Source of the DNA: Mobula hypostoma | Lineage: Eukaryota | Direction of reading: 5' to 3' | NCBI RefSeq assembly: GCF_963921235.1 | Contig: NC_086108.1 | Location: forward strand, 11,966,001 to 12,030,000 | DNA length: 64,000 bases | Part shown: piece by piece, positions 1-64,000 of the stretch | Numbering within the stretch: the stretch's first letter is position 1 | Layout: every line of letters starts with the position of its first letter | Translations under genes and position numbers: made by a program | The notes under the pieces: model-generated | The model's input: the letters and a program-made list of their open reading frames with translations, nothing else | Databases searched by the model: none | Told to the model about the DNA's origin: nothing

Positions 1-308
1 GACCCTTGGTCCGTGTAGCACTAGCTTAGCCTCCCCCCCACGCCGTTTCCAACCCCCCCGCCCCGATCCCGATCAGGGTCACGTGAAGTTTTGGGAGCAG
101 ATAATAGATGGTTGTGAGCAGCTGGTGCATATCACAAGTACTGGTTATGCAACCACTGATGCCAGGCAGATAATATCTGAAATGTACTGATAAGTTGTGG
201 TCACCCCTCTTGTCAAGACACTGCTCAGAAGAAGGCAACATCTGTAGCATGTTCATGGGACTATGATCACCCACATCATACGATATGGCACATGATGATG
301 ATGATGAC
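1..308 (+). mobile_element. Non-autonomous SINE-like retroelement with RTE-type 3' end and (GAT)n tail
   Basis: Ends in gatgatgatgatg. An inverted relative lies at ~43495-43730, sharing GAGCAGCTGGT...CTGGTTATGCAACCACTGA...AGAAGAAGGCAAC. Confidence 0.55.
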
Positions 309-439
309 ATCAGGAGATGAGACCCAGTTTCATAGCAGTGTAACTTCATTTCCAAAACAGCAAAAGGGAACCAAAAAAAACAATTGTCCAGCTCGGCTTA
401 TTCTTCCTTGCAGGAAACAGTCATCAAGTTATTGACCAC

Positions 440-810
440 CCATTTGTTCCCCTTCCCTTTTCTTCTATTCCCCAGTCTGGCATCTTACTCCTTCTCTCCT
501 ACTTATCACCTGTCCCTGGGTCCCCTCCTCCTTCCCTTTCTCCCATGGTCCATTCTCCTCTCCCATCTGATTCCTTCCTCCCCAGCCCTCTACCTTTCCC
601 ACCCACCTGGTTTCACTTATCACCTTCTAGCTATCATCCTTCCCCTCATCCCACCTTTCTATTCTGGCATCTTCCCCCTTCCTCTCTAGTGCTGAAGAAT
701 GGTCGCAACCTGAAACATCAACTGTTAATTCATTTCCATTGATACTGCCTGACTTCTGAGTTCCTCCAGCATTGCTTTGGATTTCGAGCATCTGCAGAAT
801 CTTTTGTGAT
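440..810 (+). mobile_element. Penelope-like derived repeat: pyrimidine-rich tract, decayed minimal hammerhead and tail
   Basis: CTGAAGA at 692 and GAAAC at 712, followed by the tail CTGCCTGAC..CTGAGTTCCTCCAGCAT that recurs about 10 times in the window. Confidence 0.6.
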
Positions 811-1259
811 TAAGATTCACTGTTACCATTTTATTAATGCCATTTATGCTCCATTTACTCTCACAAACATCTGCACTAGCTTTGTGCTTAGCTTTCTCCT
901 GTAATTCCTTGTACCTCAGTCATTTTGACATGATTCTTCTCAGTGCTATGGCCAGGACATATAAACGTCCATTGAATCAGCACACACATGAGAAAAAGGT
1001 CGATACAGCCCTGACAGAGCATTCAGTGGTTCTAACCTTGGACAGCTCTGATTATATCATTTAGCAGAGAATTTGTGGGTTCTGACAGCCCTGACACGAC
1101 TAATCCACCTCCAGATCCTTGCAGGCACATTCTCAGCTATCAGTACATAGTTACCCGTTCATCATCCATACATCACTCAAAGTCTAAGGCTTGCAGGATA
1201 CAGCTAGTGCAATGAAACTTCAAGAGTAAGGAAAAGAGTCTTTGAAGACTGTGAGCTAC

Positions 1260-2368
1260 TGTCATACGGGGGTTGGGGGGGGGTGGCGCTGGGAGTGGAC
1301 CCAAATGCAAGACACAGACACTGAAGTACTAGGAACAGGACTAGGTGTGTCAAGCAAGCAAGGTAAGTGGGGAAGAAACGACGCTGGACAAGACCGAGGC
1401 CCTGGACAGGGCTAGAATACAGGGCCTGGGCTAGGACTAGACTAGGCAAGCGTGACCTGGACGAGGAACTAGGAACTTCAAACCCGGACAAAGACTCAAA
1501 GCCAGAGACTGGATAGGGACCCAGACCCTGGGTCTTGACTCTGGCTCAGACCCCAGATCTAGGCAAGGACGAATCGTGGCTACAGGATGAGGAGTGGCAA
1601 CAGGACTGGACGTGAGACTCCTGGACAGGACGAAGGAACCCCAACACAGGACTGGGCGAGGTATTCCTGGGCTGGGCAAGGCACATGGACAGGACGAGAA
1701 CATGAAGCTTTGACTTGATTGAGGGAGAACAGGAACGCAGAGCCTTGGTTGAGGGAGAACTGGAACACAGAGCCTAGGTCGAGGGAGAACAGGAACGCTG
1801 GACACAGAGCCTTGGTCTTGGGGAAGACAGGAACACAGAGCCTTGGTCTAGAGAGACAGGAACATGGAACACAGAGCCGAGACCCCTCCTTGGGAACAGG
1901 ACGTGGGGCTCGGACTCATGCACAGAATGCTGATCATGACAAGACAGTTCCTAACACAAGGTAGTGGCAAACGGCCAGACTTACCTAGCGAAGGCGTGGA
2001 CACAGAGACGGTTCCCAACACATGGTAGCGGCAAATGGCCAGAACTACCTAACGAAGGTGTGGACACAGAGACAGTTCCAAACAACGAAACACAGTTCCT
2101 TATCTAGACACAACAAGGCTCCAGTCTTGCTCCAGCAGTAGAACTTGACAGTGATACAGGCAAGGTTGCAGGCAAGGCTTCAGCGGGAAGGGAACAGTCC
2201 AGCACTGAAGCTGAACCCAGGAGCTATTTATGCAGCCAGCCCAAAATCAGAATCATGTGCCTCAATTAAGGCACACAACAGGACAAGGGAAAACCTGAAA
2301 ACCTGGAATATGGATTGATGAACCGGACCGTGAATCGGAATGCATACTTCAGGGATCGGACCATGACA
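1260..2368 (-). mobile_element. Solo LTR (Gypsy-like), 1109 bp
   Basis: Termini TGTCAT...ATGACA with a perfect 5-bp TSD GCTAC at 1255-1259 and 2369-2373. Strand is only inferred from a TATA-like GCATAAATAG near 2224-2233 on the minus strand. Confidence 0.8.
1715..1880. repeat. 30-bp tandem repeat inside the LTR
   Basis: GAGGGAGAAC recurs at 1721, 1751 and 1781; unit is about GAGGGAGAACAGGAACACAGAGCCTTGGTT. Confidence 0.85.
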
Positions 2369-2605
2369 GCTACAGATCTAAACAAAACATTGGCCTATAG
2401 AGCAGTCATCCTTCCTAAATTCTGCTGAATCATAGACCAGCTACAGTAGGCACCTGAAAGCCCTGGAACAATAACACCAAAAAGCCTTTTGAGGATCAGC
2501 TGGAAGAACTATCTAGACCTTTCAATATTCAATAGACTTCAATAAGATCTTCCACCCCTCCCCATTCTTCTAAACTCCAACAAGCATAGAGCCATCAAAT
2601 GCTCC

Positions 2606-4850
2606 TCATACTTGATCTCCGATTAGGGAACCAGACAGGTCAGGTGACAGAAGCATGTGTAGGCAAACATTTTGAGTCCAGTGACCATAATGTCATTAGT
2701 TCCAAGTTAATTATGGATAAAGATAGGTCCGGTCCTCGAGTTAAGGTTCTAAAATGGAGAAGGGCCAATTTTGAGGAAATGGAAAAGGATCTAGGAAGAG
2801 TGGATTGGGATGACTTGTTTTCTGGCAAGGATGTGTTCAGTATGTGGAAGGCATTCAAAGGCGAAATTTTGAGAGTGCAGAGTTTGCATGTTCCTGCCAG
2901 GATTAAAGGCACAGTTAACAGGCATAGGACAGGTCCTGATTAGGACAGCCCGAAACATTGACTGTTTGTTTCCATGGATGCTGCCTGACCTGCTGAGTTC
3001 CTCCAGCATGTTGTGCGTGTTGCTTTGACCCCAGCATCTGCAGAGTATTTTGTGTTTATGGGACAGTAAGGGACAAAATTGGTCCCCTAGAAGATCAAAG
3101 TGGTCATATATTTATGGAGCCTCATGAGATGGGGAGATCTTAAACAATTTGTTTGCATCAGTATTTACTCTGGAAACTGGCATGTGTATATGGAAGGAAG
3201 GGAAACAAGCAGCAGTGTCATGGAACATATGGAGATTAAAGAGGAGGAGGTGCTTGCTGCCTTACAGCAAATAAAGGTAGATAAGTCCTCCGGGCCTGAC
3301 ATGATATTTCCTCGGACCTTGTGAGAGACTAGGTAGAAGTCGTAGGGATCCTGGCAGAAATATTTAAAATGTCTTTAGCCACAGCTATGGCGCCGGAGGA
3401 TTGGAGGGTAGCTCATGTTGTTCCGTTGTTTGAAAAAGGCTCCAAAAGTAAACCAGGTAATTACAGGCCAGTGAGCCTGACATCAGTGGTGGGTAAATTA
3501 TTGGAAGGTGTTCTAAAAGATCGGATATACAAGTATTTGGACTGCCAAGGGCTGATTAAGGATAGTCAGTATGGCTTTGTGTGTGGTAGATCGTGTTTAA
3601 TGAATCTTATAGAGTTTTTTGAGGAGGTTACTAAGAAAATAGATAAAGGAAAGTTTGTGGATGTTGTCTACATGGACTTTAGTAAGGCCTTTGACAAGGT
3701 CCCACATGGGAGGTTAGTTCAGAAGGTTCAGACACTAGGTATCCATGGAGAGCTTGTAAACTGGATTCAAAATTGGCTGTGTGGGAGAAGACAAAGAGTA
3801 GTAGTGGATGATTGTTTATCAGACTGGAGGCCTGTGACTAGTGGTGTGCTTCAAGGATCTGTGCTGGGACCATTGTTGTTTGTTGTCTATATCAATGATC
3901 TAGATAATAATGTGGTAAATTGGATCAGCAAGTTTGCCGATGACACTAAGATTGAAGGTGTTGTGGACAGTGAGGAAGGCTTTCAAAGCTTGCAGAGAGA
4001 TCTGGACCAGCTGGAAAAATGGGCCAGAAAATGGCAGATAGAATTTAATGCAGACAAGTGTGAGGTGTTGCATTTTGGAAGGACAAATCAAGGTAGGACA
4101 TACACAGTAAATGGTAGGGCACTGAGGAGTGTGGAGGAACAAAGAGGTCAGGGAATTCAGATACGTAATTCCCTGAAAGTGACATCACAGGGTTGTAAAG
4201 AAGGCTTTTGGCATCCTGGCATTCAGAAATCAAAGTATTGAGTATAGGAGTTGGGACGTTATGGGGAGGTTGTATAAGACATTGGTGAGGTCAAATTTGG
4301 AACATTGTGTACAGTTCTGGTCACTTAAATATAGGAAGCATATCAGTAAGATTGAAAGAGTGCAGAGAAGATTTACTAGGATGTTGCCGGGTCTTCAGGA
4401 GTTGAGCTACAGGGAAAGATTGAACAGGTTAGGACTTTATTCCTTGGAGCGTAGAAGAATGAGGGGAGATTTGATAGAGGTTTACAAAATTATGAGGGGC
4501 ATAGACAGAGTAAATGTGAATGGGCTCTTTCCACTTAGATTAGGAGTGATAAATACGAGAGGACAGGGCTTTAGGGTGAAAGAGGAAAGGTTTAGGGGGA
4601 ACATTAGGGGGAACTTCTTCACTCAGAGAGTGGTGGGAGTGTGAAATGAGCTGCTATCTGACGTGATAAATGCGGGCTCACTCTCAAGTTTTAATAATAA
4701 ATTGGATAGGTACATGGATAGGAGAGGTCGGGAGGGTTATGGCCTGGATGCAGGTCAATGGGACTAGCGGAAAACTGTTCCTGCACAAACTAGAAGGGCC
4801 TAATGGCCTGTTTTCTGTGCTGTAGTGTTCTATGGTTCTATGGTTCTATA
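2606..4850 (+). pseudogene. 5'-truncated CR1-clade LINE ORF2 (end of endonuclease plus reverse transcriptase), frameshifted
   Basis: Motifs SSDHN, PGNYRPVSLTS, YMDFSKAFDKVPH, GVLQGSVLGP, KFADDTK and RRRMRGDLIEVYK; 3' tail (TTCTATGG)n at 4828-4853. Confidence 0.93.
2930..3058 (+). mobile_element. Penelope-derived short repeat inserted in the CR1
   Basis: CTGATTAGGACAGCCCGAAAC followed by GATGCTGCCTGACCTGCTGAGTTCCTCCAGCA. Confidence 0.7.
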
Positions 4851-5085
4851 TGGTAACCCTTTAATTCCCAGAATCATTCTTATGAACCTCCTGTGGACCC
4901 TCTCCAATGTCAGACATTTTTTCTTAGGGAGGGGTCCCAAATTTGCTCAAAATACTCCATATGCAGCCTGAACAATGCCGTATAAAGCTTCCACATTACA
5001 TTCTTGCTCTTATATTCTCGTCATCTTGAGACCTCCTCAGTTTCGTAGTTATAAAAATCAAAGGTAGGAAATACGCATAATACAT

Positions 5086-5512
5086 AAACACTTCTTGGGC
5101 TTCCCACTGCATCCAGGTGTCGATTTTAACTGATGCTTTTATGACAAGCTCTGCTATCTTCATCAGAGGTGATGTCTAGGCATGTTTAGTCCGGTATATA
5201 CTCAACTCCCGTCATCCATCCTTCCTGATTGGTTAGTTCTCAACCAATCAGGTTTCCGTTGTCCCACCTAGAATAACTATTTCAACAAAGATGAAGGTCT
5301 CCGAATTAAGAACTGGAATATGATTTTAAACAAGGTGGGATGGTGGAAACCTGATTGATTAAGGGTTAAGCTACGGAGTTACATGAGTTGTGTATATATA
5401 CATCTGGACTAGACGTGCATGGGCATCATATCCGATGCAGATGGCAGAGTTTGTCATTGAAGCATAGTCACAATCGACACGTGGACCCGGCTGGAAGCCG
5501 AGAAGAGTTTTT
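5086..5512. mobile_element. Penelope-like element 3' remnant with inverted pseudo-LTR arms
   Basis: Imperfect inverted arms at 5086-5269 and 5333-5512. The spacer encodes NYFNKDEGLR, like the NRDEG-type motif ending Penelope GIY-YIG ORFs. Each arm has a hammerhead-like core. Confidence 0.65.
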
Positions 5513-7550
5513 GAGTCCTCTGCACCAGGAAAGCAGTAAGGAATACATTCCGACAAAATTTCCCATTTTCCAAAGATAAACAAACTATGTGCACAGTGAG
5601 TGCTAAGACCACCAGAACTCTGCCTTGACAGAAAATACATAGCTACCTGAAGTCAGCATTAGTATCATGAGTGAAGCAGAGTGGAGAATCCCAGCACTGA
5701 ATGCCACATCTAATGCCTGCTAACATTCTTAAATTACCTTGCTCTCGGCATTGATGAGCAGCTGTTATTCTTTGGAAGTCCAAGCATTCAGAACGGTTCA
5801 AAGATTCAATGCTTAATTTATTATCAACGTATGTATGCAGTATACAACTCTGAGATTTGTCTTCTTCAGATAGTCACAAAGACAAGCCATTGGAATCAGT
5901 TCAAAGGGAAATAGCAAATGATCATTAACCTCCACCTCCTCCCCTACAAATCCCCCTGTGCTCACACAAGATGCACCAAGAACATTGGTCCCCAAGCCCC
6001 TATCCTCCCTGCACAAAATGCAACAAGGACATTGGTCTCCAAATCACCTTCTCCCCGCCCAAAAAAATCAATAACAGAACAGGATCATTGCCCCCCAAAA
6101 TCACCCTCCCCCACACAAAAAAAAACAGCATGAAAGAACGGGTGAAAACACAGAATATAAAAACAATCAGACTGAAAACATCCATAGTCTATAGTCCAAA
6201 TCCTTAAACTTCAGTAATATCCTCCGACATCATCAAAAGAGAGAGACATCATTCATTTGTCAACCATCACCATTCACTGGTCTTGCTGCTCTGACACAAA
6301 ATAGCTCCATGATGGGATTGAAGATGCAATGTTGGTAAACACACCAGTGTTAATCACATTCCTGCTCCATGGCTCTAACCACCTTGAGTAACACCACAGG
6401 AAATCAACACAGCTATATTAAAGCTGAGCACATTACTCATAAAATAAGCAGCACCAAAAAAATCAATTACACTTTTCCCACTGTCTCAAATTTCCCAGGA
6501 CACTATCAAAAATGTTCCTTCCTCACTTCATGCCTTTTGCAAATTTCAGCCTGATTCTTCAATTTTCTATGAGTGTAGCCATTGGCCATTTGGTGGTTTA
6601 ATATTCTTTTGTCCTCATTTGGTATTTTCTATGAATATATTTCAAAGCCAAGAAAATAACTTTCGATTAAAGATTTGGCCCTGCTTCACCCTTGTGTATC
6701 CACAGCGACAGGTAATTATACAAGGATAGAAATCATTTGAAAGCTACTCAGCAAAGGTTCACAAATAACCCAATGCTCAATATCACTTTCCGAGCACAAT
6801 GATTCCGTGGAAAATCAATGTAGCTAAGATTGCATCATTTGGAGTTTGTTCAAAGAATGATATGAATTACAAATAATCTAGAAATTGTACATTTGCTGAG
6901 ATCCTCTTTTATTAGATTCAACTAAAAAAAGGAACAGTATTTCTAGCAATATTATTTGATAAAATTCTCATGTAATTTCAAAGGTACATAGGTCAGTTAG
7001 TACTCAAAGGAACTTCAGAAAATCGAATTGGGGGTTGTAGAAAACTGCGTCTTGATTCACATTATTAAGTTAAACCGAAACGTACAATATATTTGCAATT
7101 ATCCTCCTCGCTCAGGCTCTGATATCTTATTGCCTAATATCCAGGCTTGATTCTCACAACCCAGCTATCCAGCTGCTTAAATCAAAATCATCAGCACAAT
7201 CCCATGTCTCTTTTATTTTCAAAATAGAATGAATCCAAGTTTTTCTGCCAGAAACTCATGCGTTCAGGAGTTCAGATCTAACCCAGTGCCTCATCAATTG
7301 GCAGTCTAGAGTGTTCCATTTGGTTTAGACAGTGTCAGCCTTGTCTCTTCATCAGGACCTTCAGCTTCCATAGTCATCATGACCTCAATTGTTCAGACAA
7401 TTGGACACCTTCAATCGTGCTCTGGAATTGTTTATAAATCTCAAATTGAGCACAAGCTCTGGTAACATGGGTGCTTCAGCAAAGAATGGCTCTCTGTGCA
7501 GCCTGCAGTGGGTTAGCGGCCTGGCGCTGACCAAAACTGAAGCAAACAGG

Positions 7551-8690
7551 GCATAATACACAGGACAATACAGAACAGGAACAGGCCATAGGCCCACAAA
7601 GTTGTGCCAACCAGCTAAGAAGCAAATTAAAAACACCCAGGTACTAATCTTCTTGGAGTGACGGAGGTCTTGCCCTTAACAATATACCGTCTCCTCACAT
7701 TTGCCCTACCAAGGTGCAACATCTTACATTTATCTGGGTTAAACCCCATCTGCCATTTCTCTACCCATATCTGCAATGATCTATAACGTGCTGTAATAGA
7801 AAGGCTGGCTCTGTTATAGGAGTCAAACTGCACACACTGGAGGCCGTGGGAGACGTAACGACCCAATGGAAAATCCTGGCAATTCTGAACAATATTTCTC
7901 ACCCTCTGCATGCCACCTTGGCTGAACAGAGGAGCACTTTCAGTAATAGACTAAAACAAATGCACTGCTCCAAAGAGCACTATATGAGATCATTCTTACC
8001 CTCAGCCATTAGGCTCTATAATCAGTCAACCTATAGCCAGGGAAGTAATAACTCCCTCCTGTTAGACTGTTTGAGGAAATTTATTTGTTGTTGTTTCTTA
8101 CTCCTGTTCTAATATTTGTACTGTATATCTGTGCATGTGTAATGCTATTGTGACACTCCAATTTCCTTTGGGAACAACAAAGTATATATCTATCTATTTA
8201 TTCTTTGCCAATCTTCTACACTACCTACAACTCCAGCAATCTTGGTACCATCTGCAAACTTCCTAATCTATCCATCTACATTTTCATCCAGTTTATTTAT
8301 GTACATCACAAACAACAGAAGTCCCAGCACAGATCATTGTGGAATGCCAGTAATTACAGACTCCAGCTCAAATAAGTCCCTTCAACAACTACCCTCTGTC
8401 TTCTATGCACAAGGCAGTTCTGAATCCAAGCAGCCATGGATCCATGCATCTTAATATTCTGAATTAGCCTGCCATGAGGGACATTGTCAAACACCTTACT
8501 AAAATCCATGTAGTCAACATCTACCACCTTACCGTCATCAATCTCTCTCGTCACCTTGTCAAAAAACTCAATCAAGTTGGTAAAACACAACCTGCCGCAC
8601 ACAAAGCCAGGCTGCCTCTCCCTAATTAGGCCATGGGTTTCCAAATGCTTATATATTCCACCCCAAAGAATTTTCTCCAGCAATTTCCCT
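7551..8690 (-). pseudogene. CR1 reverse transcriptase fragments
   Basis: Motifs TNLIEFF, YMDFSKVFDNVPHGRL and WQMGFNPDKCKMLHLGR. Confidence 0.85.
7797..8200 (+). mobile_element. Rex1/Babar-like LINE 3' fragment inserted in the CR1
   Basis: SHPLH...RSFLPSAIRLYN C-terminus and a (TATC)n-like tail. Confidence 0.7.
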
Positions 8691-9234
8691 GCTCCTGGAT
8701 TTCTGTTTGATGTTTGATATTCTACGTGATATTTACTTGTTTTTTGCCATTTGCACAATTTATTCTTTCTATTGCATGCTGAGTATTTGATGTTTTCTTG
8801 AACGGGTTCCAAGGTGTTTCTTTGTTTCTGGGCTGCCTGCGGGAAGCTGGATCTCAAGGTTTTATTCTGTATACATACTTTGATAATAAATAGATGTACT
8901 TTGAATAAAGGGAAAGGATGAACAGCATACTTTACAGGCAGTGATAAAAATACAGCTTCTAAGTTTAATCTCCTTAGATCAGCGTGCCCTAACATTTTTT
9001 ATGCCATGGTCCAATACTATTAAGCAAAGGGTCCATAGACTTCAGGATGGGAACCCCTGCCTTAGATGGACAATGAAGTTGGGACCTTGGATTGACCTTG
9101 GAATTCCCAATTTAATTCATTTCTGTATGTCAGGTATCTGATTGATTAATGACAAGATTAGGTTGTGTTTCAGTTGGATTATGGGAGTCATGCTTATAAA
9201 TCCCACACAGCAAAATTTGGTTGGATGTTAAGGT

Positions 9235-9830
9235 CATAGAGTCATAGAAACGTACAGCACAGACACAGGTCCTTCAGCCCATCTAGTCCATGCTGAACTA
9301 TTTAAATTGCCTAACCCCATCAGCCAACACCCAGAGCACAGCCTTCAATACCCCAGCCATCCATGTACCTTGAACGTTGAATTCGAGCTCACAGCCATGA
9401 TGAAATGGTAGAGCAGGCTTAATGGGCCAGATAGCCTAATTCTGCTCCGATATCTCATGGTCACTTGCATTGGCAGTTCATTCCACATTCTCATGGACCT
9501 CTTAGTTTGTGCAAGATGGAGGGATTGGGGGTTTGTGGTTTGTTAGTTTTTGTTTCTGTTTCTTTCTTGTGCGGGTGGGGTTGATGTCTTTTCTTTCAAT
9601 GACTTGCATAGTTTTGTTGTATTTTATGGCTATCTGCAGAAGATGAATCTCAAAGTTGTATACTACGTAGGTACTTTAATAATAAAATGAACCTTCGAGT
9701 GAAGAAGTTTCCCCTCATGTTCCCTTTAAACTTTTCACCCTTAATCCTTAACCCATAACTTCTAGTTGTACTCCCACCCAACCTCAGTGAAGAAAAAAAG
9801 CCTGCTTGTATTTGCCCTGTCTGTACCCTA
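9235..9830 (-). mobile_element. CR1 3'-end fragments with nested short insertions
   Basis: (GTCATAGA)2 tail at 9233-9248 and GAAGAAGTTTCCCCTCATG, the antisense of the MRGNFF motif. Confidence 0.65.
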
Positions 9831-10039
9831 TTTTGGAAATTCCTCGGTTCCCATCGTGGATCTAAATGGGATAGACTCTCAGCTTATGAACCAAATAAAT
9901 ACTCACTTGGTTTGTTCGGAATAGATACGCCTCTCTTTGATGGGACTGTGCCAGATTTTACACCTGTTTTTTAAATCAGTCATCAACTTAAAACCATAAC
10001 TCTTTCCTTTGGTCTAGATGTTATCCATCCTGCTGAGTA

Positions 10040-10632
10040 TAAAAGCAATGTTGAGGCTTTACAAAGCACTGGTGAGGCCTCACCTGGAGTATTGTGAGCA
10101 GTTTTGGGCTCCTTAACCAAGAAAAGATGTGTTGACATTGGAGAGGGTTCAAAGGAGGTTCACAAGAATGATTCTGGTATTGAAAGACTTAGCTTATGAA
10201 GAGCATTTGATGGTTTTGGGCCTATACTCATAGGAATTCAAAAGAATGAGGGGTGACCTCATTGAAGCCTATCAAATGCTGAAAGGCTCGGTAGAGTGGA
10301 TGTGGATAGGATGTTTCCAATGGTGGGAGAGCCTAGGCTAGAGGCCACAGCCACAGAAAAGAGGGACGTCCATTTAGAAGGGAGATGAGGAGGAATTTCT
10401 TTAGCCAGAGAGTGGTGAATCTGTGGAATTCATTGCCACAGGCAGCTGTGGAGGCCAAGTCATTGCGTATATTTAAGGCAGAGGTTGCCAGATTCTTGAT
10501 TAGTCAGAGTATGAAGGGATATGGGGAGAAGATAGGAGATTGGGGGTGAGAAGGAAATGGATCAGCCATGATGAAATGGCAGAGCAGACTCGATGGGCCA
10601 AATGGCCTAATTCTACTCCTATACCTTAAAGT
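10040..10632 (+). mobile_element. CR1 3' fragment
   Basis: LVRPHLEYCEQFWAP and RNFFSQRVVNLWNSLP-type sequence, followed by the CR1 3' stem-loop region. Confidence 0.85.
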
Positions 10633-11384
10633 CTTATTCCCAATATTTTCTGTTTCATTTCTGACTTTCTGCATCTCTAGAATTTTACTTCTGCATTTTT
10701 TTGTACATTTGCCTCTCCTATGGGACTGAGTGACATTTGGGTTGAGTGATGGATCACAGTGGGTGTTGGCGAGGGACTGGGAAGTTCATTAGACAACCAC
10801 CTCTCCAAGAATTTCATGTGACCAAAGTTCTTCGCTGAACTTAGTCTCCAACGTAATTATGTGGGTGGAGAGGAATGACAGGGAACTCATTTTTCAAGTT
10901 TCCCTCTTCAACTCATTCTTCAGTATCACATTCACCATGACTTTCAGACAAGAAGGCTGGCCATCTTAACAACATTTCCATGTTATGGCCATTAATGCTG
11001 CCGAGGGTTGATAGCTCAGCTGGTTAATGCATTTCTAATGTAGTGCTCAGTCACCCTGGCCAGGAATGCCTCTCGATTTGATCGATGTTCTCACTGAGTT
11101 AGCTCATTTCAGGCAGTTAGCTAACATACCGAGCAGCCTGGGTTCTGAATTGAACTGAGATGGCTAGCTTCCTTATATTAACCCCTTCCAGTGAGCACTG
11201 CAAGTCTGCAAACAACAACTGTGGTCGGGCCCATGCTGGGCTGTTATGTTTATAAACTACGTACTGACATTCATTGCCCCAGTTTCTAAAGATCATACAC
11301 AGAAGCAAGGTAGAGTGATAGAGACAAAGAACACTGCAGCACAGAACCTGGTCCTTTGGCTCCTCTAGTTCATGCCAGACTATT

Positions 11385-11910
11385 AAAAACACAGAACAGA
11401 GAGCAGCATAGCACAGATAGGCTTTTCGGCCCATAATGTTGTGCGGAACTAACTAAAGGGTAAATCAAAACAAAACCAAGACTATTCCCTCCTACCTACA
11501 TGATGACTATATCCCCTCATCTTCCCTTACATCCTTATATCCATGTGCCTATCTAAATGTTTCTTAAAGCAGCTGATGGATTTTCCTCTATCACCATACC
11601 AGGCAGCACAGTCCAGGTATCTACCCCTCTCTGAGTCTCTGAGTAAGAAACTTATCCCTCACATCCTCTTTGAACCTACCCCCTCTCACCTTCAATGCTT
11701 GCCTCCTGGTATTAGACATCTCAATCCTGGGAAACAGAAACTCTCTGTCCACTTTATTTATGCCTCTCATAATCTTATAAACCTCTATCAGATCACCCAC
11801 CCCCTCAGTTCCAAAGAAAATAACCCAAGTTTATCCAGCCTTTCATGCCCTGTAAACTAGGCAGCAGCCTGGTAAATCTATGCCAAAGCTTCAGTATCCT
11901 TCCAATTGTG
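11385..11910 (-). mobile_element. Decayed CR1 3' fragment
   Basis: Similar by eye to the other minus-strand CR1 3' ends in the window. Confidence 0.6.
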
Positions 11911-12149
11911 GCATGACAAGATATTCCTCATCTCATTGACCAACATCTGACTATAGCCCTCAATACCCCGCCCACCTACGTACCTATCCAAATTTTTCTT
12001 ACCTGATCAAATCAAACCCACTTACCTGACACTCTCACCACCCTCACTGTAAAGTTCCCCATCAGGTTCCCCTTAAAAACAGGGGTCCAGAGGAGATGCG
12101 CCCATCAAACTGTACAGCAGCAGATATTAAATAGGAAAAACTGCTGAGT

Positions 12150-12630
12150 GAGGTCCCCAGTGCGGCTTCTTCTACATCAGTGAGACCCAATGTAAATTGG
12201 AGGACCTCTTTGACGAGCACCTTCACTCTGTCTGCAACAGTAAGCATCTCCTGGTGGCTGACCATTTTAATTCAACTCCCCTTTCCCATTCTGATATGCT
12301 GTCCATTACATGCACAACTGACAAGATGAGTTCTCTCTTGTGTTGGAGGAGCTACACCTCATTTTCTGTTTGGGCAGCCTCCAACTTGATGGCGTGAACA
12401 TTGATTTCTCTAATTTCCAGTAATTTCCACCCCCCCCCAACTCTCCTATTCCATTTGTCAGTCCAGTGCCCTTGCTCTTCTTCTCACCTGCCCATCACCT
12501 CCCTCTTCCCTTTCTCCCATGGTCCTCTCTCATCTCCTATCTGATTACTTCCTCTTCAGCCCTTTACCTGTTCAACCTATCATTTCCCAGCTTCTCCCTC
12601 CTCTACCCACTTAACCTCCCCTTCACCAGG
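12150..12630 (+). pseudogene. Penelope-like GIY-YIG endonuclease remnant and 3' pyrimidine-rich tract
   Basis: Frameshifted YISETQCKLEDLFDEHLHSV...VADHFNS..SHSDM, matching the YIGET..L..RF.EH pattern. Confidence 0.75.
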
Positions 12631-13169
12631 TCTCATCTATGGCAGAAGGGAAGAATCGTTGAGCGTGTGTCTTTTACCTCCTCCCTGATGGTAGCAATGA
12701 GAAGATGGGGTCCTTAATGAGGTATTGCTGCTTGAAGATGTCCTAGATACTCTGGAGGCCAGTGCTCATGATGGAGCTGACTGAATTTACAACTCCCTGC
12801 AGCTTATTTCAATCCTGTGCAGCAGCAACACCCCCTACCCTCCCATACCAGAGAGCAATACAGCCAGTTAGAATGCTGTCCACGATACATCTGTAGACAT
12901 TTGTGGATATCTTTAGTGACATAACAAACCTCCTCAAATTCCTAATGAAATATAGCCAATGTGTCCAGACAATATACCTGATCTGCTGAGTTCCTCCAGC
13001 ATTTTAGGACCACAAGTCCAAAGATATAGGAGCAGAATTAGGCCATTTGGCCCTTCAAGTCTGCTCCATCATCTCATTGTTGTGTTTCCTCTTAGTCCCA
13101 GTCTCCTGCCTTCTCCCTGTATCCCTTCATGTGTTGACTAATCAAGAATCTTTTAGCCTCTGCCTTCAA

Positions 13170-13458
13170 ATCATTTATTTATTGACATGCAGTGCAGTGA
13201 AGGCCCTGCTGGCCCTTCGAACCGTGCTGTCCAGCAGTCCTCCCAATTTATCCTAACCTAATCATGGCACAAGTTATAATGACCAATTATCTACCAACCA
13301 TTATGTCTTTTGACTCTGGGAGGAAACCAGAGCACCCGGAGGAAACACATCCCGTCACGAGGAGAATGTACAAACTCCTAACAGACATCGACAGGAATTG
13401 AACCTGGGTCGCTTGGACTGTAAAGCGTTGAGCTAACCACTATGCAACCATGCGTCCC
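13170..13458 (-). mobile_element. tRNA-derived V-domain SINE (HE1-like) nested in a CR1 3' fragment (~13010-13585)
   Basis: Antisense V-domain GGGAGGAAACCAGAGCACCCGGAGGAAAC, B box GGTTCAATTCC and A-box-like head near 13450. Confidence 0.85.
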
Positions 13459-15289
13459 AAAGACTTGGCCTCCAGAGTCACCTGTATTCCACAGTTTCAC
13501 CACTCTCTTGTTAAAGAAATTCCTCCTCATCTCCGATCTAAATGGATGCCACTCCTTTCTGAGGCTTAATGTCCTCTGATCTTAGTGTGTTACTCTGGAC
13601 TTCTGGCAGTAACTTGTAGTAACCTGAGTAGGTTTTAATGGGATAAGTTTTACAAAATGAGGTACTTCATGTTTGGTTTTCTGATCACTGTACCAAATTC
13701 AATATCTTACTAAACCAGGCTTAAAATATGACCAGCCAGAAGATCGCATCAAACACAGCAGGAAATCATATCAGTGTGGTATGGCGGAGATGGAAGCATA
13801 TCAGAAGGAGTAAACACCCCACAGGCAGGTTTTGCATGTACGCATACTCTGCAAATCCCAACCCTCAGATTGCAATACTAAAGTTGCTCTGGGATCTGAG
13901 CCAATAGGGGACTGAGTTAACATTCTCTCAGCTCATCAATTCACAAGGTGATATTTGCCAGCTGTCAGAGAGATGAAGGAGACAAAGCTCCCATTTGGAT
14001 TCAAGGCCAGGTCCCAGTGATGAACGAACACTATTCAAATACATTCTCACTCAGTCTTGTGTTATGGATCGCTCTTAATACAAGCTTAATGGGTTTTGAT
14101 ATTTGCATACTAAGGAGGTAACAGATGTTTATCAATTTAAGTAATGTTCAGTAATGTAGTGACTCAAAAAGAAATTACAGGATAAAATATTTAAGAGATT
14201 ATCCACACTCCCTACTTCTGCATTTAGACACAACGTGTATAGACCCACAGGCGTCTAACAGATGCAGAAGTTCCAAATACCTCAAGCTCAGATGCTCAAA
14301 GACCAGACTACACATTTTTTAAAATTTTTGTACCATCAATACTTTTTGTACAATCAATTCTGGCACTCAATATTATCATCCCCCCGAAGCTAATCAATAC
14401 GCTTCAAACCCCTGGCTTCAATATCTCTTTATTCAACTGCATCCTCGATTTCCTCACTTGCAGACCCCAATCAGTTCAGATGGGCAGCAATATCTCCTCC
14501 ACGATCTCCATCAGCACAGGTGCACCATAAGGTTAGCCCCCTGCTCTACTTTTATACCTATGACTGAGATACAGCTCTAATGCCATATTTAGGTTTGCTG
14601 ATGACAATGACATCATTGAGAGAATTAAAGGAAGCATACAGGAGGGGAATTGAAAGTCTGATGAGTGGTGCCACAACAACAACCTCTCACTCCATGTCTG
14701 CAAGACCAAGGTGCTAATTATTAACTTCAGTAGGAGGAAAATGGAGGTTCATGAACCAGTCTTCAATGAGGAATCAAAGGTGGAGAGAGTCAGCAAATTT
14801 AACTTCCTTGGAGTTTCCATTTCAGAGATCTGTCCAGGGTACAGCACATAAGTATAATTACAAAGCAAGTTGGGCACCTTTCTTAGAAGTTTGTGAAGAT
14901 TCAGCATGTCGTCTAAAACATTGACAAATTTCTATAGGTGCATAGTGGAGCATATAGTGACTAGTTGCATCTTGGCCTGGTATGAAAACACCAATGCCTT
15001 TAAACAGAAAAGCTTACAAAAGGTAGTGGATACAGTCCAGCCCATCACAAGAAAGTCCTCTACATCACAGAGCTAATCTACAAAGAGTGCTATCACAAGA
15101 AAACAACCTATCATCAGGGACCCTCACCACCTTGGCCATGCTCTCTCCTTGTTATTGATATCAAGTAGTAAGCACAGGAGTCTAAGGACCCACACCACCA
15201 GGTTCAGGAACAGTTATTACCCCACAACCATCAGGCTCCTGAACCAGGGATGATAACTTCACTCACTTCATCACTAAACTGTTTCCATA

Positions 15290-15873
15290 CCTGGTGGCAT
15301 CCGTTAGTCTCGTGGGACCATGGATCTGTGCCTGGAAAGTTCCAGGGCACAGGCCTGGGTAAGGTTGTATGGAAGACCGGCAGTTGCCCATGCAGCAAGT
15401 CTCTCTCCACAAGACCAATGTTGTCCAAGAGAAGGGCAAGGGCCGATACAGCTTGGCACCAGTGTCATCGCAGGAGTTGCCAGAATGAGGTTGAAGGTAA
15501 CGTCGGACTGCCTTAGGGACTCCAGCTCCAGATTTGTCCTCAGGGTTTACTCCGCAGCCTTTCCCATGAGTGGGTATGGCCGCAAGGCAGCAAAAGTTTG
15601 AAATCAGAGTTTTCCCTCTCTTAGATGAACTGCCTTCCCAGGCTGACGACCTCCATCTACCCAAAGCACTGGTTTTAAAGTGCCAGGACCCGCCTTCTCC
15701 CCTTCTCCTGTCAGTAGAAACAGTTCCGCCGGGCTTAGAGGCTAAGCCGCACGAGAAGGCCAGGAGTTGGGCTTGGTTGACAGAGGCTATTTGAGGCTCA
15801 TGCCGTGAGGAGAACTTTTTGGTAGTGGGAGCTTTTCCCCACTACCACTCCCTGGCTTGACAACCTTGGAACC
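15290..15873 (-). mobile_element. Full-length non-autonomous RTE-type retroelement (~580 bp)
   Basis: 20-bp perfect TSD ATCACTAAACTGTTTCCATA at 15270-15289 and 15874-15893. RTE-like 3' end ATCCATGGTCCCACGAGACTAACGGATGCC. No credible ORF. Confidence 0.8.
15705..15873 (-). ncRNA. Putative HDV/CPEB3-like self-cleaving ribozyme at the element 5' end
   Basis: P1 GGUUCC/GGAACU, P2 CUCCUG/CAGGAG, P3 GCC/GGC, L3 UUCUCGU and J4/2 CUGA occur in canonical order. Folded by eye only. Confidence 0.6.
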
Positions 15874-15942
15874 ATCACTAAACTGTTTCCATATCTATAG
15901 ACTCACTTTCAATGACTCTTCATCTCATGTTCTCAATATTTA

Positions 15943-15944
<2 letters not shown>

Positions 15945-15980
<36 letters not shown>

Positions 15981-16002
15981 CATCATTATTATTATCATTA
16001 TT
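15945..16002. repeat. (TAT)n microsatellite
   Basis: Run of tattattatt... with a few cat interruptions. Confidence 0.95.
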
Positions 16003-16035
16003 TATTTTTCTCTTTTTAATATTTGTACATTGATT

Positions 16036-16860
16036 GGTTCCTTAAGGTTGTCAAAGATGGTGACATGGTAATGGGAACAAGCTCTCACTACCCATTAAAT
16101 GCTCCCAGCGGTTTGCGTCTCAAATAACCTCTGACAACAAATTCCAGCTCCTGGCATTCACGTGTGGCTTAGCTACTAAACTTGTCGGAACCATTTTTAC
16201 TGACAGGAGAAGGGGCAAAGGCAGGTTACTGGTGCCTGAAAACCAGTCGCTTCGGGCAGATGGGGCTCTTCGGCCATGGTTGGCAGCTCATCAGGGAGAA
16301 GTAAAGCTCTGATCTCAACCTCCGCTGCCTTGCAGCCATACCCACTCATGGGAAAGGCTTCGGGAGTAAGCCCTGGGGGAAAATCTGGAGCTGGAGTCCC
16401 TCAGACAGTCCTACATTGAGTTCAACTCTGATTGTGACTCCTGTGATGACACTGGTCTCTGTCGTTCCTTTGAGTTCATCAGGCTGGCTGGTGGCGCAAT
16501 GGCATCAGCGCCGGACTCTGGAGCGAAGGCTCCCAAGTCCGAATCGAAGTTGGGCCACCCCCGAGCATGCTTTCCATCTATGCCGGGTTGAACGTCGAGT
16601 TAGCCACTCGGCCTCGTTAAAAAAAAAGGGTTGAGTCAGGAATGTTCATATCGTGACCCAGTTAATCCGAAAGGAGACCGATCCTGACACCACGCGCCAG
16701 ACAAGAATGGCATGACACGCTAAAAAGAAATCAGGTATGTGAAGGGAGGGAGCTTGCTACATGGACAACAGCTTGCTCTGCATATTGTACTTCCCTGGCT
16801 TGCATATCTAAACAGTTAGGACACAACATCCATGGTCATCCCTGACCAACAGAGGCTTCA
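16036..16860 (+). mobile_element. Second, diverged copy of the non-autonomous RTE-type element
   Basis: Colinear with the reverse complement of 15290-15873 (GGTTCC.AAGGTTGTCA, ACTGACAGGAGAAGGGG, GCCATACCCACTCATGGGAAAGGCT, ATCCATGGTC). Confidence 0.8.
16484..16729 (+). mobile_element. CpG-rich tRNA-derived SINE
   Basis: A box TGGCGCAATGG (16492-16502), B-box-like GTCCGAATC (16537-16545), A-rich end, and ATCAGG direct repeats at 16478 and 16730. Confidence 0.75.
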
Positions 16861-17868
16861 GCAGCTCAGCACTTTGCTTATCCGTCTTTTTGGGTGCGGT
16901 CTTTCATTGATCCTGTTGTGTTTCCTGTATTCATCGTGAATACCTGCAAGAAAACAAACCCCAGGGTTGTATATGATGACATGTACTTTGATAATGAATT
17001 CACTTTGAATTTTGATCTTTAAAGTAGAAGTCACACAGTCTGCCTATGCACCAGATATGTCCTTCCTACAGAGAACCCTTTGAGGAGCTGCAAGGGACTG
17101 CTAAGCCTTGGAGAGAAGCCAGGAGGGCTTTCAAAAACTTTATTTGGGAAAGGTAAGGGCAGAAGACTGAGATTTAGTAGCGAAAAGAACTCTTTCACCA
17201 TCTAGTGGGTGATGGGGGAAAGGTCAGATGGGCGAAAGATGTGTGGTGAGGTAGATAGCCAGCTGTCAGAGCGGCTAACACATCTTCACGTTCCCTCACT
17301 CCTTCCTTGCTTAACGTCTGTTAATCTCCGATAGAAAGGCACCAAGCCTAAGTCCCCAAAGTAAAACCTTTCTCCTTCCTCAATTGCTGCAGGCAGGAAT
17401 CCATTTACTAATCACTAGTTAATGATCTGGAACTCACCCAGAGCACACAGGGCAGTAGCTAACACTCCAGACACCCCACAATAGGTGATGTCTCACCAGT
17501 GCCTCTCAATAAAGGCTTCACCCAATTCAGGGAGAGAAGAAGGCTTTAAGAGACATTTTGATAGGCACATAAATATAAGGGAAATGGAATGATATGGACG
17601 TTGTGCAGGCAGAAGAGATTAGTTTAGATTAGAATCAGGTTTAATATCACCAACATACAGGGGCATGCAAAAGTTTGGTCAAAATTTCTGTTACTGTGAA
17701 TAGCTAAACGAGTAAAAGATGATCTGATTTCCAAAAGGCATGAAGTTAAAGATGACACATTTCTTTAATATTTTAAGCAAGATTACTTTTTTTATTTCCA
17801 TCTTTTACAGTTTCAAAATAACAAAAAAGGAAAGGGGCCTGAAGCAAATGTTTGGGCACCCTGCATGG

Positions 17869-19216
17869 TCAGTACTTAGTAACACACCCTTTGGCAAGTA
17901 TCACAGCTTGTAAACACTTTCTGTAGCCAGCTAAGAGTCTTTCAATTCTTGTCTGGGGAATTTTCACCCATTCTTCTTTGCAAAAGGCTCCTAGTTCTGT
18001 GAGATTCTTGGGCCGTCTTGCATGCACTGCTCTTTTGAGGTCTATCCACAGATTCTCAATGATGTTTAGGTCGGGGTACTGTGAGGGCCATGGCAAAACC
18101 TTCAGCTTGTGCTTCTTGAGGTAGTCCATTGAGGCTTTTGAGGTGTGTTTAGAAACATAGAAAAAACATAGAAACATAGAAAATAGGTGCAGGAGTAGGC
18201 CATTCAGCCCTTCGAGCCTGCACTGCCATTTATTATGATCATGGCTGATCATCCAACTCAGAACCCTGCCCCAGCCTTCCCTCCATACCCCCTGACCCCC
18301 GTAGCCACAAGGGCCATATCTAACTCCCTCTTAAATATAGCCAATGAACTGGCCTCAACTGTTTCCTGTGGCAGAGAATTCCACAGATTCACCACTCTCT
18401 GTGTGAAGAAGTTTTTCCTAATCTTGGTCCTAAAAGGCTTCCCCTCTATCCTCAAACTGTGGCCCCTCGTTCTGGAGGATCATTATCCTGTTGTAGAAGC
18501 CAACCTCTTTTCACCTTCAGCTTTTTTACAGATGGTGTGATGTTTGCTTCCAGAATTTGCTGGTATTTAATTGAATTCATTCTTCCCTCTACCAGTGAAA
18601 TGTTCCCCGTGCTGCTAGCTGCAACATAAGCCCAAAGCCTGATCGATCCACCCCTGTGCTTTACAGTTGGAGAGGTGTTCTTTTCATGAAATTCTGCACC
18701 CTTTTTTCTCCAAACATACCTTTGCTCATTGCAGCCAAAAAGTTCTATTTTAACTTCATCAGTCCATAGGACTTGTTTCCAAAATGCATCAGACTTGTTT
18801 AGATGTTCCTTTGCAGACTTCTGATGCTGAATTTTGTGGTGAGGATGCAGGAAAGGTTTTCTTCTGATGACTCTTCCATGAAAGTCATATTTGTGCAAGT
18901 GTTGCCGCACAGTATAACAGTGCACCACCACTCCAGAGTCTGCTAAATCTTCCTGAAGGTCTTTTGCAGTCAAACGGTGGTTTTGATTTGCCTTTTTAGC
19001 AATCCTACAAGCAGTTCTCTTGGAAAGTTTTCTTGGTCTTCCAGACCTCAATTTGACCTCCACCTTTCCAGTTAACTGCTATTTCTTAATTACATTACGA
19101 ACTGAGGAAACGGCTACCTGAAAATGCTTTGCTATCTTCTTATAGCCCCCTCCTGCTTTGTGGGTATCATTAATTTTAATTTTCAGAGTGCTAGGCAGCT
19201 GCTTAGAGGAGCCCAT
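17869..19216 (-). pseudogene. Tc1 DD34E transposase, 340 codons after removing the 325-bp insert, with one premature stop
   Basis: MGSSKQLP start; GRPRK, WTDE, QDNDP|KHT and WPSQYPDLNIIENLW motifs; 34 residues between the second D and E; in-frame TAG at 19079-19081. Confidence 0.92.
18151..18475 (-). mobile_element. CR1 3'-terminal fragment inserted in the transposase catalytic domain
   Basis: RKNFFTQRVVNLWNSLP motif and (TTCTATGT)n tail; it splits DNDP from KHT. Confidence 0.92.
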
Positions 19217-19424
19217 GGCTGCTGATTGTTGGGACAAGGTTTGAGGAGTCAGGGTATTTATAAAGCTTTGAAATTTGCATCACCTGGCCTTTCCTAACAA
19301 TGACTGTGAACAAGCCACAGCCCTAACAAGCTAATTAAGGTCTGAGACCTTGGTAAATTTATCTGAGAGCTCAAGTCTCTTGGGGTGCCCAAACTTTGCA
19401 TGGTTTTTTCTTTTTATTTACTCT

Positions 19425-22411
19425 AACCATATAACCATATAACAATTACAGCATGGAAACAGGCCATCTTGGCCCTTCTAGTCCATTCCGAACTCTTACT
19501 CTTACCTAGTCACCTGCACTCAGCCCATAACCCTCCATTCCTTTCCTGTCCATATATCTATCCAATTTAACTTTAAATGACAACATCGAACCTGCCTCAA
19601 CCACTTCTGCTGGAAGCTCGTTCCACAGGGCTACCACTCTCTGAGTAAAGAAGTTCCCCCTCATGTCACCCCTAAACTTTTGCCCTTTAACTCTCAACTC
19701 ATGTCCTCGTGTTTGAATCTCCTCCACTCTCAATGGAAAAAGCCTATACACATCAACTCTATCTATCCCCCTCATAATTTTAAATACCTCTATCAAGTCC
19801 CCCCTCAACCTTCTACGCTCCAAAGAATAAAGACCTAACTTGTTCAACCTTTCTCTGTAACTTAGGAGATGAAACCCAGGTAACATTCTGGTAAATCTTC
19901 TCTGTACTCTCTCAATTTTGTTGACATCTTTCCTATAATTCGGTGACCAGAACTGTACACAATGCTCCAAATTTGGCCTTAACAATGCCTTGTACAATTT
20001 CAACATTACATCCCAACTCCTATACTCAATGTTCTGATTTATAAAAACTAGCATACCAAAAGCTTTCTTCACCACCCTATCCACATGAAATTCCACCTTC
20101 AGAGAGCTATGCACCATTAGTCCTAGATCCCTCAGTTCTACTGCATTCTTCATGCCCTACCATTTACCATGTATATTCTATTTTGATTAGTCCTACCAAA
20201 ATGTAGCACCTCACATTTATCAGCATTAAACTCCATCTGCCATCTTTCAGTCCACTCTTCTAACTGGCCTAAATTATTCTCTGCAAGCTTTGAAAACCCG
20301 CATCATTATCCACAACTCCACCTATCTTAGTATCACCTGCATACTTACTAATCCAATTTACCACCCCATCATCCAGGTCATTAATATATATGACAAACAA
20401 CACTGGACCCAGTACAGATCCCTGAGGCACACCACTACACACCGTCCTCCAATCTGACACACAGTTATCCACTACTACTCTCTGGCGTCTCCAATCTAGC
20501 CACGGCTGAATCCATTTTACTACTTCAATATTAACACCTTTTTTAAACAATGGAACAACTTGAGCAATATGCCAATTCTCTGGCACCATCCCCATTTCAA
20601 ATGACATTTGAAATATTTCTGTCTGTGCCCCTGCTATTTCCACGCTAACTTCCCTCAAGTTCCTATGGAATATCCTGTCAGGACCTGGGGACTTATCCAC
20701 TTTTATATTCTTTCAAAGCACCTGTACTTCCTCTTCTTTAATCATCATAGTTTCCATAACTACCCTACTTGTTTCCATTACCTTACACAATTCAATATCC
20801 TTCTCCTTAGTGAATACCGAAGAAAAGAAATTGTTCAAAATCAACACCATCTCTTTTGACTCTGTACATAGCCATCCACTTTGATTCTCTAAGAGACCAA
20901 CTTTATCCCTCACTATCCTTTTGCTGCGAATATAACTATAGAAAGCCTTTGGATTTATTTTCACTTTACTTACCAAAGCAACTTCACATCTTCTTTTAGC
21001 TCTTCTAATTTATTTCTTAAGATTCTTTTTACATTCTTTATATTCTTCAAGCACCTCATTTACTCCAAGCTGCCTGTATTTATTGTAGAACTCTCTCTTT
21101 TTCCGAACCAAGTTTCCAATATCCCTTGAAAACCATGGCTCTCTCAAACTTTTAACCTTTCCTTTCAACCTAACAGGAACATAAAGATTCTGTACCCTCA
21201 AAATTTCATCTTTAAATGACCTCCATTTCTCTATTACACCCTTCTCATAAAACAAATTGTCCTAATCCACTCCTTCTAAATCCTTTCGCATCTCCTCAAA
21301 GTTAGCCTTTCTCCAATCAAAAATCTCAACCCTGGGTCCAGACCTATCCTTCTCTATAATCATATTGAAACTAATGGCATTGTGATCACTGGACCCGAAG
21401 TGCTCCCCAGTACATACCTCCATCACCTGCCCTGTCTCATTCCCTAACAGGAGATCCAACACTGCCCCTTCTCTAGTTGGTACCTCTATGTATTGCTGCA
21501 AAAAATTATCTTGCACGCATTTTACAAACTCCAAACCATCCAGCCCTTTTACAGAATGGGCTTCCCAGTTTATGTGTGGAAAATTAAAATCTCCCACAAT
21601 CACAACCTTGTGCTTACTACAAATATCTGCTATCTCCTTACAAATTTGCTCCTCCAATTCTCGCTCCCCATTAGGTGGTCTATAATACAACCCTATAAGC
21701 GTTACTACACCTTTCCCATTCCTCAATTCCACCCAAATAGCCTCCCTAGAGGAGTCCACTAATCTATCCTGCCAAAGCACCGCTGTTACATTTTCTCTGA
21801 CAAGCAATGCAACACCTCCCCCTCTTGCCCATCCGATTCTATCACACCTGAAGTAACAAAATCCAGGAATACTTAGTTGCCAATCACACCCCTCCTGCAA
21901 CCATGTTTCACTAATCGCTACAACATCATATTTCCAAGTATCAATCCATCCTCTCAGCTCATCCACCTTTCTTACAATGCTCCTAGCATTAAAATAGATA
22001 CATTTAAGAAACTCTCCACCTCTTACTCTCTGCTTATCCATAATGGTGCAAACAACTTTGTTATTCTTTTCTTCCTTCTCCCCTACATCTTCGGTCTGAG
22101 TGCTCCCATTCTCTGTCCCCTGCCTATCCTCCCTCACACACTGCCTACTAGCTTTCTCTATTTGTGAACTAACCTCCTCTCTCCTAGCCTCTTCAATTTG
22201 ATTCCCACCTCCAACCATTCTAGTTTAAAGTCTCCTCAGTAGCCTTCGCAAATCTCCCCGCCAGGATATTGGTCCCTCTAGGACTCAAGTGCAACCTGTC
22301 CTTTTTGTACAGGTCACACCTGCACCAAAAGAGGTCCTAATGATCCAAAAACTTGAATCCCTGCCCCTTGCTCCAATCCCTCAGCCATTCATTTATCCTC
22401 CACATCATTCC
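19425..22411 (-). pseudogene. CR1 LINE: ORF1 esterase C-terminus, APE endonuclease, internally deleted reverse transcriptase and 3' tail
   Basis: LYKKDRLHLSPRG (ORF1 end), YFNARS, ISETW, YYRPP, GDFNFP, GSSDHN, GVPQGSVLGP; PLFKKG is fused directly to VNIEVVKWI; (TTATATGG)n tail. Confidence 0.93.
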
Positions 22412-22518
22412 ATAAAACTGTACAAAACAAAAATAATATAATAATCTTGCTTAAAATGTTGAAAAGAATGTTTCATCTTTAACTTTATGACTTTTGGAGA
22501 TCAGTTCATCCTCTACTC

Positions 22519-22995
22519 CCCAAATCTCCCTAAACTCTCAATGAAATATAGCTATTGTCAAGCATTGATATGTTGGGCCCAGGAGAGATCTTCTGAGATG
22601 CTGACACCCAGGAACCTGAAATTGCTCTCCCTTTCCACTTCTGATCTCTCATTGAAGAATGGTGTGTGTTCCCTCGTCTTACCCTTCCTGAAGTCCACCA
22701 TCAATTCTTTGCTTTGACTGGCGTTGAGTGTAAGGTTGTTGCTATGACACCACTCAACCAGCTGATCTATCTCTCTCCAGTACGCCTTCTCGTCACCATC
22801 TGAAATTCTGCCAACCATATTTTGTCATCAGCAAATTTATAGGTGGCATTTGAGCTGTGCCTAGTCACGCAGTCATGGATATAGAGAGAGCAGATCAGTG
22901 GGCTAAGCTCACACCCCTGAGGTGTACCAGTGTTGTTTATCATCGAGATGGTCTGCCCAGACTGTGGTCTTCTGTTGAAGAAGTTGAGATCTAGT
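22519..22995 (-). mobile_element. Rex/Babar-like LINE reverse transcriptase fragment
   Basis: KFADD, WCHSNNLTLN.SQSKELMVDFRK and FRFLGVSISEDLSW motifs. Confidence 0.8.
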
Positions 22996-23419
22996 TGAAG
23001 AAGGTAGTTGATTACTAATTGATTTGGTACAACACAGCATTATGGACCAAAGGGCCTGTTCCTGTGCTGTACTGTCATATGTTCTATGCTCTATACCTTT
23101 ACGTTTCAGGAGTAGCCTGAGAAATGTACATTTAATGCAAATGTTTTGAGACATTAGATAAATTTTATGAGTTAATGGGCGGTTCCGTCTTACAAACACA
23201 TGCACTGTATTGGCTTCTCCTCATCCTGCTGCCTCTCTGTTTTACCACACCCATGACAAGTGAAAATTATTCATACTTACACCAACTTTGTGATCAGTGC
23301 TTCTGTCGGTTCTCACTGGTCACAGACAGGTCTTGTGTCCGAATCTCCAGAGTGTCCATCCTATCTTGACAGTCAGTACCCCACCTCCATTATCCTGTCC
23401 CATTAGCCCAGTCCCATTA

Positions 23420-24960
23420 GTCCCGTCATAGAGCACTACAGAAAAGAAACAGGCCCATCGGCCCATTTAGTCAGTGCCAGCACGTTTTTCTAACTCGTCC
23501 CATCAGCCTGCACCCAGACCATAGCACTCCATACCACTCTCCTCCATGTACCTATCCAAATTTCTCTGTCATGTTACAATTGAACCCATATGCACTGGCA
23601 GCTCTCATTCCACATTCATACTACCCTCTGTGTGCAGAAGTTTCCCTTCAGTCTCCGTTGAATACTCTATCTTTCACCTTTGTAGTTTAACTCAACCTCG
23701 GTGGAAAAAGCCTGCTTACATTTAGAATATGAGAATGACGGGAGATTTCATAGAGGTATACAGGATTATGAGGGTGTATAGACAAGTTAAATGCAAACAG
23801 ACTTTTTCTGCTGAGGTTGGTTGGGACTACAACTAGAGGTCATGGATTAAGGGTGAAAGGTGAAAAGATTAAGGGGAACAGAGTGCAGTGAGAATGTAGA
23901 ACAAGCTGCCAGCACAACTAGTGCATGTGATCTCGATTTCAACATTTAATATAAGTTGAATAGGTACCTGGGTGGTAGGGCTTGGAGGGCTATGGTTCCG
24001 GTGCAGGTCAATGAGAGTAGGCAGTCTGTTTACAACATGGACTAGATGGACTGAAGGGCCTGTTTCTGTGCTGTACTTTTGTATGACTCTGTGTGTCTAT
24101 ATTCCTCCTAATTTTGTATACCTCTATCAAATCTCCCCTCATTCTCTTCTCTACCGTATTCAACCTTTCACTATGACTCGGGTCCTCAAATCCCAACAAC
24201 TTTATTGTAAATTTTCTCTGTAATTTTTGAAACTTATTTTCATCTTTCCTGTAGGTAGGTGACCAAAACTCCAGACAATACTCCAAATTAGGCATCACCA
24301 ATGTTTTACATAATTTAACAAATTTTTTTTTTTGCTCAGCATAACAAAACTTTCAGTTTTCAGATACAATTTACATTTCTTCCCGCTTTACACAATTTTA
24401 GCATAACATCACAACTTTGTGCTCAAAATTTTAATTTATGAAGGCCAAATTCCCAAAAGCTCTCTTTGTAATCCTATCTACCTGTGACATCACTCTCATG
24501 GAATTATAAGACCATAAGACCATAATACAACAGGAGCAGAATTAGGCTATTTGGCCCATCAAGTCTGCTCTCCCATTCCATCATGGCTGATTTATTATCC
24601 TTCTCAACTCCTTCTCCTGCTTCTCCACATAACCTTTGACATCCTGACTAACCAAGAACCTATCAACCTCTGTTTTAAATATACTCAATGACTTGGGCTC
24701 CACAGCTGCCTGTGGCAATGAGTTCAAGAGATTCATCACCCTCTAGTTCAAGAGATTCCTCCTCTTCTCTGCCTAAAGGGACATCTTTATTCTGACACTG
24801 TATTCACTGGTCCTAGACTCCCCCACTATAGGAAACCTTCTCCACATCTACTCTATCAGTTATGGATCTGTATTCCCAGATTCCTCAGTGTTATCACATT
24901 CCTCAGTGCCCTACCTTCTCAGTGTAAGTCCTACCCTGGTTAGTTGTGCAAAGTGCAATA
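23420..24960. mobile_element. Cluster of nested CR1 3' fragments on both strands
   Basis: Several RMRGDLIEVYK motifs and microsatellite-tailed ends, e.g. (ATAAGACC)n at ~24506. Confidence 0.75.
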
Positions 24961-24967
24961 CCTCAAA

Positions 24968-25230
24968 TTTTTATTTATTTATTTGTTGGTTTGTTTGGCG
25001 ATACAGCATGGAATAGGCCATTCCAGCCCAGCCAGCCGCGTTGCCCAGCAACCCACCTAGCCTATTCACAGACCAATTTACAATGACTAAATAACCTACT
25101 GACCAGCACGTATTTGGACTGTAGGAGGAAACTGGAGCAGCTGAAGAAATCCATAAAGTCATGGGGAGATATAGGTGGCTTTGGAATTGAACTCTGAACT
25201 CCGTGCCCTAAGCCACCATACCACTTTGCC
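24968..25230 (-). mobile_element. V-domain SINE (HE1-like), decayed
   Basis: GGAGGAAACTGGAGCAGCTGAAGAAATCC antisense V-domain and (TTTA)n tail. Confidence 0.7.
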
Positions 25231-25489
25231 TATTGTATTCTATTCCTCCTCCTATTTTTCAACCCCTTTTCCAGCTGGTCCAGACCACAATTCAGGCTTT
25301 GACAGCCTTCTTCACTCTCCACCACACTTCAAATCTTAGCGTTGTCCACAAATTTGTTGAACCAGTTTACAATATTATCATCTAGACCAACAACTTAAAC
25401 TTGATAAAGTAGGAGAAGGACCGATGCCGGGGTTAGTAAAAGGTGTCATACCCTAAGAACAATTTTTTCCTGATATGTGTTGAGTTAGA

Positions 25490-25860
25490 AAGACAGTTGT
25501 AAACTTAGCCAGCTTCATCACAGGCACAATAGTTCCAGGTTTTGAGGATCACTTCAACAGGCAGTGTCTTAAGAAGGCTGCATCCATCACTGAAGATCCT
25601 CACCTTCTAGGACAAGCCCTCTTCTCATCACAGAGAAGATACAGAAGTCTGAAGACCTGCACACAATGATTCAAGAACAGCTTCAACCTCTCCACCATCA
25701 GATTTCTGGACAATCACTACCTCATGATTCTTTTCTGCACTACTTATTTATTTTGTAATTTATAGTACTTTTACTTATAGTACTTAGCACTGTACTGCTT
25801 ACTACAAAACAAGACATTGCACACCATGTCATCCCGTGGTGATAACCCTGTATCAGATTG
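25490..25860 (+). mobile_element. Rex/Babar-like 3' fragment
   Basis: YRSLKTCTQ*FKNSF..STIRFL motif. Confidence 0.65.
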
Positions 25861-25924
25861 TTTGACGTTGGACACTGTTGATCGTTGGTTCATCTGCTGG
25901 CTTTCTTGGGTGAAAATTATTAGC

Positions 25925-26220
25925 TCAGACGATCTCAGCAGGTCAGGTAGCATCTATGGAAATGAATAATTAGTCCATGTTTCGGGCCAAGACCCTTTAC
26001 AGGACTGAGAAGGAAGGTGGAAGGTGGCATAATAAAAAGTTGGGGGAGGGGGCAGGAAAAAGAGGCTAGATGGACGGTGATAGGTGAAGCCCGGTGGGTG
26101 GAAAAGGTCAAGGGCTGCAGAAGAAACAATCTGATAGGAGAGGAGAGTAGATCACAGGAGAAAGGAAAGGAGGAGGGGAGGCTCTTGGCTCAAAACATCA
26201 ATTGTTTATTCATTTTCATA
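25925..26220 (-). mobile_element. Penelope-derived repeat with a short inverted second copy
   Basis: Antisense AGGGTCTTGGCCCGAAAC at ~25979-25996; a plus-strand remnant lies at ~26183-26221. Confidence 0.65.
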
Positions 26221-26960
26221 GAAACCCTACAGCTCAATGTAGGCCCTTCGGCCCACAAGGTTGTGCTGAACATGTACTTACTTTAGAAATTACCTCATGT
26301 TACCCATTGCCCTCTATTTTTCTAAGCTCCATGTACCTATCCAAGAGCCTCTTAAAAGACCCTATCATATCCACCTCCACACAGTCGCAGGCAGCCCATT
26401 CCACACACGCACTCACCACTCTCTGTGTAAAATACTTACCCCTGCCATCTCCTCTGTACCTACTTCCAAGTACTTTAAAACTGTGCCCTCTCGTGTTAGC
26501 TATTTCAACACTGGATAAAAGCCTCTGACTATCCACACGATCAATGCCTCTCATCATCTTATACATCTCTATCAGGTCACCTCTCATCCTCCGTCGCTCC
26601 AAGGAGAAAAGGCCAAGTTTACTCAACCTCTTTTCATAAGGCATGCTCCCCAATCCAGGCAACATCCTTGTATATCTCCTCTGCACCCTTTCTATAGTTT
26701 CCATATCCTTCCTGTAGTGAGGTGACCAGAACTGGGCACAGTACTCCAAGTGGGATCTGATCAGGGTCCTATATTGCTGCAATATTACCTCTCGGCTCTT
26801 AAACTCAGTCCCACAGTTGATGAAGGCCAATGCACCGTATGCCTTCTTAACCACAGAGTTAACCTGTGTAGCAGCTTTGAGTGTCCTATGGACTTGGACC
26901 CCAAGATCCCTCTGATCCTCCGCACTGCCAAGAGACTGACCATTAATACTATATTCTGCA
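26215..26960 (-). pseudogene. CR1 ORF2 C-terminal fragment
   Basis: ORF 26300-26854 carries LEYCAQFWSPHY and LERRRMRGDLIEMYK. Confidence 0.9.
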
Positions 26961-27074
26961 TTTTTTCATAGATGCTGCCTGACCTGCTGAGTTTCTCTAG
27001 CATTTTGTGTGTGTTGCTTTAGGTTTCCAGCATCTGCAGACTTTCTAGTGCTTAGGCTAAGACAATCTATCTGT

Positions 27075-27300
27075 CTCACTGTCTTCTTTGTCACTGTCAC
27101 TGTGCAGTCATTGAGACAGAGCAATCACAGTTCTATTGTCTTCATGGTCTCACTGCCTTCACTGTCACTTTTACGGCAGAATCGCTGACACAGTGCAATC
27201 ACAGTGTACCATGTCTTCATTGTCTCACTGGCTTCACTGTGATTGTCACTGTGCAATCACTGACAGTGCAACCACAGTGTGCCTACCACTGGCTGCACTG
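27075..27300. repeat. Degenerate ~75-bp tandem repeat (about 3 copies)
   Basis: Recurring TCTCACTG..TTCACTGT and CAG(A/T)GCAATCACAGT blocks. Confidence 0.6.
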
Positions 27301-27894
27301 GAACCTCAGGAATGCACCCTGGGGGAGGGTGGAAGTTTGGGCACATTCACCCACTCTCTCCTAGCAGTAGGCCCACAAGCCCTATGGCCTCTCTCACTCC
27401 CTCTCCCGCCCTCGCTGATATCTGTGGAACTCCAAAGTTTGAATGTTTTTCACAGTGTCAGCAAGTCAGAGCAATAGAAATTTACACCAGCATGGTGACA
27501 ACTTAATGTAATATTGTGAATTTGGAACATTACAAAGCAGCTCCAGGGATTCTGAGCACACAGAAAATATATTTTGCCTGCTCAGAGCTGAATATAAATT
27601 ACATAAACAAAGGAACAATAACAGTAATTTATTGCCCAGCCGCATTCTCATTCAACCATATTATGGTCAGTAATAATTAAACCACTCACACCATTTCTGT
27701 GGTTGGACTCCAAGCCAAACCCACCAGAAACCCAGGGACACACGAGAGGGTGTTGAGGGGAATCAAGATTTGACCTTTGTACCTTCATGTCAACTCTGCT
27801 GGACTGTTTTGACCAAAGTGAGCTTCACCCCACTATCTCACACAGCTATTGGAAAGCAATCCTGTCATTCGGAATCCACCTGGCCAATCAAAGC

Positions 27895-28570
27895 ACCACA
27901 CAAGATTCTGAAGGAACTAGGTGGGTTAGGCAGCAACTGTGGAGAAAAATGGACAGTCCATGTTTTGGTTTGAGACCCTTCATCAGACTAGAATATGGGC
28001 TTGTTGGTATAAAGAGGTGAAGGGAAGGAGAAGAGGGGAAAATGTTGGTAAAGTGATGGGTGGATCCAGATGAGGAGGTGTGTTGGGCAGATGGGGAGAG
28101 GGAGGAGAGGGTGGAAAATGAAGTAAGGAGGCGATAGATGGAAGCAACAAAGGGCTGCAAATGTTCACTCCCCGTCCCCACCCCATGTTCCCCTCCCCAG
28201 CTCTCTCCCCTGTCCATTTCCTAATGGATTCTATCATCTCCCAATGGCCATGGACCAATCCTCCCTCCTCACTTGGATGCACCTACCACCTACACACATG
28301 AGATTCTGCAGAAGCTGGAAATTCAGAGCACCCACAATATTCTGGGGGATCTCAGCAGGTCAGGCTGCATCTATGGAGGGGAATAAACAGTCAATATTTT
28401 GAACTCCACCTATCACTTGCCAGCTCTGGTCCCCCCCCCACTTTCCCCCACATCCTTACACAGACTCTTGCCCCTCTCTCTTTTAGTCCAGTTAAAGGGT
28501 CTCAACCTGAGATGTGGACTGTGTATTTCCCACTACAGATGCTGCCTGGCACTGGATTCCTCGAATGCCT
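27895..28570. mobile_element. Mosaic of Penelope-derived repeat segments in alternating orientation
   Basis: Antisense CTGATGAAGGGTCTC at 27972-27986, antisense tail at 28292-28400 and sense AAGGGTCTC...GATGCTGCCTG at 28495-28549. Confidence 0.65.
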
Positions 28571-28844
28571 AGTGTTATTGGTGTGTTCACCGAGTTAATC
28601 TGAGCTGGAGGAGGGGTGGTCTTTCCTGTAGTGGGCAGAGGGTGAGCACTGCAACACTACTGAATTTGTGATTAATAGGGTTCGGTAATCGGGTTAGAAT
28701 CTTGCTTATCTGGCTCGGGATTTCCAAAAACGTGCTGTGAGGCAGGCATCTCAATCTTCACCTAAATACACAGGGAATGCACCTTGCTTTTAATTGGCAG
28801 AGCAGGGATCGTCACACGAACGAACAGCGGGATGGGGGGGCTAC

Positions 28845-28990
28845 TGAGGGAGGGTCACACTGTGGAAGGGGTGGTACTGATAGAGGGTCAAACTGCGGAA
28901 AGGGTGGCACTGTGGGAAGATCACACTGTCGGGGGCGGGGGTGGTGGTACTGATGGAGGGTCACAATGTGTGAGGAAAGGTACAGAGGGA
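28845..28990. repeat. Short degenerate ~30-bp G-rich tandem repeat
   Basis: GAGGGTCACACTGTGG...GGTGGTACTG recurs about 4 times. Confidence 0.6.
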
Positions 28991-29134
28991 CACAGAGCCT
29001 TATCCAATGACTGGGCACACCCACCTATAAAGTTGCCCAGCAAATAGCTCCAAACATCCTTCCAAAAATTCACCTGCGATATACTTTAGTTGAGGATTCA
29101 GAAAATTACTTCAGTTTATTAAAAGAAAACAAGA

Positions 29135-29780
29135 CTATAAAACCATTAAATGTAGTAGAATTAGGCTATTCGGCCCATCAATTCTGCTCCACCATTCCAT
29201 CATGGCATTCTTCTACCTTTGCACCATAGCCTTTGATGCTCTGACAAACTAAGAATCTATCAAACTCCACATTAAATATACCCAATGATTTGGCCTCCAC
29301 AGTCGTCTGTGGCAACAGATTCCACAAATTCATCACCCTCTAGTTAAAGACATTCCTCCTCATCTCTGTTCTAAAGGGATTTCTCTCTAATCTGAGGCTG
29401 TTCCTTCTGGTCTACGACTCCTCCACTATAGGAAACACCCTTTCCACTTCCACTCAATATAGGCCTTCCGACATTCACTAGATTTCAATGAGATCCCCCC
29501 TCATTCTTCCAAAGTCCAGTGAGTACAGACCCAGAGCCATTAAATGCTTTTCATTTATATAACCCTTTCTTTCCTGGAATCAGCCTCATAAATCTCTTCT
29601 GAGCCCTTTCCAATGTCAGCACATATTTTCTCAGAAAGGGGCCCAGAACTGCTCACAATACTCCAATGAGGCCTCACCAGCTCCTCATAAAGCTTCAGCG
29701 TTACATCCTTGCTGTTGTATTCTAGTCCTCTCGACACGAATGTTAATTTTTCATTTGTCTTTCTTGCCACTGACTCAAAT
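29135..29780 (-). mobile_element. CR1 3' fragment
   Basis: SRGLEYNSKDVTLKLYEELVRPH motif and CR1 3' end. Confidence 0.8.
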
Positions 29781-30094
29781 CGAAGTTCAAGTTCAGGTTC
29801 ACTTTATTATCATTCTAACGTGTACACGTATACCACCATACAAAACAATGTTCCTCCGGACCACAGTGCACAGCACAGTACGTGTAACTCGCACACATAA
29901 CACATAAAGTAATATTACCACCAGTGAATTAACAAATAATAAGGCGAATTTGCGACACAAGTTAAAAAGTAAACAGTAAAATGCTACTTGTTCTTCATCC
30001 GTGATGAGACCTGGGGGTTGTAGGGAAAATGGACGGGCCGGAATCCATGGTGTATCTCTCTCTGTCTCCATGACTGTGAAGTGGAAAAACACTC

Positions 30095-30582
30095 ACAGGT
30101 TTGCACAGATATACCGTGGAGAGCATTCTGACTGGTTTCATCACTGTCTGGTATAGAAGGGCCACTGCAACGGATCGGAAAAAAAACTGCAGAAAGTTGT
30201 AAGCTCAGCCACTTCCATCACGGACACTAGCCTTCCCTGTATTGTAAACACCTTCAAAAGGCAATGCCTTAAAAAGGTAGCACCTATCATTAAGGACCCC
30301 ATCACCCAGGACATGCCATCAGGGAGGAGGTACAGAAGCCTGAAAGCACACACTCAACAATTCAGGAACAGCTTCTTCCCCTCTACCATCAGATCTCAGA
30401 ATGGAAATACATCCTATGAGCACTTCTTCAGTAATTTTTTCCTCTCATTTTGCAATACTTATTTAATTTATTTTTAATATATATTTCTTATTACTATGTA
30501 TTGCAATGTATTGTTGCTGCAAAACAACAAACTTTACGACACATCACGTGTCGGTGATATTAAACCTGATTCTGATTCTGAC
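30095..30582 (+). mobile_element. Rex/Babar-like 3' fragment with (TTCTGA)n tail
   Basis: VESILTG and RYRSLKAHTQQFRNSFFPSTIR motifs; GATATTAAACCTGATTCTGATTCTGA end. Confidence 0.75.
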
Positions 30583-31284
30583 TTCTGTTCCTAGAAGCCT
30601 ACCAGTCCAGGCAAGACAGCTTCCACAACCACCTGCTCTCCATTGTGACCCCTAAGGGGGTGGTGCTGTACAGTAATGCACTTGGAGTGTTCACAAGGAG
30701 GATACAGGAGTGCAGGCTTACAAATCACCACATATGCAGGAATGTGGAGTCAGATCGGCAATGAGTTTATTAGATAGCAGTGTTAGTCCAAGTTTCCCTC
30801 AAGTTCAATCCTCTGATTCTCTGCTACCTCAGGCACCAGTTGCAAAACCTGTCCACTCACTCTCCCTTGCAGCACAGGGCATGAGTTCAACTTGTATTTT
30901 TGGAGCGGGCACACTCCAGGCAGAGGGGTAATGGGCATGAGGCCAGGGAGGAGCAGATCCCCGACTCCAGTCTGCGTCCTGACATTGCAGTCCCCGCCCT
31001 CAGAAGCTGGCTTGTATCAGAGGATGAGCCGAGGCTGACTCAGTCTCCCATGCTGGGTGACTCAGTAAACTGTGAACCTGGTACAAATTCATTTAATCTC
31101 AGCCTGTTACCACCCAGCTGAGACCCTGTCGAGACCTCCGTTCCATCTGCTGTTCAGCCCATCGACAGCAGCTGAATCCAACATATTGCAAGGCAACTTT
31201 CAGTCGTGCTGGTAATTAAGATTAATTACTTCCTGGTGAGCCATTTGCAAATATTGACATACAAGAAGTAAAAATAAAATCATA

Positions 31285-31620
31285 AGATCAGAGCAGAATT
31301 AGGCCATTTGGCCCATTAAGTCTGCTCCACCATTTCAGCATGGCTGATCCGTTTTCCCTCTCAGCCCGAATCTCCTACCTTCTCCCCGACCAATGCCCTG
31401 AAGAATCCATCACGCTCTGCCTCAAATATACCCAATGACTTAACCTCCACAGCTGCCTGTGGCAACGAATTCCACAGATTCACCACCCTCCGGTGAACAA
31501 AACTCCTCCTAATGACCATTCTAAAAGGACATCCCTCTATTCTGAGGCTGTGTTCTCAGGTCTTAGACTCCCCCACCAGAGGAAACATCCTCTCCATATC
31601 CACTCTTTTGAGACCTCTAT
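31285..31620 (-). mobile_element. CR1 3' fragment
   Basis: GAATTCCACAGATTCACCACCCTC, the antisense of the RVVNLWNS motif. Confidence 0.75.
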
Positions 31621-31884
31621 CAAGGCAAATCAATTCTTAGAATTTAACTTAGATCCATGCTTAAGGGAAACATGAATTTCTAGATTTGTGGTAGGTCAAC
31701 TTCACTGCAAGTGGCCGGTTTTACCAAATCAAACTTTCTCTCCACAGGCAATTATGGTAGGGTTAGGGTTTGGGGTGGGGTACACAGATCTGAGTAGGGT
31801 GCTGGTGGGGCCAGGACCACATAACTGATAGATTAAATGGCTGCAGGAAATTATATCCCCAGTATAATAGATTGATTCTTCCAG

Positions 31885-32101
31885 GATGACCAAAACCTTG
31901 TCATAAGGTTTGGAGGTTTGCGTCCCTCAATGACCCAGTGAGCTATGTTGGCTGGAGGCAGTGCCTTGTGCTTTGGCTCTTGATAGGGTCACCCATGCCA
32001 AAGCACACCTGAGGCACAATGGAGAAAGTAGCCATGGAGAGATAGTGATGGAGGACCTTCATTGCTACCCTGAATGCCAGTGGCATAATAAGTAAGTAAG
32101 T
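31885..32101 (+). mobile_element. Bipartite non-autonomous RTE (Rex3/BovB-like 5' UTR plus 3' end)
   Basis: ACCTTGTC...GCGTCCCTCAATGA...GAGCTATGTTG...TAGGGTCACCCATG, ending in (TAAG)n. Confidence 0.55.
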
Positions 32102-32349
32102 ATAAATAGTTGCTCGGCTGTTTGTCCGTCTTTGTTTGTGTGAAGGTTTTCATTGCTTGGATTGTTAATTATATTTCTTTGTAGCTATTGTGAATGCCTG
32201 CAAAAATGAATCTCAGGGTGGTATATGATGAATTTACTTTGAATTTTGAACTTGGAAAGTTAATTGAGTGATGGGGTAATAAGTGGAAAGGTTGATGGAA
32301 GTGAAATAGAATAGTTGTTGAAGGGAAGTAAAAGAAGAATTGTGTGGAC

Positions 32350-35300
32350 AGAGCTGTAACTGGATAGAGAGGTTTCTCTGACATCTGGAATTAGATTGAA
32401 GATTTCTCTGAGAGCTGAAGTTAAAGACAGAGAGGTTTCTATGAGAGCTCTAATATAATTAAGAGGTTTCACTGAGAGCTGGAATTCAATGGAGAGAGAT
32501 TTCACTGGAAGGTGGAATTTGAAGGAGAAGATTCTCTGAGAGCAGGAACTGGATGGGAAAACTCCTGTGAGAATTGGAATTGGATGGAAAGGTTTCACTG
32601 ACATCTGGAATTAGATTGAGAGGTTTCACTGAGAGCTGGAATTGGACAGAGAGATCTCTCTTAGACCTGGAATTGCATTGAGAGTTAACACTGAGAGTTG
32701 GAATTGGGTGGACAGGTTACATTGAGAGCTGGAATTGAATTGAGTGCTTGTTATGTGAGCTGGTATTCACTGCAGAATTTTCTCTGAGAACTGAAAATGG
32801 ATGCAGAGCTTTCTCTGAGAGCTGGAATTCAATGCAGAGGTTTCTCTTAGAATTGGAAATGGGTGGAGAGGTTTATCTGAGAGCAGGAAATAGATTAAGA
32901 TGCTCCTCTAAGAGCAGGAATTGGATTGAAAGGAGCTCTCAGAGCTGGAAATGAATGGAGGGATTTCTATGAGAACTTAATTTGGATGGAGACGTTTCTA
33001 TCTGTCCTGGAATTTGGATGGAAATGATTCTCTGAGACCTGGAATTGGATGGATAGGTTTCTATGAGTGCTGGAATTGGATGCAAAGCTTTCTATGAGAG
33101 ATGGAATTTGATGGCATCATTTTGTCTGAGAGCTAGAAATGGATGGAGAGGTATCTCTGAGAGCTGGATGTATGGAAAGATTTTTCTGATGGCTGAAACC
33201 GGATAGAGGGGTTTCTCTGAGAGTAGGAATTGCATGGAGAGGTCTCTCTTCGAACTGGAAATGCATGGAGAGCTTTTTCTGAGATCTGGAATTGGATGGA
33301 TAGGTTTCTCTGAGAGCAGAAGATGGATTGGAGATTCCTCTCAAAGTTGGAAGTGGATGGAGAGCTCGATTTGGATGGTGAGGTGTCTATAAGTGCTGAA
33401 GTGTTTCTCTGAGAGCTGGAACTTGGTTGCAGAGGTTCCTCTGAGAGCTAGAAATAGGTGGGGAGTTTTCTCTGAAAGCTGAGTTGGATGGAGAGGTCTC
33501 TCTGAGAGCTTAAATTGGATAGAGTGGTTCTCTGAGAGTTGGAAGTGCATGGAGATTTTTTTCTGAAAGCTGGATATGGATGGCTAGGATTATCTGAGAG
33601 CAGGAATTGGACTGACAAATCCCTCTCAGAGCTGGAAATGGATGGGGAGAATTCTCAGAGAGCCTGATTGGGAAGGAGAGGTGTCTCTAAGTGCTGGAAT
33701 TGGATTGAAATGTTTTTCTGAGAGCTGGAATTGGATGAAGTTTTCTCTGAGAGCCGGAATTTGGTTTGAAAGGTTTCTCTGAAAACTAGGATTGAATGGA
33801 AGGTTTTCTTTGAGAGCTGAAATTGGATCAATAGGTATCTCTGAGAGCTGATTTAGATGGACAGGTCACACTGAGAGCTGGAATTGGATTGAAAGTTTTC
33901 TCTGAGAGCTAGAATTGGATTGATAGGATTCTCTGGGATTTGGAATTGGGTGGAGATGTTTTATTAAGAGCTGAAATTGGATGGAGAGATTTTTCTGAGA
34001 GTGGGAATCCAATGCAAAGGTTTTTCTTAGCACTGCAAATGGATGGAGTGGGTTCTCTGAGAGCTGGAATCAAATGGAAAGGGTTCTCTGAGAACAGGAA
34101 TTTGGATTGAGTGATTTCTCTTATAGCTGGGAATGAATTGGGAGGTTTCACTGAGAGAGGGAATTGGATGGAGAATTTTGTCTGAGAGCTGAAATTGGAT
34201 GAAGTATCTCGGAGAGCTGGAATTTGATGAGTTTTCTCTGAGCATTGAAATTGGATGGAGAGGTTTCTTTGAGAGCAGGAATTGGCCGAGAGGTTGCTCT
34301 ATGAGCAGGGATTTGGATTGAGAGTTTTCTCTGAGAGCTGGAAATGAATGGGGTGGTTTCTCTGAGAGCTGATATTGGATTGATTGGTTTCTCTGAGAGC
34401 TGGAATTGGATGGGATGGCTTCAGTAAGAGCTGGCATTGGATGGAGAGGTTCCTCACAGTGCTCAAAATGGATGAAGAGATTGATTTGAGAGCTTGATTT
34501 GGCTGGGGTAGCTTCTCTGAGAGCTGAAATTGGATGGAAGGTTTGGCAGGGGTAGTTGCTCTGAGAGCAGGAATTGGGTGTAGAGTTTTCTCTGAGATCT
34601 GAAATTGAACGCAGAAGTATTTCTGAGAGCTGGAATTCGATGGGGAAGTTTCTCTGAGAGCTGGAATCAGATGGTAAGGTTTCTATGAGAGCTGGAACTG
34701 GGTGGAATGGTTACTATGAGAGCCACTGTTTGATGGAAACCTGGAGAGCTGGAATATGTTCACTAGGTTACTCTGAGAGCTGGAATTGAATATAAAGGTT
34801 TCTCTGGGGGCAGAAACTAGATGAAGAGGTTTCACAGAGAGCTGGAATTGGATAGAGTGGTCTCTCTGTGAGCTGTATTTCATTGGAGAGGTTTCTCTGA
34901 GATCAGAAATTGGATGCAAAGTTTTCTCTGAGAGCTGGAAGTGCATTGTGAGGTTTCTTTTAGAACTGGAATTGGATAGAGAGTTTCATCTGAGAGCAGA
35001 AATAGGATTCAGAGGTTTCTCTGAGAGTAGGAATTGGCTTGTGAGGTTCCTCTGAGAGATGGATATAGGTGAAGAGGTGCCTCTGAGGCTGGAATTGGAT
35101 GGATAGGTTTCTCTGAGAGCAGGAATTGGGTGTAGAGTTTTCTCTGAGAGCTGAAGTTGGATGCAGAAGTACCTCTGAGAGCTGGAGTTCGATGGGGAAG
35201 TTTCTCTGAGACCTGGAATCATATGGTAAGGTTTCTCTGAGAGCTGGAACTGGGTGGGATTGTTACTATGAGAGCCACCATTTGATGGAAAAGTTTCTCT

Positions 35301-36950
35301 GAGAGCTGGAATTTGTTCACTAGGTTACTCTGAGCTGGAATTTGATGGAGAGGTTTCAGTGAGAGCTGGATTTGTATAGGGAGGTTCCTGTGAGGGCTAG
35401 AGCTGGATGGGAAGGTTTCTCTGAGAAGTGAAGTTGGATGGAGAAGTTTCTCCAAGTGCTTGATTTAGATGGAAAGTTTGCTCTGAGAGCTGGAATTGGA
35501 CGCAAAGTTTTTTTTTTCTGAGATCTGGAATTGGATGGAAAGGTTTCTCTGAGAGCTGGACTTAGATGGAAAAGTTTCTTTGAGAGCTAGACTTGCTCTT
35601 AGAGGTGAAATTGGATCAAATATTTTCTTTGAGAGCTGGAATTGAATTTATATGTTTCCCTGAGAGATGCAATTGAATGGAGCGGTTTCTCTCAGAGATG
35701 GAATTGGATTAAGAGGTCTCTCTGATAGACGGAATTTAATAGAGATTTAATAGAGATGATAATTGGATGGAAAAGTTACTCCGAGAGCTGGATTTGGATG
35801 GAAAAATTCCTCTAAAAGCTGGAATTTGCTGGAGAGGTTTCACTGAGAGATGAATTGGGTGGAGAGGTTTCTCTGAGAGCTGGATTTGGATGAAGAAGTT
35901 TCTTTGAGAGCTGAAATCAGATGGAAAGGTCCCCCTGAGTGCTGGAAATTGGACTGATTACTCTGAGAGTTTTTTTTTTCTCTCCAATCTTACCAAAGGA
36001 TTTCAGCCCAATACATTGACTGCACTTATTTCCATAGATGCTGCCTGGCCTGCTGAGTTCCTCCAGCATGTTACGTGTGTTGCTCAGATTTCCTGGATCT
36101 GCAGGTTTTCTCTTGTTTGTGACTCTGAGAGCTGTAATTGGATGGAAGATTTCTCTGAAAACTGGAATTGGATGGAAAGGTCTGAGAGCAGGATTTGGAT
36201 TAAGAGAGCTGGATTTGAATGGAAATGTTTCTCAAAGAGCTGGAATTGAATTGAGACTTTTCCATGTGAGTTGGAATTGGATGCAGAGTGTTCCCTGTGT
36301 TCCCTGAGAGCTGAAATTGGTTGGAAAGGTCTCTCTTATAGCTGAAATTGGATGGAGAAATTTTCCTGAGAGCTGAAGTTGGATGGAAATTGGATTGAGA
36401 GCTAGAATTGGATGGAGTGGTCTCTGAGAACAGGAAGTAGATTGTGAGGTTTCTCTTCAAACTGGAATTGGATGGAGAATTTAATCTGACAGCAGGAATG
36501 GGATTGAGATGATTCTCTAAGAGTAGGAATTGGATTGAGAGGTTCCTCTGAGAGCTGGAAGGTGAATGGAGTAGACTGTCTGTGAGCTAGAATTCGCTAG
36601 AGAGGTTCTCTGAGATCTAAGATTGGATGCAGAACTTTCTTTGAGAGCAGGAAGTGGATTGTGAGGTTTCTCGCTGAACTGGAATTGGAAGGAGAGGGTA
36701 TCTGAGATCAGAAATTGGATTGATTGGTTTCTCTGAGAGCTGGATTGGTTTTTCTGTGAGATGGAAATGGATGGAGAGGTTTTTTCCTAAAATTGTTTTG
36801 GATTGACAGTTTTATCTGAGAGCTGGAATTAGTTGTTGAGGTCTCTCTGAGAGCTGGAAATCTATGGAGGAGTTTCTCTGAGATCTGTAATTGCATGGAG
36901 AGGTTTCTCTGTGAGAGGCAATTGGATAGAGATAATTTTCTGTGAGTTGG
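32350..36950. repeat. Satellite array, 31-bp unit GAGAGGTTTCTCTGAGAGCTGGAATTGGATG (~140 diverged copies)
   Basis: GGAA at 32607, 32638 and 32669 gives a period of 31. Interrupted by a Penelope-derived insert at ~35970-36121. Confidence 0.95.
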
Positions 36951-37309
36951 CAAATACTCAAAGTGGTGAGTCATTATATAGGAACCACAATGCAATATGA
37001 AATTTTGACACGTGCTATTTGGTAGCAGACTTGATGGGTTGAATGGCCTTGGTGTGTTCCTATATCTTACGGTCGTAGTTTAGGTTTATAACCATGCACT
37101 GAAGTCAGATATTTCTAACTGAGACATTGAGACTGCTTGTTCGGCACCTGAGAATTTATCTCTCTGTTCAAGCAGCTAACTCTTCTCACAATCCAAACAG
37201 CCCTGAAAACTCACCTGTTCTGCTGGGGATACCAGTCTCCAATCACCTCCAGCACAGGGGAAGGGTCGGTGATGGGACCTACAAATCCTAAATGCCAGAC
37301 TTATTTTAC

Positions 37310-38272
37310 CCACACAGATACTGGTGTCAACCCAAACACTGGCACAGAGAGACTGGTTACCCACCCAGACACTGACAGAGGGAGACAAATAGAGACTGGT
37401 GACCATGCAGTTACTGACACACAGATACTGGTGACCCACCCAGACACTGACACACAGAGACTGGTTACCCACCCAGTCAGACACACAGAGATACTGGTAC
37501 AAACCCAGACACTGACGCATAGAGACTGGTTACCAACATAGACACTGACACAGAGAGACTGGTTACCAACACAGTCACAGACACACAGACACTGGTAAAA
37601 ACCTAGTCAGTGATACACAGAAACTGGTGACCGACCCAGACACCGACACAGAGATACTGGTACCAGCATAGACACTGACACACAGAGACTGGTACAAACC
37701 CAGACACTGACACACAGAGACTGGTGACTCATGCAGTTACTGACACACAGAGACTGTTGACCCACCCAGGTACTGACACACAGAGACTAGTACCAATCCA
37801 GACACTGACAGAGGGAGACTGGTGACCCCCACAGACACTGACACACAGTGACTGGTGACCCACCCAGACACTGACACACAGAGACTGGTATAAACCCAGA
37901 TACTGACACACAGTGACTGGTGACCAACACAGACACTGACACACAGAGATACTGGTACCAACATAGACACTGACACACAGAGACTGGTACAAACCCAGAC
38001 ACTGACACAGAAAGACTGGTACAAACCCAGACACTGACACACAGAGACTGGTGACCCACCCAGACACTGGCACAGAGAGACTGGTGCAAACCCAGACACT
38101 GACAGAGGGAGACTGGTACCAACATAGACACTTACACACAGAGACTGGTGACCCACACAGACACTGACACACAGAGACTGGTACAAACCCAGGCACAGAC
38201 ACAGAGAGACTGGTGACCCACCCAGACACTGACACATAGAGACTAGTACAAACCCAGACACTGATGCACAGA
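37310..38272. repeat. Satellite array, ~32-bp unit ACACAGAGACTGGT(ACAAAC/GACCCAC)CCAGACACTGAC (~30 copies)
   Basis: GACTGGT at 37687 and 37719; strong AC strand bias. Confidence 0.95.
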
Positions 38273-39189
38273 GGCTGAGTGGATCACTCTGAGGTGGATC
38301 ACACTGAGTTGGAGTTAGATCCACCTATGCCATGCTTGTGATCTAGTTGAATGCTCCTCTCAGAGTCACAGGTGCCTCCTCTGTGGAGTTTCACTCCTTG
38401 TGTAGTAAGACACATTCTTAACTGTCTCTTTCATCAGGTTTCTTGCCAAGTATTTTGCAGTCCCCATTTCTGCCAAGCCATCTGCTCCTTTCAACATTGT
38501 ACAAGTCATGATCAGCTCTTTGCTGTAGTAGAGGGAAGCCAGCACCACCTCTGGGATACATCACCCCCAAACTCCTCCAATCCATGTAAGGGTACATTTA
38601 CCCCACCACATCATTTCCTTTGTTTTGTATTTGTAGTTTATTGTCTTCTGCACTTTGGTTGGACACCTGAGTTGGATGGTCTTTCATTGATTCTGCTATG
38701 GTTATTATTCTATAGATTTACTGAGTATGCCCAATAGAACTTTTGGGTCTGCCTCTCAAAAATCTCCTTCATTACCAACTGCATCTTTATCAAAATGGTT
38801 CATCATGTGTTTACTTGGTTTCTTTCTCAGTGGTCACGAATTAATTCTTCAATTATTCATTGTAATAATTCAATCACAATGGAGAGAAGGTCAGAAGTTT
38901 GTTGTATTGCATTGGTTAAACCACTACCGACTTTGGGTCCATTAAGCTTGACCTTGTCCACCATTATTGACCTCCTACCAATGTCGTCTTTGAGGAGCAA
39001 GGCCGAAGAATCTCTGAGGTACTCTTCCCTGGAAATTGGAGAGAATGGATCTTGAAGGAGTTTGAGAAGTCAGATACAATTTAAAGGATGCAAAAGATAC
39101 TAGCTATGGGAACTAGCAGAGAAAGGAGATGAAGCCTATGCAGATTAGTCCGATTGAATTCATTGGTGGGGAGGGTTGGGACCAAATAT

Positions 39190-39770
39190 CCATAACATAT
39201 AGGAGCAGAATTATGCCATTTGGCCAGTCGACTCTACTCCACCATTTCATCATGGCTGATCTATTTTTCCTCTCAGCACCAATCTCCTGCCTTCTCCCTG
39301 TAACAAATCATGCCCTGAATAACCTAGAATCTATCATACTCAGTCTTAAATATACCCAATGACCTGGCCTCAACATCTGCCCTTAGCAATGAATTCCACA
39401 GATTTGGCACTCTCTGGCTAAAGAAATTCCTCCTCATCTCTACTTAAATGGACATCCCTCTATTCTGAGGCTGTATTCCACCTTAGGAAACATCCTTTCC
39501 ACATCCACTATACCAAGGCCTTTCAACATTCAATAGGTTTCAATGAGATTCCCCCACATTCTTCTGAATTTCAGTGAGTACTAGCTCAGAGCCATCACAT
39601 ACTCTTCATATGACAAGCCTTTCAATCCCAGAGTCATCTTTGTGAACCCCCTTTTACCTTTTCCAATGTCAGTACATCCTTTCTTCAATAACTGCTTGCA
39701 ATACTCCAAATGAGGCCTCACCAATGCCTTGTACAGCCTCACCATTTCATCCTTGCATTTATATTCTAGT
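39190..39770 (-). mobile_element. CR1 3' fragment
   Basis: Same family as 29135-29780 and 31285-31620. Confidence 0.8.
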
Positions 39771-40579
39771 TAAATATAAAAGGGGTGAGTGATCTTGTTT
39801 TTTTGTATTCTGAAGTCATCTCTAGCCACCAGCCAAGCCACACCTCCTGATTAATCTTTCACTGAGTGATGGCCTCTATCTGATGCCTCACTTTTGTGTG
39901 AGTGCTGTCCTTTATTGCTGTCTATTCCTTTCAAGTAGTATATTCATGTGCAATCAGCCATTGGTTTCACAAATGCAGGTGGTCCCAGTCAGATGGGAAA
40001 TGATGCCCTGTTACTCCCCCTGCTCCCACTCGAGACCGACTGCATAGAGCACCAGGCAAAGGTAGACAGCCCGGTGTTTGTTCAATTCTGCAGCACAAGA
40101 AATTACTGAGGGGAATCAGAAAATCTCAGTTTTGACTTAAGGTCACAATAGTATGAATCATTCTCATCATAATAACTCCAAACAGCTGGTCCATTCATTA
40201 CACACCCAGGAACTACTATGAAAATAATCCTGCATGGAAATTTGTCCTTGCAAAATCAAACTGGGAGATAAATTGGAAAGAGAAGACATTGAAGGGATTA
40301 AAGGTGATCACTTCCTCTATATCTATTTAATGATGCTTGCTTTGCACCCTCACGCACACAGCAGTCACATCGAGGAGCTGTTACAACCTCCTGAACATAC
40401 TGCATTATTTTGCAGGCACTTAGGAAATTAACTCCCATCATTTCTTCATGCACAAATGAATTCTCTTTTCTAACATTAAAAATCCCTTGACCCTGCTCCC
40501 ACATGTTCCTCACTCACTCCAGAATGATATCGAGTGTCTGTGATATTACCCTTGCATTGTAACATGGGACAGGCAGTTC

Positions 40580-42975
40580 TGAGTGTGGTTCACTTTAGTG
40601 TGATAAATCTCAGTGTTAGCCATCTCAGTGTGATCCACATCTGTGTGATCCAACTCGGTGTGATCCATCTCGGTGTGATCCATCTCGGTGTGATCCACCT
40701 CAATGTGATCCACCTCTGTGTGGTCCACCTCAGTGTGATCCATCTCAGTGTGATCCACATCTGTGTGATCCAACTCAGTGTGATCCATCTTGGTGTGATC
40801 CATCACAGTGTGATCCACATCTGTGTGAATCATCTCAGTGTGATCCAGTTCAGTGTGATCCAACTCGGTGTGATCCATCACAGTGTGATCCATCTCGGTG
40901 TGATCCACATCTGTGTGAACCATCTCAGTGTGATCTACCTCAGTGTGATCCAGTTCAGTATGATCCAACTCGGTGTGATCTATCTCAGAGTGATCCACCT
41001 CTGTATGATCCACACTGCTTGATCCACCTCATTGTGATCTATGACAGTGTGATCCATCTCGAAGTTATACATCTCAGTGTGATCCACCTCTGTGTGATCC
41101 AACACAGTGTAACCCACATCAGTGTGATCCAACTCAGTGTGATCTGCTTCAGTATGGTCCATCTCAGTGTGATCCATCTCGGTGTGATCCATCACAGTGT
41201 GATCCACATCTGTGTGACCCATCTCAGTGTGATCCAGTTCAGTGTGATCCATCACAGTGTGATCCATCTTGGTGTGATCCACATCTGTGTGAACCATCTC
41301 AGTGTGATCTATCTCAGTGTGATCCAGTTCAGTATGATCCAACTCGGTGTGATCTATCTCAGAGTGATCCACCTCTGTATGATCCACACTGCTTGATCCA
41401 CCTCATTGTGATCTATGACAGTGTGATCCATCTCGAAGTTATACATCTCAGTGTGATCCACCTCTGTGTGATCCAACACAGTGTAACCCACATCAGTGTG
41501 ATCCAACTCAGTGTGATCTGCTTCAGTATGGTCCATCTCAGTGTGATAAATATCAGGGTGATCCACCTCAGCATGATCCAAACCAGTGTGATCCAACTCA
41601 GTATGTTCCCTCACGATGTGATCCACCTCAGTGTGACCTGTCTCAGCATGATCCATCTTTGTATGATCTGCTTCAGTGTGATCGACCACTGTATGATCCA
41701 CTACAGTGTGATCGAACATCGTGTGAAAAATATCAGTGTCATCCAACTCAATTTGATCCACAATCTGATCCACCTCAGTGTGATCCATACAAGAGTGATC
41801 CACCTCAGTGTGATCCATCTCAGTGGGATCCAATGTAGTGTGATCCACCCCTGTATGATAAATATCAGTGTGATCTATCTCAGTGTGATCCATCAAAGTT
41901 TCATCCATCACCTGTGTGATCCACCTCAGTGTGATCCATAAGAGTGTGATCCACCTCAGTGTGATCCATGAAAGAGTGACCCATTGCAGTGGGATCCAAC
42001 TTAGTGTGAACTTCCCCTGTATGATAAATATCAGTGTGATCCACCTCAGTGTGATCCATCTCAGTGTGTTCCATTTCAGTGTGATCCACCTCAGTGTGAT
42101 GCACCTCAGTGTGATCCACTTCAGTGTGATCCATCTCAGTGTGATCCACCTCAGTGTGATCCATCACAGTGTGATCCATCATAGTTTCATCCATCACTGT
42201 GTGATCCACCTCAGTGAGATCCATCATAGTGTGATCCACCACAGCGTGATCCATAGGAGTGTGATCCACCTCAGTGTGATCCATGCAAGAGTGATCCACC
42301 TCAGTGTGATCCACCGCAGTGGGATCCAACTTAGTGTGAACCGCCCCGTATGATAAATATCAGCATGATCCACCTTAGTGTGATCCATCTCAGCGTGATC
42401 CATCTCAGTGTGATCCACCTCAGTGTGATCCAACTCAGTGATCCACCTCAGTGTGATGCACCTCAGTGTGATCCACCTCAGTGTGATGCACCTCAGTGTG
42501 ATCCATCTCAGTGAGATCCATCAGTGTGATCCATCACAGTGTGATCCATCTCAGTGTGATCCACCTCATTGTGATCCACCTCATTGTGATCCACCTCAGT
42601 GTGATCTATCACAGTGTGATCCATCTCAGTGAGATCCATCACAATATGATCCGTCTCAGGTGATCTACATCAGTGTGATTCACCACAGTGTAGTCCATCA
42701 CAGTGTGATCCATCTCAGTGTGATCCACCTCAGTGTGATCCATCTCAGTGTGATCCATCTCAGTATGATCCACCAGTGTGATGCACCTCAGTGTGATCCA
42801 CCTCAGTGTGATGCACCTCAGTGTGATCCATCTCAGTGAGATCCATCAGTGTGATCTACCTCAGAGTTATCCATCTCAGTGTGATTCAACTCAGTGTGAT
42901 AAATATCAGTGTGATCTATCTCAGTGTTATTCAACTCAGTGAGATCCACCATTATGTTATCCACACTGCTTGATC
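40580..42975. repeat. Minisatellite, 15-bp unit GTGTGATCCA(C/T)CTCA (~155 copies)
   Basis: Direct 15-bp periodicity, which generates the (DHTEV)n and (VIHLS)n ORFs. Confidence 0.97.
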
Positions 42976-43494
42976 ACCCTAGTGGACCACCCGCCAGCAG
43001 ACAAGTTCTTTTAATCATTTTGTTCAATGAAAATACAAATTTATTTCTCCAATAAAATCTATGCTGTGTTGTGGGAAATAAAATAATGTTTTTTTCCCCA
43101 TGATTTTATTGCTTCAGGTGGGTTTAAGCACATATTTTCCATTTGTTGCCAATGCTGAGCAGGCAGCATCTATCTTTATACTCCTTCCTTTCCTTCCACC
43201 TTTTTACTCTGTCTTCTGCCTTCTTCCTTTCCTGTCCTGATGATGGATCATGGCCCAAAACACTATCACCTCCAGAGATGCTGCCTGACTTGATAAGTAC
43301 TTCCAACAGTGTGTGTTTCTGAACCAAGAAGCACAGGCCTTGAGAGGGTACATGCATCATCATCAATAGTTCAATAGTTCCATTTAATATCAAAGAATGT
43401 ATTCACAATAAAACCTGAAATTCTTACTCTTCACAGACAATCAAAGAACAGAAGAAAAAACCCAAAGACTGAATGACAAGAAAACATTAGAATC

Positions 43495-43730
43495 ATCACT
43501 GTGTGCTGTGTCATGTTGTGGGTGATCATAGTCCAAGAACCATGATCGTTCTTGGCAAATTTTTCTACAGAAGTCATTTGTGTTGCCTTCTTCTGGGCAA
43601 TGTCTTTACAAGGCGGGTGATCCCAACCATTATCAAAACTTTTCAGAGATTGCCTGCCTAGAATCAGTGGTTGCATAACCAGGACTTGAGATATGAACCA
43701 GCTGCTCGTACGACCATCCACCACATGGAC
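43495..43730 (-). mobile_element. SINE-like element of the same family as 1-308
   Basis: Reverse-complement similarity to 90-300. Confidence 0.65.
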
Positions 43731-44984
43731 GGATGCAGCAGTGGTAAAAAATAAAGACATACTCCTTCCTTTCTGTCAAAATCAAAACTAACCTATTGCT
43801 AGGTGCACTCATTGCTTCTCAAACCAGGACCTGTGCTAGAGAAATTGGCAATTAGTTTCTCCTCACCAGTTCTTGAATTGGCATAGAGGTGAAGACACGT
43901 TGAAGTTTTTAGAAAGGCAGAAATATCTTGGATACTTTGCAGTCAGCACATTTGGCACACTAATGTGTGCATTTCCTCAGACAATGAGAGTTAAGTAGTA
44001 TCATTCAGAGCAGAGCTCTGGACATTTGGGGTGCATGTGAGGAACAAAACCACAGCCAAGGACTTTGGAATGAAGTATCTCCTTACTGAAGGGCAACAGT
44101 TAGGAAATGAGCCCAAGCCACAAGGAAATGGAAGTTGGAGCCCAGTCTTCGCACACAGACACCGCTAACTGGTGGGTTATCAGCCTATCTGGATGGCCAA
44201 TCTGTTCAGTTCCAATTGCTCACACAGATTGAATGAAGAGACAGCCACTGCTGTGATTTTAACAAAACATGAAATTATTTCTCTATCATCAATTTCTTTG
44301 ACTTTCTAGCAACAGGCAGGAGACATAAAAACAAGAATCATGCATAAAAAAAAAGAACAGTCAGGATAGGAAACTGTTTCTTCCCTTAGGCCATTAGGCT
44401 TCTGAACCTCCTGCCATATTGCATTCAAAGTATCACTGGTTACTTTGCTCTGTACCTGGCAATATTTAATTTATTCACTTTACTTAATTTATTTATGTGC
44501 AACCCATTTGTGGTTTTTATCCTTACAAGTTACATATAAGTTATTGTATGTTATATATCCTACGGTGCTTTACACCCAGGTTCAGAGAAACATTGTCTCA
44601 TTTGATGCTATACATGTATGAAGTTAAATGACAATAAATTTGACTTGACTTGACTTGACTATCAAGGTGGCCTTGTAACCCCAAGGAGGCCATGGTTTCT
44701 GCTGACCAAAGAACCAGACGTTATCTCATTACATTTCACCAAATCTCCATTCTACCTTCTTGCAAAATGAAATAACCCAGCAACAGGGATTCAGATTTCA
44801 ACCATAGCTACTTTACATTCCAAACAAATTGGATAACAACCATACTTGTCTGAACTAGAAAGAAATAGTGCAGGTTCATTTAGCTGACAGACACCAAGTG
44901 TGAGATGGTGTTGTTCATGGTTCGGCTTCGTTGGCTGATGGATAGTGTGACGGACTTGTTAATGTCAGAAGATGTCAGTGGATG

Positions 44985-45380
44985 GAGTGAACGCAACACT
45001 TATCCTGCCCTTGGAGGATTGGTCGCAATGTTGAAGAAAGGATGTGCTGGCTTTGGAGAGGGGCCCGATAATAATCCTGGTAATGAATAGGTTAACATGT
45101 TAGGAGCGTTTGATAGGTCTGAGCTTGTACTCACTGGAGTTCAAAAGAATTGGGGGGGGGTCTCATTAAAACTTAGCAATTATTAAAAGGCCTAAATAGT
45201 CTGGAAGTGGAGAAGATATTTCCCATAGCGGGGAGTCTAGAACCAGTAGGTACAATCTCAGAATATATCATTCTTTAGAACAATGATAAGGGAGAATTTA
45301 TTTTAGTCACAGGGTAATGGATATGTGGAATGCAGTGCCAAAGATGGCTGTGGGGGCAAAGCAATTGGGTATTTTGGCAG
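44985..45380 (+). mobile_element. Decayed CR1 3' fragment
   Basis: LSLYSLEFKRI motif and a degenerate QRVVNLWN-like block. Confidence 0.6.
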
Positions 45381-46039
45381 AGTAGCCTGTGTCTCTTCCT
45401 GCAGAAGGTACAATGATTGGTCCTTCTGGTAACCTTTATTCAAACCTAGTAAGCTCTTTTCATTGTCCTATCATCCATTACCCAAACACTTCAACATCAC
45501 CCACACCTCTTAATAATCAGAAAGGATACAAATGAAAAATATACAATCAAGCCATTCAATGGTGGTAATATTTTAAAGAGTTCAATCTATTCATATTAAT
45601 TCAGCTAATAAGAATATTGTGAGACTGGGCCAAAAAAACCAGCAAAGAAACTTATCCTTACATTTTTGCCTTTTCCTGGACTTATAGGGAACACTGTCCA
45701 AAGAAAACAATGTCTACAGACTGTTAGTCAAATGTGAAACGTCTACAGACTGTCAGTCCACCATGAAACGTCTACCGACTATCAGTCCAACATGAAATGT
45801 CTACAGACTATCAGTCCATCATGAAATTTCTACACACTGTCAGTCCATCATGAAATGTGTACAGACTGTCAGTTCAGCACGAATTGTCTACAGACTGTCA
45901 GGCCAACATGAAATGTGTACTGACTGTCAGTTCAATATGAAATGTCTACAGACTGCCAGTTCAATGTAAAATACCTACAGGCTGCCAGCCCAGTATGAAA
46001 ATCTGCAGACTGTTAGTCCAGCATGAAATATCCAGAAGT

Positions 46040-46530
46040 GATTTCTGCTGAGATGGCAGCAAGTGTTGATGCAGCATTCTCTTGGGGTCAAACAACTGTG
46101 CTTTTTCTTTGTTAAGCATGTTAATTTTGTCATAAATCTCTACAACACTCCAGTAACTGCGGGTACAGCAGGTCTACAGCTTCAGTGAGCTGCTGGCTGT
46201 GCAGAGTAGTCGGCCATTGGTTCAGTGAGGGGGAGCGCAGCCATTGGGCCACAGGAAGAAAGTTGATGCATGATCACGAGAACAGAGTCAGGCCAGCAGG
46301 CCATGGGGGCACAGCTGGGCTGCTGGTCTGCAGGAGCAGAGATGGGTCACCAGGCCGTGAGAGCAGAGGTGGGTGCCTGGACACAAGAGGAGCAAGTTTT
46401 GGTTCGGAACTACTGATCTGGGTGCAGACCATGCCGCTACCTGATACTCGAAGGCGCTGGAGTTGGTGTGCAAGATATTTTGCAGTGAAACTGTGAATAA
46501 TTAAACTTCATTTGATTTGATTCATTTTGA
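46040..46530 (+). mobile_element. Probable non-autonomous LINE-derived insertion within the 29-bp array
   Basis: Non-satellite GC-richer block ending AATTAAACTTCATTTGATTTGA, a tail like the Rex/Babar-type ends elsewhere in the window. Confidence 0.45.
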
Positions 46531-46984
46531 TGAAATGCCTACAGATTGCCAGTTCAAAATGAACTATCTGCAGGCTGCAAGCCCAACATAAGATGTCTAC
46601 AAACTGCTAGTCCAACATGAAATTTCTACAACTGCAATTCGAACTTGAAATGTTTACAGTCTGCTGTGTCTGCATGGAAAGTACTCAGACAATCAGTCTG
46701 CCAGACCAAAGTGAAATGTTTACAAAATTTCAGTCTGACATGGAATGTCTATAGACTGTCAGTCCACATGAAGTGTCTACAGACTGTCAGTCTGACATGA
46801 AACAGTTAGAGAGTGCCAGTTCAACTTCCAATGTCAACAGACTGCTAGTTCAACATAAAATGTCTACAGGCATCCAATCCAATATTAAATATCTGCAGAC
46901 AGCCACTCCAACATGAAACATCTTCAGACTGCCAGAAGCAAGTAAAATGTCAACAGACTGTTAATACAACATGAAATGTCCACA

Positions 46985-47078
46985 CGAGGAAATCTGCAGA
47001 TGCTGGAATTTCAAGCAACACACATAAAAGTTGCTGGTGAACGCAGCAGGTCAGGCAGCATCTCTAGGAAGAGGTACA
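46985..47078 (-). mobile_element. Penelope-derived tail segment with a 7-bp TSD
   Basis: GTCCACA at 46978-46984 and 47079-47085; antisense GATGCTGCCTGACCTGCTG. Confidence 0.75.
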
Positions 47079-47612
47079 GTCCACAGACTGCCAGTCCAAT
47101 ATGAAATGTCTATAGGCAGTTGGGTCCACCATGAAATATCTATGGACTGTCACTCCAACTTGAACTGTTTACAGACTGACAGACCTGAAATGTCTACATA
47201 CAACTAGTTGAAAATAAAATGTTTACAGACTGTTAGTCCAAAATGAAATATCTGCTGATATTAAGTCCAACATAAAATGTCTACAGACATTCAATCCAAT
47301 ATCAAATGTCTACAAACTGCTTATCCGACGCGTATTTTCTACAAAATCCTAGTCCAACTTGAAATGACCACAGACTGCCGTGTCCTGCATGAAATGTTTA
47401 CAGACTATCAGTCTGTCAGTCTAATATGGAATATTGGCGTACATTCTGCAGACTGTTAGTCTAATGTGCAATGCCTCCTGACAGCCACTCCAACAGCAAA
47501 TGTCTTTGCATGGCAAGCCCAGTATGAAACTTCTACTAGCTGCTAATGCAACATGAAATGTCTTCAGACTTTCAGCTCAACATGAAATATCTACAAGCTC
47601 TCAGTCCAACAG

Positions 47613-50012
47613 TAAGCCATTCAATCGTGGAATCATTTCCATGAAGCTCCTTTGACTGCTCTCCTGTTACTGTACATCCTTTCTACTTTCTAAAATAAGG
47701 AGCCCAAACCTGCTCACAGTACTCCAAGTGAGGCCTCACCAGTGTTTTATAAAGTTTCAACATTGCATCCTTGCTTTTATATCCTAGCCCTCTTGAAATG
47801 AATGCTAACATTGCATTTGCCCTCCTCACCATAGACTCAACCAGCATGTTAACCTTTAAGGAATCCTGCATAAGGATTCCTAAGTCCCTTTGCATCTCAG
47901 TTTTTTGTATTTCCTCTCCATTTAGAAAATAGTCAACCCCTTTTTTTAGATTATGAGAACACTCAGTCCTCTTTTATTGTCATTTAGAAATGCATGCATG
48001 CATTAAGAAATGATGCAGTGTATCACTTCTTCTACCAAAGTGCATGACCATACACTTCCTGGCATTGTATTCCATCTGACATTTCCTTGCCCATTTTTCT
48101 AATCTGTCTAAGTCCTTCTGTAGCTTCTCTACTTCCTCAAAACTACCTGCTCCTTCACCTATCTTCATATCGTCTGCAAAGTCATCAATTCCATTATCCA
48201 AATCATTGAGGTATAAGGTAAAAAGAATTATACACGGACCCCAATGAAACGCCACAAGCCTCTAGCAGCCAGTCAGAAAAGGTTCCCGTTATTCCCACTC
48301 TTTAACTCCTGCCAGTCAGCCACTGTTTTATCCATGCTAATTTTTTCCTGAAATGCCATGGGCTCATAGCCTGTGAAGCAACCTCATCCATAGCATCTTG
48401 TCAAGGGCCTTTTGAAAGTCCAAGTACACAACATCAACTGATTCTCCTGTCTACCTTGTTTGTTACTTCTTCAAAGAATTCCAACAGATTTGTCAGACAA
48501 GTTTTTCCCTTGAGGAAACCATGCTGACTATGGCTCATGTGCCTCCAAGTACCCTAAGACCTCATCCTTAATAATCGACTCCAACATCTTCCCAGTCACT
48601 GAGGGCAGACTAACTGGCCTATGGTTTCCTTTTTTCTGCCTCTCTCCCTTCTTGAAGTGTGGATTGATATTTCCAATTTTCCAGTCTTCTGGAAACCATT
48701 CCAGAATCTAATGACTCTTGAAAGATCATGGGAAATGCTTCCACAATCTCTTCAGCCACCTCTTTCAGAACACTGGGGTGGACTCCATCTAGTCTAAGTG
48801 ACTTATTTACCTTCAGTCCTTTCAGTTTCCCAAGAACCTTCTCTCTAGTTATGGTAACTTCACACACTTCACGCATCCTCCCCCACCACCATACATAGTG
48901 TCTTCCCTGGTGAAGACTGACATAAATTACTTATTCAGTTCATCCTCTCTTTCGTTGCCCCCAGCACAGCATCATTCTCCAGTAGTCCAATATCCACTCT
49001 CGCCTCTCTTATACACTTTATGCGTCTGAAGAAACTTTTCGTATCCTCTTTAGTATTATTAGCAAGCTTACTTTTGTATTCCATCTTTACCTTCTTAATA
49101 ACTTTTTAGTTGCCTTCTTTTGGTTTTAAAAGCTTCCCAATCATCTAACTCCCATTAATCTTTGCTGTATTACAAGCCCTCTCTTTGGCTTTTATGTTGG
49201 CTTTGACTTTTCTTTTAGCCATTTTGTCATCCTTCTTTTAAGATACTTCTTCCTTTTTGTGAGGTATATATCCTGTGCCTTCCGAGTTTCTTCCAGAAAT
49301 TCCAGCCATTGTGCTCTGCCATCATCCCTACCAGTGTTCTTTACCAATCAATTCTGGCTAACTTCCCACTCATGGCTCTGTAATTCCCTTTATTGTACTG
49401 TAATACGGATACATGTGACTTTAGCTTCTCCTTATCAAATGCTGGAGTGAATTCGATCATGTTATAATCATTTGTCCCTAAGGGTTCTTTTACCTTAAGG
49501 TTTCTAATCAATTCCAGTTCATTGCACAACATCCAATTAAGAATAGCTGATCCTCCAGTGGGCTCAACCATGAGCTACTCTAAAAAGCCATCTTGAAGGC
49601 ACTCTAGAAATTTCCCCTGCTGTAACCCAGCACCAACCTGATTTTCCAATCTACCTGCATATTGAAGTCGGCTATGACTATTGCAATGTTGCTATTTTGG
49701 CGTGTATTTTTATCTCCTGTCATAATTTGTAGACAACATCTTTACTACTCTTCGGGGGTCCGTATACAGTACCCATCAGGGTGTTTTACCCTTGCAGTTC
49801 CTTAGCTCTATCCACAATGATTCAACACATTCCAACCCTATGTCATTTCTTCCTAATGATTTGTTTTCATTTTTTACCAGCAGAGCAATGCCACTCCCTC
49901 TGCCTTCCTGCCTGCCTTTCAATACAATGTGTATCCTTGGATATTAAACTTCCAGCTATAATCTTTCAGCCATGATTCTGTGATGCCTAATACATCATAC
50001 CTGTCAATCTGC
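47613..50012 (-). pseudogene. Decayed CR1 ORF2 (endonuclease to reverse transcriptase) lacking its 3' end
   Basis: VKEPLGTNDYNMIEF, DGVHPSVLKEVAEEI, FADDMKIG and LVRPHLEYCEQVWAP motifs with many frameshifts. Confidence 0.9.
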
Positions 50013-53000
50013 TATATCTAGATATTCAGTCCAACATGAAATGTCTGAGACTGCCACTCCAACATAAAATGTCAACTGAATGTCAGTCCAATGTGAAGGT
50101 CCAGACATTCAGCCCAACAAGAAACATCTGGAGGCTGACTGTCCAATGTGAAATGTCTAAAGATGGCTGCGAAACATGAAACAGCTGCAGGCTGTAAGTC
50201 CAACAAAAATGTCTACTGACTGTCAGTCCAACATGAAACGTCCACAGACATTCAGTGCACGATTAAATACCTACACCCAGAAAATCCAATAATAAATATC
50301 TACTGAACATAGGTCCAACAAAAAATATCTACATACCAGCAGTCCAATATGAAGCATCTACAGACTGTCAGTCTAATTTGAAATATCTGTAAGCTGCTAG
50401 TCCAACTTCAAATGGCTACAGGCTGCCGGGCAGGAATGAAATGATTACAGACAGCCAGACCAACGTAAAATGCCAATGGACTGGCAGACAAACATGGAAT
50501 GTCTACAGACAGCCAGTCCTACATGAAAAGTCTACTAACTACCAGTTCAACATGAAATGTCTACAACGAAATGCGTACTGACAGCCAGACATGAAATGTC
50601 TACAAACATCCAATCCGCTGTGAAATGTCTACACCTAGAAAATCGAATATTAAAAATCTACTGGGTGTCAGTCTGACAAAAATTATCTACCTACCAGCAT
50701 TCCAACATGAACTTTCGACAGATTTCAATTCCAATGTGAAATTTTGACAGACTGTCAATCGAACCTGAAATATCTGCAACCAACAGGCCCAACATGAACT
50801 GATGACCGGCTTACAGTCTGCATGTGCAATTTGAAATATCTGCAGTGAGTTCAACACGAAATGTTTAGATTGGCATTAAATGTCAACAGACCGCTAGCCC
50901 AACATAAAATTCCTACGGGCCAACAGTCAAATATGAAATAGCAAGACCCTGCAGTCCAACATGAAATGTCAGTACACCACAAGTCCAATGTGAAATGCCT
51001 ACTATCTGTCAGTCCAACATGAAATTTCTACAGGCATTCAGCTCAACAGGAAATGTCTACAGGATCTCAGTTCAAACAGGAAATGTCTACAGGATCTCAG
51101 TTCAAACAGGAAATGACTACAGGATCTCAGTTCAAACAGGAAATGACTACTGACTGGGAGCCTGACATGAAAAGTCTAGAGACAACCAGACCACCATGAA
51201 ATATATAGATACTGAAAATCCAAAATTATGCATCTACTGAAGGTCACTCTAACAAAATTGTCTACATACTGGAAGTCCAACAGGAAATGTCTACAAACTG
51301 TTCGCCCATATGAAATGCCTACAGGCAGCAATTCTAATATGAAATTCCACACGCTGTCAAATGAACCTGAAATGTCTAAAGACAGCCTGTCCAACATGAA
51401 ATATCAGAAGTGAGTTCAAGTGAAATCTCTGCAATCTCTGTCTGACATCAAATGACTAACGACCATCAGACCAACATGAAATACGTGCAGGCTCCAATAT
51501 AGAACGTTCACAAGATGAAATGCCTACAGCCATCCGGTCAGATATCAAATGTCAAGAATCTCCCGTCCAATATGAAAAGTCTACAAATTGTCAGCCCAAC
51601 ATGAAATGTCTACAGATGACCAGTCCGACATGAAATGTCTACAGAATGTCAGTCCAATATGAAGTAACTACAGACTGTCATTTGAACTTGAAATGTCTGC
51701 AGACTGCCAGTCCAACATGAAATGCAAACAGACTGCTAGCCCAAGATGAAGTGTCTAAAGACTTACAGTCCACCAAGAAATGTCTGCAGACTGTCAGTCC
51801 AACATGAAATGTCTACAAGCTGTCACTCCAGTGTGAATTGTCTACAGACTGTCAGACAACCATAAAATGTCTACAGACTGTCAGTCCAACATGAAATGTC
51901 TAAAGACTGTCAGTTCAATGTGAAATGTCGACAGACTGTCAGTTCAACATGGAAAAGTCCACAAACATTCAGTCCAATATGAAATGTCTACAGACTATGA
52001 GTCCCACTTAAAAAGTCAACAGACTGTCAGTCTAATATGAAATGTCCACAGACCATCAGTCCAACATGAAAAGTCAGCAGACAATCAGTCCAATATGAAA
52101 TGTCTACAGTCTGTCAGTCTAACTTCAGATGTCTGCAGATTGTCAGCCAATAATGAAAGATCTACAGAATGTCAGCCCAACATGAAATGTCTACAGATGA
52201 CCAGTCCGACATGAAATGTCTACAGAATGTCAGTCCAATATGAAGTAACTACAGACTGTCTTTTGAACTTGAAATGTCTGCAGACTGCCAGTCCAACATG
52301 AAATGCAAACAGACTGCTAGCCCAAGATGAAGTGTCTAAAGACTTACAGTCCACCAAGAAATGTCTGCAGACTGTCAGTCCAACATGAAATGTCTACAAG
52401 CTGTCACTCCAGTGTGAATTGTCTACAGACTGTCAGACAACCATAAAATGTCTACAGACTGTCAGTCCAACATGAAATGTCTAAAGACTGTCAGTTCAAT
52501 GTGAAATGTCGACAGACTGTCAGTTCAACATGGAAAAGTCCACAAACATTCAGTCCAATATGAAATGTCTACAGACTATGAGTCCCACTTAAAAAGTCAA
52601 CAGACTGTCAGTCTAATATGAAATGTCCACAGACCATCAGTCCAACATGAAAAGTCAGCAGACAATCAGTCCAATATGAAATGTCTACAGACTGTTAGTC
52701 CAACATGAAATGCTGTGAGACAGTCAGTCCAACATGAAATGTCTACAGACCGCCAATCCAACATGATATGTCAACAGACTAACAGTCCAAGATGAAATCT
52801 CGACAGACGTTCAGGCCATAAGAAATATCTGCAGATTGTCAGTCCAAGATGAAATAACTACAGCCTGTCATTTGAACTTGAAATGTCGACAGACTGACAG
52901 TCCAACATGAAATGACAACAGACTGTCAGTCTAACTTCAGATCCCTACAGACTTTTAGCCCAACATGAAATGTCTACAGATTGCCTGTTACACATGAAAT

Positions 53001-55613
53001 GTCTACAGACTGTTAGCCCAACATGAAATGTCTACAGATTACCTGATACACATGAAATGTCTACAGAATGTCAGTCCAATATGAAATGCGTACAAACTTT
53101 CAGTCCACAAAGAAATCTCTGCAGACAGTCAGTGGAACATGAAATGTCTACAGACTGTCAGTCCACTATGAAATATCTACAGACAGTCAGTCCAAAAAGA
53201 AATGTCAACAGTCGTTCAGTCCAACAAGAAATCTCGGTGGACAGTCAGTTGAACATGAAATGTCTGAAGACTGCCAGTCCAATATGAAAAGTATACAGAC
53301 TGTCAGCCCACCATAAAATATCTAAAGACAGTCAGTACAATGTGGAATGTATACAGACTGTCACTTCAACATGGAAAAGTCTACAGACTTTGAGCCTCTA
53401 TGAAATGTCTGCAGACCATCAGTCCAACATGAAAGGTCAAAAGACACTCAGTCCAATACGAAATGTCTACAGACTGTCAGACCAAAATGAAATGTCGAAA
53501 GACAGTCAGTCCAAAATGAAAAGTCTAGAGATGGCCAGTCCAATACGAAATGTCTAGAGACTGTCAGTCCAACATGGAATGTCTATAATCTTCCAGTCCA
53601 ACATGAAACGTCTACAGACTGCTAATCCAACATGATATGTCAACAGACTAACAATCCAAGATGAAATAACTACAGACTTTCAGTCCACCATGAAATGCCT
53701 GCAGACTGTCAGTCCAACATGAAATGTGTACAGACTGTCAATCTACCATGAAGTGCCTACAAACTGTAAGTCCAACATGGAATGTCTACAATTTTCCAGT
53801 CAAACATGAAATGTCTACAGACTGCCAATCCAACATGATATGTCAACAGACTAACAGTCCAAGAATCTCGACAGACATTCAGTCCACAAGAATAATCTGC
53901 AGAATGTCAGTCCAAGATGAAATAACTACAGCCTGTCATTTGAACATGAAATGTCAACAGACTGACAGTCCAAAATGAAATGTCTACAGACTGTCAGTCT
54001 AACTTCAGATCCCTACAGACTGTCAGCCCAACATGCAATGTCTACAGATTACTTGTTACACATGAGATGTCTACAGAATGACAGTCCAACATGAAATGTC
54101 TACAGGCTGTCAGTACAATGTGGAATAACTTCACACTGTCAGACAAACATGAAATCTCTACAGTCCAAAATGAAATGCCTGCAGACAGTCAGTACAACGT
54201 GAAATGTCTAGACACTGCCAGTCCAACATGTAATCTCAACAGACTGCCTGTGCAAGATGAAATGACTACAGGCTTTCAGGCCACCATAAAATGCCTGCCG
54301 ACTGTCATTTCAACATGAACTGTTAATGACTGGCAGTCCACCATGAAGTGTCTACAGACTGGCAGCCAAACATAGAATGTCTACAGCCTGTCAGCACACC
54401 ATGAAATATCTACGCACTGTCAGTCAAAATGAAATGTCTACTGTCTGTACAACAGGCAATGTCTCCAGACTGTCAGTTCAAAATAAAATGATTACAGACT
54501 GTTAGACCACCATGTAATGTCTACAGACTGTCAGTCCACCATGAAAAGTCTGTAGGCTGTCATTCTAACTTGAAATGTCTACAGACTTTGAGTCCACCAA
54601 AAAATGTCTGCAGCCTCTCAGCCCAACATGAAATGTCTTCAGTTGTCGGCCCAACATGAAATCTCTACAGACTGTCAGTGGAACATGAAATCTCTACAGA
54701 CTGTCGGTCCTATATGAAAAGTCTACAGTCTATCAGGCCAAATTCAGAAGTCTGCAGATTGTCAATCCACCATGAAATGTCTATAGACCGTCAGTCCACC
54801 ATGAAATGTCTGCAATAATCAAGTCCAACATGAAATGCCAACAGACTGCCAGTCCAAGACAAAATGTCTGCAGACTTTCAGTCCACAAAGAAATGACTGC
54901 AGACTGTCAGTCCAAAATGAAATGTCCACAGACAGTCAATACAACAAGAAGTGTCTAGAGACTGCCAGTCCAACATTAAATCTCAACAGACTGCCTATCC
55001 AAGATGAAATGACTACAGACTTTCAGGCCACCATGAAATGCCTGCAGACTGTCAGTCCAACATAGAATGCCTATCATCTTCCAGTCAACATGAAATGTCT
55101 ACAGACAGTCAGTCCAACATGAAATTTCAGCAGACTGCCAATCCAACATGAAATTTCTACAGACTACCAGTCCAACATGAAATCTCAATAGACTGCCAGT
55201 CGAAGATGAAATGTCTACAGACTGTCAGTCCACCATGACATGTCTACAGGGTGTTACTCAAACATGGAATGTCAACAGACTTCATGTCCAACGTGAAATG
55301 TCTACAGACTGTCAGTCCAACATGAAATCTCTACAGACTGCTAGTCTACCATGAAAAGTCTACGGACTGTCAGTCCACCATGAAATATTTACAGACTGTT
55401 AGTCCAATATGAAAGCTCCACAGACTGTCGTACAACATGGAATGTCAACTGACTGCCAGTCCAAAATGAAATGTCGATAGACAGTCCATCCAACATGAAA
55501 TGTCTACTGTCAGTGTAACATACAATATCTAAGACTCAGTCCATAATGAAATATCTTCTGAATGTCACCCCAAAGTGAAATATCTACAGACTGTCAGTCC
55601 TATATAAACAGTC

Positions 55614-56921
55614 ACAAGATCACAAGACAAAGGAGCAGAAGTAGGCCATTCAGCCCATCGAGTCTGCTCCGCAGCTCCCCCATGAGCTAAGCTATTCACC
55701 CATCTAGTTCCAGTTTCCAGCCTTTTCCCCATATCCCTTGATACCCTGACTAATTAGATACCTGCCAATCTCCTCCTTATACACCCTCAATGATCAGGCC
55801 TCCACAGCTGTATGTGGCAACGAATTCCACAAATCCACGACCCTCTGGCTAAAAAAATTTCTCCTCATCTCTGTTTTAACTGGTTACCCTCTAATTCTAA
55901 GACTATGGCCTCTTGTCCTGGACTCACCCACCAAGGGAAACAACCTTTCCACATCTACTCTGTCCAACCCTTTCAACATTCGAAACGTTTCTATGAGATC
56001 CCCTCTCATTCTTCTATACTCTAATGAATACAATCCAAGAGCTGACAAACGCTCCTCATATGTTAGCCCCTGCATTCCAAGAATCATCCTCGTAAATCTT
56101 CTCTGAACTCTCTCCAACATCAGTACATCCTTTCTAAGATAGGGGGCCAAAACTGCACACAGTATTCCAAATGACGTCTCACTAATGCCCCATAGAGCCT
56201 CATCAACACCTCCTTATTCTTATACACCCTTCCTCTTGAAATGAATGCCAACATAGCATTCGCTTTCCTTACCGCTAATCCAACTTGGTGGTTAACCTTT
56301 AGGGTATCCTGCACGAGGACCCCCAAGTCCATTTGCACTTCCGATTTTTGAATTTTCTCCCCATCTAAATAATAATCTGCCCTATTATTTCTTCTTCCGA
56401 AATGTACAACTGTACTCTTGTCAACGTTGTATCTCATCTGCCATTTCTTTGCCCACTCTCCTAAACTAACTAAGTCTCTCTGCAACCTTTCCGTTTCTTC
56501 AACATTTCCTGCTCCTCCACCTACCTTGGTGTTATCCGCAAACTTAGCCACAAAACCATTTAATCCATAATCCAAATCATCGATATACATCATAAAAAGA
56601 TGCGGCCCCAACACCGACCCCTGCGGAACACCACTAGTAACTGGCAACCAATCAGAATAGGATCCCTTTATTCCCACCCTTTGCTTTCTGCCTATCAGCC
56701 AATGCTCCACCCATTTCAATATTTTTCCTATAATTCCATGGGCTCTCATCTTATTAAGCAGCCTCATATGGGGCACCTTATCGAAGGCCTTTTGAAAATC
56801 AAAATACACATCATCCACAGCCTCTCCCTTGTCAATCTTATTCGAGATTACCTCAAAAAATTCCAATAGGTTGGTGAGGCAGGATCTTCCCTTCCCTTCA
56901 TGAAACCATGCTGGCTTCAGC
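55614..56921 (-). pseudogene. 5'-truncated, well-preserved CR1 reverse transcriptase insertion with TSD
   Basis: YFDFQKAFDKVPH, GVPQGSVLGP and KFADNTK motifs; (TCTTGTGA)n tail; CTGTCAGTCCTATATAAAC duplicated at 55591 and 56922. Confidence 0.93.
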
Positions 56922-59900
56922 CTGTCAGTCCTATATAAACTGTCTACAGACTGTCAGTCCAAATTCAGAAGCCTGCCGATTGTCAATCCACCATGAAATG
57001 TCCACAGACTGCCAGACGACCATGAAATGTCTGCAATATTCCAAGTCCAACATGAAATGTCTACAGACTATCAGCCCACCATGAAATGACTACAGATTGC
57101 CAGTCCAAGACAAAATGTCTGCAGACTTTCAGTCCACAAAGAAATGACTACAGTCTGTCTGTCCAAAATGAAATGTCGAAAAGCAGACTGTCAGTCCAAA
57201 ATGAAATGTCGAAAAGCAGACTGTCAGTCCAAAATGAAATGTCGAAAAGCAGACTGTCAGTCCAAAATGAAATGTCCACAGACAGTCAGTACAACATGAA
57301 ATGTCTAGAGACTGCCAGTCCAACATGAAATCTCAACAGACTGCCTGTCCAAGATGAAATGACTACAGGGTTTCAGGCCACCATGAAATGTCTACAGACA
57401 GTCAGTCCAACATGAAATTTCTACAGACTACCAGTCCAACATGAAATCTCAACTGACTGCCAGTCCAAGATGAAATGTCTACAGACTGTCAGTACACCAT
57501 GACATGTCTACAGGGTGAGGGTGTTACTCAAACATGACATGTCTTTCGGCTGTCACTCCAATGTGAAATGTCTACAGACTGTCAGTCCAACGTGGAATGT
57601 CAACAGACTTCACATCCACCATGGAATGTCTACAGACTGTCAGCCCACTATGAAATGTCTACAAACTATCAGTCCTACATGAAAAGTCAACAAACTGTCA
57701 GTCCCTTATGAAATGTGTTTAGGCTGTCAGTCCAACATGAAAAGTCTGTAGATAGTCAGTCCAAAATGAAATTTCTACACACCATCAGCCCAACATGAAA
57801 TATCTACAAACTGTCAGTCCAACATAAAATGTCTGCAGAATGCCAGCCCAACATGAAATGCAAACAGTCTGCTAGTTCAAGATAAAGTGACCCAAACATT
57901 CAGCCCCACACGAAATGTCTGCAGTCTGTCAGTCCACCATGAAATGTTTACAATAATCCAGTCCAACATGAAATGACTACAGACTACAGTCCAACATGAA
58001 ATGCCAACAGACTGCCAGTCCAAGACTAAACGTCTGAAGACTTTCACTCCACAAAGAAATGACTGCAGACTGTCAGTCCAAAATGAAATGTCTACAGACA
58101 GTCAGTACAACATGAAATGTCTAGAGACTGCAACTAACATGAAATCTCAACATACTGCCTGTCCAAGATGAAATGGCTACAGACTTTCAGGCCACCATGC
58201 AATGCCTGCAGACTGTTATTCTAATATGGAATGCCTATCGTTTTCCAGTCAACATGAAATGTCTACAGTCAGTCAGTCCAACATGAAATTTCTGCAGACT
58301 GCCAATCCAACATGAAATTTCTACAGACTACCAGTCCACCATGAAATCTCAACAGACTGCCAGTCCGAGATGAAATGTCTACAGACTGTCAGTCCACCAT
58401 GACATGTCTACAGGATGTTACTCAAACGTGAAATGTCTTTCGGCTGTCACTCCAATGTGAAATGTCCACAGGCTGTCAGTCCAACGTGGAATGTCAACAA
58501 ACTTCATGTCCAACATGAAATGTCTACAGACTGTCAGTCCACCAGGAAATATCTACAGATTGTTAGTCCAGTATGAAAGCTCTACAGACTGTCGTTTCAC
58601 ATGGAATGTCAACAGACTCCCTGTCCAAAATGAAATGTCGACAGACAGTCCATCCCACATGAAATGTCTACTGTCAGTGCAACATACAATATTTAAGACT
58701 CAGTCCAAAATGAAATATCTTCTGAATGTCACCCTAATGTGAATTGTCTACAGATAGTCAGTCCAAATTCAGAAGTCTGTCGATTGTGAATCCACCATGA
58801 AATGTCCACACTGTCGGACCACCATGAAATGACTGCAATATTCCAGTCCAACATGAAATGTCTACAGACTACCAGTCCAACATGAAATGTCAACAGACTG
58901 CCAGTCCAAGACAAAATGTCTGCAGACTTTCAGTCCACAAAAAAATGTTTGCAGACTGTCAGTCCAAAATGAAATGCCTACAGACAGTCAGTACAACAGG
59001 AAATGTATAGAGACTGCCAGTCCAACATGAAATCTCAACAGACTGCATGTCGAAGATAAAATGACTACAGGCTTTCAAACCACCATGAAATGCTTGCAGA
59101 CTGTCAGTCCAACATGAACTGTTAATGACTGTCTGTCCACTATGAAGTGACGACAGACTGTCAGTCCAACATGGAAAGTCTACAGACCGTCAATCAACCA
59201 TGAATAGTCTACAGACTATCAGTCCACCATGAAATATCCACACACTGTCATTCAACATGAAATGTCTACAGTCTGTACAACAGGCAAAGTCTCCAGACTG
59301 TCAGTCCAACATAAAATGATTACAGACTGTTAGACTACCAGGAAATATCTACAGACTGTCAGTCCACCATGAATCGTCTATAGACTGTCAGTCCAACTTG
59401 AAATGTCTACAGACCTTCAGTCCACCAAGAAATGTCTGCAACTTCTCAGACCAACATGAAATGTATTCAGTTGTCAGTACACCATGAAATGTCTACTGTC
59501 TATCTCCAACGTGGAATGTCAACAGACTGCAAGTCCAGCATGAAATGTCTACAGACAGTCAGTCTGCCATGACTTGTCTAAAGGGTGTCACTCCAACTTG
59601 AAATGTCTACAGACTTACAGTCCACCAAGAAATTTCTGCAGCCTCTCAGCCCAACATGAGATGTGTTCAGTTGTCAGTCCACCATGAAATGTCTAGAGTC
59701 TATCAGTACAACAGGAAATGTCTACAGGGTGTCATTCCAACGTTGAATGTCTACAGGCTGTCACTCCAATGTGAAATGTCTTCAGACGGTCAGTCCACCA
59801 AGAAATGTCTACAGACTGTCAGTCTGCTGTAAAATATCTACAGACTGTCAGTCCACCATGAAGTCTCTACAGACTGTCAGTCAAACATGGAATGTCTACA

Positions 59901-62900
59901 GACTGTGAGTCAACCATGAAATATCCACACACTGTCAGTCAACATGAAATGCCTACAGTCTGTACAACAGGCAATGTCTCCAGACTGTCAGTCCACCATG
60001 AAGTCTCTACAGACTGTCAGTCAAACATGGAATGTCTACAGACTGTGAGTCAACCATGAAATATCCACACACTGTCAGTCAACATGAAATGCCTACAGTC
60101 TGTACAACAGGCAATGTCTCCAGACTGTCAGTCCAACATAAAATGATTATGTTAGACCACCATGAAGTGTCTACAGACTGTCAGTCCACAATGAAATGTC
60201 TGCAGCCTCTCAGACCAACATGAAATAACTTCAGTTGTCAGTCCACCATGAAATGTCTACAGACTGCCAGTCCAACGTGAAATCCCAACAGACTGCAGTC
60301 CAAGATGAAATGTCTACAGACTGTCAGTTCACCATTTCATGTCTACAGACTGTCCACTGTAAAATGTCTACAAACTGTCAGTCCATCATGGAAAAGTCTA
60401 AAGACTTCCTCTCCAATATGAAATGTATACAGACTATCAGTCCAATATGGAAAAGTCTACAGACTGTTAGTCAAACTTGAAATGTCTACTGACTGTCAGT
60501 CCAACTTCAGATGTCTGCAGATAGTCAGTCCAACTTCAGATGTCTGCAGACTGACAGTCCTTAATGAAAGGTTTACAGAATGTCAGCCTAACATGAAATG
60601 TCTGATGATTATCAGTCCAACATGAAATATCTACACATTGTCATTCGAACATGCTATATTAACACTCTGTCAGTTCAGCATGAAATGTCTACAGTCAGTA
60701 CAACAGGCAATGTCTCTAGACTGTCCTTCCAACATAACATGATTACAGAATGTTAGATCACCATGAAATGTCGACAGAATGTCAGTCCACCACGAAATGT
60801 CTGCAGACTCTCAGCCCAACTTGAAATGTCTACAGTTGTCAGTCCACCATGAAGTGTCTACGGTCAATCAGTCCAACATGGAATGTCAACTGACTTCAAG
60901 TCCAACATGACATGTCTACACACTATCAGTCCAACATGACATGTCTACACACTGTCAGTCTACCATGAAAAGTCTACAGGCTGTCAGTCCACCATGAAAT
61001 ATCTACAGACTGTCGTTCAACATGGAAAAGACTACAGACATCCAGTCCAGTATGAAATGTCTACAGACTATCAGTCCTACATGAAAAGTCAACGGACTGT
61101 CAGTCCTTTATGAAATGTCTTTAGACTGTCAGTCCAACATGAAAAGTCGTTAGATAGTCAGTTCCAAAATAAATTTCTATAGACCATAAGCCCAACACGA
61201 AATGTCTACAAACTGTCAGTCCAACATGAAATGTCTGCAGACTACCAGTCCAACATGAAGTATAAACAGTCTGCTAATCCAAGATGAAGTGTCTCAAGAC
61301 TTTCAGTCCACCAAGAAATGTCTGCAGACTGTCAGTACAACATGAAATGTCTACAGTCTGTCAGTACAACGTGGAATGACTGCACACTGTCAGACAACCA
61401 TGAAATGTCTACAAAATGTCAGTCCAACAGGCAATGTCTCCAGATGGTCATTTCAACATAAAATAATTACAGACGGTTAGATCACCATGAAATGTCTACA
61501 GACTCTCAGTCCACTACGAAATGTCTGCAGACTCTAAGCCCAACATGAAATGTCTACAGTCTGTCAGTCCAACATGAAATCTCTACAGACTGTCAGTGGA
61601 ACATGAAATCTCTACAGACTGTCAGTCCTATATGAAAATTCTACAGACTATCAGGCCAAATTCAGATGTCTGCAGATTGTCAATCCACCATGAAATGTCA
61701 ACAGACTGTCATTCCAGCATGAAATGCCTGCAATATTCCAGTCCAACATGAAATGTCTACAGACTATCAATCCACCATGAAATGATGACAGACTGCCAGT
61801 CCAACATGAAATGGCAACAGTCTGCCAGTCCAGGACAAACAGACTGAAGACTTTCAGTCCACAAAGGAATGACTGCAGACTGTCAGTCCAACATGAAATG
61901 CCTGCAGACTACCAATCCAATATGAAATGGCAACAGACTGCCAGTCCAAGACAAAATGTCTACAGACTTTCAGTCCACAAAGAAATGACTGTAGACTGTC
62001 AATCCAAAATGAAATGTTGAGAAACAGACAGTCTAAAATTAAATGTCTGCAGACAGTCAATACAACATGAAAGCTCAACAGACTGCCTGTCCAAGATGAA
62101 ATGACTACAGGCTTTCAGGCCACCATGAACTGCCTGCAGACAGTCCAACATGAACTGTTAATGACTGTCAATCCACCATGAAGTGACTACAGATTGCTAT
62201 TCCAACATGCAATGTTTACAGACTATCAGTCCACCATGAAATATCCATTGTCAGTCAACATGAAATGGCTACAGTCTGTACCACATGCAATGTCTGCAGA
62301 CTGTCAGTCCAACATAAAAAGATTACAGACTGTTAGACCACCATGAAATGTGTACGGATTGTCAGTCCAGCATGAAACGTCTATAGACAGTCAGTCAAAC
62401 TTGAAATGTCTACAGACTTTCAGTCCACCAAGAAATGTCTGCAGCCTCTCAGCCCAACATGAAATGTCTACAGACTGCCAGTCCAACATGTAATCTCAAC
62501 AGACTGCCAGTCCAAGGTGAAATGTCTACAGACTGCCAGTCCAAGATGAAATGTCTACAGACTGTCAGTCCACCATGGCATGCCTACAGGGTGTCACTCC
62601 AATGTGAAATGTCTACAGACTGTCAGTCCACTACGAAATGTGTACAAACTGTCAGTCTAACTTAAAATGTCTACAGACTTTCAGTCCACCAAGAAATGTC
62701 TGTAGCCTCTCAGCCCAACATGAAATGTCATCAGTTGTCAGTCCACCATGAAATGTCTACAGACTATCAGTCCAACATGGAATGTCAACAGACTGTCAGT
62801 CCAACATGAAATCTCGACAGACTGTTAGCCCTATATGAAAAGTCTACAGACTATCAGGCCAAACTCAGAAGTCAGCAGATTGTCAATCCACCATGAAATG

Positions 62901-64000
62901 TCTACAGACTATCATTCCACTATGAAATGACTGTACACTATCAGTCCAACATGAAATGGCAACAGACTGCCAGTTCAAGACAAAATCTTTGCAGACTTTC
63001 AGTCCACAAAGAAATTACTGCAGACCGTCAAACCAAAATGCAATGTCTGCAGACTGTCAGTACAATATGAAGTGTCTAGACACTGCAAGTCCAGCATGAA
63101 ATCTCAACAGCCTGCCTATCCAAGGAGAAATGACTACAGACTTTCAGGCCACCATGAAATGCCTGCAGACCACCAATCCAACGTGAACTGTTAATGGCTG
63201 TCAGTGCACAATGAAGTGTCTACACAGTCAGTCCAACATGGAATATCTACAGACTGTCAGTCCGCCATGGAATGCCTATCATCTTCCATTCAACGTGAAA
63301 TGTCTACAGACAGTCAGTCCAACATGCGATGTCTACAGACTGCCAGTCCAACGTGAAATGTCTACAGAGTGTCACTCCAACATGAAATGTCTACAGGCTG
63401 TCACTCCAATGTGAAATCTCCTCAGAATGCCAGTCCACCTTGAAATGTCCAACTTCAGATGTCTGCAGATAGTCAGTCCAACCTCAGATGTCTGCAGATT
63501 GACAGTCCTTAGTGAAAGGTTTACAGACAGTCAGCCCACAAAGAAATGTCTGCAGTCTCTCAGCCCAACATGAAATGTCTTCAGTTGTCAGTCCACCATG
63601 AAATGACTACGGTTTGTCAGTCCAACGTGGAATGTCAATAGACTTCAAGTCCAACATGAAATCTCAACAGACTGCGAGTCCAAGATGAAATGTCTACAGA
63701 CTGTCAGTCCAACATGAAATGCAAACAGTGTGCTCATCCAAGATGAAGTATCTCAAGAATTTCAGTCCACCAAGAAATGTCTGCAGACTGTCAGTCCAAC
63801 ATGAAATGTCTATAGACTGTCAGTCCAACATGAAATGTCTGAAGTCAGTAAAACAGGCAATGTCTCCCGATGAAATCTCTGCAATATTCCTGTAGAACAT
63901 GAAATGTCTACAGACTATCAGTCCACCATGAAATGACTACAGCCTATCAGTCCAACATAAAATATCTACAGACTACCACTCCAACATGAAATGCCAACAG

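Follow-up and report, generated by a model that had tools for sequence, protein, structure and literature searches.

The minus strand between positions 15873 and 15705 of the window, the whole 64,000-nt stretch of Mobula hypostoma DNA analysed here, raises the question of whether a retroposon can begin with an HDV-like self-cleaving ribozyme whose core loop carries an additional helix. The sequence-only reading had proposed such a ribozyme, and its strands for P1, P2, P3, L3, the hairpin, G15721 and C15714 all lie at the minus-strand positions it gave. The best-supported interpretation, to which we assign a probability of about 0.78, is an HDV-like self-cleaving ribozyme that comes from the 5' UTR of an RTE-clade LINE and was inherited by an internally deleted, non-autonomous derivative. 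The proposed link between an HDV-like fold and a retroposon 5' end is borne out, as the element is RTE-derived, its pairings are kept and it starts at G1.

The strands follow one another in the order P1, P2, P3, L3, P3', P1', P1.1, J4/2 and P2', with a 20-nt insertion placed before P3' (Table 1). As expected of an HDV-like ribozyme, J4/2 opens with a C and has an A three bases on, a spacing that corresponds to C57 and A60 in the available excerpt of an HDV-like ribozyme study (PMC13635239). In the A, B and C consensuses, L3 also shows the conserved U and G of the class, and its C can pair with the G after P1', while the G's of this pattern are lost at CpG sites in many copies. In HDV-like ribozymes, P3 directly closes an L3 of 7-8 nt; here the hairpin intervenes, and this is the variant feature. 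Two smaller elements of the original proposal stand in modified form. Its 5-bp J1/2 helix is present, but the family form has 8 bp, and the copy in the window carries one pair-breaking change there; its G1-U wobble is also present but belongs to particular subfamilies, with G-C in 16 of 30 family-B copies.

Table 1. Coordinates of the motif, its retroposon and the neighbouring copy in the window.
Feature	Position	Strand	Remarks
Non-autonomous bipartite RTE retroposon, family A	15873-15293	-	581 bp; motif is the first 169 bases
Upstream target-site duplication	15896-15873	-	24 bp, one mismatch, 95.8% identical to 15292-15269; 21-bp exact core
Downstream target-site duplication	15292-15269	-	
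P1 5' strand	15873-15868	-	Pairs with 15727-15722; predicted cleavage just 5' of G15873, a site deduced from HDV-like architecture
J1/2 domain	15867-15767	-	101 nt; pair counts over family copies
J1/2 closing helix	15865-15858 with 15782-15775	-	8 bp
J1/2 hairpin	15846-15838 with 15829-15821	-	9 bp; family B has an A-C mismatch at one pair
P2	15766-15761 with 15710-15705 (P2')	-	Family copy pair counts
P3	15760-15758 with 15730-15728 (P3')	-	
L3	15757-15751	-	7 nt; subfamilies differ at the fourth L3 base only
Insertion between L3 and P3'	15750-15731	-	20 nt; holds 7-bp hairpin 15748-15732; retained in A, B and C
P3' and P1' strands	15730-15722	-	
P1.1 G15721 and 6-nt linker in place of P4	15721-15715	-	P1.1 pairing putative
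J4/2 with putative catalytic C15714	15714-15711	-	Identical 4-mer in canonical L089
Decayed family-B copy	16036-16870	+	77% over 426 bp; P3 and P1.1 G mutated; ~260-bp insert; 3' end approximate

A strict descriptor that permits a hairpin after L3 matches the window once, at this motif, and matches nothing on either strand of 60 dinucleotide-shuffled windows; because the descriptor was composed once the motif was known, this test excludes only a commonplace match. P2, P3 and the hairpin all appear in the ViennaRNA centroid (z = -2.29, with 3 of 200 shuffles as good), and in the predicted fold of this copy bases 1-4 are paired with bases 96-99, in competition with P1. An Rfam scan of the motif matched no HDV, CPEB3 or drz model. 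This silence is uninformative, since a scan of seven related loci, six of them with canonical folds, likewise produced no HDV-family match.

Judged by its sequence, the element that carries the motif is a bipartite non-autonomous RTE, since an RTE-derived 5' UTR is joined to an RTE-like 3' end, the last ~40 bases of an RTE LINE. Elements of this bipartite kind have been described, as the accessible text of PMC5786205 reports. The closer parent (L083 with L088), which lies in the same genome, is 94-95% identical over family-A positions 1-537 and then continues into endonuclease and reverse-transcriptase frames; a 302-aa piece of it shares 80% identity with a protein of Pristis pectinata and 60-69% with proteins of marine invertebrates and metagenomes. 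Family C (L065 with L063) is a decayed full-length RTE whose 5' UTR is 77% identical to family-A positions 100-537. The last 38 bases of family A are 74% identical to the RTE 3' end in L063, and it is this locus, rather than the direct parent, on which the 3' assignment of the element rests. Family-A elements carry ACC-repeat tails. An origin as a tRNA-derived SINE was rejected, as the head is an RTE UTR and ARAGORN finds no tRNA.

Several observations accompany these parental loci. The family-C RTE in L065:226-262 has a truncation near position 100, in front of which lies a short copy of its own 5' end in inverted orientation. A lead based on PF20049, L061 (G000:C36:131598700-131603300, minus), was set aside as an intact 1,018-aa RTE of another family that lacks similarity to the element; its reading frame is unbroken, it ends in a short GAA-repeat tail, and a scan of its 5' UTR gave no HDV-like match. 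The comparisons leave out four of the 14 family-C windows (L068 without a match, L070 truncated, L079 and L081 covering another part or orientation) and three of the six group-2 windows (L082, L085, L086).

The surroundings of the element are rich in other repeats. The family-A copy at 15873 and the decayed family-B copy at 16036 stand head to head, 162 bases apart, with their ribozyme heads pointing away from each other. The ~260-bp insert in the family-B copy, at approximately 16480-16735 (+), has a flanking repeat of ~6 bases and, by eye, a tRNA-promoter-like head; ARAGORN called no tRNA in it, and it is probably a SINE. Transposase-like and reverse-transcriptase-like frames at 17869-19078 (-), 3333-4241, 19506-22224 and 56120-56953, named by eye, presumably belong to other mobile elements. 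The stretches at 34000-42200 and 50000-64000 show long, strong base skew and repetitive open frames, and are probably tandem arrays.

The family is abundant in the 3.48-Gb genome. First-look candidates number 7,368 for family A, where 40 were scored at 88-100%, and 12,849 for subfamily B, which is older than A. Mean identity to the respective consensus is 95.4% for 30 A copies and 89.6% for 29 B copies. The copy in the window is ~92% identical, with an intact core and a weakened J1/2 helix. The genome contains 2,249 exact matches to a 19-mer that spans P3, L3 and the hairpin, against none to its control.

Copies of the family tend to begin exactly where an HDV-like ribozyme would cut. Among the 30 best A copies, a set biased to full length, 22 start at G1. 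When the first 20 of the 2,249 19-mer matches are taken regardless of their ends, nine start at G1 and 15 start within bases 1-7, with unrelated flanks, and five align only from bases 18-98. The predicted cut site coincides with the family's first base. The ribozyme had been placed at the first base inside the target-site duplication. It does start at the element's first base, G15873, but this G is also the last base of the duplication and is common to target and element. A duplication was detected in 15 of 30 family-A copies, and nine of those 15 share a G with the element in the same way. Contigs from three runs of other organisms, hundreds to thousands of which lie on the stretch, show a summed depth that falls ~8- to 20-fold across 15871/15872, a measure that cannot reveal RNA ends; one raw-read run placed 0 reads on the stretch.

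Comparison of copies across the genome, which the sequence-only reading had suggested as a check, shows that the P1, P2 and P3 pairings are conserved across the subfamily consensuses, with compensatory change in P2 alone within A, B and C. The 62-nt core has four fixed consensus differences between A and B, six between A and C and four between B and C, none of which breaks a predicted pair; for comparison, the 99 nt of J1/2 have 16, 14 and 12. P2 pair 111:166 is C-G in 32/33 A and 29/30 B copies and U-A in 10/10 C copies, a compensatory change. In the hairpin, whose loop differs between subfamilies, A and B have U-A at pair 129:139, where 10/10 C copies have U-G. The putative catalytic C is kept in 71 of 73 copies (33/33 A, 29/30 B, 9/10 C).

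Individual copies are less regular than their consensuses. All six P1 pairs are present in 38 of 72 copies (21/33 A, 14/30 B, 3/9 C), and CpG decay breaks P3 pair 116:144 in 5/33 A, 10/30 B and 5/10 C copies. Incomplete P1 and CpG-broken P3 are expected of neutrally decaying copies, but they are no evidence for the fold. Two-sided changes within A, B and C amount to one, in P2, which counts as one evolutionary event, with none in P1 and none in the hairpin. Covariation as a whole is seen in one P2 pair (A and B against C) and one P1 pair (family D against L118), and in no hairpin pair within a lineage. Across RTE families, the same pairings recur with different letters.

A search with 40 aligned RTE proteins identified 80 metagenome loci, and 34 metagenome 5' regions were scanned for delta-type folds; most contain no convincing fold. 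Canonical delta-type folds that lack the hairpin precede the reading frames of L089, L090, L115, L116, L126 and L127, against a background of one canonical-descriptor match in 897 kb of shuffled loci. L143 has a canonical fold by a looser, noisy descriptor and is the sole locus accepted from that search. L090 lacks P4, and its linker has the same length and nearly the same letters as the linker in the window. The relative of L090 in this genome is family E (221 candidates; 12 copies compared). Its core is almost identical to that of family A, P4 is missing, and L3 matches that of family A with one base added. The 7-nt link to J4/2 in family E equals that of family A in length and has nearly the same letters in all 12 copies. 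Family E carries a single base where family A has its hairpin, which places the insertion at the eighth L3 base, as had been proposed; this base we take to be the extruded U27 of HDV.

The second hairpin type appears in family D, the relative of L118 in this genome (1,816 candidates; 20 fetched, 97.2% identical to consensus). Family D has a 7-bp P1, a GG P1.1 in 19/20 copies and a P4, and 16/20 copies start at G1. At the same L3/P3' junction it carries a 6-bp hairpin of unrelated sequence, with all six pairs intact in 18/20 copies. P1 pair 2 is G-C in family D and U-A in L118, a compensatory change, with the L118 register set by eye where the script had picked a different one. The insertion-type descriptor gives three matches in shuffles, and its matches in L109 and L124 are probably due to chance. 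The hairpin also occurs in the metagenome contigs L118 and L159, so the suggestion of an undescribed vertebrate subtype is not supported. All four combinations of hairpin and P4 exist, three of them in this genome (A-C, D and E); replacement of P4 by the hairpin is ruled out because all four occur. By eye, a single C seems to bulge out close to the start of P2' in both family D (L169-L188) and family E (L189-L200). The P1 5' strand is present twice in family D, 9 bases apart. L130:370-440, a relative of L118, has a similar hairpin and, by eye, apparently no L3, and is perhaps a decayed copy.

A 10-row protein tree separates the two hairpin types by a 100/100 branch and places each within a set of canonical relatives; a 38-row quick tree agrees. 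A constraint that unites both types is rejected (p-AU 5e-8), and one that unites A, C and L159 is weakly rejected (p 0.012). A single origin of the hairpin-bearing elements is rejected by this test at the ORF level. The pattern could reflect two gains of the hairpin, or losses and 5' UTR swaps, and the tree cannot tell which. The type of 5' UTR conflicts with the reading-frame tree, as family C groups with canonical L089; L159 likewise joins an A-like UTR, with J4/2 deleted, to a distant frame. This conflict suggests an exchange of UTRs among RTEs.

By analogy with known HDV-like ribozymes, the element would be read through from upstream promoters, and its RNA would fold into a nested double pseudoknot in which C15714 acts as the general acid, together with Mg2+, and the cut falls 5' of G1. 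Available portions of earlier reports place cleavage at the first base of P1 and the active site in L3 and J4/2 (PMC4908430), identify the C of J4/2 as a proton donor that works with Mg2+ and describe a weak P1.1 as tolerated (PMC13635239), and describe the release of promoter-less elements from co-transcripts (PMC6765202). The freed RNA would be bound at its RTE 3' end by the RTE protein in trans, and insertion would proceed by target-primed reverse transcription, often joining at the shared G. The 20-nt hairpin, which replaces a single base between L3 and P3', would project outward as a tolerated peripheral module. Cleavage is likely, as a prediction from the HDV-like fold, and the source elements were probably active. 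The copy in the window, with its weakened J1/2 helix, may cut poorly.

Other explanations turn on what the hairpin does to this fold. It may disable or strongly slow the ribozyme, leaving a relic or an element for protein binding or translation, while the 5' end would come from an internal promoter or a reverse-transcription stop. L3 and P3 build the active site, according to the accessible text of PMC4908430, so an insertion could harm it; pairing of the hairpin's first GGC with the P3 5' strand could misfold the core, and Pr77 of L1Tc, in the part of its description available, is both promoter and ribozyme. Yet the hairpin-bearing families A and D are young by their identity to consensus, abundant and begin at the predicted cut, and the catalytic C, L3 and pairings are retained across subfamilies, which makes a disabling role unlikely. 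A bolder proposal is an active, undescribed natural subclass of HDV-like ribozymes in which RTEs have, on two or more occasions, acquired a helix inside the catalytic loop. The hairpin would then perhaps have arisen by duplication of P3' and serve as a co-transcriptional decoy that times cleavage, an idea prompted by the 5'-arm triplet, which begins the hairpin and can pair with the P3 5' strand in both lineages. We regard this proposal as possible though doubtful.

The same triplet raises the possibility that the first GGC (15748-15746) is the true P3', with a 9-nt L3 and the supposed hairpin outside the active structure. The triplet is conserved, is able to pair with the P3 5' strand and is spared the CpG decay seen in the second GGC. 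P1' must follow P3', however, and the second GGC alone precedes the complement of the first six bases, a G and a C-N-R-A linker; the centroid fold favours the hairpin, and the sole fixed change in its stem preserves pairing. This register is very improbable. A chance resemblance within a structured retroposon UTR, which the short helices and the missing Rfam match might suggest, is barely credible and already largely refuted, given the absence of matches in the shuffled windows and the recurrence in RTE relatives of this strand order in different letters, which in families A-D starts at the first base of the element.

Among the three departures from the canonical fold that had been claimed for the motif, the hairpin stands, but the 6-bp P1 and vestigial P4 are not novel, because both are ordinary in print. 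A P1 of 6 or 7 bp is typical of HDV-like ribozymes (PMC4908430, in excerpt; PMC3774820), P4 is absent in five silkmoth R2 ribozymes, and the accessible part of PMC10879173 describes minimal HDV-like ribozymes that lack it. The novelty is the hairpin between L3 and P3' on an otherwise known RTE-type HDV-like ribozyme, whose fold is, as far as sequence comparison goes, real and conserved. No description of a helix at this junction was found in the literature, in a scope that excludes Ruminski 2011, Webb 2009, Webb and Luptak 2011 and bioRxiv supplements, including that of a 2026 ribozyme survey. Chordate RTEs are reportedly covered in Ruminski 2011, so the hairpin variant may already be drawn there. 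If these RNAs cut, the delta-fold core loop tolerates a whole helix in nature, which would offer a new engineering site beside the active centre. They would also expose a blind spot in structure-based searches, as the entire class would escape descriptors that fix the length of L3. With three hairpin/P4 combinations and thousands of copies in one genome, natural sequences offer a way to measure what each module does. The role in freeing a retroposon 5' end is already known.

The CPEB3 ribozyme is a single-copy intronic RNA with a P4, a short J1/2 and no known hairpin. We take the L3 of families B and C to match the CPEB3 loop. P1.1 would consist here of one G-C pair plus a U-U pair, as in CPEB3 (PMC9901934). 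The minimal and theta HDV-like ribozymes likewise lack P4, but they are compact, come from phage or metagenome contexts and have no L3 insertion reported in the available text of PMC10879173. The drz-Agam-2-1 ribozyme shares a large structured J1/2 between P1 and P2, whereas the accessible portion of PMC4908430 reports no L3 hairpin for it. The bipartite RTEs RTE-N2_Lch, WALLSI3 and RTESINE2 (Kojima 2018, PMC5786205, in part) resemble the element in joining an RTE 5' UTR to a short 3' end, with a short-repeat tail and a target-site duplication, although the element matched no name in a repeat library. By eye, the middle of the element resembles segments of RTE-3_BF and RTE-12_AMi in the available part of the PMC5786205 supplement. 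The portion of PMC5786205 at hand gives no ribozyme structure for bipartite RTEs, and motif look-up in two supplements returned no ribozyme part for this family.

RTE is among the clades with both 5' HDV-like ribozymes and bipartite elements (PMC5786205, in excerpt), and such ribozymes are reported at the 5' ends of RTE, R2, R4, Baggins and L1Tc/Ingi (Ruminski 2011, as cited in the accessible parts of PMC5786205, PMC6765202 and PMC3774820). The motif resembles these ribozymes in its position at the first base, strand order, 3-bp P3 and pattern of L3 and J4/2, as well as in the 6-7-bp P1, long J1/2 and optional P4. It differs from them, as far as the available portions of these sources describe them, in the 7-bp hairpin between L3 and P3'.
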